From Polyangiales bacterium (GTDB lineage: Bacteria; Myxococcota_A; Polyangia; Polyangiales; JADJQN01): a stretch of 64,000 bases of DNA. Shown here in pieces: positions 1-64,000 of this stretch. The stretch's first letter is position 1; every line of letters starts with the position of its first letter. A program made the translations under genes and the position numbers. Location: assembly GCA_964202905.1 (NCBI GenBank), contig CAXNJO010000004.1, positions 128,001 through 192,000 of the forward strand, given 5' to 3'. The notes under the pieces are model-generated. The model searched no databases. It saw only the letters and a list, made by a program, of their open reading frames with translations, and was not told the origin of the DNA.

Positions 1-326
1 AGCTCGCGACCTTGCAGGTGCCGGAGGTCTTCGAGCCCCACGTCCTCACGTGGTTCTTCGGCAGCGAGCACGTGCCCGGCGGCGGGCGCGAGGGGGCCAA
101 CCGCTGGCGCATGCGGGACGCGGCGCTCGATGCTGCGCTCGAGCGCGGACGCGCGACGCCGGACCGCGCCGCGCGCATCGCCGCGTACGGGGACGCCCAG
201 CGCGTCCTCGCGGCGCAACTCCCGGTGATCCCGCTCTGGCATGAGGACGTGGTCGCCGTCACGGGCGCGCGCGCGGCCGCGTTCGACGTGCCGCGCGACG
301 GGCGTTTCGCGACGCTGGCGGACTGA
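1..326 (+). CDS. ABC transporter substrate-binding protein (peptide/nickel family 5), 3' end only
   Basis: C-terminal pattern ANRWRMRDAALDAALERGR...RIAAYGDAQRVLAAQLPVIPLWH typical of family 5 SBPs; truncated by window start. Confidence 0.75.
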   Translation, partial: LATLQVPEVFEPHVLTWFFGSEHVPGGGREGANRWRMRDAALDAALERGRATPDRAARIAAYGDAQRVLAAQLPVIPLWHEDVVAVTGARAAAFDVPRDGRFATLAD

Positions 327-443
327 TCGCCGCGCACCGGGCGCCGCGCGCGGCTCTCGTCGTGCCGCGCTCCGGGCGACGGACGCGAAGGAGGCGCCGC
401 GACGACATCGGGCGCCTCCGGAAGTGCGCGGGCCTGTCTGTAC

Positions 444-1040
444 TCAGACGCGCGACGAGACGACGTCCCAGTCGACGTTCGCGAAGAAATCGTCGAGGTA
501 CTTCGCGCGCTCGGTGGGCTTGAGGTAGACGCTCCAGGCGTGCTCCCAGAGGTCGAGCACGAGCACCGGGCGCCCGCCCGCGGGGTGTCCCACGTCGTGG
601 CGATCGATCCAGTAGTTGTCGAACTGCTGCCGCGACGCGTCGAAGTACGTGATGGCCCAGCCCACGCCCGGCGCCTTGGCCGTGCCGAGCAGGTCCGCCT
701 TCCACGTGTCGAAGTCACCGAACTGCCGGCTCACGGCCTCTGCGAACTTCGACTCCTTGCCGACGCCGCGGCCACCGGGCGCGAGGTTATCGAAGTACAA
801 CTCGTGCAGCAGCACGCCGTTGTGCTCCCAGCCGGCCCGACGCTTCAACTCCTGGTACTCGGCCGTGCCGGACTTGCCATCGGCGAGCATCGCCGCGACC
901 GTCTCATTGAGCTTGTTCGAGCGGTTCACGTAGCCGTTGTAGAGGGTGAGATGCACCGACATCTGGTCGTCGGTGATCGCCTGAAGGCCCTTCAACGCCG
1001 AGTAGTCCTTCGCCACGTACTTCGTCGGGGTCCACGTCAT
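444..1040 (-). CDS. Fe/Mn superoxide dismutase (divergent)
   Basis: Metal-ligand motifs HLTLYNGYV, LHELYF, DLWEHAW; GVGWA; NVDWDVV C-terminus. Confidence 0.85.
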   Translation of the reverse strand: MTWTPTKYVAKDYSALKGLQAITDDQMSVHLTLYNGYVNRSNKLNETVAAMLADGKSGTAEYQELKRRAGWEHNGVLLHELYFDNLAPGGRGVGKESKFAEAVSRQFGDFDTWKADLLGTAKAPGVGWAITYFDASRQQFDNYWIDRHDVGHPAGGRPVLVLDLWEHAWSVYLKPTERAKYLDDFFANVDWDVVSSRV

Positions 1041-1135
1041 CTTCTTCGTCCTCCGCTGCTGCGCTGCTGGGGTCGCGAAGCTAGCACGGGAAGTCCCCGG
1101 GCAGCCCCGCGCGCGGGCTGCTACGGTCCGCCGCG

Positions 1136-2443
1136 ATGATCCTCCGGGACCCCGTGCACGGGCTCGTTGCCTTCGAGGGGCTCGCCGAGCCCATCGTCAC
1201 CGCGCTGCTCGACACGCGCGAGGTGCAGCGTTTGCGCCGCGTCCGCCAGCTCGGGCTCACCTCGGTCGTCTTTCCGGGGGCCGAGCACTCGCGTTTCGCG
1301 CACGCCGTCGGCGCCGCGCACGTGATGGTGCGGCTCCTCGCGCGGCTCGCCGAGGTCGCGCACGACCTCCCCGCCGACGAGCGGATCGACGACGAGGCCG
1401 CCCGCGACGCGCTCGCCGCTGCGCTGCTGCACGACCTCGGCCACGGCCCGTTCTCGCACCTCTTCGAAGAGGTCATGCCGGGGGCGCGGCACCACGAGGC
1501 GTGGACGGTCGACGTCGTGCGCGATTCTGCGACCGACGTGCACCGCGCCCTCGCCGGGTTCGATCCCGCGATGCCCGAGCGCGTCGCCGGGCTCCTCGAG
1601 GGCCACTACCGCCTCGGTTATCTCGCGCGCGCCGTCAGCGGCACGCTCGACGTCGACCGCTGCGACTACCTGCTGCGCGACAGCCACATGACCGGCGTCC
1701 GCTACGGCATCTACGACCTCGACTGGCTGCTCCGCGCGTTGGCCTTCGGTACGGCGCCGTGCGGCGAGCGCGTGATCGCGATCGAGGGGCGCAAGGGCCT
1801 GCCGCCGATCGAGGGGTTCTTCCTTGCGCGGCATTTCATGTTTCAGCAGGTCTATCACCACAAGGCCACGCGCGGCGCCGAGGCGCTCATCCGCGGATTG
1901 TTTCTCCGGCTGGGCGAGCTCGTCCGCGACGGCGCTGCACCCGAGGGCACCCCGCTCGCGATGGCGTGCGCCGCACGCGGCGAGCCGATGTCGCTCGGCG
2001 ACTACCTCGCGCTCGACGACTCGGTCCTGCTGCACGGGTTCTCTTGTTGGGCCGAGTCCGACGACCCGACGCTGCGTGAGCTCGCGCGCGCGGTGGTGGT
2101 TCGCCGCCTCCCGAAGACGCTCCCTCTCCCCGAGGACGAGGGCGCAGCGCCCCGCTGGGCCGAGGCGCTCGAGCGGGCCCGCGGGATTGCGCGTCGACAC
2201 GGCCTCCGCCCGGAGTTGAGCGTCTTCCTCGACGTCCCGCGCGACACGCCTTACGAGGAGCCGAGCGACGACTCCGCCGATGGGCTCTGGGTGTTGCTCC
2301 GGCACCAACCGATCCGCAGGCTCGGCGACGTATCCTTCCTTCTTGGGCAACTGCGCAACGCGCACGCGATCCGGCCCCGTCTCGTCTTCCCCGCGGCGCT
2401 CCGTGACGAGGTCGTGGCGGCCGTCGGCGAGGTACTGGTATGA
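1136..2443 (+). CDS. HD-domain phosphohydrolase (YwfO/SAMHD1-like dNTPase family)
   Basis: RDPVHG, QRLRRVRQLG, HSRFAHAVG, LLHDLGHGPFSH, DVDRCDYLLRDS, VYHHK motifs. Confidence 0.88.
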   Translation: MILRDPVHGLVAFEGLAEPIVTALLDTREVQRLRRVRQLGLTSVVFPGAEHSRFAHAVGAAHVMVRLLARLAEVAHDLPADERIDDEAARDALAAALLHDLGHGPFSHLFEEVMPGARHHEAWTVDVVRDSATDVHRALAGFDPAMPERVAGLLEGHYRLGYLARAVSGTLDVDRCDYLLRDSHMTGVRYGIYDLDWLLRALAFGTAPCGERVIAIEGRKGLPPIEGFFLARHFMFQQVYHHKATRGAEALIRGLFLRLGELVRDGAAPEGTPLAMACAARGEPMSLGDYLALDDSVLLHGFSCWAESDDPTLRELARAVVVRRLPKTLPLPEDEGAAPRWAEALERARGIARRHGLRPELSVFLDVPRDTPYEEPSDDSADGLWVLLRHQPIRRLGDVSFLLGQLRNAHAIRPRLVFPAALRDEVVAAVGEVLV

Positions 2444-3477
2444 GCCCACTCGCACGCAGCGCGCTCTTTGCCGGCCTCGCGGCGACGGCGGCCGCGCTCA
2501 TCGCCCCGGCAGTGGCCCGCGCCCAGCGGCGTCCGCGCGGCATGCCGCTCGAGGCGACGCCGGGTGTCGTCGCGGCGTTGACCCCGTGGACCCCCGCGGA
2601 TCCGCCGGGCGATCCGCGCTACCTTCGCGTCCTGACGCTGCGCACGACCACCTGGACGGACGCGGAGGTCGTGGCCGACCGTCGGCTGCTCCGATTCGAT
2701 GTGAGCGACCCGGCGTCCCCGCGCGCGAGACCGCTTCCCTGCGTGCACCCGGCCGCGCCGCGCTTTCGGCCCGATTCGCCGCGCGTGCGTGCGCTCGGCG
2801 GTGCGGCCTCCTACCGCGAGTGGATCGATCTCCGCATGTATTGCAGCGGTCGAGCCCTCGACCGCCTCGAGCGCGGTGGCCGCGCCGTGGCGCGTTACGG
2901 CCATGCGCGCGGGCCGCGTCGCGCGTGGGTCGCGCGGCCGCGCGGCGGTGCGGCCGATGTGGCGGTCGCGACCTTGGCCGCGGGCGAGATCGTCTTGTCG
3001 GCGCGGACCGCGCCCACGAACGCGGCGCCCGCACCCGAGGCGCGCGTGACGCTCGCGTCCGTCACCCGCGCGACCGGAGACGTGCTCGCGCTCGAGGTCG
3101 GCGTGCGTGCGACGTCGGGCGCGCGCGTCGTCTACCTCCGCCACGACTTCGCGCGGTTCCGCGTACGCGGGCCGCTCGGCGCGCTCGAGTGCGGTCTCGA
3201 GCCGACGCCTCTTGCGCCGATCGTCGATCTCTTCCGCCCGGTCTCGGCGCGTGCGGCCGCGACGATTCGCGTCGATGCGCGACAGGCGTGCCGCGGCGCC
3301 TTCCCGATCGCGGGCATTTACGAAGTCACCCCCGTCGTCGCGCTCCCGTGGGCGTTTCCGGGGGATGCCGCGCGCGCGATCACCGGGGAGTACGTGGGCG
3401 AGCCCGCCGTCGTCCGCATCACCGAGGGGGACCGCGGCTACGTCGAGCACATCCCCGACGGAGCGTCCGCGCCATGA
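2440..3477 (+). CDS. Hypothetical exported protein
   Basis: ATGA overlap with upstream stop; N-terminal signal peptide ending ARA; several Cys; no recognised domain. Confidence 0.6.
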   Translation: MSPLARSALFAGLAATAAALIAPAVARAQRRPRGMPLEATPGVVAALTPWTPADPPGDPRYLRVLTLRTTTWTDAEVVADRRLLRFDVSDPASPRARPLPCVHPAAPRFRPDSPRVRALGGAASYREWIDLRMYCSGRALDRLERGGRAVARYGHARGPRRAWVARPRGGAADVAVATLAAGEIVLSARTAPTNAAPAPEARVTLASVTRATGDVLALEVGVRATSGARVVYLRHDFARFRVRGPLGALECGLEPTPLAPIVDLFRPVSARAAATIRVDARQACRGAFPIAGIYEVTPVVALPWAFPGDAARAITGEYVGEPAVVRITEGDRGYVEHIPDGASAP

Positions 3478-3701
3478 ACGATCGCGTCGCACGTCTGCTC
3501 GCGGGGGCGGCTCTCGCCGTCGCCCTGGTCGCGCTGGTCGTGGCGTCGTACGCGGTGTCGATCGCCTCGCAGGGGCGCGAGGATGTGCGTCGCCTCGGGG
3601 AGTCCTTGTCACGCGCGCTCGAGATCGGTGCGCCCGGTCGCTCCGCGCTCGAACTCCCGCTGCGTGCGCCGCGCCCACAGCTCGATCCCGACGATCGCTG
3701 A
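3474..3701 (+). CDS. Small hypothetical single-TM protein (75 aa)
   Basis: ATG at 3474 overlaps upstream TGA; MNDRVARLLAGAALAVALVALVVASYAVSI hydrophobic segment; tail of track ORF 2280..3701. Confidence 0.6.
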   Translation: MNDRVARLLAGAALAVALVALVVASYAVSIASQGREDVRRLGESLSRALEIGAPGRSALELPLRAPRPQLDPDDR

Positions 3702-3743
3702 CCGCCGCGTTCGCCGCCCATCACCCGCTGAACCCCAAGGAAA

Positions 3744-5102
3744 ATGGCACGAATCCTCGTCGTCGACGATCAACGCAACATGAGGACCACGCTCGCCATG
3801 ATGTTGCGAGGCGCGGGCCACGAGGTGGAGGAGGCGGCCGACGGAGACGCCGCGATCGCGCGCCTCGGCGCGGAGGTCATCGACCTCGTCCTCACGGACC
3901 TCAAGATGGGCGCGCGGGACGGCATGGACGTCCTCCGCCACGCGCGCGACGTCGCGCCGCTCACCGAGGTCATCGTGATGACGGCGTACGGCACGATCGA
4001 GAGCGCCGTCGAGGCGATGCGCATCGGCGCGTACGACTACATCCAGAAGCCGTTCACCGAGGAGGAACTCCTCGTGAAGGTCCAGCGGGCCGTCGAGAAG
4101 CGGAACCTCGCGGGGCAGGTGAGCGCGATGGCGACCGAGTTCCGCGAGCGCTTCCGCTTCGAGAACATCATCGGCCGCAGCAGCGCGGTGCGCGACGTGC
4201 TCGGGCGCATCGTGCGCATCGCGCCCACCGACGCGACCGTCCTCATCACGGGCGAGAGCGGCACGGGCAAGGAACTCATCGCGCGTGCCGTGCACGCCAA
4301 TTCTGCGCGCGCCGATCGCCCCTTCATCACCGTCAACTGCGCGGCGATCACCGAGACGCTCCTCGAGAGCGAGCTCTTCGGCCACGCGCGCGGCGCGTTC
4401 ACCGGCGCCGTCGCCGCGCGCAAAGGCCTCTTCGAAGAGGCCAACGGCGGCACGTTCTTCTTCGACGAGGTCGGCGAGACGACCATCTCCTTTCAGGCGA
4501 AGCTGCTCCGCGCGATCCAGGAGGGCGAGATCCGCAGGCTCGGTGAGAACAAGCCGGTCCGTGTCGACGTGCGGATCATCGCCGCCACCAACCAGGATCT
4601 ACAGGCGGCGATCAGCGAGAAGCGTTTCCGCCAGGACCTCTATTACCGAATCAACGTCGCGCGCTTCATCCTGCCGCCGCTGCGCGAGCGCCGCGAAGAC
4701 CTCCCACTCCTCGTCGACTACTTCCTCGAGAAATACGGGCGCAAGATGAGGCGTACCGTGCGGATGGGGGAGGGCGTCCTCGACTACCTCCTGCAGTACG
4801 ACTACCCCGGCAACATCCGCGAACTCGAGAACATGATCGAGCAGGGCGTCGCGCTCACGGTCGACGGCGTGATGCGTCGCGACGACATCATCCCGCCCGA
4901 CCTCGTCGCGCCGCGCACGACCGGCGCGATGGCCGACACGGGGCGCTCGCTGCAAGACGCCGTCGACCGCGCTGAGCGCGCGGCGATCGAGGCGGTCCTG
5001 CATGACGTCGAGGGCAACAAAGAGCGCGCGGCCGAGCTGCTGGGCCTCAGCGCCACGACGCTCTGGCGAAAGATGAAGCGCCTGAACGTCGTCTGGCCCT
5101 GA
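3744..5102 (+). CDS. Sigma54-dependent response regulator (NtrC/AtoC family)
   Basis: Receiver (LVVDD, TDLKM, KPF), Walker A GESGTGKE, GAFTGA, PGNIREL, Fis HTH; AAGGA RBS. Confidence 0.95.
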   Translation: MARILVVDDQRNMRTTLAMMLRGAGHEVEEAADGDAAIARLGAEVIDLVLTDLKMGARDGMDVLRHARDVAPLTEVIVMTAYGTIESAVEAMRIGAYDYIQKPFTEEELLVKVQRAVEKRNLAGQVSAMATEFRERFRFENIIGRSSAVRDVLGRIVRIAPTDATVLITGESGTGKELIARAVHANSARADRPFITVNCAAITETLLESELFGHARGAFTGAVAARKGLFEEANGGTFFFDEVGETTISFQAKLLRAIQEGEIRRLGENKPVRVDVRIIAATNQDLQAAISEKRFRQDLYYRINVARFILPPLRERREDLPLLVDYFLEKYGRKMRRTVRMGEGVLDYLLQYDYPGNIRELENMIEQGVALTVDGVMRRDDIIPPDLVAPRTTGAMADTGRSLQDAVDRAERAAIEAVLHDVEGNKERAAELLGLSATTLWRKMKRLNVVWP

Positions 5103-5130
5103 CCGCATCGAGCGGCTGCCGCGTTCGTGC

Positions 5131-5150
5131 GGCGCGGGACCGTCCGCGCC
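5131..5150. terminator. Possible hairpin between convergent genes
   Basis: GGCGCGG...CCGCGCC inverted repeat; no U-tract; could be chance in high-GC DNA. Confidence 0.25.
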
Positions 5151-5183
5151 CGGCGCCCGCGACGTCGTGCTGGCGCCGCGGCG

Positions 5184-6596
<1,413 letters not shown>

Positions 6597-6609
6597 GGCT
6601 CGGCCTGCT

Positions 6610-7200
6610 TCATGGTTGGGTCACGCGGGCGGCCCCGGGGGCGCGCGGCGCGAGGGGCACTCGGAATTCGCCGCGCACCGTGACGGGCACGCCATCCCGT
6701 ATTGTCGTCTGCGTGAACGTCCCCGAGATCGCGCCGGCGCCGACATCCGGCGGCGAGAAGGCTGTGACGCGCACCTCGCCGCGTCCGCCGCTCAGTACGG
6801 TGCCGTCCGCGAGGCGCGTCTCGACTTGCGCGCCGGGGCACCGCGTCGCGTCGAGGGAGAGCGTGCCCGCTTCACGCACGGCGAGCGTCAGCGCGACCTC
6901 GCGAACGGCCCCCCGCGTCTGGCGCGCGGTCGCCCGGACGCGGAGCGCGCGCGAACAGTCGCCGCGGAGCGCGTCGCCGCCGTCGAGCAGCGCGACGTCG
7001 CGGGAAGAGATCGGCAGGAACGCCCGCCCTGAAAGGCCCCCCTGCGCCTCGATCGCCGTGTATTCGACGCGTACACCGCTGCGCGCGCTCTGCGCATGAA
7101 CGCCCCAGTCGTGCGCGAGGAAGAGGGCGACGACGAGCATGGAGACGAGCGCGCGGAGCGCGGACTGACGCGAGGCCGCGGCGTCGACGAGTCCGCTCAC
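6610..7200 (-). CDS. Hypothetical exported beta-rich protein
   Basis: GTG at 7200 overlaps lysC stop (alternative ATG 7140); hydrophobic N-terminus; ISGTF-like beta motif. Confidence 0.55.
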
Positions 7201-8381
7201 GCGCGCCCCCCGGGAGAGGTGACGAGCGCCGCGTGCAGGGCGCGCACCGTGTCGTCGGCCTCCTGCTCGGCGACCAGGAAGGCGATCCGCCACGGCGTCG
7301 TCACGGTGCGCTGCGCCGCGACGCGGGCGTCCGAGAGCGCAGCGCACGCGCGCCTGAGCGCGTCGGCGTTCCGGCCCACCGCGTCGCCCACCACCGACAC
7401 CATCGCAAATCCCTCGTCGATGCGCGCCCCAGTTCCGCAGGCCTGCGCGATCGCGTGACGTCCTGCGCTCCAGTCGGGCGTCGCGCCGATCTGCACCAGG
7501 AATTGGGCGCCTTCCGTGGCCGCCTCCACATCGCGCGGGTCGACCTGTGAGCCGATGCAGGCCGAGAGCGCGCGGTCCAGCGCCCCCGCGCTCCCGTCGA
7601 TCGATACGCGCGCGAGCCCCCTCTGCGCGGTGATCGTGCGGGACGCGGAGTGGTCCGCCGTGACGATGCTCTCCCGCCCCACATCGAAGGTCGAGCGCGC
7701 GTGGATGGCGATCTTCGCGCGCCTCGCGAACTCGACGGCCGTCGCGTTGAGCACCTTCGCCCCCGCCTCGGCCATCTCCTGCATCTCCTCGTAGGACAGC
7801 CGCGCGAGGTGCTGCGCGTCGGGCACCACGCGCGGGTCGGCCGTGTAAATGCCGTCCACATCGCTGTAGATCTCCGCGCGCTCGGCGCCGAGCGCTGCTG
7901 CCAGCGCGATCGCCGTCGTGTCGCTGCCGCCCCGGCCGAGCGTCGTGATCTCGCGCCGGTAGCTCATGCCCTGATAGCCCGCGACGATCACGACCCGGCC
8001 CCGCGCAAGCTCATCCTCGATGCGGTGCGGGCGCACCTCGAGGATGCGCGCGTCGAAGTGCCGGTCGTTCGTGATGATCCCGCTCTGCGAGCCTGTGAAC
8101 GAGATCGCGGGCGCGCCGCGCTTCTGGATGGCCATCGAGAGGAGCGCCATCGACACGCGCTCGCCGGTGCTGAGAAGCATGTCGAGCTCTCGACGCGGAG
8201 GGCTCTCGTCGACCTGCTTCGCCAGTGCGAGGAGTTGATCCGTCGACTTCCCCATCGCGGAGACCACGACGACCACGTCGTCCCCCGCGCTTCGCGCTGC
8301 GACGACCTTGTCCGCGACGCGCCCGAGTTTCTCGACGTCGGCGACGGAACTACCTCCGTACTTCTGCACCACGATGGCCAT
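7197..8381 (-). CDS. lysC: Aspartate kinase
   Basis: [44 protein letters not shown]-like C-terminus. Confidence 0.93.
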
Positions 8382-8462
8382 GTCCCGAGCCTCCCACCGA
8401 TGCGGGCCATCCCGGCCCTCGCCTCTGCGTCAGCGCTCACCGGACGCGCGCCCTCATCCAAC

Positions 8463-9872
8463 TCACTCGGCTGCGCTGGAAGCCGCCGCCGCAGGTGCCG
8501 CGCTGCGGGCCGGAGCCTGCTCGTCCAATTGTGTGCGTGCTAGTCGCGCGCGCGCCGCGTACGTGGGCGAGCGTTCGGCTCGCGCCAGCCAGGAGCGCGC
8601 CCGCGTGGGATCCCCAACCCGTCGGTAGAGTTCGGCAAGCTCGAGCATCGCCTCCGGGGCTCGGTCGTACGAGGGGTGCCCCGACAACAGGGCCTCGTAG
8701 CCCGCGATGGCCGGCCGAATCGCGCCCGCGCGAGATTGACCTCGCGCTGCTGCGTGGAGCGCCGCCGGCGTCGTCGTGGACGGTGCAGGCGCTGCGGCCG
8801 GAACGGGCGCCGACGGGCTTGCCGATGTCGCGCTCGGCATCGCGCCGACGCCAGAGGGCGCAAGACGCGCCGGCGACACCGCGCGCCGCGAGGCCACCTC
8901 GGTGTCGAGCCGGGCCATCGGTGCCGCCGCCTCGCGGTCGAGGGCGGGCGTGGTCTGAGCGACGGGAGACGGGGCCGGGATGCCCGCCGAAGCGGAGTCG
9001 CTTGCCCGCGTGCGTACACCGCCGACCCCTTCGGTCGCGTCGGCGCGCTCCTCAGCCGCCGCGAGCGCCCCGGCGCCCCCCCCGCCGAGGGCGTCGGGGA
9101 GGGAGGGCTCCGCGCGCAGCGAGACCACAGAACGTGAGGCCTCCTGCGCGAGCGCGGCGGTCAGCTCGTCGTTGGCGTCCGGCGGGGGCAGGGCCGGAGC
9201 CGCCGTCACCGCGCCCGGGATGAGTGCCACCGCCGGTGGAGCCGCCGGGAGCAGCGCGGCGAGCGTATCTTCGACGGCCATTGCGCCGGTCGAAGCGGGC
9301 CGCGCCGGCGTTCTCTCCGGCATGACCTCGGCGGCGGGCTGGAGCCGATTCGTCCGGGCATCGATCCGCAAATCAAGCGGTGCCGCGGGCTCGAGCGCCG
9401 CTGACGGTCCTGCCTCATCCCCCGGATCCGCGTTCACGATCGCCCCGCCCGGCACCTGCGGGGACTGTCGAATCCCCGGCAGATAATAGAGGCCCACCCC
9501 GACCATCAACATCAGCACCATGGCCATGGCCACCTGTGGCCCGAGCACGAAGCCGGAGAGCCAGGCCATGAAGCGCGAGAACCCGTTCGACGCCTCGGCC
9601 CCCGGCGCCTGCGTGCCACCCACCGCGCCGACCTGCCGCGCCGCAGGCGCTCGGCCCGCGCGGACCCGAGCCATCACCGCGTCATGCACGTGTCGAGGCA
9701 CCGCCTCGACGGGCAACGCCTTTGCGAGCCGCATCCCGCCACTGATCCGCGCTGCCTGGGCGCGGCACGCTGCGCAGCCATCGACGTGCGCGCGCAGCGG
9801 GGCCGCGGCGTCCGCTTGCAGCGAACCACCGACCAGATCGAGGAGCTGGGACTGGACGATCTCGCAGTTCAT
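8463..9872 (-). CDS. Zinc-binding (zf-HC2/ZAS) transmembrane anti-sigma factor with C-terminal TPR-like region
   Basis: HVDGCAAC (HxxxCxxC), one TM helix, Ala/Pro linker, terminal TPR-like helices; directly downstream of ECF sigma. Confidence 0.8.
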   Translation of the reverse strand: MNCEIVQSQLLDLVGGSLQADAAAPLRAHVDGCAACRAQAARISGGMRLAKALPVEAVPRHVHDAVMARVRAGRAPAARQVGAVGGTQAPGAEASNGFSRFMAWLSGFVLGPQVAMAMVLMLMVGVGLYYLPGIRQSPQVPGGAIVNADPGDEAGPSAALEPAAPLDLRIDARTNRLQPAAEVMPERTPARPASTGAMAVEDTLAALLPAAPPAVALIPGAVTAAPALPPPDANDELTAALAQEASRSVVSLRAEPSLPDALGGGGAGALAAAEERADATEGVGGVRTRASDSASAGIPAPSPVAQTTPALDREAAAPMARLDTEVASRRAVSPARLAPSGVGAMPSATSASPSAPVPAAAPAPSTTTPAALHAAARGQSRAGAIRPAIAGYEALLSGHPSYDRAPEAMLELAELYRRVGDPTRARSWLARAERSPTYAARARLARTQLDEQAPARSAAPAAAASSAAE

Positions 9873-9923
9873 GACGACTTCTCACGGCCTGCGGCGGAAA
9901 GGCTGCCGCGACGCCATCGACCT

Positions 9924-10541
9924 CTATTCTTCCAGCTCAGCGACATAGTCCGCGTACTCGGCGAGCGCCTCCTGGAGACGCTCGAGCGCATACCGCATGC
10001 GACTCTTCACGGTGTTCTCCGGCACGCCCACGATCACGGCGATCTCCTTGAAGGGCATATGCTGCAACTCCCGCAGCAGGAACACCTCCCGCTGCTCGTC
10101 GGGCAAGGCCTCGACCGCCGCCGCGATGCGCGGTCGCAACTCCAGCGCGATCGTCGACCGGTCGGCCCCCGCGACGTGCCCCTCGGTGCGCTCGACCAGA
10201 GACGGGCCCTCGCCGTCCTCCCCGACCGTCGTCGCGTCGAGCGATTTGTGCCGTCGGAAGACCATCTTGCGGCTCTCGTCGATGCAGAGATTCCGCGCGA
10301 TGGTGTAGAGCCAGGTCGAGAACTTCGACTCTCCCTTGAACTCCCCGGCCCGCTCGACGACACGCAGGAAGGCATCCTGCAGCAACTCCTCCGACCGTGT
10401 CCGCTCGCCCACCTGACGCAGGATGAAGTTGAAAAGAGGCCGCTCGTAGCGGCTGAGCAACATCTCGAAGGCCTCCGCGTCCCCGGAACCGAACTGCCGC
10501 AGAAGCGTCTCGTCGGGCAGGTCGGATGCGCCCCGAGCCAC
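9924..10541 (-). CDS. ECF-family RNA polymerase sigma factor
   Basis: AFEMLLSRY, FSTWLYTIARN, LPDEQREVFLL, EIAVIVGVPENTVKSRMRYA; GTG at 10541 with GGAGG 7 nt upstream. Confidence 0.92.
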   Translation of the reverse strand: MARGASDLPDETLLRQFGSGDAEAFEMLLSRYERPLFNFILRQVGERTRSEELLQDAFLRVVERAGEFKGESKFSTWLYTIARNLCIDESRKMVFRRHKSLDATTVGEDGEGPSLVERTEGHVAGADRSTIALELRPRIAAAVEALPDEQREVFLLRELQHMPFKEIAVIVGVPENTVKSRMRYALERLQEALAEYADYVAELEE

Positions 10542-10760
10542 GTTCACGCCTCCCGGTAGCGCGGAACGCAATGTCCGACGCGAGGCAGAGAACCGATGCG
10601 GCGAGGTGCACGGGCGGTTCGACGCGCGACGGGGGACGTCGATCTGATGCGCTGCCTCCTCGGACGCATGGACCGCGCGAGTCTACCGGAACCGGTGTCG
10701 ACTGTCCCCGATTCCGATGGGACGCGCAGCGTCTCGTTCCCGCACCCCGGACGGCATGCG

Positions 10761-10789
10761 TTGACCGTCGCGGAGCGCCTTGCTATACC
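10761..10789 (+). promoter_or_regulatory. Sigma70-type promoter for the Glt-like operon
   Basis: TTGACC-N17-TATACC with extended -10 TG, about 120 nt upstream of ATG 10907. Confidence 0.6.
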
Positions 10790-10906
10790 CGGCGGCGATT
10801 CCAGTCGGGCGTGGGTCGGGCCCGCAGTCGCGGCCCTCGTCCATCAGGGGCCTCCCTGCCGGACACCCAGCCCTCAGCAGCCAAATCGTTCGGAAGGGGA
10901 GACTCC

Positions 10907-11671
10907 ATGCGCAGGGTGATGGCGCTGTCGTTGACGGTCGCGCTCATGACAGTCGCCGCGGGCAGTGCCGCGGCGCAGGATTTAAGGCCCGACACGACCA
11001 CCGGTCCGGTCACTGGAACGACGGAGACCTCCCCCCCCGCACCGGGTTCGTCCCCCGCGGCGGAGGCCGCGGCGACTCCGATGGACGCCGGGACGTACGC
11101 CGTCCGACTGCGTGATCTCGAGCAGCGAATCAACGAGTTGAAGGAGCAGATCTTCCGCTCGAAAGCTCGCTTGTCGTTGCTCGCCGAGACGGTGCTCAGC
11201 GGCACGATCGCCGGCGCTCAAGCGACCCTCGTCCACGAGAACCGCATGTCGTCGTCGTACAAGCTCGTGAAGGCGGTGTACGCCCTCGACGGCGCGCCAA
11301 TCTTCAACAAGGCCGACGAAAACGGCGAGCTTGGCGAGCGCGAGACCTTCGACATCTACAACGGTGCGATCGTCCCCGGCGAGCACACGCTCACCGTGAA
11401 CCTCGAGTACCGCGGCCACGGCTACGGAATCTTCTCGTATCTTCAAGGCTACCGTTTCAAGGTCCGCTCCAACTACAGCTTCACGGCCCCTGAGGGGCGC
11501 GGCGTCACGATTCGCGTGGTCGGGTACGAGAAGGGTGGCCCCACGGCTCCCCTCGAGGAGCGTCCCGCCATTCGCTACATCGAGCGCGTCGTGAACCGGG
11601 GTGCAGCGGCAGACAGCGAGGGGGCCGCCTCTCCGAGCACGCCTCCCGCGAGCGGCGGGGGCAACCCGTGA
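10907..11671 (+). CDS. Exported coiled-coil/beta-sandwich protein heading the Glt-like operon
   Basis: GGGGAG RBS, signal peptide ending AAA-Q, coiled coil LRDLEQRINELKEQIFRSKARL, then beta-rich domain. Confidence 0.75.
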   Translation: MRRVMALSLTVALMTVAAGSAAAQDLRPDTTTGPVTGTTETSPPAPGSSPAAEAAATPMDAGTYAVRLRDLEQRINELKEQIFRSKARLSLLAETVLSGTIAGAQATLVHENRMSSSYKLVKAVYALDGAPIFNKADENGELGERETFDIYNGAIVPGEHTLTVNLEYRGHGYGIFSYLQGYRFKVRSNYSFTAPEGRGVTIRVVGYEKGGPTAPLEERPAIRYIERVVNRGAAADSEGAASPSTPPASGGGNP

Positions 11672-14088
11672 TTCGGCCGCAGCAGCCACGCAAGCGGCTG
11701 CTCTCGACTGGGCTCACCGCGCTCCTCGCCACCCACACCGCTCTCGCGGGCGCGGTGTCGGGCGCAAGCCCGGCGCGAGCGCAGGACCTGGCAGCGATCA
11801 CCCGCCAGGTCACCCAGCTCGAAGCAGACGCACGCAATCTCTCCGCGATGCCCGTGCGGCGTAGCAGCCTGCGCGGGCCGACCTACGTCGAGGAGCGCCT
11901 CACCGACGGTGAGCTTTTCTACCGGCTCCACGACTACACGCGCGCCGCCATCATCTTCACCGACATCGTCGACAGCCACCCGCGACATCGGGCCTTTCCC
12001 GATGCGCTGTTCCTGCTCGCCGACTCGCTCTTTCGCGCCGGGGACGTCCTCGGCGCGAGGACGCGCTTCCGTCAGATCATCGACCGCGCTGACCAGCAGC
12101 CATTTCGTCCGTACGTCCAGCGAGCGCTCGGTCGCCTCATCGAAGTCGCCATCCAGACCCGGGACTTCGAGGGTGTGGAAGAACTCTTCCAGCGGATGAG
12201 TCGACTGCCCCCCTCGGAAATCGAGGCGGCGACGCAGTACTTCCGGGCCAAGTACCTCTACAACCGAGCCGTCCCCACGGACGAGGTGATGCGCGATGTG
12301 GCGGGCGCGACGAGCGTGCCGCAGGTCGATCAATCCGTTTTGGACGAAGCCCGGCAGGCCTTCGAGGCCGTTCAGGAGCGCAGCCCCTACTACCTTCAGG
12401 CGCGTTACTTCGTCGGCGTCATCTACACGCTCAAGGGTGAGTACCCTCAAGCGATTGACGCCTTCCGGAGGGTCCTTCGCGGCGCCGCGACGACACCCGA
12501 GCAGGAGGAGATCGTCGTCCTCACGCACGTCGCGCTCGGGCGACTCTTCTACGAAACCGATCGACTCGAGCAAGCCGTCGAGTCCTATCAGCAGGTTCCC
12601 CGCTCCTCGCCCCATTTCGACGTCGCGCTCTACGAGATCGCGTGGGTGCACATCCGGCAGGGCGATTCGACGCAAGCCGAACGCGCGCTCGAGGTCCTCA
12701 CCGTCGCGGCCCCTGACAGCCGCTTCATCCCTGACGGGAAGATCCTCCGGGGAAACCTCTTGCTTCGCAACGGACGCTTTGCCGACGCCAATACGGTGTT
12801 CCGCGAGGTCGCCCAGCAGTTTGGTCCCGTCCGACGTGAACTCGACGCGATGATCGCCACGCACGACGACCCGCGTGAACATTTCCGCGACCTCGTTCGC
12901 CGGAACATGGACAACTTCGACGCCAACGCGTTCCTTCCGCCCCTCGCCATCCGCTGGGCGCGGACCGAGGGCGACATGGACCGCGCGCTGGCGGTGCTCT
13001 CCGACCTCGGCGAGTGCCGCGCGCTCGTGCGCGATACGACCGCCCTGATCGGGCGACTGAACGCCGTGCTCAATTCGCCGAACCGCATCAGCGCGTTCGC
13101 CGACTTGACCGAGCAGCGACAATTGTCGATCTCCCAGCGCAACAAGGTCGCGCGCATTCGCCGTCAACTCATCGCGGCCGATGCGGTCGGCTCGGCCTCC
13201 GGGGAACTTGCCGAGGTGCGCGCCGAACGTCGGCGCGTCGAGGCACTCCTCGAGAACCTGCCGACGTCGGGCGAGGATTTCGAAGCCCGAAGCGAGCGCC
13301 TACTCAATCGCTACCGCGATCTCGACCGCGAGGCGCGCAACCTCGAGGTCGAACTCATGGGCATGGAAGCGCGGATTACCGCCACGATGCGCTATACGGC
13401 GGACACCGCGTCGGCCCGCGGTGACGCTGCGGGCGCGCAGGCTCTCGCGACTGAGCTACGCACGCAGCAGGAGGCGGTGACGGCGTATCGGGCCCAACTC
13501 GGTGAGGTGCACACGTTGATCGAGCGCGCGCGCCTCCAGGTCGGCATCGGGGACGAGCGGTACGCCCGCGATGGTCGCACCCGCGACGACTACGCCCGCC
13601 TTGTCGCCCGCGAGCGTGAGTTGCTGCGCCAGTCGGGAGCGGGAAACCGCGTGGCTCAAACCGAAGGGGTGTTTGCGAGGCTTGCGCGCATCGACGAAGT
13701 GCTCGACGGGAAGGACCGCGTGATCGATGACGTGGTCGACGAGCGCACCGCGGAGATCCGCGCCGTGATCGACGAGGAAACCCTCAAGGTCGACGGCTAC
13801 CGGAACCAGATGGCGGCCCTCGAGGGCGAGACCGTGGATGTGGTCGGCGAAGTGACGCTGGCCAACTTCACGCAGGTTCGGCAGCGGTTCTACGACCTGG
13901 TCCTGCGAGCGGACGTGGGACGCGTCGACATTGCCTGGGCGCAGCGTGAAGAGCACCGCGCTCGGATCGAGATGCTGACGCGTGAGCGCACGCGTGACAT
14001 GCAAGCGCTCGACGACGAGTTCCGCGACATCATGGACGAGGGGGGCACGTCCGCCGACGATGCTGCTCCGGCAGGGGGAGCACAGTGA
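11668..14088 (+). CDS. Periplasmic TPR protein (GltC/NfsC-like)
   Basis: Signal peptide, multiple TPRs, long coiled-coil C-terminus; GTGA coupling; position before GltD-like gene. Confidence 0.7.
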   Translation: MIRPQQPRKRLLSTGLTALLATHTALAGAVSGASPARAQDLAAITRQVTQLEADARNLSAMPVRRSSLRGPTYVEERLTDGELFYRLHDYTRAAIIFTDIVDSHPRHRAFPDALFLLADSLFRAGDVLGARTRFRQIIDRADQQPFRPYVQRALGRLIEVAIQTRDFEGVEELFQRMSRLPPSEIEAATQYFRAKYLYNRAVPTDEVMRDVAGATSVPQVDQSVLDEARQAFEAVQERSPYYLQARYFVGVIYTLKGEYPQAIDAFRRVLRGAATTPEQEEIVVLTHVALGRLFYETDRLEQAVESYQQVPRSSPHFDVALYEIAWVHIRQGDSTQAERALEVLTVAAPDSRFIPDGKILRGNLLLRNGRFADANTVFREVAQQFGPVRRELDAMIATHDDPREHFRDLVRRNMDNFDANAFLPPLAIRWARTEGDMDRALAVLSDLGECRALVRDTTALIGRLNAVLNSPNRISAFADLTEQRQLSISQRNKVARIRRQLIAADAVGSASGELAEVRAERRRVEALLENLPTSGEDFEARSERLLNRYRDLDREARNLEVELMGMEARITATMRYTADTASARGDAAGAQALATELRTQQEAVTAYRAQLGEVHTLIERARLQVGIGDERYARDGRTRDDYARLVARERELLRQSGAGNRVAQTEGVFARLARIDEVLDGKDRVIDDVVDERTAEIRAVIDEETLKVDGYRNQMAALEGETVDVVGEVTLANFTQVRQRFYDLVLRADVGRVDIAWAQREEHRARIEMLTRERTRDMQALDDEFRDIMDEGGTSADDAAPAGGAQ

Positions 14089-17000
14089 ACGTGCTTGGAA
14101 CGCGAGCATCGCGGTCTGTCGCGCTGGGCGCGTGCGTCTGGCTTCTGGCCTCCGCGGCGCGTCCAGTACTCGCTCAAGACGTCGCGGACGCCGGTCCGGC
14201 AACGGTTCCAACCGCCTCGCAAGACTCCGCGGGCCTCGACGCTTCGACCGGCACAGACGGCGACGGTGCGGTGGAGGACGGCGGTCAGGTTCCTTGGGCC
14301 GCAGCATCGGACGTACCCGGCGCGCTTCCGGAGTTCCTGAACACGACCGACCGTCGCATTCAAGACGACCGGCCGGCACCCACTGCGGAGCAGGTCAACG
14401 CTCTCCGCGAGATGGAAGCCGAGGTTGGCCGTTTCGGCCTCGCCGGAACCGCTTACCGCGACGCCGTGGTCTCGATCGTTCGGCGTGAATACCTGCGGCA
14501 GCGTCGCGCTCGCGACGACGGCTACGCGCGCCAGATCCGGGAAGAGGAGCGACTCCAAAACGAGGCCCGCGACCGCGCGATCCGCCTGTTCGAGCGGTTC
14601 ATCGCCAACTACCCCGACGACCCGACCTACACGCCGGACGCCATGTTCCGGCTCGGCGAGCTCTACTACGAGCGCAGTGCGCTTCAGTTCCAGGCGGCGG
14701 TCGAAGCCGCCAACGCGCAGCGGGATGCTGCGCAGGCCTCCGGAGCCTCAGGGGACGAGATACCCGACCCCTCCAAGGATTTCAGCCCCACGATCGACCT
14801 CTATCGTCGTTTGGCGTCCAATTTCCCCGTCTACCGACGTATTGACGGCGTCTACTACCTGATTGGCTACTGCTTGGGCGAGATGAACCAGCCTGAGGAA
14901 GCGCGCCGCGCCTTCCTCGCGCTGGCCTGCTCGAATCACTTCTCCTTCTCTGGAGCGCCCTCGAGCCATGGGGCATCCGTGGAGGAGGAGGTCGATGGCG
15001 GCGCGCGTCATCCCTCCGAGACGCTCGATCGGGTCCCCGAACCCGCTGCCGACGAGGGGCCCTACGTCGATCCGTACGCCGGCTGCACGCCCATCTCCCC
15101 CCAGACGGAATTCCTCGGCGAAGTGTGGCTCCGCGTCGGGGAATATCACTTCGACAACGACTTCGGGCAGCACGGCCTCGATCGCGCAATCAGCGCGTAT
15201 TCGTACGTGCTCCGGTTGCCGGAAGACCGGAATTACAACCTCGCGCTCTACAAGATGGCGTGGTCGTTTTACCGGGCGAGCCGCTACCCTGAAGCGCTCA
15301 AGAACTTCGCCGACCTCGTGCAGTGGTCGGACGATGAGCAAGCCCGGACCGGGCGCGCGGGAACCGAGCTCCGCGGAGAGGCGATCCAGTACATCGCGAT
15401 CACGTTTGCGTATGACGACTGGAACGAGAACCAGACGCCCGACCCCACGGAGGGCCAGCCTACGGGCTTCATGCGCGTCCAGGATCCGCAACTCCTCCCG
15501 CAAGACCGGCCCTGGACTGAAGATGTGTTCTTCCAGCTCGGTCAGGTTTACTTCGACGAGGCCAAGTATCTGCAGGCCATCGAAGTTTGGAAGCATCTGC
15601 TCCTGAAGTGGCCGCGCAGCGCACGGGCTCCCGAGGTCACCAACCTGATCGCGCGCGCCTACGCGCGGAACAATGACCAAGAGCGCGAGCGTGAAATGCT
15701 TCGCCAGCTCGTCAACTACGGCGTAGGTACCGACTGGTACAACAGCAACACCGAGCACCCCGCGGAGCAGCGCCAGGCGGAGCAATTGGCCGAGTTCGCC
15801 GTCATTCGCGCGGCGCTGCAGGACCACGCTGAAGCGCAGCGGCTTCGTTCGCAGTGCGTGACGAACCGTGATCCGGCGTTGTGTCGCGCCGCGCAAGAGA
15901 AGTACAGACTCGCGGCGGCAGGCTACCGTGCCTACATCGAGCGATACCCGAACAATCCGCAGGCCTACGAGCTCAATTACAACCTCGCGGACACCCTCTA
16001 TTGGTCGGAGGACTACGAGAGCGCTGCGCGTGAGTACGCGACGGTCCGGGATTCGAACCTCGACGACACGCATTTGTCGGAGGCCGCGCGCCGCGTCGTC
16101 GAATCGCTCAAGCGGCTCCTCGATGCTGCCGAAGCCAACCGGCAGGTCGAATTGCGGACCGAGCCTCCCGCACCTGCGGGTGCCCCGCCGGTGGTAACTC
16201 CCACCGCGATGCCTCCCCTCGTTCAGCGGCTCGCGCAAGCCCGCGAGATCTATCTTGCGCGAATCGACCCCCGCGCTGATCGCGAGCAGGTCCGCGACTC
16301 GTACGACTACAACAACACACTCTTGTTGTATGCCTACGGGTACTGGCCGCAGGCCCGCGAGCGGTTCACGCGCATCTTCGAAGAGCGCTGCGCCGGCCCC
16401 AACGCGAACGAGACCGGGCGCGTGTCGTGGATCAACCTCCGCAATATGGCCGTTGCACTTCAACAACCCGAGGAAGCGGAGCGGTTGTCCCAACTCCTGC
16501 TTGAGCGGCGCTGTACGTTCGCGTCGGACGGGACAGCCCCGGCCGCCAATGCCAACCTCGATTGCGCCCAGGCAGAGAACCGCGACGACCCGGTGTGCAT
16601 CGCGCAGGGTACCCTGCAGGCTGGGCAGTACCGCGTCGCCGTCAGCACCTTCAACCAGGCGCAGGGGGCCGCGGCCGGGGCTGAGCAGACGGCGCTGTAC
16701 GAACGCGCGGCGTCTCTCTTCGTCCGCGCGGTGAACAATGCGCCGAATGACCCGCAAGCCCCCATCGCGCTGGAGCAGGCCGCCATCGCCCTCCAGCGGA
16801 CGAACCGCTTTGAGAGCGCGGGGCGCATCTACCAGCGGATCATCGACGAGGTCGCAGCGCGACGCGGCGAGACCCCAGACGAGCAGGCTCGACTCGACCG
16901 AATCGTCTCCAATGCGTATTTCCAACTCGCGTACAGCGCGGGCCGGAACTTCGACTACGACCGCGCCATCACGAACTACCGTGTGCTCGCCGACTCCCCA

Positions 17001-18068
17001 CGCTTCGCCGCCAACACCGAGGCGAGCATGGTCGAGCGGCGTGAGAGCGCGTTGGTCAACGTCGCGAACATCCTCGAGTTCCAGCAGCAGTACTCGCAGG
17101 CCGCGGCTTACTGGCGACGGGTCGCGGACACGTCGCGGGACCCGCAGACCCAGCTCAATGCGGCGTACCGCGTCGCGGAGATGAGCTACAAGCAGCGGAA
17201 CTGGGCCAACACGACCCGTGACATGCGCGCGTTCATGGACCGCTTCCGGTCGAATAGCGCTGCGGGCGAGCTCAACGTCCAAGCAGCATGGCGCATCGTC
17301 GAAGCGCGGCGCGCGCAGAATAACGCTCGCGAGGTCCGCTCGGCGCTCGAGGTGGTGGTCGACACGTTTGCGCGGTCGGGGCAACAACCGGGTTCGCTCG
17401 CCGCGGAGTACGCGGCTCAGGCGAAGTTCGAGCTGGTCGACGGGGGTATTGCCTCCTTCGAGTCGTTCGCGATCGTTCCGGGCCGTCCGGCCACGCTCGC
17501 CGCCTACGTCAGCAGTCTCGTCGAACAGATTGCCGTGGGTTCCCGTCAGGCGACCAGCCTTGCGGCCGGCTACAACCCGGTGCCGGGCTACGGCCGCCCC
17601 GTGTGGACCATCGCGGCCCAGGTTCGCCAGGGCCGCCTCTATGAACTCCTTGCGCGCGCGGTTCAGGCCGCGGCGACGAACTTCGTTACCCCTGACGATC
17701 TTCAACGTCAGACGCGGGGGATGTCGGAAGAGCAGCGCGACAGCGTCCGCGCGACGGTGTCCGACCGGATTCGGCAAACCCTCGACGCGCAGACTCTGCC
17801 CATCGAATGCCTTGCCGTGCAGCGTTACGCGCTGGCCGCGCGCGCGGCACGGCTATCCAACACGGACAACGACTTCACGAGGCTCGCCATCGATCGACTG
17901 AACGCGTACGGCGACGAACGCATCGTGGAGTGCGTCGCGCAGGAGAACGCGACTGATCCGAGCTTCGCGCTCGCCACCCCGAACGAGTTCGCGCGTGCGC
18001 CACGCGGACAAAATCTCGATGTCCGTCCGGACATCGCCCCGCCCTCGCTCGCTCCGGAGGACCAGTGA
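14085..18068 (+). CDS. Large periplasmic TPR protein (GltD/AgmU-like)
   Basis: 1327 aa, signal peptide, TPRs (DAMFRLGELYYE, ALYKMAWSFYR), C-terminal WTIAAQVRQGRLYE; synteny. Confidence 0.75.
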   Translation: MNVLGTRASRSVALGACVWLLASAARPVLAQDVADAGPATVPTASQDSAGLDASTGTDGDGAVEDGGQVPWAAASDVPGALPEFLNTTDRRIQDDRPAPTAEQVNALREMEAEVGRFGLAGTAYRDAVVSIVRREYLRQRRARDDGYARQIREEERLQNEARDRAIRLFERFIANYPDDPTYTPDAMFRLGELYYERSALQFQAAVEAANAQRDAAQASGASGDEIPDPSKDFSPTIDLYRRLASNFPVYRRIDGVYYLIGYCLGEMNQPEEARRAFLALACSNHFSFSGAPSSHGASVEEEVDGGARHPSETLDRVPEPAADEGPYVDPYAGCTPISPQTEFLGEVWLRVGEYHFDNDFGQHGLDRAISAYSYVLRLPEDRNYNLALYKMAWSFYRASRYPEALKNFADLVQWSDDEQARTGRAGTELRGEAIQYIAITFAYDDWNENQTPDPTEGQPTGFMRVQDPQLLPQDRPWTEDVFFQLGQVYFDEAKYLQAIEVWKHLLLKWPRSARAPEVTNLIARAYARNNDQEREREMLRQLVNYGVGTDWYNSNTEHPAEQRQAEQLAEFAVIRAALQDHAEAQRLRSQCVTNRDPALCRAAQEKYRLAAAGYRAYIERYPNNPQAYELNYNLADTLYWSEDYESAAREYATVRDSNLDDTHLSEAARRVVESLKRLLDAAEANRQVELRTEPPAPAGAPPVVTPTAMPPLVQRLAQAREIYLARIDPRADREQVRDSYDYNNTLLLYAYGYWPQARERFTRIFEERCAGPNANETGRVSWINLRNMAVALQQPEEAERLSQLLLERRCTFASDGTAPAANANLDCAQAENRDDPVCIAQGTLQAGQYRVAVSTFNQAQGAAAGAEQTALYERAASLFVRAVNNAPNDPQAPIALEQAAIALQRTNRFESAGRIYQRIIDEVAARRGETPDEQARLDRIVSNAYFQLAYSAGRNFDYDRAITNYRVLADSPRFAANTEASMVERRESALVNVANILEFQQQYSQAAAYWRRVADTSRDPQTQLNAAYRVAEMSYKQRNWANTTRDMRAFMDRFRSNSAAGELNVQAAWRIVEARRAQNNAREVRSALEVVVDTFARSGQQPGSLAAEYAAQAKFELVDGGIASFESFAIVPGRPATLAAYVSSLVEQIAVGSRQATSLAAGYNPVPGYGRPVWTIAAQVRQGRLYELLARAVQAAATNFVTPDDLQRQTRGMSEEQRDSVRATVSDRIRQTLDAQTLPIECLAVQRYALAARAARLSNTDNDFTRLAIDRLNAYGDERIVECVAQENATDPSFALATPNEFARAPRGQNLDVRPDIAPPSLAPEDQ

Positions 18069-19645
18069 CCATGCGCTCGCGCTCCGCCGCCATCCTCGGG
18101 ATGCTCGGCTGCATCCTGGCGTTGCTTGGCGTGCCGGTCTTCGTGGGCGCCGGGCTCGCGGGTTGTGGCGAGGACGCCACGGCTGAAGGGGAGGGGACGA
18201 CGCAGGTTTCGGGGGAGTCGACCGCCGGAGGTGAATCGGCTGACGGGGTCGTTGGTACGGGCGGAAGCCCGTCAGGCGGCGGCGCGGGAGCGACCGGTCC
18301 ATCCGCTCCGCCCCCGGGTGATCTCGAGGACGACGATGGCGCGCCACCGCCGTCGGGCGGCGCCACCGCACAATCGGCCGTCGACGGCGGAGTCGCCGCC
18401 ACACCGGCGAACGACGACCCGGGCTGGGGGTCGCCCGATGCTGACACGGGAACTCCGCTCCCCGCGCGTCGCGCCATGGGGACTGCTGCACGTGCGGCCT
18501 ACCGGAATGGCTTGGCCGCTTCAGCGTCCGGCAACGACGCGGCCGCCCGTCAGGCGTTCGAGGCGGCGCTGAGCGCCGACCCGGGTGCGTTCAAGGCGGC
18601 GTACAACCTGGGTGTCATCGCGGACCGCGCCGGGAACGAGAACCGCGCACTCGAGTACTATCGGCAATCTCTTCGGCTGCAGGCGGATTACGAGCGCGCG
18701 GCAGAGGGAATCATGGCGATCTACGTCCGGCGCGGTGCCGTTCCCGACGCATTGGCGTTCATCGAACCGCTGGCGCGGCAGTGGGGCCGCAACATCGCGT
18801 TGCAGGCCCTCTACGCCGAGATTCTCGTGGCCTCCGAGCGGCACGATGACGCCATCACCGCGGCGCGGGCGGCGCTTCGACGCGACGAGCGGTTCGTGCC
18901 GGCCATGATCGCCATCGTCAAAGCAAGCCTCAAGCGTCAACCGCCGCGGACGGAGCTCGCAGAGAGCGTGCTCGATCAAGCGCTCGCCATCGATGACAAC
19001 AATGCCGAAGTCCACTTCCTGAAGGGGCGCATGCTCCAGACGGCGAGTCGGCTGGGTGAAGCCCTCTCGGAGTATCGTCGAGCCGTGGATCTGCGTCCCG
19101 ATTTCGCGGAGGCGCGGGTCGCGTTGGGGCTCCAGTTCATCGCCTCGGGCAATTACGCCGAGGCGGAGCTAGCGTTCGAGGTCGCGTCGCGCTTGCTTCC
19201 GGGCAGCGTCGAGGTCGCTCTGAATCTCGCCGACTCGTACCGCGCGAGCAAGCAGTGGACGAAGGCGAAGTCGGCCTTCGACAGGGCGCTCGGGATGCGG
19301 GAGCGCTTGCCTCAGGCTCACTTCAACCTGGGCCTCATGTACATGGCTGCGGGTGATCAATATCCCGGCATGGACAAACTCACGGCTTTGCAGCGCGCAA
19401 CCCAAGAGATGAACTTGTATCGGGACCAAATGGGCCCGAGCATGCCCCGCACCGATCCCTCGGGGGATGTCCTCGCGGACCTTGCGAAGCAGATCGAGCG
19501 CGAGCAGAAGCGGCTCGAGCGTGAGAAGGTGCGGCTCGAGCGTGAGGCGGCGAAGAAGGCGCGTGATGCTGCCCGCGCCGCGTCGTCGGGCGCTCCCGAC
19601 GCCGGCGCTTCCGCAGCGCCTGTCCCGGCACCGTCCACCCCCTGA
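18065..19645 (+). CDS. TPR lipoprotein (GltE/AglT-like)
   Basis: Lipobox LAGC, G/S/D-rich linker, TPR array, charged coiled-coil tail. Confidence 0.75.
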   Translation: MTMRSRSAAILGMLGCILALLGVPVFVGAGLAGCGEDATAEGEGTTQVSGESTAGGESADGVVGTGGSPSGGGAGATGPSAPPPGDLEDDDGAPPPSGGATAQSAVDGGVAATPANDDPGWGSPDADTGTPLPARRAMGTAARAAYRNGLAASASGNDAAARQAFEAALSADPGAFKAAYNLGVIADRAGNENRALEYYRQSLRLQADYERAAEGIMAIYVRRGAVPDALAFIEPLARQWGRNIALQALYAEILVASERHDDAITAARAALRRDERFVPAMIAIVKASLKRQPPRTELAESVLDQALAIDDNNAEVHFLKGRMLQTASRLGEALSEYRRAVDLRPDFAEARVALGLQFIASGNYAEAELAFEVASRLLPGSVEVALNLADSYRASKQWTKAKSAFDRALGMRERLPQAHFNLGLMYMAAGDQYPGMDKLTALQRATQEMNLYRDQMGPSMPRTDPSGDVLADLAKQIEREQKRLEREKVRLEREAAKKARDAARAASSGAPDAGASAAPVPAPSTP

Positions 19646-19664
19646 CCGCCTTGAGGTCGATGCC

Positions 19665-19928
19665 ATGAAACTCTTCGCATTCTTTCCGGCCGCTCTCGTG
19701 TTCACGCTTGCTTGGGTCGGCCAAGCGCCCGCGGCGGCAGCTCAGGCGAGGCCCGCCCGACGTGGTCCGCGTGTGATCCAACTCGAGGAGATTCGGATCG
19801 AGGGCCGCGTGCAGAAGCCCAACGCCTTCTACATCCTCAACCGCTCGAACCTCGGATACGAGGTCCTCGACCTGCGGACCAGTTTTCTCCGTGAGGTTGT
19901 TCGTACCGTTCAACGCGAACCCTTCTGA
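19665..19928 (+). CDS. Small exported protein (GltF/CglF-like, 87 aa)
   Basis: GAGG RBS; signal peptide; IQLEEIRIEGRVQKP motif resembling GltF family; position after GltE-like gene. Confidence 0.7.
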   Translation: MKLFAFFPAALVFTLAWVGQAPAAAAQARPARRGPRVIQLEEIRIEGRVQKPNAFYILNRSNLGYEVLDLRTSFLREVVRTVQREPF

Positions 19929-19945
19929 GAAGCGGGGCGCCCGAC

Positions 19946-20581
19946 TTGTTTCTTGCCGCGCAGATTGCGGTCGCCGTCGCCGCATCTGCGGTCGTGGTGA
20001 AGCACGTCAGGGTGTTGTTTTTCGTTGCACCGCTCGAGGCGGTCCCCTTCTTACGAGCGCTCCAGCGCTGCCTCGACGTCGGTGACCTCCGCGGCGCGCG
20101 GGCGCTCGCCGAGGCTGGCGGGCCCGGTTGGATTGCACACGCGGCCGCCGCCAGCCTGGCCGCGTGGCCCGATCCAGGTGCAGTGGGGCAGCGCCTCGAA
20201 GAGGTCCTCGCCGATCGGCGTGACGACGCGCGCGCTGCAACTCGTCCGTTGCGGGCGGTTGCAAGCCTTTCATCGAGCCTTGGGATGTTGTTCGCGATCT
20301 TGAGTTTGAACGGGGTCGGTGGGGCTTCCGGTGGGCTGCTCGCGCTCGAGGCCGGGCTCGAGCAGTCGCTCGCGGTCGGGCGTGCGGTCGCGTGTGTCGC
20401 GACGGGCGGCGCCACTTCACTCATCGTGCTCGCGGCAACGGGCGCGCTTCGGCGGCAATCGCGACGACTCCTTGAGGACCTGTCCCGTTTGTCGTCGGCG
20501 CTTTCAGTGCATGTCTCGGGCCTCTCCTCCTACCCTCCTGTGATCGCGCGAGCGCAGTCCGCCTCGCAATCTTCCGGGTGA
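19946..20581 (+). CDS. Degenerate MotA/TolQ/ExbB-like membrane protein
   Basis: N-terminal TM, cytoplasmic region, then LRAVASLSSSLGML and second TM in TolQ-like layout; canonical P..GLLGT motif absent; start uncertain. Confidence 0.5.
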   Translation: MFLAAQIAVAVAASAVVVKHVRVLFFVAPLEAVPFLRALQRCLDVGDLRGARALAEAGGPGWIAHAAAASLAAWPDPGAVGQRLEEVLADRRDDARAATRPLRAVASLSSSLGMLFAILSLNGVGGASGGLLALEAGLEQSLAVGRAVACVATGGATSLIVLAATGALRRQSRRLLEDLSRLSSALSVHVSGLSSYPPVIARAQSASQSSG

Positions 20582-20586
20582 GCGTC

Positions 20587-20616
20587 TAGACCGGTGCCGC
20601 GCGAGGGTGCTAGTGT
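20587..20616 (+). promoter_or_regulatory. Possible internal sigma70-type promoter for the GltG-like gene
   Basis: TAGACC-N18-TAGTGT with extended -10 TG in a 174-nt intergenic gap. Confidence 0.35.
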
Positions 20617-20755
20617 CCCGCCGCCTCGCGATGCTGAACGCTCGGGGGGAACTTTTCACGGAACGGGGCGTCTCTGGTGAGGTTGGTGCTGACGAGCGAC
20701 GCACCGACTCCAACCCGGATGGCTCCCACCCACACGACGAAGAGGTAGACGACCG

Positions 20756-22249
20756 ATGACCACGGGCAATCAGCCTCCGCAGCAGGGACAAGGGCAGCCG
20801 CAGCGCGGACGTCCTGGGGCGATGACGATGGCCATGCAGGCCGTCAACGTGCCGACATCCGGCCCGAAGGTCCTGCGGATCGGTGTCATCCAGGGCGGGA
20901 AGATCGTCGAGGAGCGGATCATCCGCCGCCGCGAGACGGTGTCCGTCGGCAGCTCCGAGCGGAACCACTTCATCGTCCAGACAGAGAAGCTCCCGGCACG
21001 CTTCGAGCTCTTCCAGTTGGTCGGCTCCGACTACATCCTCAATTTCACTGAGGATATGCGCGGTCGCGTCGGCCTTCCCGCTGGCGTGCAGGACCTCGGC
21101 CAGCTCCGCGCGTCGGGCGCGGCGCGCAACGCCGGTGCGTATTGGCAGGTCAAGCTCAACGACAATTCGCGCGGCAAGGTCACGCTCGGCGACACGACGC
21201 TGCTCTTCCAGTTTGTGAGTCCTCCCCCCGTCCAGCCCCGTCCACAACTACCGGCCGCCGCGCGTGGTGGGTTCGTGAAGGGGATCGACTGGGTCTTCAC
21301 GGCGTTCATCACGTTCTCCTTCATGATGCACTTCGGGTTCATCATCTATTTGGAGAACGCCGACTGGCCTCTCGAGTCTGGGATCGGCGAGTTGCCGCCG
21401 GAGTTGGCCCGCATGATTCTGGACGAGCCTCCTCCCCCGCCCGTCGAGGAGACGCCGACCGAGGAGGTCACGGACGCCCCGGTGGAGGAGGCCGTCGCCG
21501 AGACCCCGCAGCCGACGCGCGCGCCGGCCCAAAACCAAGCTTCGAATGCGAACGCGCAAAACTCCGGGGCGGACCAAGCCAGTGCCGCCGAGGCCACTGC
21601 GCGCGTGGCGGAAGAAGCCGCCGCGGCTGCCGAGATGCTCCTCGTGGGTGCTCTTGGCGAAGGCGCAGACAGCGCGTTTCGTGACGTCCTGGCAGGCGGC
21701 GCCGTCACGGGCAACGCCAGCGATGTCCTCGCGCAGGCGAATGGCGTGGGCGTAGCCTCCGGCGCCGCCGGCGGCGCTTTGCGCACGCGCACTGGCGGCG
21801 GCAACGGTTCGGGTGAGGGCGGCGATCTTGGCGGTCTCGCGGCTGCGGGCGGAGCGGGCGCGACGGTGCAACAGGCCGAGGGGCAACAGGTGGTCGAGGT
21901 GCGTGTGCGCGGGAACCTCCGTCTCGACGATGGCGAGGCCATCGGGGGCGACGGTGATTTCGATGCGCGGCAGGTCGTCTCCCTCATCCGTCAGCGCCTG
22001 TCGGCCATCCGCGCCTGCTACGAGCGGGAGCTTCGACGCAACCCGCAGCTCTCGGGCAAGGTGACCGTCGACTTCACCATCCAGACGACCGGCTCTGTAT
22101 CGAACGTGCGAGCCTCGGAGAACACGACGGGAGACGATGCGGTCGCCTCGTGCGTGACCGGTGTCGTGCAGCGCTTCCGCTGGAACCCGGGTCCGGAGGG
22201 CGGCTCAGTCACGTTCTCCTATCCGTTCGTGTTCGCCCCGCAGAACTAG
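20756..22249 (+). CDS. GltG/PglI-like protein (FHA-like N-terminus, TM, TonB-like AgmX/PglI C-terminal domain)
   Basis: KVLRIGVIQGGKIVEERI; TM; Pro/Gly-rich linker; IRACYERELRRNPQLSGKVTVDFTI...CV...YPFVF. Confidence 0.85.
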   Translation: MTTGNQPPQQGQGQPQRGRPGAMTMAMQAVNVPTSGPKVLRIGVIQGGKIVEERIIRRRETVSVGSSERNHFIVQTEKLPARFELFQLVGSDYILNFTEDMRGRVGLPAGVQDLGQLRASGAARNAGAYWQVKLNDNSRGKVTLGDTTLLFQFVSPPPVQPRPQLPAAARGGFVKGIDWVFTAFITFSFMMHFGFIIYLENADWPLESGIGELPPELARMILDEPPPPPVEETPTEEVTDAPVEEAVAETPQPTRAPAQNQASNANAQNSGADQASAAEATARVAEEAAAAAEMLLVGALGEGADSAFRDVLAGGAVTGNASDVLAQANGVGVASGAAGGALRTRTGGGNGSGEGGDLGGLAAAGGAGATVQQAEGQQVVEVRVRGNLRLDDGEAIGGDGDFDARQVVSLIRQRLSAIRACYERELRRNPQLSGKVTVDFTIQTTGSVSNVRASENTTGDDAVASCVTGVVQRFRWNPGPEGGSVTFSYPFVFAPQN

Positions 22250-22279
22250 GCACGGCGAGGACACGGTCTCCCGCACGAC

Positions 22280-22306
22280 GACGGCGCCCCTCGGGGCGCC
22301 GTTTTC
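22280..22306 (+). terminator. Rho-independent terminator
   Basis: ACGGCGCCCC-TC-GGGGCGCCGT inverted repeat running into TTTT after the GltG-like gene. Confidence 0.75.
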
Positions 22307-22357
22307 GTTGGTGCCGCGCTTGCGTCGCAAGGACACTCAGTCCAACGTTCCGCCGCC

Positions 22358-23317
22358 ATGATCGAAGGAAAGCGCATTTTCGTCACCGGTGGCGCCGGGT
22401 TCATCGGCTCCACGCTCATCGGTCGGCTCATCGCGCGCAACGAGATCGTCGCCTTCGACAACCTCGCACGCAATACGCTTCAGCATCAGGCGTTCGCCGC
22501 GCACCCGAATTTGCGGCTCGTCGAAGGGGACGTCCTCGACACGCGCGCCCTCGCCGAAGCGATGGGTGACGCGCAGATCGTGGTGCATTGCGCAGCGATC
22601 GCGGGCATCGACACGGTGATCAAGAGCCCGGTCATGACCATGCGGGTCAACATGGTCGGCTCCGCCAACGTCCTCGAGGCCGCGTCGCGCCTCTCGGCAT
22701 GCGAGCGAGTGGTCTGTTTTTCCACCAGCGAGGTTTTCGGCTCGCATGCCTTCCGGTCGAGCGAGACGGACAAACCTGTCATGGGAGTCGTCGGCGAGGC
22801 GAGATGGACGTATGCCGTTTCGAAGCTCGCGGAGGAGCATCTCGCGATGGCGTACTGGAGCGAGCGGAGCTTGCCCTGCGCCGTCGTTCGCCCCTTCAAC
22901 GTCTACGGACCGGGCCAAGTGGGAGAAGGCGCGCTGCGCACGTTCGTCCAGCGGGCGCTCCGTGACGAACCGATCGAGATTCACGGGGACGGGACGCAGA
23001 TTCGCGCCTGGTGCTACGTCGACGACATGGTCGATGCCACGATGCTGGCGATGGAGCACCCCGCGGCGATCGGTCAGTCGTTCAACGTCGGCAATCAGCG
23101 CGCCGTGGTCACCATCTACGGCCTTGCAAACGCGGTCGTGCGTGTTCTCGGGAGCAAGTCGGAGATCCGCTTCATCCGCAAGGATTACGCGGACGTCGAA
23201 TTGCGTGTACCCCACGTCGCAAAAGCTCGCGATCTCCTGGGTTTCGAGGCGAAGGTCGACCTCGAGGAGGGGCTGCGACGTACGGCGGACTACTACCGCC
23301 TCCATCTTTCACGCTGA
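22358..23317 (+). CDS. NAD-dependent nucleotide-sugar epimerase/dehydratase (extended SDR)
   Basis: [28 protein letters not shown]. Confidence 0.9.
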
Positions 23318-23345
23318 AGCTGCCGCTCTCCGGGAGGCCCGTCGC

Positions 23346-23966
23346 ATGTCCGCTGCCGCGTCCGGCGAACGCAACTCCGGGCAAGACCCGAGCGTGACGG
23401 TCCACCCGACCGCCGTCATCGACGCCGACGTCGCGATCGGCCAGGGAACGCGCGTGTGGCACTTTGTCCACGTGTCTTCGGGCGCGCGAATCGGCGCGCG
23501 GTGCTCGCTTGGGCAGAACGTGTTTGTCGCCCGCGGTGTCCCGATCGGCGACGGCGTGAAGATCCAGAACAACGTGAGTTTGTTCGAAGGGGTCGAGATC
23601 TCGGACGACGTCTTTCTCGGTCCGAGCTGCGTCTTCACGAACGTGAACAACCCGCGTGCCTTCGTGGAGCGCAAGAGCGAGTTTCGCAGGACGCTCGTCG
23701 AGCGGGGCGCCAGCATCGGCGCCAACGCGGTGATCGTGTGCGGTCACACCATCGGCGCCTACGCCTTCGTCGGTGCTGGGGCCGTCGTGACGCGTGACGT
23801 ACCGGCGTATGCGGTGGTGGTGGGCAACCCGGCCCGTCGAATTGGTTGGATGTGTCGCTGCGGGCAGCGACTCCCTGCGCGTGACACATCGCGGTGCGAC
23901 GCGTGCGGGCTCGCCTACGTCGTCTCCGAAGGTCAGTGTCGCGAGAGCGAGGACGGTGCCTCGTGA
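23346..23966 (+). CDS. wbpD: Hexapeptide-repeat sugar N-acetyltransferase (WbpD/WlbB-like)
   Basis: VHPTAVID, RVWHFVHV, KIQNNVSL, GPSCVFTNVNNPRA, VGNPARRIGWMCRCG. Confidence 0.85.
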   Translation: MSAAASGERNSGQDPSVTVHPTAVIDADVAIGQGTRVWHFVHVSSGARIGARCSLGQNVFVARGVPIGDGVKIQNNVSLFEGVEISDDVFLGPSCVFTNVNNPRAFVERKSEFRRTLVERGASIGANAVIVCGHTIGAYAFVGAGAVVTRDVPAYAVVVGNPARRIGWMCRCGQRLPARDTSRCDACGLAYVVSEGQCRESEDGAS

Positions 23967-25090
23967 CCCGCGCCGTGCCGATCCCCTTGCTCGATCTCGC
24001 TGCGCAGAATCACCCTCTGCTTCCTGCGTTCCGCGAGGCGTTCGACCGCGTAGCAACTCGGGGGCAGTTCATCCTCGGACCCGAGGTCGAGGCATTCGAG
24101 CAAGCCATCGCGGCTTATCTCGGCGTCAAACACGCGGTCGGGGTCTCCAGCGGCACCGACGCGGTCCTCGTCGCCCTGATGGCGCTCGGGATTGGGCCCG
24201 GCGACGAGGTGATCACGACGCCGTTCAGCTTCTTCGCGACCGCTGGGTGTGTGGCCCGGGTCGGTGCGGTGCCGGTCTTTGTCGATGTCGACCCTGACAC
24301 CTTCAACCTCGATGTGTCACGCGTTGCGCAGGCGATCACCGTCCGTACCCGCGCGATCATGCCGGTGCACCTCTTCGGGCAACCGTGCGCGATGGCCCGC
24401 TTGCAGGCGGTGGCCTGTGAGCACGGTCTGCCGATCATCGAGGATGCGGCACAGGCGATCGGGGCGCGGACGGCGATCGGACCGGTGGGCGGTCTGGGGG
24501 CGCTCGGCGCGTTCAGCTTCTTCCCTTCGAAGAACCTGGGCGCGTTCGGCGATGCGGGGCTGGTCACTTCGAACGACGAGGCGCTCGCGGCGCGTGTTCG
24601 TCTGCTCCGCTCGCACGGCGCGGAACCGAAGTACTACAACAGCGCGATCGGCGGCAATTTCCGCCTCGATGCTCTTCAGGCGGCGATCCTCGCCGTAAAA
24701 CTGCCGCATCTCGAAGTCTGGGCGAAGGGGAGAGCGGAGAACGCCGCGCGCTACACCGAGGCGTTCTCGGCTGCGGGACTGAGAGCGGAGCAGCTGACGC
24801 TGCCTCGTGCGGTCGAGCCCGGCCACGTCTGGAACCAATACACGATCCGCTCGTCCCGTCGCGATGCCCTGCGTGCGCATCTCACGTCCGCTGGGATCGG
24901 CCACGAGATCTACTACCCCGTGCCACTCCACCGGCAGACCTGCTTTCGCACGCTCGGTATCGACGAGGGCCGCTTCCCTGAAGCGGAGCGCTGCGCACGC
25001 GAGGCCCTGTCGCTCCCGCTCTTCCCCGAACTCGGGGATGTGCGGCGCGCGCGCGTCGTCGCAGAAGTTCTGGCAGGTCTCGCGGGCTGA
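23963..25090 (+). CDS. DegT/DnrJ PLP sugar aminotransferase (WbpE-like)
   Basis: FILGPEV, SSGTDA, EDAAQAIG, FSFFPSKNLGAFGDAG, NFRLDALQAA; GTGA coupling. Confidence 0.88.
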   Translation: MTRAVPIPLLDLAAQNHPLLPAFREAFDRVATRGQFILGPEVEAFEQAIAAYLGVKHAVGVSSGTDAVLVALMALGIGPGDEVITTPFSFFATAGCVARVGAVPVFVDVDPDTFNLDVSRVAQAITVRTRAIMPVHLFGQPCAMARLQAVACEHGLPIIEDAAQAIGARTAIGPVGGLGALGAFSFFPSKNLGAFGDAGLVTSNDEALAARVRLLRSHGAEPKYYNSAIGGNFRLDALQAAILAVKLPHLEVWAKGRAENAARYTEAFSAAGLRAEQLTLPRAVEPGHVWNQYTIRSSRRDALRAHLTSAGIGHEIYYPVPLHRQTCFRTLGIDEGRFPEAERCAREALSLPLFPELGDVRRARVVAEVLAGLAG

Positions 25091-25163
25091 CCGCGACGTC
25101 GAACGAGCAGCGGACCTTCGCGCAACAGACCCACACACCGTTCACCCGTGTCCGGGGCCGTCG

Positions 25164-25191
25164 TTGACACCCCGTACCCGATCGATATACT
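25164..25191 (+). promoter_or_regulatory. Near-consensus sigma70 promoter for the export module
   Basis: TTGACA-N16-TATACT, followed by GGGAGG RBS and ATG 25215. Confidence 0.7.
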
Positions 25192-25214
25192 CCGACCGCC
25201 TCACGGGAGGGTCC

Positions 25215-25832
25215 ATGTTCGCTTCGCGCTTTCAGACGGTGGTCCGCCAACTCGGCGGTACCCGATACGCGGTCACTCTCGCGCTCGCTGCGCTTCTTGC
25301 GGGTGGTGGGATTGCGCTCGCGCAGGACCGCAGCGGGTCTTCGCCAGAGGACGATGCGTCCGCGGACGTGGAGCGCCGCGCCAACCTCACCGGTCCCGAG
25401 CAGCTCGCCGAAGCCGAGCGGATCGAAACGCGCGCCAACCAGATCAGCCGACGCGTTCAGCAGATGCTCGACGAGGCGCGACGCGAGCGAGATATCCTAC
25501 GCGTGACCTGCCTCAACGACAAACTCACCCAAATCAACGCCAACGCGCGCACGACGAGCACGCGCGGCGATGCCCTCCGCGAGGCCGTTCAGATGAATGA
25601 CGACGCGCGGCGGGATCACGAGTTCACCGTGCTCACGGTGCTCGGCCAGAAGTTCCGGACCCTCGAGCAGGAAGCCAACCAGTGTGTGGGCCAGGACATC
25701 TTTGAGACGGGGACCACCCGGGTCGAGACGAGCATCGATCCGGCGACCCCGGACGAGGATACCTCCGCGGTGCTTTCTTACCCGGAGGTTCCCGTACCCT
25801 TCATTCCTCCGCCTGCCAGCGTGTCGATGTAG
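25215..25832 (+). CDS. Exported helical hypothetical protein with two Cys
   Basis: Signal peptide ending ALA-Q; helical body with CLNDKL and EANQCVG; Pro-rich tail. Confidence 0.75.
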   Translation: MFASRFQTVVRQLGGTRYAVTLALAALLAGGGIALAQDRSGSSPEDDASADVERRANLTGPEQLAEAERIETRANQISRRVQQMLDEARRERDILRVTCLNDKLTQINANARTTSTRGDALREAVQMNDDARRDHEFTVLTVLGQKFRTLEQEANQCVGQDIFETGTTRVETSIDPATPDEDTSAVLSYPEVPVPFIPPPASVSM

Positions 25833-25916
25833 CCGTTCACTACTCTCATCGTCATTGAAAGCAGCGTTCAGGATGGGGCGAAGTCGGGTCCCCAACACTT
25901 CGGAGATCCCCGGGAC

Positions 25917-27293
25917 ATGCGCTTGAGCAACGTTCGCGTGCTGGCTGGACTGGCCGCCGCCATCACCAGCCTGACGGTCGTCCAGTCCGTAACCGCCCAA
26001 GATTGGCTCGCTGACCGGAAGCGGTCGGAGGGGGCCGGAATCCGCGTGGGTGATTTCGAACTTCATCCCGGGGTCGGGGTGGAGGTGGGTTACGACTCCA
26101 ACGTCTTTTTCTCGGACGGGAGTGCGACGAGCGCGGTGCCGGTGGCGTCTCCAATCTTGCGTGTGACCCCACACTTGAGTTTCTCGACGCTTTCCGCCAC
26201 CCGCGAGGCCGAGGGCGAGGCGCGAGAAGGGGCTGGTGCGGGTGCGCCCACAGTGCAGTTCCGAGGCGGAATCTCTGCGTCGTACTACGCGTTTTTCGCG
26301 GACGAGGCACGGAACAACGTCGGGCTCGACGGCGACCTCAATCTCGTGATTCTCCCGGATCGGCCTTTTTCCATCACGCTTCACGAGCGCTTCACGCGCG
26401 TCGTCCGGCCCTTCACGGAGCAGCGCAGCATCGGCGGTTCCGATAGGCGCCTCGATTTCGGCCGAAATGAGAACGATGCGGGCGTGGACTTTTCCTTCGG
26501 AACGCCGGGCCGTGTGCTCGCTGGAACAGCGGGTTACTCCCTCGCGGTCGGCTTCTTCGACGGGGAAGACTTCCAGTTCGCGAATAGCGTGACTCACAAC
26601 TTCCGCGCCGGTGCCAGCTTCCGATTCCTCCCGCAAACCGCCCTCGTGTACGACTTCGAGGGCCAGTACCGGGTCTACCCGTCCTTCGCGCCCGGGACAT
26701 CGCCGACGCTCTTGTCGAACGGGTTCAACCTTCGGACGCGCGTCGGAATCAACGGTGCCATCACGACCCGCCTTTCGCTCAGCGCGATGGTCGGTTACGG
26801 CGCTGGTTGGTTCGATGCTCGGGACGACTTTGACTCGGTGGTCGGTCAGGCGGAGCTCCGCTGGCAAGCGACTTCGAATTTCCGCCTCTCTCTGGGCTAC
26901 GACCGCAACTTCCGGCCGTCCTACGTGGGGAATTTCATGCGTGCCGACCGCGCCTACGCCAGCGCCCAACTTCTGCTTGCCGGCTCGTTCATGCTGGGCG
27001 CGGAGGCCTCCCTCTCCCTCCTCGACTTCGGTGTGCCCGTGCTTGGGAGCGACGTGCGTACCGCGCTGGGTTCGAATCCCGATGGTTCCGTGTCGCGGTC
27101 CGATGTCCGGCTCTCCGGGTCGATTTTTGCGGAGTATCGGTTCACGAACTGGCTTGGCGTCAACGCGACCCTCCGCTACACCGGCGACTACACAGACTAT
27201 CGCTACATCATCACGGACGCCGCTGGAACCGTGCTCGACCCGGCCGGATACAGCAAGTTCGAGGGCTGGTTGGGCGTGCGGGCATTCTACTGA
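25917..27293 (+). CDS. Outer-membrane beta-barrel, EpsX/Wzp-like polysaccharide exit pore
   Basis: Signal peptide, ELHPGVGVEVGYDSNVF, alternating amphipathic strands, C-terminal aromatic (VRAFY); adjacent to short OPX. Confidence 0.8.
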   Translation: MRLSNVRVLAGLAAAITSLTVVQSVTAQDWLADRKRSEGAGIRVGDFELHPGVGVEVGYDSNVFFSDGSATSAVPVASPILRVTPHLSFSTLSATREAEGEAREGAGAGAPTVQFRGGISASYYAFFADEARNNVGLDGDLNLVILPDRPFSITLHERFTRVVRPFTEQRSIGGSDRRLDFGRNENDAGVDFSFGTPGRVLAGTAGYSLAVGFFDGEDFQFANSVTHNFRAGASFRFLPQTALVYDFEGQYRVYPSFAPGTSPTLLSNGFNLRTRVGINGAITTRLSLSAMVGYGAGWFDARDDFDSVVGQAELRWQATSNFRLSLGYDRNFRPSYVGNFMRADRAYASAQLLLAGSFMLGAEASLSLLDFGVPVLGSDVRTALGSNPDGSVSRSDVRLSGSIFAEYRFTNWLGVNATLRYTGDYTDYRYIITDAAGTVLDPAGYSKFEGWLGVRAFY

Positions 27294-27328
27294 CCGAACG
27301 CGTTCGTTGGTTCGCGCATCCCATGGCC

Positions 27329-28006
27329 ATGCGAGAATGCGCGTTCTCTAACGCCCCGCGACGCGGGTTCCCGGGCCCGAGGCGTCTCCCTCGCGCCGTC
27401 CATGTCGGCGCTCCGCGGATCGTGGTCGCGGTGTATGCGTTGGTGTGGTTAGTGGTGCTGGTGGGCTGCGCCGGTAGCGCGAGGCCACTCCGGCCGCCTC
27501 CCAACAACGGCAACGACACCTCTCTCGGCTCGGGGGACGTGTTCGACGTTCGGATTTTCGGGGAGCAGGAGCTCTCCGCGAGTTACCGGGTCGCTGAGGA
27601 CGGGACCATCGACTTCCCGCTCATCGGTCGCATCGAGGTCGTGGGCCTCGAGCCGCCGGCGACCGCGGACCTCTTGCGCGACCGGCTGCGCGATGGGCGT
27701 TTTATGCTCGATCCGCAGGTCTCGGTTTTCGTCCGCGAGTACAACTCGAAGCGAGTGAGCGTGATGGGCGCGGTCTCGCGACCGGGGACGTTCCCCATGT
27801 CGAGTGGTTTGACTGTGGTGCAGGCGATCAGTCTGGCGGGCGGGTTCACGCCACTGGCGATGCGCAGCGGGCCGACGATCACACGCCAGGAGAATGGGCA
27901 TGCGCGCAGCTTCCGCGTGCCGGTCGACGAGATCGTGCAGGGGCGGGCTGAAGACGTACTCCTTCAGGCCGGCGACATCGTCTACGTTCCGGAGCGGGTG
28001 TTCTGA
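27329..28006 (+). CDS. Short OPX (Wza-family) polysaccharide export lipoprotein lacking an OM helical domain
   Basis: Lipobox LVGC, LGSGDVFDVRIF, DGTIDFPLIG (Poly_export), one SLBB, ends GDIVYVPERVF; start uncertain (may be downstream). Confidence 0.88.
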   Translation: MRECAFSNAPRRGFPGPRRLPRAVHVGAPRIVVAVYALVWLVVLVGCAGSARPLRPPPNNGNDTSLGSGDVFDVRIFGEQELSASYRVAEDGTIDFPLIGRIEVVGLEPPATADLLRDRLRDGRFMLDPQVSVFVREYNSKRVSVMGAVSRPGTFPMSSGLTVVQAISLAGGFTPLAMRSGPTITRQENGHARSFRVPVDEIVQGRAEDVLLQAGDIVYVPERVF

Positions 28007-28008
28007 GG

Positions 28009-28965
28009 ATGGTGGGGGCGCTTTCGAATGCAGATCGGGTTTATGTCGCGGGGCACACCGGGCTGGTGGGGTCGGCGATCGTTCGTGCGCTGCGCGCGCG
28101 CGGGCACACGGACCTCGTGCTCCGTACCAGCCGAGAGGCCGACCTCCGGGAGCGCGCAGCCGTAGACGGCCTCTTCGCCGCCGAACGACCCACGGTCGTG
28201 ATCGTCGCAGCGGCGAAGGTGGGCGGGATCCTCGCGAACACCGAGCGGCCCGCGGAGTTTCTCTACGACAACCTCCTGATCGCGAGCCACGTGATCGACG
28301 CGGCGTACCGTGCCGGCGTGCGTCGGTTGTTGTTTCTCGGCAGCTCGTGCATCTATCCGAAGTTTGCCGAGCAGCCGATCCGCGAAGAAGCGCTGCTCGA
28401 AGGAGCGCTGGAGCCGACGAACGAGTGGTATGCGATCGCGAAGATCGCCGGGCTCAAGCTGTGCGCGGCGTACCGTCGTCAGTACGGTTTCGACGCCATC
28501 TCGGCAATGCCCACGAACCTCTACGGTCAAGGCGACAACTTCGACCTCCACAACTCGCACGTCCTGCCTGCGCTCATCCGAAAGTTCCACGAGGCGAAGC
28601 GCGACGGCCGGAGGCATGTCGAGGTTTGGGGGACGGGAGCCCCGCGGCGCGAGTTCCTGCACGCGGATGACCTGGCGGATGCGTGTCTGTTCCTGCTCGA
28701 CCGCTACGACGGGGAGCTCCCGATCAACGTGGGCACCGGTCGCGACCTGACGATCGGCGAGCTCGCCGCGCTGGTCGCGCGCGTGGTGGGATTTGCCGGG
28801 GAGGTCGTGTTCGACCGGAGCAAACCGGACGGGACCCCCCGCAAGCTCTTGGATGTGTCGCGGCTGCATGCCCTCGGTTGGGAGAGTCGGGTCACGCTCG
28901 AAGAGGGGATTCGCGCCACGTACCGCTGGTATTGCGACCAACTCGCGGAGTCCGGGCAGGCCTGA
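28009..28965 (+). CDS. fcl: GDP-L-fucose synthase
   Basis: AGHTGLVGSA, AAAKVGGI, LGSSCIYP, YAIAK, MPTNLYG, SHVLPAL, KPDGTPRK. Confidence 0.95.
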   Translation: MVGALSNADRVYVAGHTGLVGSAIVRALRARGHTDLVLRTSREADLRERAAVDGLFAAERPTVVIVAAAKVGGILANTERPAEFLYDNLLIASHVIDAAYRAGVRRLLFLGSSCIYPKFAEQPIREEALLEGALEPTNEWYAIAKIAGLKLCAAYRRQYGFDAISAMPTNLYGQGDNFDLHNSHVLPALIRKFHEAKRDGRRHVEVWGTGAPRREFLHADDLADACLFLLDRYDGELPINVGTGRDLTIGELAALVARVVGFAGEVVFDRSKPDGTPRKLLDVSRLHALGWESRVTLEEGIRATYRWYCDQLAESGQA

Positions 28966-29070
28966 ACGCGCCCGTTGGCTTTGCACACGTGGTGACTTTG
29001 GCGCGCGTGATTCCGTCGATCAGGGCTACCCCGTGCCTGCGCGGTTCCATTGCAGCACGACTGTCGCCGT

Positions 29071-29910
29071 TCAGGTCGACGTCTGCGCGTTGCGCTCGCG
29101 CTTGAGGTCGTGCTTGGCTGCCACGATCATCTGCTGATACGTGGAGCGCATCGCGCAGAACGTGAGCCCATCCTGTCCGTCGAGAAACCCTCGACGCCAA
29201 ACGTAGGCATACCCGAAGTACAACAGTGACCGCCCCGGTGCGCGCGTCGCGAAACGCTTCAGGGCCGCGCGCCGCACGAGCGGATCCTCGCTCACGAGCT
29301 CGCGTGGGGCGATCCCGAGCGCCTCTTGCTTCAGTTCGTATTCGGCTTCCTTCCGCGCGTAGCGAGCCTGTCGTTCGAACCAGTCCTGAAGTCCTTTGTG
29401 GTTCTCGTCGATGAGATCGTGCGCGAGCGCACCGAGCTCCCCCTCGAGATGCTGCGTCTCGGCGTGTCCGCGGTTTTCGTAGCGGAGCCTCCCGACCCGG
29501 AACAGGCGCACGACCCAGGTCGGGTACAAGGAGCTGTGTTGCAGCCACCGTCCCCACATGTAGAAGCGACGCTTCAGGCGGAAGGCCGCGAATCGCTCGT
29601 CCGCGCCGGGTAGACGCTGCGCGAACTCGGCGGCGAGTTCAGGCGGTACCCGCTCGTCGGCGTCGAGGACGAGCACCCACGGATGCCGCGGCGCCGTGTG
29701 GTCGAGTGCCCAGTTGCGCTGAGAGCCAAATCCCTCGAACGCGTGCTGGAAGAATCGGGCTCCCGCCACGCGAGCGAGGGATTCCGTGCCGTCGGTGCTG
29801 AAGGAGTCGATGACGATGATGTCATCGCACCACCCGAGTGATGCGAGGCAGCCCGGGAGATTGGCCTCTTCGTTGAGCGTAAACACCATCACGGATACGG
29901 GCGGAGTCAC
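29071..29910 (-). CDS. Glycosyltransferase family 2
   Basis: TLNEEANL, DSFSTDGT, QRNWAL, LDADE. Confidence 0.9.
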   Translation of the reverse strand: MTPPVSVMVFTLNEEANLPGCLASLGWCDDIIVIDSFSTDGTESLARVAGARFFQHAFEGFGSQRNWALDHTAPRHPWVLVLDADERVPPELAAEFAQRLPGADERFAAFRLKRRFYMWGRWLQHSSLYPTWVVRLFRVGRLRYENRGHAETQHLEGELGALAHDLIDENHKGLQDWFERQARYARKEAEYELKQEALGIAPRELVSEDPLVRRAALKRFATRAPGRSLLYFGYAYVWRRGFLDGQDGLTFCAMRSTYQQMIVAAKHDLKRERNAQTST

Positions 29911-29931
29911 GAGACACGGTCCTTTCCGGAA

Positions 29932-31038
29932 TCACGGCTTCGAACAGGTGGCTTCACGAAGCCAGCGCCGGGACACGCCTTCCCAAGAAAAATTGCGTTC
30001 CATCCAGCTTCGCCCACGCGCGCCCATCGCGGCTCGGGGGAGCGTGCGCATGCGGGTGAGGGCGTCATGCAGGGACTGCGGGTCGTCGTGGACCCAGAGC
30101 CCGCACGTGTGGGTTTCCACGGCCGCCCATGGCGTGCCCCGGGACGCGATCACGGGGACTCCGGCGGCGAGGGCTTCGGCGATCGATTGTCCGAAATTCT
30201 CGCTGGTCGACGCACATACGTACACGTCTGCCGTCGAGAGCAGACGGTCGCATTCCTCGCGCGTGAGATGTCCTGCGAAGGTGATTCGGTCCATGAGCCC
30301 CAGAGAGCGGACCAGCGCGCGCAGCGTGTCGGCGTAGGGGAGGGGCCCGTCGCCGGCGATCGTGCAACGCCATGGGCCCGCGAGCATGGCGAGCGCCCGA
30401 ATCAGGCGGTCGATCCCCTTGATGGGATGGAGTCGGCTGATGCTCACGACGTGCAACTCTGCGGAATCCACGTGTGTGGCGCTGCACTCGGGCAGTCTGA
30501 CTCCGTTCGGCACGACGAAGGTCGGCAGTGCCGGAAACCACGCATCGAGCGCGTTGGCTTCTTCCTGCGAGGTGCAGTGCGCGATGGTGTTGTGCGGGAG
30601 CAGCGCCCGCATCGTGCGCAGCCAGAGCGTCTTTTTCGGAGGTGGCACCGCACCGAGCGCGAGCACGGCGCCACGAGGTGCCCAGACGAGACGCTTGCCG
30701 AGGCGTCGCGCAGCGCCGATGGTGGGGAACGTGGTGAAGTTGAACGTCGCGTTGAGGACGATCACGTCCGCATCCCGGCCGCAGCGCGCCAAATCCAGAA
30801 GCAGGGACGGCGCAGTCGCTTCTCGCATCCAGCGTCTTCGGTAGATGACCTCCGAGTGCCGACCGAGCGGCACACGGTCGGGAACATTCAAGGTCGCCGC
30901 CCCGTTGGCGTTCGTCGTGAGGACCTGCACCCGGCATCCAATGGCATCGAGACCACGGGCAAAACCCCAAGCCGATTCGGTGGTGCCGCCGTACACCATC
31001 GCCGGGTAGAACCCCGGTGTCACGTAGAGAACGTTCAC
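29932..31038 (-). CDS. Glycosyltransferase family 4
   Basis: SRLHPIKG, SENFGQSIAEALAAGVPVI; GTG at 31038 overlaps upstream stop. Confidence 0.9.
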   Translation of the reverse strand: MNVLYVTPGFYPAMVYGGTTESAWGFARGLDAIGCRVQVLTTNANGAATLNVPDRVPLGRHSEVIYRRRWMREATAPSLLLDLARCGRDADVIVLNATFNFTTFPTIGAARRLGKRLVWAPRGAVLALGAVPPPKKTLWLRTMRALLPHNTIAHCTSQEEANALDAWFPALPTFVVPNGVRLPECSATHVDSAELHVVSISRLHPIKGIDRLIRALAMLAGPWRCTIAGDGPLPYADTLRALVRSLGLMDRITFAGHLTREECDRLLSTADVYVCASTSENFGQSIAEALAAGVPVIASRGTPWAAVETHTCGLWVHDDPQSLHDALTRMRTLPRAAMGARGRSWMERNFSWEGVSRRWLREATCSKP

Positions 31039-31658
31039 GGAGTCGAGCGAGCGACGACGATCATCGATTTCCACAAATACGGGAGGCGACCGGCTCCGCG
31101 GATGTCATCGACGCGAAATCCCGCGTCGACGACGAGCGGCGCGAGCGTGGATGGGGAGAAGAACTTGATGTGCGCGCCATCGCTGCTCGAGGTGAAGTGA
31201 CGGTCCCACTTGCCGGTGAGCGAGAGGGCCAGGTTCTTCAGATACCCATGGTAGGGAGTCGAGAGGATGAGTGCGCCGCCCGGCTTGAGCACCTTGTGCG
31301 CGAGGGTGAGGAGTTTGCGCGGATGGTAGAGGTGCTCGATCACTTCGCAGGAAATCACCGTGTCGGCGCGCGGGAGTTCCAGGTCGTCGTAGACCGAGCC
31401 GAGGACGAAACGTGCCGCCGGGTGAGCGCGACGGGCTTGCTCGATTCCGTCGATCGCGGCGTCGGTCCCCGTCACGTCGTACCCGAGTCGAGCCAGTCGA
31501 CCGGCGAGATAACCGTTGCCACAGCCCAGGTCGACGACCACGCCCGCGCGAGGCGTGAGGCGGTTGACGAGTCCGAGGACCGGGGCCTCGAGGTAGTCGT
31601 TCGCGCAGGTCGGGGCGTCGCTCGTCCAGCCGTATCGCGTCTCAGTCGAGTCAGTCAT
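31035..31658 (-). CDS. Class I SAM-dependent methyltransferase
   Basis: VVDLGCGNG, EVIEHL, LKPGGALILSTPYHGY. Confidence 0.9.
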   Translation of the reverse strand: MTDSTETRYGWTSDAPTCANDYLEAPVLGLVNRLTPRAGVVVDLGCGNGYLAGRLARLGYDVTGTDAAIDGIEQARRAHPAARFVLGSVYDDLELPRADTVISCEVIEHLYHPRKLLTLAHKVLKPGGALILSTPYHGYLKNLALSLTGKWDRHFTSSSDGAHIKFFSPSTLAPLVVDAGFRVDDIRGAGRLPYLWKSMIVVARSTP

Positions 31659-31781
31659 GGTGTTTGCCGCTTCGAGGGATGGAGTCGCCGTGCGGGCCGG
31701 ATGAGGTCTGCATGACGGTGGCGATGCCAGCGCGGTGCGGGGGGCAAACGCCGTGGGCCTCCCGGGCTTCACGGCGCGCGC

Positions 31782-32852
31782 TCAGCCGACGACGGGCAGC
31801 CGGAGCCGCGTGCCGGTGGCGCCGTCGGCCCAGGCGCCGCGCCAACGGGGACGCTCCGCGACGGGGCCCGAGGGGGCGTCGCCGCGCCAGTGAGGCTTGC
31901 CGAAGTGCGCGAGGCAGCCGTTGCAGGGGAACGCGTCCCACGCATCGCCTGGGCCGGCCGCGATCGCAGCGAGTCGGGCCGCCTGCGTGTCGTGGATGAT
32001 CGTGAGCAGGCGCCCGTGCGCGGCCGGGAGCGACATCGTCGTGAGATCGCCCGCGATGTCCGAGCGGGTTCCCGACGCCGGGGTCCCCGCGTGCTGGCAG
32101 CAGAGGTTGAGTCGGCCCTCGACGTCGACGTGGAGCGTGTCGCTGCGGAACGGGTCGCACACGTGGAAGCGCGCCGCCTTTGGAAAGCCCTCGGGCATCG
32201 AGACGGGGACGGTGAGGACCGCGCTCAGCCGCTCGATGCGGTCGACGATGGCTGTCCACTCGTGCGCTGGGATGAAGAGCGCCGCGTCGAGCTTCGTGCC
32301 CGTCGCCTGCAACCAGGCGAAGGAGACGCGCGCCGCGCCGAGCTGCGCGGCCTGGAACGCGAAGGCCTCGATCTCATGTCGGTTCTTCGCGTGGACGACC
32401 ATCTGCAGCACGAACGGGATGCCGAGGCCCTCGCACGCCGCGATGGCCGACATGACCTCGCGAAAGCTGCCGGCGCCGCGGATCTCGTCGTGCACGCCCT
32501 CGGTCGCGCCGTCGAGGGAGAAGTCGAGCATCGTCAACGCGGCACGTCGCGCGGGGGCCGCGGCGAGGCCGGCGATCACGAAGGGCATCTGCGAGCCGTT
32601 CGTCACCATGTGCCACGACATGCCGTGTGCCGCGATGGCGTCGAGGACATGGAGGAACTGCGGATGGAGGGTGGGCTCGCCGCCCGTCAGTGCGACGTGC
32701 TCGACCGCATACACGGTGCGCGCTTCGCCGAGGACGCGCTCGAGCACGGGCAAGGCCAGATCCCGCGGCTGCAGGCCGGGGTCGCGCAGGCAATGTTGGC
32801 AGTTGAGATTGCAGCGATCCGTGAGGTGGAATGCGACCTGTCGCGATGTCAT
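31782..32852 (-). CDS. Radical SAM enzyme with Cys-rich (SPASM/twitch-like) C-terminus
   Basis: CNLNCQHC, LTGGEPTLHP, VTNG, FSLDG...HDEIRG; extra Cys in HVCDPF, NLCCQH, FPCNGC. Confidence 0.92.
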   Translation of the reverse strand: MTSRQVAFHLTDRCNLNCQHCLRDPGLQPRDLALPVLERVLGEARTVYAVEHVALTGGEPTLHPQFLHVLDAIAAHGMSWHMVTNGSQMPFVIAGLAAAPARRAALTMLDFSLDGATEGVHDEIRGAGSFREVMSAIAACEGLGIPFVLQMVVHAKNRHEIEAFAFQAAQLGAARVSFAWLQATGTKLDAALFIPAHEWTAIVDRIERLSAVLTVPVSMPEGFPKAARFHVCDPFRSDTLHVDVEGRLNLCCQHAGTPASGTRSDIAGDLTTMSLPAAHGRLLTIIHDTQAARLAAIAAGPGDAWDAFPCNGCLAHFGKPHWRGDAPSGPVAERPRWRGAWADGATGTRLRLPVVG

Positions 32853-32889
32853 GGCCGCTTCTCTCGGACTGCTGCGAGCGCCCCGTGGC

Positions 32890-33063
32890 TCAGCCGCTCG
32901 ACGTCAGGCCGGTCGCCGAGACGCCGCCGCCGCTGAAGAGCGTGGCCCGTTGCACGGAGCGCCGACGAAGGACCTTCGGGGCCTCGTAGGGACGGCGCGT
33001 GTCGGACGACGTCGTGGGCACGGGGGTCTCGCTCGGCGGTAGGGTGCGGTCGTTCGTGGTCAT
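32890..33063 (-). CDS. Putative RiPP precursor peptide, 57 aa (not in ORF track)
   Basis: Manual translation MTTNDRTLPPSETPVPTTSSDTRRPYEAPKVLRRRSVQRATLFSGGGVSATGLTSSG; GAGGAG RBS; YxxPx(V/L) motif and candidate Thr-2; GC-rich third positions; fills the gap between sulfotransferase and rSAM. Confidence 0.8.
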   Translation of the reverse strand: MTTNDRTLPPSETPVPTTSSDTRRPYEAPKVLRRRSVQRATLFSGGGVSATGLTSSG

Positions 33064-33141
33064 ACGCTCCTCGGGCCCGGAGTCCGTTGCGCGCGGACGG
33101 CGGCAGATTCAGCGCGCAGTTACCACGATACCGGGCCGGTG

Positions 33142-34116
33142 TCATCCCCACCCCCCGAGGCGGGTGCGGCGCACGAGCTCGCGCAGGGCGTGGACGCGCC
33201 GGCCGCGGGTGGCCACGCCCGCCGCGACGCGCTCGGCGAGGCGCTCGAGGCGCGTGCGGCCGAGCGCGAGCTGCCAAGCCGGTGACCAAGGCGCGTCGGG
33301 GGTGATCGCGTAGCCGAGAGCGGCGAAGCTCGGATCGCCGACGAAGGCGGCCGTGACACGGTGTCGGGCCTCGGCCGAGAGTTCGCGCCGCCACGCGTCG
33401 GCGCGGCTCGCATCGGGCGCGCGTCCAATCGCCGCCGCGCTGTACCAGGCGCCATCGGCGGCGAGGGCGGCGTCGTGCGCGCGGCGCTCGGGCGCGAGCG
33501 CGGCCTCGTCGAAGGGGACTTCGAGAAACGCGCAGACGCCCTCGGCCACGGTGCGCGGGGTGGTCGCGAGCTCTTCGAAGCGGACGAGCAGGGTGCGCCC
33601 GGGATGTGCGCGCCGCGCGGCGACCACGGCGTCGGTGCACTTCTTCACGGTGAAGATCGCTGACGCGAGGTCATGGGTCATCCACGGTGTGGGGCGTTGG
33701 AGGTGGCGCGCGCGGCGGCCGACCTCGAGCAGCGAGTGCACCGTCGCGCGGGGGTCGCGGACGCAGAGGACCATCCGCGCGTCGGGCAGCATGTCGAGGA
33801 GCGCGGGGGCTTCGAGGACATTCCACGGCGTCTTGTCGAGGAGCAGGCGGGCACTGCGCCGCGCGCCGTAGCCGTCGAGCAGGGCGCGGAGGTACTCGCC
33901 GCTCGCGCGGTCGATCGTGGCGCGGTCGAAATACACCGCGTGTCGTCCGGCTTCGACGCGCGCGAGGAGCGCGCCGCGGAGTCGGACCAGATCCGGGACG
34001 ACGTCGAGTTCGGGCCCGCTCGCGACGCCGGGAAGGCCATCGAGCATCGTCTGCAAGAGCGTCGAGCCGGTTCGAGGGGCGCCGGCAATGAAGGCGAAAC
34101 GGAGCGCGTCGCTCAT
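33142..34116 (-). CDS. PAPS-dependent sulfotransferase
   Basis: GAPRTGSTLL (5'-PSB), DKTPWN, VRDPRATVHS (3'-PB), VRFEEL. Confidence 0.9.
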   Translation of the reverse strand: MSDALRFAFIAGAPRTGSTLLQTMLDGLPGVASGPELDVVPDLVRLRGALLARVEAGRHAVYFDRATIDRASGEYLRALLDGYGARRSARLLLDKTPWNVLEAPALLDMLPDARMVLCVRDPRATVHSLLEVGRRARHLQRPTPWMTHDLASAIFTVKKCTDAVVAARRAHPGRTLLVRFEELATTPRTVAEGVCAFLEVPFDEAALAPERRAHDAALAADGAWYSAAAIGRAPDASRADAWRRELSAEARHRVTAAFVGDPSFAALGYAITPDAPWSPAWQLALGRTRLERLAERVAAGVATRGRRVHALRELVRRTRLGGWG

Positions 34117-35087
34117 GGGACGCCTCCCGAGGCTGCGTCGATGCGCCGCCAGACGGCATGCGGATCGTCGAAGAAATCAGGGCCGGGGACGAGCGTGACC
34201 GTGGACGCTTGCGCCGCGAGAACGCCCAAGAGCGCGAAATGCGCCTGCCGCCATGGCAACCCCTCGGCAGCGAGCAGCGCGGACGACTCGAGGAGACCCG
34301 AGAACCCTTCGGCCGGCGCGACGCGCTCGACGTGCGTGCGCGGTGCGCGATCTGCGGAGATCAGGAGGATGCGGTCGACGTGCCGCGGCGACGACGGTGC
34401 AGGGGCGCGGCGGGCCTCGAGCCGTGCGGGCGCGATCTCGTCCCAGCCGAGGGCGCTGAGCCCCGGCAGGCGCGGCAGGGCCTCCGCAGACAGATGGAAA
34501 GGGCGCGGGAGCGGGGCGGCGATCGCGTGCCGATCGCCCTCGGAAAGCAGACAGGCGTCGTCGCTGAGCATGCTCAGCCCCGCCTCACCGAGCAGCGCGG
34601 TCGTGGTGCTCTTGCCCGCGCCGCTCGGTCCGACGAGGAGGAGCGTTTGCCCGTCGCGGGTCGCGCAGAGGCCGGCATGTACGTGGAAGCGCGCGTGCCA
34701 ACGGAGCGCGAGCACGAGCGCGATGTTCAGTGTCGTGCGGGCGAAGATGCCCCGCGGATCGAGCGCGGGCTCGGTGAGTGCGGCGTGGATGGCGCGGCCC
34801 CCGGGGTCGACGCGCACGCACGCCGAACCGTCTTCGACATGCAGTGCGCCGTCGTCGTCGGCGTGGACCTGCACGCGCCCGTGGAAGAACGACGCGACGG
34901 CGCTCGGCGCGCGCGGCGGGAGCGCCTCGACGAGCGCGAGGGATACGTGCGCGTGCGCCGGCTTGGCGCCGGGCATCGCGGGGGCAAGCGGGCCGAGGGG
35001 CGCGAACGCGGACTTCGGGATGCGCGCGTCGCGCGTGATGCGGAAGGTGATGTCCCCGAGGCGGAGGATGGGCAGATCGTGGGTCAT
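34113..35087 (-). CDS. HPr-kinase-like P-loop kinase (lasso-cluster kinase type)
   Basis: VHAG, GPSGAGKSTT, LSDD; ATGA overlaps at both ends (start 35087). Confidence 0.8.
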   Translation of the reverse strand: MTHDLPILRLGDITFRITRDARIPKSAFAPLGPLAPAMPGAKPAHAHVSLALVEALPPRAPSAVASFFHGRVQVHADDDGALHVEDGSACVRVDPGGRAIHAALTEPALDPRGIFARTTLNIALVLALRWHARFHVHAGLCATRDGQTLLLVGPSGAGKSTTTALLGEAGLSMLSDDACLLSEGDRHAIAAPLPRPFHLSAEALPRLPGLSALGWDEIAPARLEARRAPAPSSPRHVDRILLISADRAPRTHVERVAPAEGFSGLLESSALLAAEGLPWRQAHFALLGVLAAQASTVTLVPGPDFFDDPHAVWRRIDAASGGVP

Positions 35088-36085
35088 CGCCCGAGGAGCC
35101 GTCGGGCGTACGCGCTCGCCAGCGAGGTGGACGACGTGCCGGGCCGCGATGCACGCACGTAGCGCGGGTGGGGAAAGATCAGCCAGGGGAGTTGGGAGCG
35201 CTCGTGTCGGGCGATCTGCAACGCGCGCCGCAGGGAGCGCTCGGCGTGTCGCCACACCGACCCGCGCCGATCATCGGCGAGCGTTCGGGCGAGCGCGTCG
35301 GCGTCGCCGGCGTGCGCGGCCCGGGTGAGCGCCTCGAGGGTCGCGACGCCGCGTGCGGCGTGGGGATCGCGGACGATCGTGCGCCAGGTCGCGGCCGAGA
35401 CGTGCACGCGGACCGCACGCAGATCGAGCGCGTGGCGGAGCACGCCGCGGCGCGTGTCGTGATGGTGTCGTTCGACGTGTCGGCAGAGACCGACGGCGAT
35501 CGCGACGTTCGAGGGGATGCGGACCTCGCCGTGCGGCGTCGTGCACCGCTGCGTCTCGGCGAGCGGGCGTGCGACCACGTGGAGATCGACCGTCGCGCCG
35601 CCGGGCGCTTGCCAGACGCCGCCCGGCCACTCGTGGCCCGAGCGCACGTGCCCATCGTGTCGCAGCGTAGGGAGCAGGCGATGGCCCGTCGCCGCGAGCG
35701 CGCGCGTCGCGGCGGGGGCGTCTTCCCGCGTGACGAGCACGTCGACGTCCGACGCGTAGCGCGCGCCGGGCGCGAGCACGCCTGCGGCGAGGAGCGCGGC
35801 GCCCTTGACGACGACGGCCTGCGGGCACGCCGCGCAGATGGACGCGGCGCTTCGCAGCGAGAGGGCCGCGTGGACCGCGGCGTCTGCGCGTGCGTCGTCG
35901 AGCGCGTCGCGGACGTCGTCGGGGGCCTCGGGGAGAGCGTCAGCCAGGGAGGCGCGCAGCCCCTCGAGCACCGCGACACGTGCGGCCTCGGCGAGCACGG
36001 TCCGCCATCCCGCGTGCGTCGCCGGCGCAACGCCGAGAAGCAGCGCGCGGACCAGCGCGAGGCGCGCCTCCGGCGTCTCAGCCAT
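35084..36085 (-). CDS. Nucleotidyltransferase (NTP_transf_5-like family)
   Basis: VVVKGAAL, RYASDVDVLV, VDLH, LDLR motifs. Confidence 0.82.
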   Translation of the reverse strand: MAETPEARLALVRALLLGVAPATHAGWRTVLAEAARVAVLEGLRASLADALPEAPDDVRDALDDARADAAVHAALSLRSAASICAACPQAVVVKGAALLAAGVLAPGARYASDVDVLVTREDAPAATRALAATGHRLLPTLRHDGHVRSGHEWPGGVWQAPGGATVDLHVVARPLAETQRCTTPHGEVRIPSNVAIAVGLCRHVERHHHDTRRGVLRHALDLRAVRVHVSAATWRTIVRDPHAARGVATLEALTRAAHAGDADALARTLADDRRGSVWRHAERSLRRALQIARHERSQLPWLIFPHPRYVRASRPGTSSTSLASAYARRLLGR

Positions 36086-36362
36086 GCGACACGACGACGA
36101 GCGCGTCCGCGATGAGGTCGTCGAGCAGCGCTGCGACGTCTCGCTCGGCGTCGGCTTCGGTGCACGCGAACTGCGCCACGAGCGTTGCCGTGAGCGTCGC
36201 GCGCGGTGCCTTGCCGGCCTGCAACACGCGAAACACGCGCGCTGCCGTCGTGTTCAGCGTGTAATAGAACTTCGTGTCGAGGTGCAGGAGCACCGCGGTG
36301 CCGTCCGGGAGATCCGTGGCGACGACGCGGTCGCTCGCCTGAAATTGAGGTGTGTCGCTCAT
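36078..36362 (-). CDS. PqqD-family RiPP recognition element (lasso B1-like), 94 aa
   Basis: AVLLHLDTKFYYTLNTTAARVF...DVAALLDDLIADALV; ATGA overlap with B2 stop. Confidence 0.9.
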   Translation of the reverse strand: MSDTPQFQASDRVVATDLPDGTAVLLHLDTKFYYTLNTTAARVFRVLQAGKAPRATLTATLVAQFACTEADAERDVAALLDDLIADALVVVSHG

Positions 36363-36865
36363 GGTGTCGTTGGGCACGGGGGGACGCGGAGCAGGGGAGA
36401 GTACCCGGTTGTCTCGCGGTCGAGGACCGGGGTGCCATCGACCTCGGCCCATGCGTGGCACGGCCCGTCGAGGTCGTTCAGCGGGGCGCCGAGCACGAGC
36501 GCCGCGTCCCAGCCCAGGCGCCGCAAGAGCACGGTGCGGCCGACGGCCCGATCGAGGCAGTTCGGCGTGTGGCGCCCGGCCGTGAGCCCCGCGAGCGCGT
36601 CGGCGAGCCGCACCGCGGTGACCGCCTCCGGCCAGGGCCAGCGTGCGCTGCGCCGCACCCCGCGTGGATCGAGACGGGCGACGAGCGCATCGACGGGCGT
36701 ACGTGCGAGGAGCGGTCGAATCCGCCGCCGCGCGAGGACGTTGCCGACGACGACGCGCACGCCCGCGACGCCGTGCCGCCCCAGCCAGCCGAGGACCTCG
36801 TGGCGCAGCCGCGTCACGGGGAGAGCGTCGAGCCTGGGTGTGCGCGGGTCAAGGATCGACCGCAC
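36359..36865 (-). CDS. Lasso-type B2 transglutaminase-like leader peptidase
   Basis: NCLDRA...LRRLG...LVLG...CHAWAEVDG (catalytic Cys/His pattern); start uncertain (GTG 36865 or 36817). Confidence 0.85.
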   Translation of the reverse strand: MRSILDPRTPRLDALPVTRLRHEVLGWLGRHGVAGVRVVVGNVLARRRIRPLLARTPVDALVARLDPRGVRRSARWPWPEAVTAVRLADALAGLTAGRHTPNCLDRAVGRTVLLRRLGWDAALVLGAPLNDLDGPCHAWAEVDGTPVLDRETTGYSPLLRVPPCPTTP

Positions 36866-37772
36866 GGAGGCACTCCACTGGATGACGTGGCGTGGTCGCG
36901 AGCGTGAGCCAGAGCGCGCCCTCGCCCGTCTGCACGAGGACGTGCGGCCCGCTTTGCGCGAGGACGCAGCCAGGGGCGGGGGCGTCCGCGGGCGCCGTGT
37001 GGTCGACGATGCGGGCCGCGAGCGCGCGTACGCGCCGCCCACGCGCGTCGCGGAAGTGTCCGCCGTTCGCTGCTTGGATCCGCCGGGCGACGTCCTGCGC
37101 CGCCCGGGTCAGATCAGGCTGGAGTTCGGCGCTGCGGGGCCGGGGCTCGAGCGCTCCGGTCGGCTGCGGGCGGGCTCTCTCGGGTGTGTCGCGGATCGCG
37201 GCGAGGATGCCGGGCAGCGCCGCCGCCGCGAGCCCGAGCAAGCGCTGCGTCAGGAGATCGCACGAGTCGCCCGGCAGGATGGGCGTCTCCTCGGCCCAGA
37301 GGATCGGGCCGGCGTCGAGCTCGGGCGTCATGCGATGCACGCTCACGCCCGTGGAGGCGTCGCCCGCGAGCAATGCGCGCTCGACGGGGCGTGGGCCGCG
37401 GTGGGCCGGGAGCAGCGACGGATGCACGTTCCAGCCGCCAAGTGGCAGACGCGACAGCACGGAGTCGGGGATTCTCACGGGGAAACCGGCGCAAATCAGG
37501 AGATCCGCCTGCGCCCGGAGCACCCGAGCCCAGTCCGCCTCGCCGCGGACGCGCACGACGGGCACCCCGATGCTGCGCGCGAGGCGTACGACGGCGGGGC
37601 GGCGTTGCGGGCGCAGCGCGTCGCGGGCGTCGCGCGCGACCTGACGCCATGGGCTCACCCCCGGCAGCACGCACGCGACCAGATCGTGCCCAGCGAGGCG
37701 CACCGCGTGTGCGACGACCACCGCGTGCCCCACGAACACGGCACGCAGGGCTCGGCGGAGGGGTGGGGTCAC
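36849..37772 (-). CDS. N10-formyl-THF-dependent formyltransferase (Fmt/ArnA-like)
   Basis: NVHPSLLPAHRGPRP, GVSVHRMTPELDAGPI, Fmt-like C-domain; start taken as GTG 37772. Confidence 0.85.
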   Translation of the reverse strand: MTPPLRRALRAVFVGHAVVVAHAVRLAGHDLVACVLPGVSPWRQVARDARDALRPQRRPAVVRLARSIGVPVVRVRGEADWARVLRAQADLLICAGFPVRIPDSVLSRLPLGGWNVHPSLLPAHRGPRPVERALLAGDASTGVSVHRMTPELDAGPILWAEETPILPGDSCDLLTQRLLGLAAAALPGILAAIRDTPERARPQPTGALEPRPRSAELQPDLTRAAQDVARRIQAANGGHFRDARGRRVRALAARIVDHTAPADAPAPGCVLAQSGPHVLVQTGEGALWLTLATTPRHPVECLRAVDP

Positions 37773-37916
37773 CGTCCGCGAGTTTGACCCATCGGGACGT
37801 GGCGGCCATGCGCCTCCGCGCCGGGGCGGCGACGCCGCGATCGGGACGCGCGCGCCAACCGTCGAACGTGCACAGCTCCGTTGTGCCCGCGCCGAGTCCG
37901 GGATTAGAGTCGCGCC

Positions 37917-40088
37917 ATGGGCTTCCGAAGCTTGTTGCAAACGTCTTGCAGGGCGGGGCTCCTCGCGGCCTGCGTTGGGTCAGCAGGTTGCGCCAGCGAG
38001 CTGGTGCCACGCGTCGAGGCGATCTGCGACGGGGCGAGCGACTGCCTCGACGCCGATGTCGAAGCGCTCCTCGATGCGTCGGTCGACGCGGCGATCGGCG
38101 ACGACGCCGGTGCCTCCCCCGATGGCGGGGAACGCGGCGACGCCGGCAACGAGACCGCCGATGCGGCCGTGGTGGACGCGGAGTTGGGCGATGCGGCGCT
38201 CGCCGACGCCTCCGACGCAGCGGCCCCCGACGGAGGTTCTTCGGACGCGGGGCCCCCAGACGCCGGCCCTCCGGCGTGCACCTGGTCCCCGTACGGGGAG
38301 GGCATCACCGGCGGGCAGGTGAACTGGGCCGCGTTCGACCCTGCCGAGCCGGGACGCATCTGGGCGACGACCCCGACACAAGTCCTTCGCACGACAGCGG
38401 GCGCGACGTGGGCCGAGACCGGGCGTCCCGGGAGCTCGGTCACCAGCCTCGCGCTCCCTCGCGATGGGCTCCCCCTGATCGGCGCTTCGTCGGATGGTCT
38501 GCGTCGCTCCGACGATGACGGCGTCACCTGGCGCGCGGGCGCGCTGGGCGGGCTGTCCATCACGAGCGTCGTGCGCAGCCCCGCGGACCCCCGCGTGCTG
38601 TTCGCGACCACCAGCGGAGGCGGCTTCTTCATCTCGTCGGACGGTGGGACGGGCTGGCGCTCAGCCGGCTTCGGGCTCTCGCCGTCTGCGGTGCTGGCCG
38701 TGGCGCCCGACCCCCGGGGCGGGCGCGACGTGGTCGCCGGCGGCCCCTACCTCAACGCGACCGGGGGCTGGTCAGACACGGGCTTCCTCGCGCGCTCGTC
38801 GGACGGCGGTGTCACATACGCTGTCGTCTTCACCGAGACTGGACGCACCCAGGCGCTCGCACGCTGCCCCGGCGATCCGGACGTGCTCGTCTCCGCGCAC
38901 GTCTACGGCATGGCGCGCAGCCGCGACGGCGGTCGCACGTTCACGCGCATCGCGCCGACGGTCTTCGGCAACACGGGAGCTGTCGCGCTTGCGGGCGCTG
39001 CGTGCGAGACCGTCTACGCGACGCGCATCGGACAGGGCGTGATGCGCTCGCGCGATGGCGGGGACACGTGGGAGGGGCCGTTGCGAGAGGGCATGACGCT
39101 CGTCCCGGGTCAGACTCCCCGGGGCCTCAGCGTCGACCCCGCGGATCCGCGGCACGTCGTCGCGTCGTCGAGCGGCGGTCTGTTCGAGACCTTCGACGGC
39201 GGCGATCGTTGGACCCCTGTGCCCGGCATCGGCATCCCGGTGCTCCGTGCGGTGCGCGCGAGCGAAGCGGAGCCCGCGACGCTGTGGCTCGCGACTTGGG
39301 GGCTCGGCGTGTGGATGCGACCGCCGGGCGATGTCTGGCGCTTCGTCTCCGGCGTCCCGCGCGATCTCGTGAACTCCGTGCGCGAGGACGCCGAAGGCCG
39401 CGTCTTTTCCATGGGATATCGGTCGCCCGACCGCGTGGCGTTCACGAACCCCGGGCCGATGGGCAACGTGTTCGACGTCGCCACCGATCCGGGTGCGCCG
39501 GACGTCGTGTGGGCGGTCACGCAGACACTCGGCATCTGGCGCTCCTCGAACGGCGGCGTGACCTTCACGCAGGCGAACGGCGGCCTCGCGCCGTGGGTGA
39601 CGCCCGTGGGCACGTTCGTCGACGCGCGGTCCGTCCTGGTGACCGCGGGCGCCGTGCTCGTCGGCACGCAGGGGCGTGGTGTGGCGAGAAGCACCGACGA
39701 CGGCGCGTCGTTCGCCCTCGACCCGTCCGGGGACGGGCGACGGATCAGCTGCCTCGAGTCGCTCGGCGACGCGGGCGTCGTCGCCTGTGTGAGCGCGGCC
39801 GACCCCGGCTTCCTGCTCTCGCGCGACGCAGGGCTCACGTGGAGCCCATGGAACGATGGGCTCGCGTCGCTCGACGTCGCAGGCATCGTGCGTGACCCCC
39901 GGACGGGGTCGGTCTACGCGACGACCTCGGAAGGCGTCTACGTGCGGGGCGTGGACCGATGGGAGCCCGTCGAGCCGGGCTGTCTCCAGCCCGGTCTTGG
40001 CGCACCGACGGTCCAGCGCGACGGCGACGGACGCTCGTACCTCGTCGTCCCGGCGCCGGAAGCCCTGCTCGTGCGCCGCCCGATCTGA
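37917..40088 (+). CDS. BNR/Asp-box repeat beta-propeller lipoprotein
   Basis: Lipobox SAGC, D/A/G-rich linker, repeated SxDGGxTW motifs (SDDDGVTW, SSDGGTGW, SRDGGDTW, TFDGGDRW, SRDAGLTW). Confidence 0.85.
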   Translation: MGFRSLLQTSCRAGLLAACVGSAGCASELVPRVEAICDGASDCLDADVEALLDASVDAAIGDDAGASPDGGERGDAGNETADAAVVDAELGDAALADASDAAAPDGGSSDAGPPDAGPPACTWSPYGEGITGGQVNWAAFDPAEPGRIWATTPTQVLRTTAGATWAETGRPGSSVTSLALPRDGLPLIGASSDGLRRSDDDGVTWRAGALGGLSITSVVRSPADPRVLFATTSGGGFFISSDGGTGWRSAGFGLSPSAVLAVAPDPRGGRDVVAGGPYLNATGGWSDTGFLARSSDGGVTYAVVFTETGRTQALARCPGDPDVLVSAHVYGMARSRDGGRTFTRIAPTVFGNTGAVALAGAACETVYATRIGQGVMRSRDGGDTWEGPLREGMTLVPGQTPRGLSVDPADPRHVVASSSGGLFETFDGGDRWTPVPGIGIPVLRAVRASEAEPATLWLATWGLGVWMRPPGDVWRFVSGVPRDLVNSVREDAEGRVFSMGYRSPDRVAFTNPGPMGNVFDVATDPGAPDVVWAVTQTLGIWRSSNGGVTFTQANGGLAPWVTPVGTFVDARSVLVTAGAVLVGTQGRGVARSTDDGASFALDPSGDGRRISCLESLGDAGVVACVSAADPGFLLSRDAGLTWSPWNDGLASLDVAGIVRDPRTGSVYATTSEGVYVRGVDRWEPVEPGCLQPGLGAPTVQRDGDGRSYLVVPAPEALLVRRPI

Positions 40089-40117
40089 CGTGACAGGGTC
40101 GGCCCTCCGGAGGGCAG

Positions 40118-41086
40118 ATGGCGGACTTCGCACTCGTCGGCGCGGCAGGATTCGTGGCGTCGCGGCACATGCGCGCGATCGCGGAGACGGGTCACCAGCT
40201 CGTGGCCGCGCTCGATCCCAAGGACAGCGTCGGCATCCTCGATTCCTACTTCCCGGATGCCCACTTCTTCGTGGAGTTCGAGCGCTTCGATCGGCACATC
40301 GACAAACTCCGACGCCGTGGGACGCCCGTGTCCTACGTGAGCATTTGCTCACCCAACTACTTGCACGATTCGCACATCCGCTTCGGTCTCCGCAGCGACG
40401 CGCACGTCATCTGCGAGAAGCCGCTCGTCCTCAATCCGTGGAACGTCGACGGCCTCGAGGAGCTCGAGCGCGAGAGCGGGCGCCACGTCTACAACGTGCT
40501 GCAGCTTCGGCTCCATCCGGCCATCCGCGCGCTTCGCGACGCCTACGCCGCGCGCATCGCGGCGGATCCTTCCACGTGCGCCGACATCGAACTGACCTAC
40601 GTCACGAGCCGCGGTCGCTGGTACCATGCGTCCTGGAAGGGCGACGAGGAGAAGTCGGGCGGCATCGCCACCAACATCGGCGTGCATTTCTTCGACATGC
40701 TCCAGTGGATCTTCGGGCCCGTGAAAGAGAGCGCCCTGCACCTCGCGACGGGCGAGACGGCGGCCGGGCATCTCGAACTCGCGCACGCCCGCGTCCGCTG
40801 GCTGCTCAGCATCGACGCCCGTGTCCTGCCTGAGACGGCGCGCGCGGGCGGCAAGCGTACCCACCGTTCGGTCCGCGTCGACGGCGACGAGTTCGAGTTC
40901 AGCGACGGCTTCACCGATCTCCACACGGCGACCTACCGGGACATCCTCGCGGGCGGCGGCTTTCGCGTGGGCGAGGCCCGTCAGGCCATCCAGATGGTCC
41001 ACGACATCCGCCACGCGCGCGTAGATCGCGATCGCGGCGCGCTCCATTCCCTGCTGGCTCACCGCGATGCCATCCGCACCGCGTGA
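40118..41086 (+). CDS. wbpB: UDP-GlcNAcA 3-dehydrogenase (Gfo/Idh/MocA, WbpB/WlbA-like)
   Basis: GAAGFVASRH, ICSPNYLH, CEKP, VLQLRLHP, SWKGDEEKSGGIATNIGVHFFD, FSDGFTDLH. Confidence 0.9.
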   Translation: MADFALVGAAGFVASRHMRAIAETGHQLVAALDPKDSVGILDSYFPDAHFFVEFERFDRHIDKLRRRGTPVSYVSICSPNYLHDSHIRFGLRSDAHVICEKPLVLNPWNVDGLEELERESGRHVYNVLQLRLHPAIRALRDAYAARIAADPSTCADIELTYVTSRGRWYHASWKGDEEKSGGIATNIGVHFFDMLQWIFGPVKESALHLATGETAAGHLELAHARVRWLLSIDARVLPETARAGGKRTHRSVRVDGDEFEFSDGFTDLHTATYRDILAGGGFRVGEARQAIQMVHDIRHARVDRDRGALHSLLAHRDAIRTA

Positions 41087-41284
41087 ATACGGCGTCGCCG
41101 GGCCCGTCGTGACGCGGGGCACCGAGCCGACCCCGGCGCGAAATCCTGAGACGATCGCCCCCGGATCGTGGCCGCGCACGGCGCATGGCGAGGGCAGGTC
41201 CGGGACGTCGTCCGCCTGCGCTGGCCGGCCGTCTTTCAGACTCGGCGGGCGCTCGCGCGCCATCGTGACGCTCGCCTGGGGCGC

Positions 41285-42787
41285 ATGAAACTGCTCGGTG
41301 CGCTCACCTCGTCGGCCGTCTTCCACGTCGCGAGCATGGTCAACGGGCTCGCGACCGTGCCGCTCTTCTTGAGCGCATTCGGGCGCGAGAACTACGGATT
41401 CTGGGCGGCGCTGCTCGGCACGACTGCCTACCTGTCACTGCTCAACTTCGGCGTGGCGCAGACCGTCTCGAGCGGCGCATCGAGAGCCGCGCGTGACGAC
41501 GCGGCGGCGGTACCGCGTCTGATCGGATTCGGCTTTCGGTTCTACCTTCGGGTAGGCGTCGTCGCGCTGCCGACGGCGATCGTCGTGGGACTCGCGTGCC
41601 CGTGGGCGGCCTGGTTCGGACTCGATGCGAGCCGGGACGTCGAGAGCCGACTGACCGCCGCCGCCGTGTTTGGCAGCTTCATCGTGGAACTCCCCTTCTC
41701 CGTGCTGAGGGCCGCCCTGTACGGTGCGGGAGAGGTCACCCAGGAGCGGTTGCTCGGGGTCGGTGCGATCGTGCTGCGGGTGGCTGCCGCCGCGGTCTTC
41801 GCGGTGACACAACCGGCCCTCTGGCTGGGCGTTCTGGTGTTGTCCGCCATCAACCTCACGAGCGCGGTCGCGGCGTTCGCGCTCCTTCAGCGTCGATTTC
41901 CGGCGCTCTGGTCATCGTTGCGGGCACCTCGGAGCGCCGAGCAGGTCGTCGAGGCAGCCGCGATGCGACCGCAGAGCGTCAACTACTTCGTCCTGCAAAT
42001 CGCCGGGGCCATCGTCTGGTCCACCGATGCGCTCCTCACGGGGTTCATGCTCGGCGCGGGGGCAGCGGCGGAGGTGTCCGCGGCGTGGCGCGTCATCAGC
42101 ATCGTGTTGTCGCTCGGGGGGGTCGTCGTTCCTGCGGTCGCGCCCACGCTCGCGCGCGTGTGGGCGGAGGGCGACACGGCGCGTTCGGTGGCGCTCGCCA
42201 CGGACACCGCGCAGGTCGTGTTCGCGTTGCTCCTCGCCGGGACGCTCGGCGCCGCTGCGGCTGGCGAGGCAATCTTCGCGTTGTGGCTGGGCCCGGACAT
42301 GTTTGCGGGGCGAGGCGCGTGGCTCGCCTACTGCCTCATCGTCGTCGTGCAGGCGATGCTCGTCGTGCCCGAAGCGTTCGTAACGCAGACGGGGCGCCAT
42401 TCCGCCTACGCGCGGGCGACCCTCGTCGAAGCCGCGATCAAGCTGGCCCTCAGCCTCGCGCTGATGCGCGCGTTCGGCCTGATCGGGTTGCCGCTCGGGA
42501 CGCTCATCGGACGTTGCACGACGACGTTCTGGATCGTCTTGCGCTCCTTCGGCGAGGCCACGGGCCAATCGTGGGGACGCTGGCTCGCGCGGGTGATTCG
42601 GCCATCCGTGATTCCGGCCGTGGGGTTCGTGGTCGTCTTCGGCTGCGGACGCTGGGTCATCGGCGAAGGCAGCGCCTCGACGGTGTTCGCGCTGGGGACC
42701 GCGAGCGGAGTGGTCTACGTTGTCCTGTATGCCTTGACGGGACTGCCGGACGCGGTCCGCGCCAGGCTGATGAGGAGCCGAACATGA
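41285..42787 (+). CDS. wzx: Wzx-like polysaccharide flippase
   Basis: Polytopic membrane protein of about 500 aa, FGRENYGFW and LLNFGV MOP-family motifs. Confidence 0.8.
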   Translation: MKLLGALTSSAVFHVASMVNGLATVPLFLSAFGRENYGFWAALLGTTAYLSLLNFGVAQTVSSGASRAARDDAAAVPRLIGFGFRFYLRVGVVALPTAIVVGLACPWAAWFGLDASRDVESRLTAAAVFGSFIVELPFSVLRAALYGAGEVTQERLLGVGAIVLRVAAAAVFAVTQPALWLGVLVLSAINLTSAVAAFALLQRRFPALWSSLRAPRSAEQVVEAAAMRPQSVNYFVLQIAGAIVWSTDALLTGFMLGAGAAAEVSAAWRVISIVLSLGGVVVPAVAPTLARVWAEGDTARSVALATDTAQVVFALLLAGTLGAAAAGEAIFALWLGPDMFAGRGAWLAYCLIVVVQAMLVVPEAFVTQTGRHSAYARATLVEAAIKLALSLALMRAFGLIGLPLGTLIGRCTTTFWIVLRSFGEATGQSWGRWLARVIRPSVIPAVGFVVVFGCGRWVIGEGSASTVFALGTASGVVYVVLYALTGLPDAVRARLMRSRT

Positions 42788-43743
42788 CCTCGATTCCCAT
42801 GCTCGCGCCGCTCGATCCGCGGGTTCCGCGGTGGGACGCCAACGCCCTCGAACCCCGCCGCTGCCCGCTCTGCTCCGGGGCGGGAACACCCCGGTTCCGT
42901 CGCCCCGACGCCCTCGTCGTCCGCTCGTGCGTGTGTGGAACGTGGTTCGTCTCTCCGGCGCCGAGCCCCGCGGCGCTCGACGCGTTCTACCGCACGTACA
43001 CCGCTGTTCACCGCGCCGGCTCGGTGGAGCGCCAGCGCGAGGCCATCCGGGCACACCGTCCTGAGGATTCGCTGCTCCTGACCGAGCTCGGGAGCGTCGG
43101 TCCGCTGGCGGGCAAGCGCGTCCTCGACGTCGGCTGTGGACTCGGCGTGTTCCTTCACCTCCTCGACCGCGTCGGTGCGGAGCCCTACGGCGTCGACCTC
43201 GATCCGGGAAGCGTCGCCTTCGCGACGACGCACCTCGGCCTGTCTCGGGTGCAACTCGGGACGATCGTCGACGTCGGGGCGCGGGCGTTCGACATCCTCA
43301 CGATGCTCGACTTCATCGAACATCCCCTCGACGTCGGGACGACCCTCGAGCGCGCCCACGCGCTGCTCGCGCCGGGCGGGATCCTCGCCCTTTGGACGCC
43401 CAACGCGACGGGATTCGATCGTGATCCCAACCCCGTCGCGCTCCGCATGGACCTCGAACACATGCAGTACTTCTCGTGCGCGAGCATCGCCGAGATCGGA
43501 CGGCGGTTCGACTTCACGACAGTTCACCTCGAGACCCTCGGGAGCGCGGCGCCCGTCGCCGGGCGCTCAGTCGGCCACGCACCACTCGTCCAACGCACGC
43601 TCGAGAGCGCGAAGCGGACCGCCCGCGCCCTGGAGCGACGCGCCGGCCTGGCCGGATTGCGGGGCAGGTGGATGAAGAAGGCGGAGCGCTGGACGGAGCG
43701 GCGTGGCGATTACCACTTGATGGCGCTTCTCCAGAAACGCTGA
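42784..43743 (+). CDS. SAM-dependent methyltransferase with N-terminal Zn-finger-like motif
   Basis: CPLC...CVCG, VLDVGCGLG, DFIEHP, LAPGG; ATGA coupling to wzx. Confidence 0.88.
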   Translation: MTSIPMLAPLDPRVPRWDANALEPRRCPLCSGAGTPRFRRPDALVVRSCVCGTWFVSPAPSPAALDAFYRTYTAVHRAGSVERQREAIRAHRPEDSLLLTELGSVGPLAGKRVLDVGCGLGVFLHLLDRVGAEPYGVDLDPGSVAFATTHLGLSRVQLGTIVDVGARAFDILTMLDFIEHPLDVGTTLERAHALLAPGGILALWTPNATGFDRDPNPVALRMDLEHMQYFSCASIAEIGRRFDFTTVHLETLGSAAPVAGRSVGHAPLVQRTLESAKRTARALERRAGLAGLRGRWMKKAERWTERRGDYHLMALLQKR

Positions 43744-43854
43744 ACAACGCGCGTCCGCGCGCCCATCGTCCGCCGGGGCGCACTGCACGACGGAAACGAC
43801 GCGGGCGCTGCCGCGCTCCGAGGAGCGAAGCAGCGCCCGACGAACGATCGAGCC

Positions 43855-45889
43855 TCAGTTTCGAACGAAGTAGACGTCGGTGTTCCCGGTGTCGAAGGCA
43901 GTCGTGCCATCGATGCTGAGCACCGAGGAGGTCGTCTCGAAGGTGGTCCACTCGCCATTGCGGCTGATGGAAACGACCGGTGAGAGTGGCGTCACGGACG
44001 TGATGCCCACGGCCGACGCGCCCTCGCCATTGCGCGACATGAGTCGGGTCGTCCCCGTGCAGCGGTCCCGCATGTAGCTGGCCTCGCCGACGGTCGTACC
44101 GTCGAACGCGCCGTTCGACCGGAACACGGTACGACAGCCGTTCGACGACACCCTCGCGACCGTGCTCAGCGAACCCCCCGTCTGCGCGCCCGCGGAGTTC
44201 ACGGAGAGGATCGACATGGTCCCGGGCGTCGACAGGCCACCGACGATGGCGCCCGAGGGAACGAACTGGAACACGTCGGTCGACGCGTTCGTGTCCGCGA
44301 TGCCCTGCGAGCAGGTCGAGTGGAACACGACCGTCGTTCCGTCGCCGGAGATCGACGGGCTGAGAGGCTCCAAGCAATTCGTCGTGATGCGGGTCGTCGT
44401 GCTGGCGGACACCACACGGAGGAACACGTCGCGCGATCCGGGGGGTGTCCCCGCTCGCGAGGTTGACCGTGTTGGAGTCGAACACGACGCGGTTTCCATC
44501 GTCGCTGATGGACGCGCGCAGGGAGACGTTCCGATTGCTGCTCTCGGGGGGAGCCACTCCGGCTCCACCCATCAGCGTGCTGCCCGTCGCGCCGTTCGCC
44601 ACCGAGATGCTCGTGGTGGTCCCGGCAGACCGGTCCTTGCGGTACACCTGCGCGCGGCCGTTGATGCAACCCGCCGTGATGTTCGCCGCGCTCGGTGCGG
44701 TTGTGCTCTGACCGCACAGGCGCGCGCACGTCGAGTCGAAGGCGACGAAGCGGCCGTTCGCGCTGATCGAGGGGCGGAATGCACCGACCCCCTGGAGCGG
44801 GGCCGCGGTCGGCGAAGTGGGCGCGCAGAATGCCGGGATGGTGCCCGAGGTCGTGGTGCTCACGCCGGTCGTCGTCCCCGCCGTGATGTCGCGCGCGAAG
44901 ATGTCGGACGCTGCGTTCGCGTCCGACGGGACCATGTCGGTCGCCGTGGACGCGAAGACCACGATGTTCCCGTCGCTGCTGAGGCAGGGGGTCGTCGCGT
45001 CGCCGGTCGTCGTGATGGCACCGGTGCTGCGGAAGCTGACGAGGACGAGGCCGCCGGTGGTCGTGTCGTACCGGTAGACGTCGCTTCGGCTGTTCGTATC
45101 CGTCGAGACGAGCGGAAGGGAGGTCGAGAACACCGAGAAGCGTCCGTCATCCGTGATGCAGCCAACGCGCGCGTCGCCCGCCTGCTTGCGCCCCTGCTCG
45201 TCGAGCGACGCGATGGACGGCGCGTTCGGGCCGCCCGCCGTCTGGACCGTCGCGAAGACCTTACCCTTGAACGTGAAGCTCGTCGACGTCGGCTGGCGGA
45301 AGCGCCAGCGGCGCTGCGTCACGAAGCGGGTGAAGCCAGCGGCGTTCGGCTCGAGGGTCCCGTACCGCCAGAGGCCGCGCGTCGCGTCGAGCCCGAGCGT
45401 CGTGCTCGTGGCGCCTCCGTAGCCCTCGAACCCTGCGGTGATTTCCGTGATCTGCGAGTAGGCGTTGCTCAGGTGCCGGGTCGCGAAGAAGTGGCGCAGG
45501 TCCACGTCTCCGAAGAAGCAGTTGGGTGCCCCACCGGGGATGGCGCCGCACTCGGCGCTGCCCGCAGCGCGCGTGCCGGAGGCGACGGTGATCAGCTCCG
45601 CGGTGTCCGCGGGGCCGCTGCCGGTCATGCCGTCCTTGACCACCGTCACCTCGGTCAGCGGATCGCGCGCGCCGGCGATCTCACTCGCGCCGCGGAGGGC
45701 GCCGTCGTCCAAGAAGCGCAGCGTCATCGTCCCGGACGCGACGTCCACGGTGCCCTCGAAGTCGAGGACGACCGTGTCCGGGTCCGCCTCGAGGCTCCAC
45801 GTGGACTCCGGTCCCCCTTCGCTCGCGCAACCCGAGGCGGCGCAGGTCAGCGCGGCGACAACAGCGAAAATGGACGATATTCGACGCAT
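43855..45889 (-). pseudogene. Thr/Ser-rich PD40/TolB-like beta-propeller lipoprotein, frameshifted (real or assembly error)
   Basis: Lipobox ASGC; repeats ISANGRFVAF, ISDDGNRVVF, DTNSRSDVY; frame switches at G6 run 44440-44445, and removing one base restores SGDTPGSRDVFLR. Confidence 0.75.
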
Positions 45890-45941
45890 GATCACGAACC
45901 TCCAGGGCGACGCTCGGCGAGGAGCGCGCGTAAGTTTCAGG

Positions 45942-45970
45942 AGTATACGGGCCGGTCTCGCGTTCACCAA
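45942..45970 (-). promoter_or_regulatory. Possible sigma70 promoter for the propeller gene
   Basis: TTGGTG-N17-TATACT on the minus strand. Confidence 0.45.
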
Positions 45971-46064
45971 GGGGGTCGGTTGCAAATTCGCGGCGCACCG
46001 TTCATCGGATGTGTCGTTGCCGCGTCGTGGAGGAGCGCAGCCGGCGTGCTAGCGTCCCGCAGAC

Positions 46065-47207
46065 ATGGTTCCCCCCGCACGGCGCCTCGTCTACCTCGCG
46101 CCGGGGCTCTTCGACTTCGGCGGCATCGCGCGCTACGGCCGCTACCAGCTGCGAGCCCTTCGAAGCGTCGGCGGCGACCGCGTGCGTGCCGCGTCGCTGC
46201 TCGGACCGAGCGCGGACGCCTCGTTCGCGGAAGCCGTCGAGGTCGATTACATCGCCGGAGGGAACGGCCGTCGTCATAAGGCCGCGTTCACGGCGCGCGC
46301 AGCCGCCTGGGCCCGGCCGGGCGCGCTCGTGTGGTGCGGGCACCTGCACTTCGCCCCGCTCGGACTCGGTCTGGCCGCCGCGGTCGGCGGCACGTGCGTC
46401 GTCAACGTGTACGGACTCGAAGTGTGGTCCGCCCGTCGCCGAGCCGCCCTCGCGGCCCTCGGGCATGTCGAGGTCGTGTCCGATTGCCACGCCACGGCCG
46501 ACCACCTCGTCTCGAACGGGATCGTCCGCCCGGACCGCATCCGCGTCATCTGGGACCCGGTTGACGTCCGCTTTTCCCCCGGCTCCGTCGACCCCGCGAT
46601 CGAGGCCCGCTACGGCCTCACCCCGACGTCCTTCCGCGTCATGTTCCTCGGGCGCCTCTCGGCCGGAGCGGCGCACAAGAGCCCGGATGCGTTGATCCGG
46701 GCGTTCGCGGCCGCAAGGCTCCCAGCGGACGCCCAGCTGGTGATCGCCGGGGCAGGGGATCGGCGACCGGCACTCGAGGCGCTCGCGGCGGAGCGGGGAT
46801 GCGCGGGTCGGGTCGTCTTTGCCGGACGCGTCGCGGACGAGGACCTGCCGGGTCTTTACCGATCGGCGTCGTTGTTCGTGCTCGTCAGCCGGAAATACGA
46901 TGGAGGCGGGGAGGGCCTGCCGCTCACCCCGATCGAGGCCGCGGCGTGCGGCGTGCCGATCGTCGTGGGCGACGAGGATGGCTCGCGCGAAGCCGTGCGG
47001 GACGGCGAGACCGGTTTCCTCGTGCGTTCCCGCGAGGACGCCGCGCTCGTGCGGGTGCTGGAAGACGCGGCCGCCGATCCGAACAGACTTCGCGGCCTCG
47101 GGGCCGCCGCTGCGCGCGACGCACACGAGCGTTTCTCCTACGCGCGCTTCGAGCGTCAGCACCGCGCGCTGATCGAGGCGATTGACGCCGGGAATGTCGG
47201 GCGATGA
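46065..47207 (+). CDS. Glycosyltransferase family 4
   Basis: GGIARY, FLGRL, EGLPLTPIEAAACGVP, DGETG. Confidence 0.9.
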   Translation: MVPPARRLVYLAPGLFDFGGIARYGRYQLRALRSVGGDRVRAASLLGPSADASFAEAVEVDYIAGGNGRRHKAAFTARAAAWARPGALVWCGHLHFAPLGLGLAAAVGGTCVVNVYGLEVWSARRRAALAALGHVEVVSDCHATADHLVSNGIVRPDRIRVIWDPVDVRFSPGSVDPAIEARYGLTPTSFRVMFLGRLSAGAAHKSPDALIRAFAAARLPADAQLVIAGAGDRRPALEALAAERGCAGRVVFAGRVADEDLPGLYRSASLFVLVSRKYDGGGEGLPLTPIEAAACGVPIVVGDEDGSREAVRDGETGFLVRSREDAALVRVLEDAAADPNRLRGLGAAAARDAHERFSYARFERQHRALIEAIDAGNVGR

Positions 47208-48016
47208 CGCGTGGCTTCGTCCTCGCGAAGAGCCGGGCCCGAGGTTGGTTCTCCAACCAGGCCGGCTTCCGGCTGCTCGACGCCCGTCACGACGACGCGT
47301 TCTTGGTCTCGTACCCGCGCTCCGGTAGCACCTGGCTGCGCACGGTGCTGAGCAACCTCCTCGTCCCGTGGGGCCGCGCGAACCCGGACGTCTTCAACGC
47401 GCTCATCCCCGGCGTCACCCTGCGTGGCGCCCTCCGTGCGCGCGCCCTGCAATCCCCGCGCATCATCTCGTCGCATGCGCCCCACCAACCGGGACTTCCG
47501 CGGGCGGTGTACCTGGTCAGAGATGGACGAGATGCGCTGGTCTCCTACCACCTCTACCAGAAGAGCCGCGGCGGTCCGGGTGGGACCGTCCCGTTCGCGA
47601 CGTTCCTCGACGAGCACCTCGAGGGACTGCACGGCCCACCCTGGCATGCGCACGTGGAGAGTTGGCTTCGGGCAGGACGGGCCGAGTTGGGAGACCGTCT
47701 CTGCGTCATCCGCTACGAGGATCTGCTGACCGATCCGCTCCGCGGGATGCGTGGCGTGGTCGAGTTTCTGGGGCTCTCTGCGACGGACGAAGGGCTCGCT
47801 GCGGCGATCGAGGGGGCGTCGCTCGAGACGATGAGGGCCGTGGAGGCGCGGCGGTTGGGCGGGGTCGTCTCCGGCGACAGGTCCTTCTACCGGAGCGGCG
47901 AGGCGTTGCTCGGGGCCGGATGGTTCGACGACGCGATGTACGATCGCTTCGCCGAGGTCGGAGGCGTGGCCCTGAGCCTCTGCGGGTACCCGCTCCGCCC
48001 CGAACATCGACCGTGA
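47204..48016 (+). CDS. PAPS-dependent sulfotransferase
   Basis: SYPRSGSTW, YLVRDGRDALVS, WHAHVESW, RYEDL, FYRSG. Confidence 0.9.
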   Translation: MTRGFVLAKSRARGWFSNQAGFRLLDARHDDAFLVSYPRSGSTWLRTVLSNLLVPWGRANPDVFNALIPGVTLRGALRARALQSPRIISSHAPHQPGLPRAVYLVRDGRDALVSYHLYQKSRGGPGGTVPFATFLDEHLEGLHGPPWHAHVESWLRAGRAELGDRLCVIRYEDLLTDPLRGMRGVVEFLGLSATDEGLAAAIEGASLETMRAVEARRLGGVVSGDRSFYRSGEALLGAGWFDDAMYDRFAEVGGVALSLCGYPLRPEHRP

Positions 48017-49167
48017 ATGCGCGCGCCACGCGTGGTAACGAATGCGCGATGCCGGTGCCGCTCCGCTACCCCGTGCTCGAGCCCGATCTCGGTCCGCTCG
48101 AGGAACGTTACGTCACCGAGGCGATTCGCTCCGGCTGGGTGTCTTCGATCGGGCCCTTCGTCGAGCGGTTCGAGGCGCAGTTCGCCGAGCGCTGCGGCGT
48201 CGCGCACTGCATCGGCGTCGCCAATGGCACCGTGGCGCTCCATCTGGCGCTCGTCGCGCGCGGGATCGGCCCCGGCGATGAGGTCATCGTCCCCGATCTG
48301 ACTTTCGCCGCCACCGCCGCGGCGGTGGTGCACGCGGGCGCGACGCCGGTGCTCGTCGATGCTGCGCGGGATGAGTGGAACCTCGACGTCGACCTGCTCG
48401 AGCGTGCGCGCAGCCCGCGCACCAAGGCGATCATCCCAGTCCACCTCTATGGATGCCCCGTCGACGTGTTGCGTGTCCGGGAGATCCTCGGGCCGGATGT
48501 CTTCGTGCTGGAGGACGCCGCCGAAGCCCACGGAGCGAGGGTCCGCGGGACGACGGTGGGCGGGATCGGCGACGCGGCGTGCTTCAGCTTTTATGGCAAC
48601 AAGCTTGTCACGATGGGTGAGGGGGGCTGCATCACGACGAACGACACGGCCTTCGCCCAGCGCGCCCGCTTCCTGAAGGACCACGCGATGAGCCCGGTGC
48701 GGCGTTATTTCCACACCGATGCCGGCTTCAACTACCGATTGACCAACCTCCAAGCAGCGCTCGGGTGCGCACAGCTCGAGCGTCTCGAAGAGACCCTCGA
48801 GCGACGCGCCACCTTGCTCGGCTGGTATCGCGAAGAGCTCTCGGACACGTCGATCACGCTGAACCCGTCACCGCCGGATACCGACCCCGTGTGCTGGGTC
48901 GTGGCCGCGCTCTTGCCGCCGGGCACGGACGGCGACGAACGCGACCGGGTCGCCTCGGCGCTGCGCGCGCGCGGGATCGACTCGAGGCCGTTCTTCGTTC
49001 CCATGCATGCGCTGCCGCCGTACGCGGGTTGCCGCCTCGTCACACGGGACTCGGGTATGTCGGTCGCCGAGGAGCTTGGCGGTCGGGGGCTCGGCCTCCC
49101 GACGTCGGCGCGGCTCTCTCGGTCCGACGTCGCCGAGATCTGCGCCGCCCTCCGCGCGGTGGTCTGA
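48013..49167 (+). CDS. DegT-family aminotransferase, perosamine synthase (Per/RfbE)-like
   Basis: SGWVSSIGPFV, NGTVALHLAL, EDAAEAHG, FSFYGNKLVTMGEGG, GFNYRLTNLQAA; start 48013 or 48049. Confidence 0.85.
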   Translation: MNARATRGNECAMPVPLRYPVLEPDLGPLEERYVTEAIRSGWVSSIGPFVERFEAQFAERCGVAHCIGVANGTVALHLALVARGIGPGDEVIVPDLTFAATAAAVVHAGATPVLVDAARDEWNLDVDLLERARSPRTKAIIPVHLYGCPVDVLRVREILGPDVFVLEDAAEAHGARVRGTTVGGIGDAACFSFYGNKLVTMGEGGCITTNDTAFAQRARFLKDHAMSPVRRYFHTDAGFNYRLTNLQAALGCAQLERLEETLERRATLLGWYREELSDTSITLNPSPPDTDPVCWVVAALLPPGTDGDERDRVASALRARGIDSRPFFVPMHALPPYAGCRLVTRDSGMSVAEELGGRGLGLPTSARLSRSDVAEICAALRAVV

Positions 49168-49172
49168 GCACC

Positions 49173-50714
49173 GTGTCCGGCCTCGCGCTGCCGCACGCTC
49201 CCATCCCGCGGCCACCGTCCGGCAACACGCGGACCGCGGACGCCCAGCAGCAGCTTGCCCGGCAACATGCGGTCGCGGGGCGCGTGATCCGCATCGGCGT
49301 CTTCGCGCTCGGGTCGATCGGGTTCCTGCTCATGCACGTGATCTTCGGGCACGAGGACTTCGACCTGCAGGCGCGGATCTGGGCGGCGGTCGCCGGGATC
49401 GTCGCGCTCGGAACCGTCCTGAACGCACGCCGACGCACGCTCCCTTTCGGTGCCTACGCGACCACCCTGCTCTACGTCGCGTTTGGTCTCGGCACGTTCA
49501 ACGACTCCGACTTCCACGGTGCGCTCGGGTCGATTCCGCTTCGACAGGAGAGCTTCACGCTGGCGGCGTTCGCGGCTGCCCTGATGAGCGTCACGGTGCT
49601 CGCAGGCATCCCTCTGGGGCGCCGACTCGGTCGCCGGGTCGCACCGGTGGTCGGCGCGATCTCGCCCGACGCGACCGGTCCCGGCTTCGTCACGGCGGCC
49701 TATCTCACCGCCTCGCTCGTGCTGCTCATCAACGCGACCCTCAGCCTCCGCTCAGGGTTCATCCCCGCGGCGCTCGCATTTCCGGCTCACATCGCGTCAC
49801 GCCCGGCGCTCGCACAAGGGATCTTGCTCGTCGCGGCCCTCCGCTCCGGGGATCCCCGTCCGCGCGCATTCGCGCTGGCCGGAACCGTCATCATCTCGCT
49901 GATTGGAATCTCGACGGGAAGCCTGACGCCGGGCCTCATCCCCTGGATCAGCTTCGCCGTGCTGGCATGGGTCGTGGACGGCAAGCTTCCGTGGCGGGGG
50001 AGCCTCGTGGTGCTTGGACTCTTGCTCGTCCTCAATCCCGCGAAGGCCGCCTTTCGAGAGGTCGTTTGGTTCGGCAGTGGTTCGAGCGACATCGGGCTGC
50101 TGGGCCGCGTGCAGGTCTGGCAGGACGCCGTCGTCCGGACCTGGACGGGCAACAACGTAGAGGCGTCGAAGAACCTCGATGCCACGGCCGATCGCGTCAG
50201 TCTCCTCGCCTATGCCGCGCAGAGCATGGAGTGGGTTCCGACCCCGGTTGCCGAGTCTGGTTTCGAGCGCTGGCTCGCGATCCCGAGCGCCTTCGTTCCG
50301 CGCCTCCTCTGGTCGGACAAGCCAGACCTGACCCTCGAGAACAACGTCGCCTATACCCGCGCGTTCGGTCTGCAGACGACGGAGGGGGCCCGGCAGACCA
50401 CCATCGCGTTTCCCATCATCGCCGATGGTTACTGGGCCGCTCGCTTCCCCGGGGTCGTCCTCGCTGGATTCTTCCTTGGGCTCTTCTACGGGTTCGTCGA
50501 AGGGGCGCTTCGCAGGGAACGATGGGCGACGATGGTCGTCGGCGTGACACTGCTTGCCTCGATCACGCCGACCACTCACCTCGGTTCCAGCCTGACGGGA
50601 TTTCCGCAGGCACTCCTCGGCTCCCTCAGCGTCATGTGGTTTGCGGCGCTCGTGTCGCGATTCCTCGGTGCGCGCGCGCCCGGTACCCGGTCCGGGCGAG
50701 GCGCACAGGCTTGA
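49173..50714 (+). CDS. Wzy-like polysaccharide polymerase (polytopic membrane protein)
   Basis: About 11 TM helices, large periplasmic loop with [11 protein letters not shown]; locus context. Confidence 0.65.
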
Positions 50715-50805
50715 GTCTGGCGATCGGGGAGGCCGTGCGCTGCGATGGGGCACGAACCGACGCGCCAAGAACGGAACACCGCCCGCCATGCTAGAAGGAC
50801 GCCCG

Positions 50806-51825
50806 ATGACCGCGCTCGCCACCTCGCCCAAGAAGGCCCTCATCACCGGGATCACCGGGCAGGACGGGAGCTACCTGACGGAGCTCCTCCTCGAGAAGGG
50901 CTATGAAGTTCACGGGATCGTGCGGCGCTCGTCGAGCTTCAACACCGACCGAATCGAACACCTCTACCGGGATCCGCACGACGCGGGGGCGCGGCTCTTT
51001 CTTCACTACGGCGACCTGAGCGACGCCTCGTCGCTCAACCGCATCATCGAGAAGGTCGCACCCGACGAGGTCTACAACCTCGGTGCGCAAAGCCACGTTC
51101 GGGTGAGCTTCGATGTGCCCGAGTACACGAGCGACGTCACGGGGTTGGGCACCGTGCGCCTCCTCGAGGCGATCCGCGAAGTGGGGATCAAACCGCGTTT
51201 CTATCAGGCCTCGTCGTCGGAACTGTACGGCAAGGTGGTCGAGACTCCGCAGCGCGAGTCGACGCCGTTTCACCCGCGCAGTCCGTACGCGGCCGCCAAA
51301 GCGTACGCGTTCTACATCACGCAGAACTACCGAGAGGCCTATGGCCTCTTCGCGTGCAACGGCATCCTCTTCAACCACGAGAGTCCGCGGCGCGGCGAGA
51401 CCTTCGTGACCCGCAAGATCACGCGCGCGCTCGGTCGTATCAAGTACGGTTTGCAGGAGAAGCTGTATCTCGGGAACCTCGACGCGAAGCGCGACTGGGG
51501 GTTCGCGGGCGACTACGTCGAGGCGATGTGGCGCATGTTGCAGGCGTCGCGTGCCGACGACTACGTCGTCGCGACGAACGAGACGCACTCGGTGCGCGAG
51601 TTCCTCGAGCTCGCCGCGCAGCACCTCGGCGTCGATCTCGACGGGCGCATCGAGGTGGATCCGCGCTATTTCCGGCCTGCCGAGGTCGACTTGCTGCTCG
51701 GCGACGCGAGCAAAGCGCGCACCGAGTTGGGTTGGAGCCCCCGCGTGAGTTTCGAGGAACTCGTGCGGATGATGGCCGACGCCGACGCCGAACTCGCGCG
51801 CCGCGAGCTGCGCGCGCGGGGCTAG
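50806..51825 (+). CDS. gmd: GDP-mannose 4,6-dehydratase
   Basis: [56 protein letters not shown]. Confidence 0.97.
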
Positions 51826-51832
51826 CGCGCAC

Positions 51833-54281
51833 GTGGGTGAGGGCGGCCGCCGCGCGACGCGCCTCGACCGGATCGCCCTCGGCGCTCTCGGGCTGGTCGT
51901 GGTGGGCGCGCCGCTGCCCCTCGGCGCGACGCCCGGCTGGGCGGTCGTCGGGGTCACGGTGCTCGCGGGGGTTGCACTGCTCGCCTCGGCCGCAGTCGCG
52001 CGGACGCGCGCCACCGGAGTCGCGGTTCCCGCGACGATGCTGCTCGCTTGCGGCCTGGCGGTGTGGACGGGCCTTCAGGCGCTGCCGCTTCCTTGCGCCG
52101 TCGCGGCGTGGGTGCACCCGGCGGCCGCCGAGGCCGCGACGTCGGCTGCGTCGCTGACGGGGGCTGCCCCTTGGTGCGCGGCGAGTCTCGACCCGGGCGC
52201 GACACGCGAGCGATTTCTCGTGGCATGGGGGCTCGCGAGCGTCTTCGGGAGCGCCCTTCTGCTCGCTTCGACGGTGGGAAGACGGCCAGTCGTGATGCTG
52301 GTCGGCATCAGCGCCGTGCTCGGGGCGGTCGTCGGAGGCGTGCACTGGATCGCCGGAGCGACCGAGTTGTTCGGGGTGTTGTCGCCGGTATCCGCTGTGC
52401 CGCGTCTCGTCGGCCCGTTCGTCAACCCGAATGTCGCCGGGGGCATGCACGCCCTCGGCGCTCTCGTGTGCATGACCCTCGCCGCCGACGCCGATGCGAG
52501 AAGCGAGACGTTGGCGTGGGGCACGCTCGCATTTCTTTGCGCTGCGATGTGCATCGCGACCCTGTCGCGCGGGGCTGTCGCAGCGCTCGTGGCCGGAATG
52601 GTCCTCATGGCCCTCGCGCTCGGCCGTCGGAGACGGGGGCGGCACGCTAGCCTTCCGCGGCTGGGGTCGCGTGGACTTCTCGTGATGCCCGCCGTGGTCG
52701 CTGCGTGGATCGTCGCCACCGACGCGAGCCGGGGTGTGTTGGGCGATGAGTTGGGCAGCAGCGACCTGAGCAAACTCGGTTTGATTGGCCGTGCCGCGCA
52801 GTTCGCGCTCAGCGCTCCTTGGACGGGCGTCGGCCGAGGCGCGTTCGGGGTCGCGTTCGCGCGCGAGGTCGGGACGCTGCAGCGCTTCGAGCATGCGGAG
52901 AGTTTCCCCGTCGAGTGGGTGGTCGACTGGGGAATTCCGGTCGCGGTGCTGGCCCTCGTCGTGATCGGGCGCGACGTGCTCGACGCTCTCCGCCGCAGCA
53001 AGAAGACCGTGACGCGCGGCGCGATCGTCGCGCTCTTCGCGTACGGCTGTCACAACCTCGTCGACCTCGGAACGGAGATCTACGGCAGCGTCGCTCGTCG
53101 CGGCGGCGCTCGCCGGCGCGGGCTTCGCGCGTCACGCGGACTCGGCGGCGACTCCGCGCGTCTGGACCGCACGCCGCATCACGATCGCCAGCAGCGCTGT
53201 CGGCCTGGTCACGATCCTCGTCGCGCTCGCTTCGGGCATGCCCGTCGTGACGAGCCAGACGGCGGTGGCGCGCGCGCAGCTCGAGCGGAGCCTCCGGGAG
53301 CGCGATCATGCATCGTTTCAAAACACGCTGCGTGAGGCGCTCCGAGCGCACCCGAGTGAGCCGGCGCTCGCCTTGCTGGCTGCCGCGGAGTCCGTCCAAC
53401 GCGACGCCCCCGACGCCGTGCGCTGGATCACCCGCGCGATGCAGTTGGCACCGCGTTGGCCTGCGCCGCACGAGCTGGCGGCCCGTTGGCTTTTCGCCCA
53501 CGGTCGCCACGATCAGGCGGTGCTGGAACTCCGCGAGATCGCGCGGCTCGACGAGGGCTCGGCCGTGACGGTGCTGTGCCGTCTCCCGGTCGCGCAGCGA
53601 CGTGCGGACACGATCCTCTTCGTCGCGCGGGCGTCGCGGCGCGGGCTCGCGATGGCCGAGCGCGTCGCGGGCTGCCTCGACGCTCGGGGCAACGAACTGT
53701 CCCGCCTCGACGAATCGCTCCTCGGCGTGCGTCCACGCCTGCGCGGTCCACAGTTTCGTGACGCCCGCCGGGCCATCGAGCGCGGGGGCGAGGCGAACGG
53801 AGTCGCGCGCGCGCGCGCCCTCGTGGCCGCGCTGCCGGACGACCCCGACGCGGAGGTCCTCCTCGCGGAGGCCCTGGTGAGGGCGCGGAAGGGCGCGGAC
53901 GCCCTCGCCGTGCTGCAACGCGCGGAGCAGCGGGGCAGTCTCCCGCGGGCCGCGCTGCCCTGGAAGGCGCGCGCGCTCGCGATGGAAGGCGACTTCGACG
54001 CGATGCGCCTCGTGTTCGAGGAGATGCGCGGATTGTCCGGCGGCGAGGGGCGCCTCATCGCGGAGGTCGACCTGCAGCTCGGCACGCTCGAAGAGTCCGC
54101 GCGTCACCATGGGCAAGCGCTCCGCGCCTACGAGCAGGCCTCGCGCATCGCGCCGAACGCAGCGGCGCTGCGCGGCATCATCCGGTGCGCCGAGCGATTG
54201 GCGTTGCCGGACCGCGTCCGGTCAGCCCGTCAGGAACTGTGCGAACTCGTCGCCGACGAGCCCGGCTGCCCGGCGCGCTGA
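51833..54281 (+). pseudogene. O-antigen ligase (Wzy_C) family protein with C-terminal TPRs, frameshifted near 53087
   Basis: GPFVNPN, TLSRGA, TGVGRGAF, HAES, HNLVD; hydrophobic continuation ASLVAAALAGAGF...GMPVV lies in a different frame and joins ORF 53238..54281. Confidence 0.75.
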
Positions 54282-54388
54282 ATGTCGGCTGTCCGGGCCG
54301 CAACCGACCCCCAATCCACCGTGATCGTGCGGCCAGGAGGGGCCCCGCGAGGCTTGACGATGGGCACTTCGGCCGATAAGGAGCGGGC

Positions 54389-56659
54389 GTGGCGGAGCAA
54401 CCAGAGGGGCTAGCAGAGCCGGTCGCCGAGGCTCGCCGCGCGCGGAGCGGAGGCGCCGAGTCCTTCGACCCTCGGGTGCAACTCCGCATCATCTACGCGT
54501 ACAAGTGGCTCGTGTTGGCGGCCCTCGTGCTCGTGGGCGGTGGCGTCGCGCTCTGGACGCTGCGCCAACCTCGCATTTACGAGGCCACCTGCACGATTGA
54601 GTACGATCCCAACCCGCCCAGACCGCTTGGCCAGCAGGTCGAGGACGTCGCCCAGCCCATGGGCAACTTCTGGCAGACCCGCGAGTTCTTCGAGACGCAA
54701 AACCGAATCATCGCGAGTCGCGCCGTCGCCGAGCGCGTCGTCCGCCGCCTCGGCCTCCACCACGACGCGGCGTTCGCGGGCGTGCCCCCCGAGCAGCGAG
54801 CCGGTTGGCGCGGCGTCGACATCACGACGGCGTCGGAGATGTTGCGGCGCCGCGTGCAGGTCGAGCAGGTCCGCGACACGCGCCTCGTTCACGTCCGCGT
54901 GCAGGACGCCGAGCCCGCCAAGGCGCAGCTGCTGGCCAACGCCGTGGCCGACGCGTACGTCGACAAGACGATGGAGGACCGCATGGGCTCCACGTCGCGC
55001 GCGCTCGAGTGGCTCGGTCAACAGGTGGACACGCTGCGCGGCCGTCTCGACGCGTCGGAGACCTCGCTCCACGAGTTCAAGCGTGAACACGGCGTCCTCT
55101 CGGTGTCCGTCGAGGACCGCCAGAGCCTCGTCGCGAGCGAGATCCAGAAGCTCAGCGAGGCGCTCACCGAGAGCAGCATCCGCCGCATCGCGCTGCAATC
55201 GCGCGTCGCCGAGCTGCGCAGCGCGGCCCAGCGCGATCCGCTCGAATGGAGCCCCGTGGAGTCGCTGCCCACGGTGCAGACCTTGCGCGAGAGCCTGCGC
55301 GCGAAGATGGTCGAGCGCGACGCGGCAGCGCAGCGCTACGGCGACGCCCACCCGAAGATGCAGGCCCTCGACTCCGAAATCCGCGCCCTGCGCGTCGATC
55401 TGACGGAGGAGGTCGGTGCGGCGGTCGCGGGCGCGGAGAGCGAGCTGGGGCAGGTCCGGCGAACCGAGACGGGCATCCGCGCGGCGCTCGCCGACGCGAA
55501 CGAACGTGGCTTGGAGCTGAATCTCTGGGAGATCGAGTACGGTCGCCTGAACCGAGAGCGTGAGAGCGGCTCGAAGGTCTACGACCTCGTCCTCAAGCGA
55601 ACCGCGGAGACGGACCTCACGCGCATGCTGCGCGTGACGCACGTCCGGATCGTGGACCGCGCGCTCGTCCCGACGACCTCGGTGAGCCCGAAGGTCCGCT
55701 TCAACATCTCGCTCGGGCTCTTCGGCGGCCTCTTGCTCGGCGTCGTACTCGCGCTCGGCATCGAGCGGATGGACCGCCGCATCCGCAGCGTGGAGGACAT
55801 CGAGCAGCTCGACGTCGCCGTGCTCGGCCTCGTACCGCGGATGGAGGACGACCCGTCCCCGCGCACGCGCCGCAGGGCGCGTGGCGGGAACAAAATCGTG
55901 GGTTCGCGCGACCTCCTCGCACACGAGCAACCGATGTCGACGGTCGCCGAAAGCCTCCGTTCCGTCCGCACGAACCTGGCATTCATGGGTATGCGCGGTG
56001 GATTGCGCTCGTTCGCGGTGACGAGCGCCGCGCCGCGCGAAGGCAAATCCACGGTCGTCACGAACCTCGCGACGAGCATCGCGCAGAGCGGCAAGAGGGT
56101 GTTGCTCATCGACACCGACCTGCGGCGCCCTCGCTTGCACCGCACGTTCTCGGTCGCGCCTGGCGTCGGGATCACCAGCGTGCTGATCGGGGACGCGCAG
56201 TTCGACGAGGCGGTGAAGTCGACGCCCGTGGCCGGGCTCGACCTGATGCCCTGTGGGCCGATCCCGCCGAACCCCTCGGAGCTGCTTCACACCGCGCAGT
56301 TCCGGCAACTCCTCGCGACCGCGCTCTCGAAATACGACCACGTCATCTTCGACAGCCCGCCCCTCGGCGCCGTCACCGACGCCGCGATCATCGCCCCTCA
56401 ACTCGATGGCGTCATCCTCATCGTGAAGGCGCAGTCGACGACGCGGGAGTCCGTGCGTGGCGCGCTCCGCCAGCTTCGCGACGTCAACGCCAACATCCTC
56501 GGCGCAGTCCTCAACGACGTCGACCTGAACTCCGGCCGCTACGGGGAGTCCTACTACTACTACCGCTCCGGCTATTACACGGCCGACTCGCCCAACGACG
56601 CCAAGCGCGGCGGGGGCGGCGACGCCAGCCCGCCGAAACTCCGCGAGAGCCCCGAATGA
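54389..56659 (+). CDS. wzc: Polysaccharide co-polymerase / BY-kinase
   Basis: Two TMs flanking a coiled coil, AESLRSVRTNL, SAAPREGKST, IDTDLRRP, FDSPP, C-terminal Tyr cluster YYYYRSGYY. Confidence 0.93.
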   Translation: MAEQPEGLAEPVAEARRARSGGAESFDPRVQLRIIYAYKWLVLAALVLVGGGVALWTLRQPRIYEATCTIEYDPNPPRPLGQQVEDVAQPMGNFWQTREFFETQNRIIASRAVAERVVRRLGLHHDAAFAGVPPEQRAGWRGVDITTASEMLRRRVQVEQVRDTRLVHVRVQDAEPAKAQLLANAVADAYVDKTMEDRMGSTSRALEWLGQQVDTLRGRLDASETSLHEFKREHGVLSVSVEDRQSLVASEIQKLSEALTESSIRRIALQSRVAELRSAAQRDPLEWSPVESLPTVQTLRESLRAKMVERDAAAQRYGDAHPKMQALDSEIRALRVDLTEEVGAAVAGAESELGQVRRTETGIRAALADANERGLELNLWEIEYGRLNRERESGSKVYDLVLKRTAETDLTRMLRVTHVRIVDRALVPTTSVSPKVRFNISLGLFGGLLLGVVLALGIERMDRRIRSVEDIEQLDVAVLGLVPRMEDDPSPRTRRRARGGNKIVGSRDLLAHEQPMSTVAESLRSVRTNLAFMGMRGGLRSFAVTSAAPREGKSTVVTNLATSIAQSGKRVLLIDTDLRRPRLHRTFSVAPGVGITSVLIGDAQFDEAVKSTPVAGLDLMPCGPIPPNPSELLHTAQFRQLLATALSKYDHVIFDSPPLGAVTDAAIIAPQLDGVILIVKAQSTTRESVRGALRQLRDVNANILGAVLNDVDLNSGRYGESYYYYRSGYYTADSPNDAKRGGGGDASPPKLRESPE

Positions 56660-58416
56660 CCGCACCCAACTACATCCTTGGCATCAACGCGTTTCACGCC
56701 GACGCGGCCGCCGTGCTGCTGCGCGACGGCGAGGTGGTCTGCGCCATCGCCGAAGAGCGCATCAACCGCGTCAAGCATTTCGCAGGTTTCCCGGCGCTCG
56801 CGATCCGGCGCTGCCTCGAGGTCGCGGGCATCGACGTCACCCGCGTCGACCACGTCGCCGTGGGCCGCGACGGCAGCGCGAACCTCATGCAGAAGCTCGC
56901 GTTCGCTGCACGAAACCTCCCGAACATCGGGCAGCTCGCGAAGCAGCGTCTCGAGAACCGGGCCAAGGTCCGCGATACGCTGGCGCTGCTGGCGGACGCG
57001 TGTGGGGTCGAGCGGGGCGCGGTGCGCGCGACGTTCCACGGGGTCGAACACCACCTCTGCCACGCTGCGAGCGCGTTCTTCGCGTCGGATTTCGACGAGT
57101 CGGCCATCCTCTCGATCGACGGATTCGGCGACTTCGCTTCCACGATGGTCGCGCACGGTCGGCACGACACGATCGAGGTGCTCGATCGCGTGTATTTCCC
57201 GCACTCGCTCGGCATCCTCTACACGGCCGTCTGCCAGTACATCGGTTACGGCGGCTACGGCGACGAGGGCAAGGTCATGGGACTCGCGCCCTACGGCGAG
57301 CCGCGATTCATGGACGTGATGCGTGACCTCGCGCGCGAGCGCGAGCGCGGGAAGTTCGAGCTCGGACTCGACTACTTCGTGCATCACACGGAGGGCGTCG
57401 ACTACAGCTTCGACGACCAGGGAAACCCGACCGTCGCGCCCCTCTTCTCGAAGGCGCTGGTCGAGCGCCTCGGCCCCGCGCGCAAGAAGGGTGAGCCGCT
57501 CGAGCAGCGGCACATGGACCTCGCGCGCTCGCTGCAAGGGCGCCTCGAAGAGCTGTATTTCCACGTGTTGCGGGATCTCCACCACCGCGTCGGCTGCGAC
57601 GCCGTGTCCATCGCGGGCGGCGTGGGACTGAACTCGGTGGCGAACGGGAAACTCTTCGCGAACACGCCGTTCCGGCGGCTCGCGACGCATCCGGCCTCGA
57701 CCGACGACGGCACGGCGTACGGTGCCGCGTTGTACGTGCACACGGTCACGCTCGGGTGCGGCCGCCCGGAGCCTCTGCGCACGGCCTACCTCGGAGACGC
57801 GTATTCCGACGACGAGATCCGTGTGGCGCTCGCGCAAGCCGGGATCGACGACGCGCGGCACGTGTCCGATGACGAGTTGTACGCGCTGACGGCGAAGCGC
57901 ATCGCGGCCGGCCAGGTGGTCGGCTGGTTTCAAGGGCGAATGGAATGGGGGCCCCGCGCGCTCGGGGCGCGCTCCATCCTCGCGCACCCCGGCCACCCGG
58001 ACATGAAGGACATCCTCAACTCGCGCATCAAGCACCGCGAGTGGTTCCGGCCGTTCGCGCCCTCGATCCTCGAGGAGCGTACGGGCGACTACTTCACGGA
58101 GACCTGGCCGTCACCGCACATGATGCAGGTCTACGACACGCGCCCCGAGGGCAGGGCGCACCTCGTCGCGGTCGATCACGTCGATCACACGGGGCGCCTG
58201 CAGACGGTGAGCGAGCGCGAAGCGCCCCGGTATTACCGCCTGATTCAGGCGTTCGAGCGCGAGACGGGGATTCCCGTCGTGCTGAACACCTCGTTCAACG
58301 AGAACGAGCCCATCGTGCATACCCCGGCGGAGGCGATCGACTGCTACGCGCGGACGCGGATGGACGTGTTGGTCATCGGCAACTGGGTCGCCGAGAAGGT
58401 TCCGCCCTCGCCGTGA
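56656..58416 (+). CDS. Carbamoyltransferase (NodU/CmcH family)
   Basis: FHADAAA, EERINRVKH, EHHLCHAASAF, KVMGLAPYG, GPRALGARS, FRPFAP, LNTSFN. Confidence 0.93.
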   Translation: MTAPNYILGINAFHADAAAVLLRDGEVVCAIAEERINRVKHFAGFPALAIRRCLEVAGIDVTRVDHVAVGRDGSANLMQKLAFAARNLPNIGQLAKQRLENRAKVRDTLALLADACGVERGAVRATFHGVEHHLCHAASAFFASDFDESAILSIDGFGDFASTMVAHGRHDTIEVLDRVYFPHSLGILYTAVCQYIGYGGYGDEGKVMGLAPYGEPRFMDVMRDLARERERGKFELGLDYFVHHTEGVDYSFDDQGNPTVAPLFSKALVERLGPARKKGEPLEQRHMDLARSLQGRLEELYFHVLRDLHHRVGCDAVSIAGGVGLNSVANGKLFANTPFRRLATHPASTDDGTAYGAALYVHTVTLGCGRPEPLRTAYLGDAYSDDEIRVALAQAGIDDARHVSDDELYALTAKRIAAGQVVGWFQGRMEWGPRALGARSILAHPGHPDMKDILNSRIKHREWFRPFAPSILEERTGDYFTETWPSPHMMQVYDTRPEGRAHLVAVDHVDHTGRLQTVSEREAPRYYRLIQAFERETGIPVVLNTSFNENEPIVHTPAEAIDCYARTRMDVLVIGNWVAEKVPPSP

Positions 58417-58802
58417 TGGCGGCCGGCGACACGCGCGAGGCCGACCCGACGCCGCGGTCGGTCGCGGCCGATTTCGCGCGCGCGCACGCCGCCCTCGAGG
58501 CCGAGATCGCACGCGCGGAACCGCACGATCCGCTCGTCTTCTATCGCTTGCGCGACGTCGCACTCGCCGCGCGCGCCTTCGCGGAGCTGCTCTTCGAGGG
58601 GGCCGGTGTACGGATCGCGCCGCACGGCGAACTGGCCACCGCGCTCGCGGCGCTCGCGCCGCTCGCCAACAGCCACGTGCTGGCGTTCCTGCACGCGCCG
58701 CCCACGCGCGTCGTGGAGCAGGGGCGGGCCGCCGCAGCGCTGGTGTCGTCCCTCCTCGATGCCATCGTGGGGGATGGTTTCGTCGCGCGGGGCGCGCCAT
58801 GA
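58416..58802 (+). CDS. Hypothetical helical protein (128 aa)
   Basis: TGATG overlap upstream and ATGA overlap downstream; fills the gap exactly. Confidence 0.6.
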   Translation: MAAGDTREADPTPRSVAADFARAHAALEAEIARAEPHDPLVFYRLRDVALAARAFAELLFEGAGVRIAPHGELATALAALAPLANSHVLAFLHAPPTRVVEQGRAAAALVSSLLDAIVGDGFVARGAP

Positions 58803-60028
58803 AGATCGCGCTCCTGCACCAACACTATTGGCCGGAGGTCGCGGCCACCGCGCAGCTGCTCGCAGATTTGTGTGAGGATCTCGCCAGCGCGGGTCACGAG
58901 GTGGCCGTCTATTGCGGTCAACCCTCCTACCGCGAGGTGACGCGCCGCTCGCTTCCGGCGCACGAGCGCCATGCGGGCGTCGACATACACCGGGTGTGGT
59001 CGTATCGCCCTGAGCAGCGGACGATCCCGGGCCGCATGGCTCAATACGCGTCGTATTTCGCGGCGTCGCTCGGTGCCATCGCGGCGCGACGCGAGCGCCC
59101 GGACATCGTATTCGTCATGTCCACGCCACCACTCCTGCTCGGGGTGAGCGGCGTGGCGCTGCGGACGCTGCGCGGCATTCCGTTCGTCTACTCAGTGCAG
59201 GACCTCTACCCGGACGTCGCCGTCGATCTCGGCGTGCTACCGCGCGGCCCGCTCGCGTCGTCGATCGATCGCGTCGCCACGTCGCTCTACCGCTCGGCCG
59301 CGCGGCTCGTCGCGGTGTCGGAGTCGATGGCCGTTCGCCTCGTGCGCAAGGGCGTGCCGCCGGACCGGATCGACGTCATCCACAACTGGGCCGACACCGA
59401 CGCGGTGGTGCCGCTGCCGCGCGACAACGACTTCGCGCGGGCGCACGACCTCGCGGCGCAATTCGTCGTGCAATACGCGGGGAACGTCGGGCGCAGCCAG
59501 GGGCTCGAGCACCTGCCCGCGGCGGCCGCAGCCCTGCGCGACCTGCCGATCACGTTCGCGATCGTGGGTGATGGGGACGCGCGCCCCGCCCTCGAACGCG
59601 AGGTCGCGCGCATGCATCTGACGAACGTGCGGTTCCTTCCACCCCAGCCCCGCGCGTCGCTCGCGGGGATGCTCGCGTCGAGCGACCTCGGGTTCGTGCC
59701 GATGCGTCGTGGCATCGGGGGAGACCTCATGCCGAGCAAGCTCTATGGGATCATGGCCGCCGCGCGGCCGGTTCTCGCGGCCGTGGAGGACGACACGGAG
59801 GTCGCGACGGTGGTGCGTCACAACGCGTGCGGCATCGTGGTGCCCGCCGAGGACCCGCGCGCGCTGGCGGACGCGATTCGCGCGGCCTGGGTCGATCGCG
59901 GCGCGCTCCCCGAGGCTGGGGCCCGGGGCCGCAGCGCGTGCATCCGGCTCTTCAGTCGCGGCGCCGCGACGCGCCGCTATGCCGAAGTGCTCGAGCGCGC
60001 GGTCGTGACGCGGCCGGGGGCACATTGA
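58799..60028 (+). CDS. Glycosyltransferase family 4 (WcaI/WbuB-like)
   Basis: HYWPE, VQDLYPD, IHNWAD, YAGNVGRSQG, PSKLYGIMAA. Confidence 0.9.
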   Translation: MKIALLHQHYWPEVAATAQLLADLCEDLASAGHEVAVYCGQPSYREVTRRSLPAHERHAGVDIHRVWSYRPEQRTIPGRMAQYASYFAASLGAIAARRERPDIVFVMSTPPLLLGVSGVALRTLRGIPFVYSVQDLYPDVAVDLGVLPRGPLASSIDRVATSLYRSAARLVAVSESMAVRLVRKGVPPDRIDVIHNWADTDAVVPLPRDNDFARAHDLAAQFVVQYAGNVGRSQGLEHLPAAAAALRDLPITFAIVGDGDARPALEREVARMHLTNVRFLPPQPRASLAGMLASSDLGFVPMRRGIGGDLMPSKLYGIMAAARPVLAAVEDDTEVATVVRHNACGIVVPAEDPRALADAIRAAWVDRGALPEAGARGRSACIRLFSRGAATRRYAEVLERAVVTRPGAH

Positions 60029-61557
60029 AGTCCGCGCTCGCCGCGTTCCTGATCGCGTCCGCCGCCGCTGCGGCGCTCACGCCGATCGTGCGTTTGTTCG
60101 CGTCGCATCTCGGGGTCGTCGATCAGCCGGGAGGGCGTCGTGTGCACACGCGCGTGATCCCGCGGCTCGGCGGAGTCGCCGTGGTCATCGCCTTCTTCTC
60201 TTCGCTTCTGGTGTTGTTCGCGCTCGAGACGTCGCTGGCCCAGTCGTTCTTCCGCGACCCGCAGCGCGTCGTTGGGCTCACGGCCGGCGGACTCCTCGTC
60301 TCGGGCCTCGGGATGATCGACGACGTCGTGGGCGTCCGGGCCTGGAAGAAGCTCGGCGTGCAGAGCGTCGCGGCCCTGATCGCGTGGGCGGCGGGCTTCC
60401 GCATGGAGGCGATCGGGCTGCCGCTGCTCGGCAACGTGGAGCTCGGGTGGCTCGGCGCGCCGTTCACGATGCTGTGGATCGTCGGGGTCATCAACGCGCT
60501 CAACCTCATCGACGGGCTCGATGGGCTCGCGGCGGGCATCGCGTTCTTCGCGTGCGTGACGAACTTCGTCGTCGGTGCGATCAACGGGTTACCGCTCGTG
60601 ATGCTCCTCTCGGCCGCCCTCGGCGGGGCGGTCCTCGGCTTCCTCCTCTACAACTTCAATCCCGCGACGATCTTCATGGGCGACTCGGGGAGCATGTTCC
60701 TCGGGTTCACGCTCGCGACGACGTCGATGATGGGCTCGTCGATCCAGGGATCGACGACCGTGGCCATCCTCGTCCCGGTGCTCTCGCTCGGCGTGCCCGT
60801 GGTGGACACGCTCTTCGCGATGGTTCGTCGGTTCCTCGAACGCCGCCCGATCTTCTCACCCGATCGCGGGCACATCCACCATCGTCTCCTCGATCTCGGG
60901 ATCACCCATCGGCGCGCGGTGCTCATCCTCTACGGGATGTCGGTGGTCCTCACTGGGGGGGCGATCACCGTGGCGCTCGGGCGCAACTGGGAGGTCGGCG
61001 CTGCGCTGCTCCTCGTGAGCATCGCGATGGTCGGCCTCGTGCGTTTCGTCGGCTACTTCGAATACGTGCAGATCCGGCGACGTCAGCGTGAGCGCATCAG
61101 CTCCGCCGACGTCGTGAAGCTCCGCGACGGCGTACCGGCCGTGATCACGCGGCTGCAGGGCACCGCCGACGTCGAGTCGGTGATGCGTGAGCTCGGCACG
61201 TTCGCGGTCTCGACGGCGATGCACTCGGCCGTGCTCACGGCGCCGGCGGGCGCGCGGGTGGCTCCGGTGTCCTTCATCCCCGTGCAACCCGGTGAGGAGG
61301 GCACGGCGCCCTTGGTGGGGCACGTGCGGGCGAGTTTCCCCCTGCGCTCGCTCGGGGCAGGGGTCGTGCTCAAGTTCGCGTGGCGGTCTGAGGACGCGGA
61401 GGTCTCGCCGCAAGCCGACATCCTGCTCCAACTCGTCGCGGACACCGCGGAGAAGCGCCTCGCGGAGCTGACGTCGAGCGACCGCCACAGCGGTTCGCCC
61501 ATCGCCGATCTCAACGATCACCGGGACAAGGTCCGCCGCCGCCACGAAGCGGGCTGA
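60025..61557 (+). CDS. WecA/TagO-like undecaprenyl-phosphate HexNAc-1-P transferase with C-terminal extension
   Basis: PRLGG, GMIDD, NALNLIDGLDGL, IFMGDSGS, DRGHIHHRL; TTG start overlapping upstream stop. Confidence 0.9.
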   Translation: MKSALAAFLIASAAAAALTPIVRLFASHLGVVDQPGGRRVHTRVIPRLGGVAVVIAFFSSLLVLFALETSLAQSFFRDPQRVVGLTAGGLLVSGLGMIDDVVGVRAWKKLGVQSVAALIAWAAGFRMEAIGLPLLGNVELGWLGAPFTMLWIVGVINALNLIDGLDGLAAGIAFFACVTNFVVGAINGLPLVMLLSAALGGAVLGFLLYNFNPATIFMGDSGSMFLGFTLATTSMMGSSIQGSTTVAILVPVLSLGVPVVDTLFAMVRRFLERRPIFSPDRGHIHHRLLDLGITHRRAVLILYGMSVVLTGGAITVALGRNWEVGAALLLVSIAMVGLVRFVGYFEYVQIRRRQRERISSADVVKLRDGVPAVITRLQGTADVESVMRELGTFAVSTAMHSAVLTAPAGARVAPVSFIPVQPGEEGTAPLVGHVRASFPLRSLGAGVVLKFAWRSEDAEVSPQADILLQLVADTAEKRLAELTSSDRHSGSPIADLNDHRDKVRRRHEAG

Positions 61558-61600
61558 TGCGGCGTGCGGGGGGCCGTCGGGCGCGCGGCAGCTCGCGCGC

Positions 61601-62884
61601 TCAGAGCACCCAGTAGGTCCGCAAGGCGGGCACATCGCCCGCGTCGAAGAACGACTTCACGTCGCCGACCACACCGCCGGGTTTCACGACCCGGGCCAGC
61701 GGCTCACCCGCCAGCGCGCGGTACTCGCGGTGGGCGACGGCGAGGACGAGACCGTCGAGGTCGACGAAGCGCTCCATCCCCACGAGTTCGAGTCCGTACT
61801 CGTGCATCGCCTCGGCCGCGTCCGCGCGCGGGTCGTGGACGAGCGGCTCGACGCCGAAACTGCGCAGCTCCGCGACGATGTCGGGCACGCGGCTGCTGCG
61901 CAGATCGGGCACGTTCTCCTTGAAGGTGAGGCCGAGAATGCCGACCTTCGCGCCCTTCACGACGGCGCCCGCGGCGATCATCTCGCGCACCATCCGGCGC
62001 GCGACGTAGGCGCCCATGCCGTCGTTCACGCGGCGACCGGCGAGGATGATGGCCGGGTGGTAGCCGAGGTTCTCGGCCTTCGAGGTGAGGTAGTAGGGGT
62101 CTACGCCGATGCAGTGGCCGCCGACGAGTCCGGGCGAGAAGCGCAGGAAGTTCCACTTGGTGCCCGCGGCGTCGAGGACGTCGCGCGTGCGAATCCCCAT
62201 GCGATCGAAGATCATCGCGAGCTCGTTCATCAGCGCGATGTTCAGGTCGCGCTGCGTGTTCTCGATGACCTTCGCGGCCTCCGCGACCTTGATGCTCGGG
62301 GCTCGGTGCACGCCGGGCTTGACGATGCTCTCGTAGACGCGCGCGACGCGCTCGAGGGTCTCGTCGTCCTCGCCGGCGACGATCTTCACCGTCGTCTCGA
62401 GGGTGTGCTCGCGGTCCCCGGGGTTGATGCGCTCGGGCGAATAGCCGAGGCGGAACTGCGCGCGGGAGAGCCCTGAGGCTTTCTCGAGGAGCGGCGCACA
62501 GACGTCCTCCGTCACCCCCGGGTACACCGTCGACTCGTAGACCACGACCGCGCCGGGCTGCAGCAGCTTCGCCACGGTCTCCGTGCCGCGCAGGATCGGG
62601 CCGAGATCGGGCTGCCGGTTGGCGTCGATCGGCGTCGGGACGGTCACGATGAAGAACGTCCCGGGCCCCACCTCCGCGAGGTCCGACGTGAGCCGCAACG
62701 GCGTGGTGCGCAACTCCGCGGGATCCGTCTCGTTCGTCCGGTCGAGCCCCTCGCGCAGCTCCTCGACGCGGCGCGCAGAGATGTCGAAACCGACGACGTG
62801 CGCATGGTGGCGGGCGAGCGCCACGGCGAGCGGGAGGCCCACATACCCGAGGCCGATGACGACGATCTTCTCTTCCTGGTTCAT
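61601..62884 (-). CDS. UDP-N-acetylhexosamine 6-dehydrogenase (WbpA/WbpO/TviB-like)
   Basis: [53 protein letters not shown]. Confidence 0.92.
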
Positions 62885-63846
62885 GTCGGGGACCTGTCGC
62901 TGCCCGCGTCGCGGACGTTCGCTGTGTGGGCTGCGAAGTAGGCGAGGGTGCGCGCGAGGCCCTCGCGGAGGGGGACGCGCGGGGCGAAGCCGAGCCCCTC
63001 GCGGGCGCGTGCGATGTCGGGACGGCGCTGCCGCGGATCGTCCTGCGGCAGGGGTTTATGCACGACGTCGACCGGGCGCCCGAGCACCTCGCCGATCAGC
63101 GTGGCGAGCTCGAGCATCGTGAACTCGACCGGATTGCCAAGGTTCACGGGGCCGATCTCGGTGGGGTTCTCCATGAGCCGTACGAAGCCTTCGACGAGGT
63201 CGTCGACGAAGCAGAAGCTCCGCGTTTGCTTGCCATCTCCGTAGAGGGTGAGCGGTTCACCGCGCAGCGCCTGGACGATGAAGTTCGAGACGACGCGGCC
63301 GTCGCCCTCCTGCATGCGGGGGCCGTAGGTGTTGAAGATGCGCGCGACGCGGACCTCGACCCGATGCTGGCGATGGAAATCGAAACACAGGGTCTCGGCG
63401 GCACGCTTGCCCTCGTCGTAGCAGGCACGCGGACCGATCGGGTTCACGTGCCCCCAGTAGGACTCGGGTTGCGGATGCACGTCGGGGTCGCCGTAGACCT
63501 CGCTCGTGGACGCTTGGAAGAAGCGGGCACCGACCTCCTGCGCGAGGCGCAGTCCGTGCAGCGTGCCGAGCACGCTGGTGAGCATCGTGTGGACGGGGTC
63601 GCGCTGGTAGTGGACCGGGCTCGCAGGGCAGGCGAGGTTGTAGATCCGGTCGACGAGGTAGTGGTACGGCTGCGTGACGTCGTGGTGGACGAGCCGGAAG
63701 CGCGGGTGCGCCTCGAGGTGCGCGACGTTCTCGCGGGCGCCGGTGTAGAGGTTGTCGAGGGCGACCACCTCGTGCCCGTCCGCGAGCAGCCTGTCGCAGA
63801 GGTGCGACCCGACGAAGCCGGCCCCACCGGTGACGAGCGCGCGCAT
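62881..63846 (-). CDS. uxs: UDP-glucuronate decarboxylase (UDP-xylose synthase)
   Basis: [57 protein letters not shown]. Confidence 0.93.
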
Positions 63847-64000
63847 CACGACCCCCTGACGCCGATCCCGTCGTACGTGAAGCCCAGCGCGCGGAGCCCG
63901 TAGCCGGACCAGATGTTGCGACCGTCGATGAGGAGGGGACGACGCAGCGCTGCCTTGAGCTGAGCGAAATCGGGGTTTTGGTACTGGCGCCACTCGGTGA
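63846..64000 (-). CDS. ugd: UDP-glucose 6-dehydrogenase, 3' end only
   Basis: Manual translation [55 protein letters not shown] coupling to uxs. Confidence 0.85.

Follow-up and report, generated by a model that had tools for sequence, protein, structure and literature searches.

A conserved Myxococcota precursor peptide with a lasso-type leader, encoded beside a radical-SAM enzyme and a kinase/nucleotidyltransferase cassette that likely yields a linear, non-lasso product

The closest published relative of the gene cassette described here is the LPP family of Bacillota (LppA/B/K/S/N/D; Popov et al., Nat Commun 2026, PMC13381572). According to the available text of that paper, LPP clusters are defined by a stand-alone RRE, a kinase resembling HprK and an NTP transferase together with the lack of a cyclase, and they feature an MsbA-like exporter, placement within capsule or polysaccharide loci, a Thr at −1 and a phosphorylated Ser3. 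Related chemistry is found in the phospho(glyco) lasso peptides paeninodin and pseudomycoidin (PMC6993621) and in the bsf system of Bradymonas (PMC10368454); as far as the accessible parts of these papers go, BsfK needs B1 and phosphorylates core Ser3 (PMC10368454), PsmN is required for the hexose on the phosphate (PMC6993621), and lasso leaders carry a YxxPxL motif at −17 to −12 and have Thr or Ile as their penultimate residue (Duan 2023, PMC10368454). Two further reports, each taken from its available text, bear on how such systems are recognized: (i) a 2023 review of RiPP leader proteases gives transglutaminase-like peptidases for lasso peptides only (PMC10885120), and (ii) RRE-Finder discarded lasso-type RREs beside radical-SAM (rSAM) enzymes as false positives (PMC7470986).

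The window, i.e., the whole 64,000-nucleotide stretch that was analyzed, is a polysaccharide-synthesis locus, and genes of sugar-nucleotide and glycosyltransferase type surround the cassette in it. The features that matter here are the following:

29071..31772, minus strand: methyltransferase (31035-31772), GT4 (29932-31074) and GT2 (29071-29910), after the rSAM gene
31782..32852, minus strand: rSAM enzyme, 356 aa (Pfam Radical_SAM, E 1.5e-20), beginning 37 nt after the peptide stop
32890..33063, minus strand: precursor peptide gene (A), 57 aa plus TGA stop; leader residues 1-42 at 32938-33063, predicted core residues 43-57 at 32893-32937
33067..33072, minus strand: GAGGAG ribosome-binding site read from the sequence, 3 nt before the precursor ATG
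33142..34116, minus strand: sulfotransferase (Pfam Sulfotransfer_3, E 8.5e-29); its ATG overlaps the kinase stop (ATGA)
34113..35087, minus strand: HprK-like peptide kinase; likely ATG at 35087, overlapping the NTP_transf_5 stop (ATGA); longest ORF to 35255
35084..36085, minus strand: NTP_transf_5 nucleotidyltransferase, PsmN/BsfN/LppN-like (Pfam PF14907, E 2e-13)
36078..36362, minus strand: PqqD-type RRE (B1-like), 94 aa (Pfam PqqD, E 1.1e-11); its ATG overlaps the B2 stop (ATGA)
36359..36865, minus strand: lasso-B2-type transglutaminase-like Cys protease (Pfam Transglut_core3, E 4e-11); GTG start at 36865 or 36817
36849..37940, minus strand: Fmt-like formyltransferase (Pfam Formyl_trans_N, E 5e-27); start uncertain, stop overlapping the candidate B2 start

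The minus-strand ORF at 32890..33063 translates to MTTNDRTLPPSETPVPTTSSDTRRPYEAPKVLRRRSVQRATLFSGGGVSATGLTSSG (57 aa), and this exact translation, with the GAGGAG site upstream, agrees with the original prediction of an unannotated 57-aa precursor with its own ribosome-binding site. The composition read at that time was also confirmed on the translated sequence: no Asp or Glu follows YEAP, and the final 15 residues contain six Ser/Thr and five Gly. A scan of 32600-33400 detected no promoter or terminator, and RNA folding of the peptide-rSAM spacer gave a z-score of +1.5 and no special hairpin. The absence of any Pfam or NCBIfam family match to the precursor, and the 148 ORFs of at least 40 aa that overlap the surrounding 20 kb, could suggest a chance, untranslated open frame in high-GC DNA. 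However, GC at codon positions 1/2/3 is 0.59/0.69/0.90 (GC3 of neighboring genes, 0.83-0.91), a ribosome-binding site is present, nucleotide differences between close homolog pairs, which are not independent of one another, fall mainly at the third position (173/133/383 at positions 1/2/3), homologs are annotated as genes in Polyangium isolates, and the precursor is kept beside the same enzyme set in several Myxococcota families. A chance frame is thus exceedingly improbable, and the precursor ORF, judged by these comparisons, is a genuine, conserved gene.

When the single sequence was searched against 401 genomes of the phylum, eight foreign matches without in-frame stops were obtained (E 2e-11 to 2e-4); three further matches below 1e-3 contained stops and were set aside as noise. 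The window peptide and 11 family members from the first related loci were then combined into a profile of 12 sequences, which was applied to 80 fetched loci, a set defined by the rSAM enzyme. It matched 54 of them, comprising 53 of the 57 that carry an rSAM ortholog and locus L115, and none of the 22 control loci carrying only distant rSAMs, which were also without PqqD, B2, HprK and NTP5; the ORF is conserved, as the original prediction needed it to be. Relaxed HMM and regular-expression peptide searches in the four other ortholog loci (L062, L082, L087 and L107) found nothing convincing. On a larger scale, a profile search of 5.8 billion proteins yielded 429 candidates, of which 250 are relatives at E ≤ 1e-3, and the 120 listed of these 250 are 45-69 aa long, unnamed or called 'hypothetical protein', and without Pfam domains. 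Carriers of the cassette include the cultured Polyangium fumosum DSM 14668, P. jinanense SDU13 and Minicystis rosea DSM 24000.

The original prediction had proposed a search for homologs beside homologous rSAM genes and an alignment of their cores; peptides were indeed present there, with a conserved leader and a hypervariable core. The alignment holds 54 distinct sequences, with positions counted from a cut after the invariant Leu42. Tyr at −17 and Pro at −14 occur in 54/54, Leu/Val/Ile at −12 in 48/54, and residue −2 is Thr in 47, Val in 4, Ala in 2 and Ile in 1 (the corresponding landmarks in the window precursor are Tyr26, Pro29 and Thr41), a spacing that supports the earlier description of the leader as lasso-type. 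Past the junction, a Ser/Thr is found in 52 of the 54 sequences (Ser44 in the window, 18 residues after the Tyr), and core position 1 is Phe in 27, Leu in 12, Val in 8, Gln in 2, Ile in 2, Gly in 1 and Thr in 1. Nothing is conserved past core positions 1-5: the cores are 9-30 residues long, rich in Gly/Ser/Thr/Met and uncharged, with no Trp, Tyr, Lys or Arg and with Cys in only 4/54, the window core being Cys-free. A sactipeptide or ranthipeptide was ruled out because the cores of 50/54 distinct sequences, including the window's, have no Cys for a thioether. A triceptide-type cyclophane was also ruled out, the aromatic residue at core position 1 being replaced by Leu/Val/Ile in 22/54. As to the cleavage site, the original prediction placed the core at FSGGGVSATGLTSSG, which is the favored register because the candidate protease is of the B2 type; the assignment is still ambiguous, since by analogy with the LPPs the cut may instead fall one residue earlier, after Thr41.

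The lasso comparison can be followed further. With the phospho(glyco) lasso peptides named above, the family shares, according to the accessible text on those systems, split B1/B2, K, N and the ABC exporter D, the YxxPxL motif at −17 to −12, Thr (or Ile/Val) at −2 and the kinase catalytic motifs, and it differs from them in having an extra rSAM and neither a cyclase C, an Asp/Glu acceptor nor Gly/Ala at core position 1. Of the lasso hallmarks, the leader motif and B1/B2 are thus present, and the cyclase, the acceptor and the small first core residue are not. Because leader motif, B1 and B2 are all lasso-type and the assembly is 94.5% complete and not closed, it has to be considered that the product is a true lasso peptide and that another part of the genome encodes its cyclase. 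The genome contains one Asn_synthase homolog, a housekeeping AsnB on another contig, which scores 367.8 against a cut-off of 267.1 on the AsnB model (TIGR01536), reaches 207 against 525 on a lasso-cyclase model and fails both lasso-cyclase models, NF033535 and NF033561. None of the 85 large unassigned proteins of 58 related loci matches Asn_synthase, and an Asp/Glu near core positions 7-9 occurs in 1/54 distinct cores, leaving 53/54 without a lasso acceptor. A cyclase elsewhere is therefore barely credible, and the earlier claim that the core cannot form a lasso ring stands. The lasso-type reading in the original prediction holds for the leader; the kinase and nucleotidyltransferase chemistry, and the LPP family as closest published relative, were missing from it.

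The enzymes that accompany the precursor were counted by six-frame HMM searches in 39 full-flank loci, i.e., those with at least 5 kb on both sides: PqqD in 38, B2 in 38, HprK-like kinase in 36, NTP_transf_5 in 31 and an ABC exporter in 29. RRE, kinase and NTP transferase, the LPP gene set, are thus widespread in a family for which no cyclase was found. Synteny of the cassette was seen in 12/12 first related loci, and by ORF coordinates ATGA-type overlaps join B2 to PqqD, NTP5 to the kinase and the kinase to the sulfotransferase. The cassette-type ABC exporter is absent from the window. Catalytic motifs of the partner enzymes, as read from alignments, are intact: the Cys and His-Ala-Trp motif of B2 are conserved at ≥90% (50 sequences; the Asp of the Cys-His-Asp triad is not clearly conserved in this alignment), NTP_transf_5 keeps its Lys-Gly and Asp-x-Asp motifs (36 sequences), and the kinase keeps its His, GxxGxGK[ST] P-loop and Asp-Asp (47 sequences) with a P-loop-to-Asp-Asp spacing like that of BsfK. 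Against NCBIfam models, the protease scores 33.6 bits on lasso_biosyn_B2 (cut-off 33), the PqqD protein 50.7 bits on the lasso PqqD chaperone model, below the cut-off of 70, and the kinase matches HprK_rel_A at E 1e-9, far below cut-off.

The leader-PqqD complex, whose structure prediction had been suggested along with the original prediction, scored 0.44 (runs 0.43, 0.44 and 0.46), against 0.02 for the best of three controls, with contacts agreeing at ≥97% between runs and a partner pLDDT of at least 52. This passes a mark reached by 116/157 solved complexes and 2/215 mismatched pairs, and it lies in the range up to 0.60 that holds only 18 of the 157 solved complexes and both passing mismatches. 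The pass may also reflect likeness only, because RRE-leader complexes have already been solved. The prediction therefore stands clearly above its controls and gives weak support to binding of the precursor by the PqqD protein.

Comparison with the LPPs, within the available text of PMC13381572, reveals both likenesses and differences. Both families have a YxxP leader with Tyr-to-Thr and Tyr-to-Ser distances of 15 and 18 residues, and both are patchily distributed; the capsule or exopolysaccharide setting of the LPPs has a clear counterpart in the window and a recurrent one in other loci of the family; the Tyr-to-Ser44 distance of 18 equals that of the phosphorylated Ser3 of LppA and is one residue less than that of BsfA Ser3. 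In contrast, the LPP leader is cut by a SipW-like signal peptidase, LppS, after Thr(−1), whereas the Myxococcota family has the lasso-B2-type Cys protease, and a scan of the 30 most frequent gene clusters and of 85 large proteins of the loci showed no signal-peptidase family. The core of LppA has 45 aa, and LPP cores are long compared with the short, uncharged Myxococcota ones, LPPs are reported to be restricted to Bacillota, and an rSAM enzyme is present in the Myxococcota family only, 'radical' and 'rSAM' being absent from that available text.

The rSAM enzyme is the most conserved cassette protein (47-60% identity). Its CxxxCxxC motif lies at residues 14-21, with Cys14, Cys18 and Cys21 invariant in an alignment of nine orthologs, as are five more Cys at 232, 251, 252, 310 and 313; it has no N-terminal RRE domain. 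This architecture, with CxxxCxxC and C-terminal Cys of the auxiliary-cluster type, fits radical-SAM/SPASM-twitch peptide maturases at the level of sequence and model. A profile search of the PDB ranked PqqE first (E 3.5e-18), with SkfB also among the best matches, and the best NCBIfam model was MftC (E 1.3e-23, far below cut-off), with ScmF also matched. Like the Myxococcota family, the PqqE/PqqD and MftC/MftB systems pair an RRE-less rSAM with a separately encoded small PqqD protein; they differ in that their substrates hold the cross-linked Glu/Tyr or Val-Tyr, neither of which occurs in the Myxococcota cores, in that their pathways lack B2, kinase and nucleotidyltransferase, and in that the Myxococcota rSAM has only five conserved auxiliary Cys. 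The SynChlorMet (SCM) and HPr-rel-A cassettes (TIGR04249-04251 and TIGR04352) likewise contain radical-SAM/SPASM enzymes together with a PqqD-type protein and an HprK-like P-loop protein, with scores here far below their cut-offs (ScmF 81 vs 400, ScmE 67 vs 400, ScmC 18.5 vs 125, HprK_rel_A 38 vs 200); our literature search found no paper on these cassettes.

Two other roles of the rSAM must be weighed. A fold search with the rSAM model matched PqqE, SuiB, SkfB, CteB and anSME and equally found the sugar-acting BlsE (E 2.5e-13, TMq 0.56) and DesII (2e-12, 0.57), so that with TM scores of 0.55-0.61 it did not separate the peptide-modifying PqqE/SuiB/SkfB from the sugar-modifying BlsE/DesII. Because the fold search fails to discriminate these relatives, the substrate may not be the peptide backbone: the product could be an LPP-type phosphoglycopeptide on which the rSAM modifies the attached sugar or nucleotide-sugar in the manner of BlsE, DesII or BtrN. 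The sugar-nucleotide and glycosyltransferase surroundings and the lack of a conserved cross-link partner residue in the cores would be in keeping with this. However, a few tens of bases at most separate the peptide gene from the rSAM start in most loci, the rSAM is better conserved than any other cassette protein, its best sequence matches are peptide maturases or their models (PqqE, SkfB, MftC, ScmF), and the nucleotidyltransferase is missing in 8/39 full-flank loci while the rSAM defined the set; we consider a sugar substrate unlikely. Alternatively, the rSAM takes the cyclase's place in an otherwise lasso-type gene set and, like its nearest relatives PqqE, SkfB and SuiB, makes a cross-link, giving a new C-C, C-O or C-N macrocycle in the core and a cyclic product. 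A ring with defined partners is hard to place because core composition and length are so variable, with nothing kept past the first few positions, Cys rare, and Trp, Tyr, Lys and Arg absent, and a macrocycle is accordingly rather doubtful.

The surroundings of the cassette raise a further possibility. Methyltransferase, GT4 and GT2 are polysaccharide-locus genes that are not conserved with the cassette, and the polysaccharide context recurs in other loci (Wzz/GNVR in 14/59, also Wzy_C, epimerases and GTs). The Fmt-like family is an optional cassette member (6/59 loci, 5/39 full-flank loci), and the sulfotransferase, an operon member in the window, had no tblastn match in the 12 first related loci (L042-L053). 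The window's BNR/sortilin propeller (37917-40088) matched none of the PD40a, PD40b and unk465 family HMMs. It is conceivable, though in our view improbable, that the peptide serves the surrounding polysaccharide locus as a primer or anchor of ribosomal origin and is not a free secreted natural product. If so, (i) Ser44 would receive a phosphodiester-linked sugar from the kinase and the nucleotidyltransferase, (ii) the glycosyl-, sulfo-, methyl- and formyl-transferases of the locus would extend and decorate that sugar, (iii) the rSAM step would render the short Gly/Ser/Thr peptide resistant to proteases, and (iv) the cell surface or matrix would gain a peptide-linked (phospho)glycan that is handled along with a beta-propeller lipoprotein.

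Comparative analysis establishes the gene, its conservation and linkage, the lasso spacing of its leader, the absence of cyclase and acceptor, and the intact partner motifs, and the ORF is likely the precursor of a conserved Myxococcota cassette that makes a linear, non-lasso modified peptide, i.e., an LPP-like phospho(glyco)peptide processed by B2 and an rSAM. By analogy with the described systems, the 94-aa PqqD protein would bind the leader through Tyr26-x-x-Pro29-x-Val31, and the RRE-guided HprK-like kinase would phosphorylate the conserved core Ser44. The NTP_transf_5 enzyme would then decorate this phosphate, the probable addition being a hexose by analogy with PsmN. The rSAM, without an RRE and with one auxiliary-cluster-type Cys set, would add the family-defining step; the guess that we favor is that it abstracts a hydrogen within the conserved junction Leu-(Phe/Leu/Val)-(Ser/Thr)-(Gly/Pro/Ala), and because no core Cys, aromatic pair or partner residue is conserved, the outcome may be an epimerization or a short-range cross-link. 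In the window genome, the translationally coupled sulfotransferase and the Fmt-like formyltransferase may add further groups. The B2-type Cys protease, with the leader presented by the RRE, would cut after Thr41-Leu42 and release FSGGGVSATGLTSSG, which may be exported by the ABC exporter found in most loci or by the surrounding polysaccharide machinery. The LPP analogy is itself incomplete, because, according to the available text, the LPP nucleotidyltransferase was inactive in a heterologous host and the final product is not known (PMC13381572).

Within the largely open-access literature covered, we found no description of a cassette combining B1/B2, rSAM, kinase and nucleotidyltransferase. 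The lasso leader-recognition and leader-cutting module (B1/B2) would here be reused outside lasso peptides, alongside an rSAM enzyme, and the LPP idea of cyclase-less, kinase-tailored peptides in capsule loci would extend from Bacillota to Myxococcota with another protease and an extra enzyme. A mining tool would miss this family if it demands a cyclase or rejects lasso-type RREs beside rSAMs. What chemistry the rSAM performs on a core that offers neither Cys nor aromatic partners is a directly testable question, and the cultured Polyangium and Minicystis carriers make the cassette itself testable. Among the public runs listed as containing this DNA none is of RNA type, and the DNA runs are lake or freshwater metagenomes (best share, 0.50).

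An ATG-started ORF of 57 codons lies on the minus strand at window positions 32890-33063, encoding MTTNDRTLPPSETPVPTTSSDTRRPYEAPKVLRRRSVQRATLFSGGGVSATGLTSSG, with GAGGAG placed 3 nt 5' of its ATG. Translation and ribosome-binding-site position, re-read from the window sequence, agree exactly with the original prediction of an unannotated 57-aa precursor, and that observation is confirmed. GC content at codon positions 1/2/3 is 0.59/0.69/0.90, the third-position value matching the range of the flanking genes (0.83-0.91). ATGA overlaps in the ORF coordinates of three gene pairs (B2/PqqD, nucleotidyltransferase/kinase, and kinase/sulfotransferase) indicate one operon.

Peptide gene and neighboring genes in the window (assignments other than the peptide gene from Pfam/NCBIfam)
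36849-37940 (start uncertain), minus strand: Fmt-like formyltransferase
36359-36865, minus strand: lasso-B2-type transglutaminase-like protease (NCBIfam lasso B2, 33.6 bits against a cut-off of 33)
36078-36362, minus strand: PqqD-type RRE, 94 aa
35084-36085, minus strand: NTP_transf_5 nucleotidyltransferase
34113-35087, minus strand: HprK-like P-loop kinase
33142-34116, minus strand: sulfotransferase
32890-33063, minus strand: peptide gene, after a 78-nt gap from the sulfotransferase gene
31782-32852, minus strand: radical-SAM enzyme (rSAM), after a 37-nt gap from the peptide gene
Downstream of the rSAM gene, minus strand: methyltransferase (245 aa), GT4, and GT2

When the single peptide sequence was searched against 401 genomes of the phylum, eight foreign matches free of in-frame stops were obtained (E 2e-11 to 2e-4), one of them directly upstream of an rSAM ortholog. 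Full-length rSAM orthologs (48-53% identity) were present in 5 of 60 related genomes and absent from a same-genus genome (80% complete) and two same-family genomes, and these gaps in near relatives point to a patchy distribution. Twelve loci fetched around the matches carried the same gene set by tblastn, and all 12 had a homologous small ORF. Scanning with the rSAM alignment, one genome per species, returned 80 loci, of which 57 (nine of them repeats of contigs already sampled) held orthologs at 40-60% identity, all within the Myxococcota (Polyangium, Byssovorax, Minicystis rosea, Sandaracinaceae, Bradymonadia, and Anaeromyxobacteraceae). The search for homologs beside related rSAM genes, proposed with the original prediction, found the peptide ORF conserved: a peptide HMM matched 53 of the 57 ortholog loci, plus one Sandaracinus fragment (L115), and the other four ortholog loci gave no peptide, relaxed searches included. 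The 22 remaining loci (L111-L133 except L115) gave no HMM match (0/22) and no cassette partner genes. Their rSAM proteins, the nearest non-orthologous relatives, are N-terminal domains of ~1000-aa proteins from Desulfobacterota, Planctomycetota, and others, with 30-35% identity across their initial 200 residues.

Among close homologs, nucleotide differences at codon positions 1/2/3 numbered 173/133/383 over pairs that are not independent, and two of the loci (L054 and L059) differed by 15 synonymous and 4 nonsynonymous changed codons. Of 429 candidates from profile searching across 5.8 billion proteins, 250 were relatives at E <= 1e-3; those listed (120) measure 45-69 aa and carry either no name or the label "hypothetical protein," with several annotated as genes in Polyangium isolates.

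Partner enzymes were counted with family HMMs on six-frame ORFs of 59 loci, 39 of which extended 5 kb or more to each side of the rSAM gene. In these 39 full-flank loci, counts were highest for PqqD (38/39), B2 (38/39), the HprK-like kinase (36/39), and NTP_transf_5 (31/39), followed by an ABC exporter (29/39), a 346-aa methyltransferase-like protein (19/39), PD40 propellers of type a (13/39) and type b (9/39), Wzz/GNVR (9/39), an unknown 465-aa protein (8/39), and Fmt (5/39). The cassette-type exporter, although common in those loci, is absent across the whole window (1-64000), and the window's sulfotransferase, 245-aa methyltransferase, GT4, and GT2 had no tblastn counterpart in the first 12 related loci. 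Catalytic motifs are intact: the Cys and His-Ala-Trp motif of B2; the His, P-loop Gly-x-x-Gly-x-Gly-Lys-Ser/Thr, and Asp-Asp of the kinase; and the Lys-Gly and Asp-x-Asp of the nucleotidyltransferase are all conserved. The kinase spacing from P-loop to Asp-Asp equals that of the BsfK residues reported as important (PMC10368454), and the nucleotidyltransferase Asp-x-Asp is the motif reported as mutated in PsmN (PMC6993621).

The family comprises 58 peptides with 54 distinct leader-plus-core sequences (window numbering is used for positions). A variable N-terminal third is followed by a block conserved in every member, with Tyr26 and Pro29 in 54/54, Leu/Val/Ile at position 31 in 48/54, a basic run, and Val/Leu/Ile at position 37 in 54/54. 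Ser (40/54) or Pro (7/54) mostly occupies position 36, which is therefore not an obligatory site. Position 41 is Thr in 47/54 (Val in 4, Ala in 2, and Ile in 1), and position 42 is Leu throughout (54/54). The next three residues are Phe/Leu/Val (47/54), Ser/Thr (52/54), and Gly/Pro/Ala (50/54), ahead of a hypervariable tail, giving cores of 9-30 residues, mostly 14-16, that are composed of 22% Gly, 13% Ser, 11% Thr, ~8% each of Met, Ala, and Val, and ~2% Asp plus Glu, and lack Lys, Arg, Trp, and Tyr. A variable core behind a conserved leader is characteristic of RiPP precursors. If a cut after Leu42 is assumed, Tyr, Pro, the hydrophobic residue, and Thr fall at -17, -14, -12, and -2, respectively, which is the lasso register reported by Duan et al. 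2023 (PMC10368454) and supports the lasso-type leader originally proposed.

The peptide is nevertheless not a lasso peptide. Asp/Glu occurs near core positions 7-9 in only one of the 54 distinct cores, and no cyclase was found: at 5.68 Mb and 94.5% completeness, the genome contains a single Asn_synthase match, on another contig, which clears the AsnB model (367.8 against a cut-off of 267.1) but neither of the two lasso-cyclase models (207 against 525; 81 against 300), and none of 85 unassigned called proteins of 430-760 aa from 58 related loci matched Asn_synthase. The claim that the core cannot form a lasso ring, and with it the overall interpretation of the peptide, is thus supported. One Sandaracinaceae-type core (L053) has Glu-Asp at positions 7-8, with no cyclase seen in its locus; this core and that of L103, of the same type, start with Gln. 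Four cores (L096, L100, L101, and L115) combine two Cys with an acidic residue, those of L100 and L101 ending in Pro-Pro-Pro-Cys.

The rSAM opens directly with CxxxCxxC (residues 14-21) and is therefore without an RRE of its own. An alignment of nine orthologs shows five further invariant Cys (C-x13-G-x4-C-C, then C-x-x-C) and, past the last Cys pair, an invariant Arg-x-Arg-Trp-Arg-Gly ending all nine proteins (window 31782-31850), in a C-terminus modeled with low confidence (pLDDT <50 from residue 337). Its top sequence matches among solved structures are PqqE (E 3.5e-18) and SkfB (3e-16), with YydG at 5e-7, and the model (pLDDT 83.8) matches BlsE, PqqE, DesII, SuiB, and SkfB about equally (TM 0.55-0.61). 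Cys pattern, sequence relatives, and fold matches together place it in the SPASM/twitch class. The epimerase YydG carries one [4Fe-4S] cluster plus an H-donor thiol, and our guess by analogy is that the five auxiliary Cys could serve likewise.

In the pathway that we propose, the PqqD-type RRE would bind the leader at Tyr26-x-x-Pro29-x-Val31, the kinase would phosphorylate Ser44, the nucleotidyltransferase would decorate that phosphate, and B2 would cleave after Thr41-Leu42. Hydrogen abstraction by the rSAM would take place within the conserved junction segment; our preferred guesses for its outcome, at low confidence, are epimerization or a short-range link. Speculating from gene order only, the coupled sulfotransferase and Fmt-like enzyme may add a sulfate and an N-formyl group.

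Among published systems, the nearest is the family of linear polyphosphorylated peptides (LPPs), described by Popov et al. 2026 (PMC13381572) as restricted to Bacillota. In LPPs, a SipW-like peptidase cleaves the leader (YxxPxVLxHQxIxFETxxS) behind Thr(-1), Ser3 is polyphosphorylated, and the setting is a capsule locus (PMC13381572). In both families, the conserved Thr and Ser lie 15 and 18 residues after the Tyr, whereas the Myxococcota family differs in having B2 and an rSAM; neither "radical" nor "rSAM" occurs in the text of the LPP paper (PMC13381572). Next closest are the lasso clusters with kinase tailoring: BsfK of the Bradymonas bsf cluster is reported to phosphorylate core Ser3 with B1 assisting (PMC10368454), and PsmN is reported as required for the hexose on the phosphate of pseudomycoidin (PMC6993621). 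Unlike these clusters, the Myxococcota family has neither cyclase nor acceptor residue. In a 2023 review, transglutaminase-like leader peptidases are listed for lasso peptides only (PMC10885120), and the RRE-Finder paper treats ~300 "discrete lasso RRE" matches beside rSAM enzymes as false positives (PMC7470986). No published description of a B2/RRE/kinase/rSAM cassette was found in the literature searched, whose coverage mostly excludes subscription journals. The system is best read as a kinase-tailored, lasso-leader RiPP without a cyclase, in a variant carrying an rSAM.

The right two-thirds of the window (22358-63999) form one exopolysaccharide/capsule locus with the cassette in its middle, comparable to the capsule-type loci reported for LPP clusters of Bacilli (PMC13381572). 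Its genes include an epimerase, DegT aminotransferase, beta-barrel protein, Wza, a GDP-fucose-synthase-like gene, GTs, GDP-mannose dehydratase, Wzz/GNVR tyrosine kinase, carbamoyltransferase, UDP-glucose dehydrogenase, a priming glycosyltransferase (Glycos_transf_4), a second sulfotransferase, and other sugar-nucleotide enzymes. The second sulfotransferase (47204-48016, plus strand; Sulfotransfer_1, E 1.4e-28) adjoins a GT1 gene, so a sulfated polysaccharide may be a product of the locus, and the operon sulfotransferase may serve polysaccharide sulfation instead of the peptide.

Genes of the PD40a, PD40b, or 465-aa (unk465) families occur in 39 of 59 loci. PD40-type propellers were found in 24/30 loci with Met-poor Gly/Ser/Thr cores, the window's type, versus 2/24 loci with Met-rich cores (at least two Met; Polyangiaceae type), and the 346-aa methyltransferase-like gene in 3/30 and 20/24, respectively, counts that include related, non-independent genomes. 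In Met-rich loci, the 465-aa protein is often encoded just upstream of the peptide gene. The window has a PD40b-family beta-propeller lipoprotein gene (43861-45892, minus strand; HMM E 1.5e-82; lipobox at its start) ~5.5 kb upstream of the cassette. Its alignment to a homolog follows frame -1 as far as 44474 and frame -2 from 44436 onward, implying a frameshift or an assembly error between these points. Divergently from the cassette, the plus strand (37917-40088) encodes a BNR/sortilin-type beta-propeller protein of 723 aa whose N-terminus is lipoprotein-like and which does not match the PD40a, PD40b, or unk465 HMMs. Ahead of the polysaccharide locus, the window encodes two response-regulator activators of the sigma-54 type (plus strand, 3744-5102, and minus strand, 5184-6596). 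An ECF sigma factor is encoded at 9924-10571 on the minus strand, and the interval 11668-19645 holds three TPR proteins of very large size.
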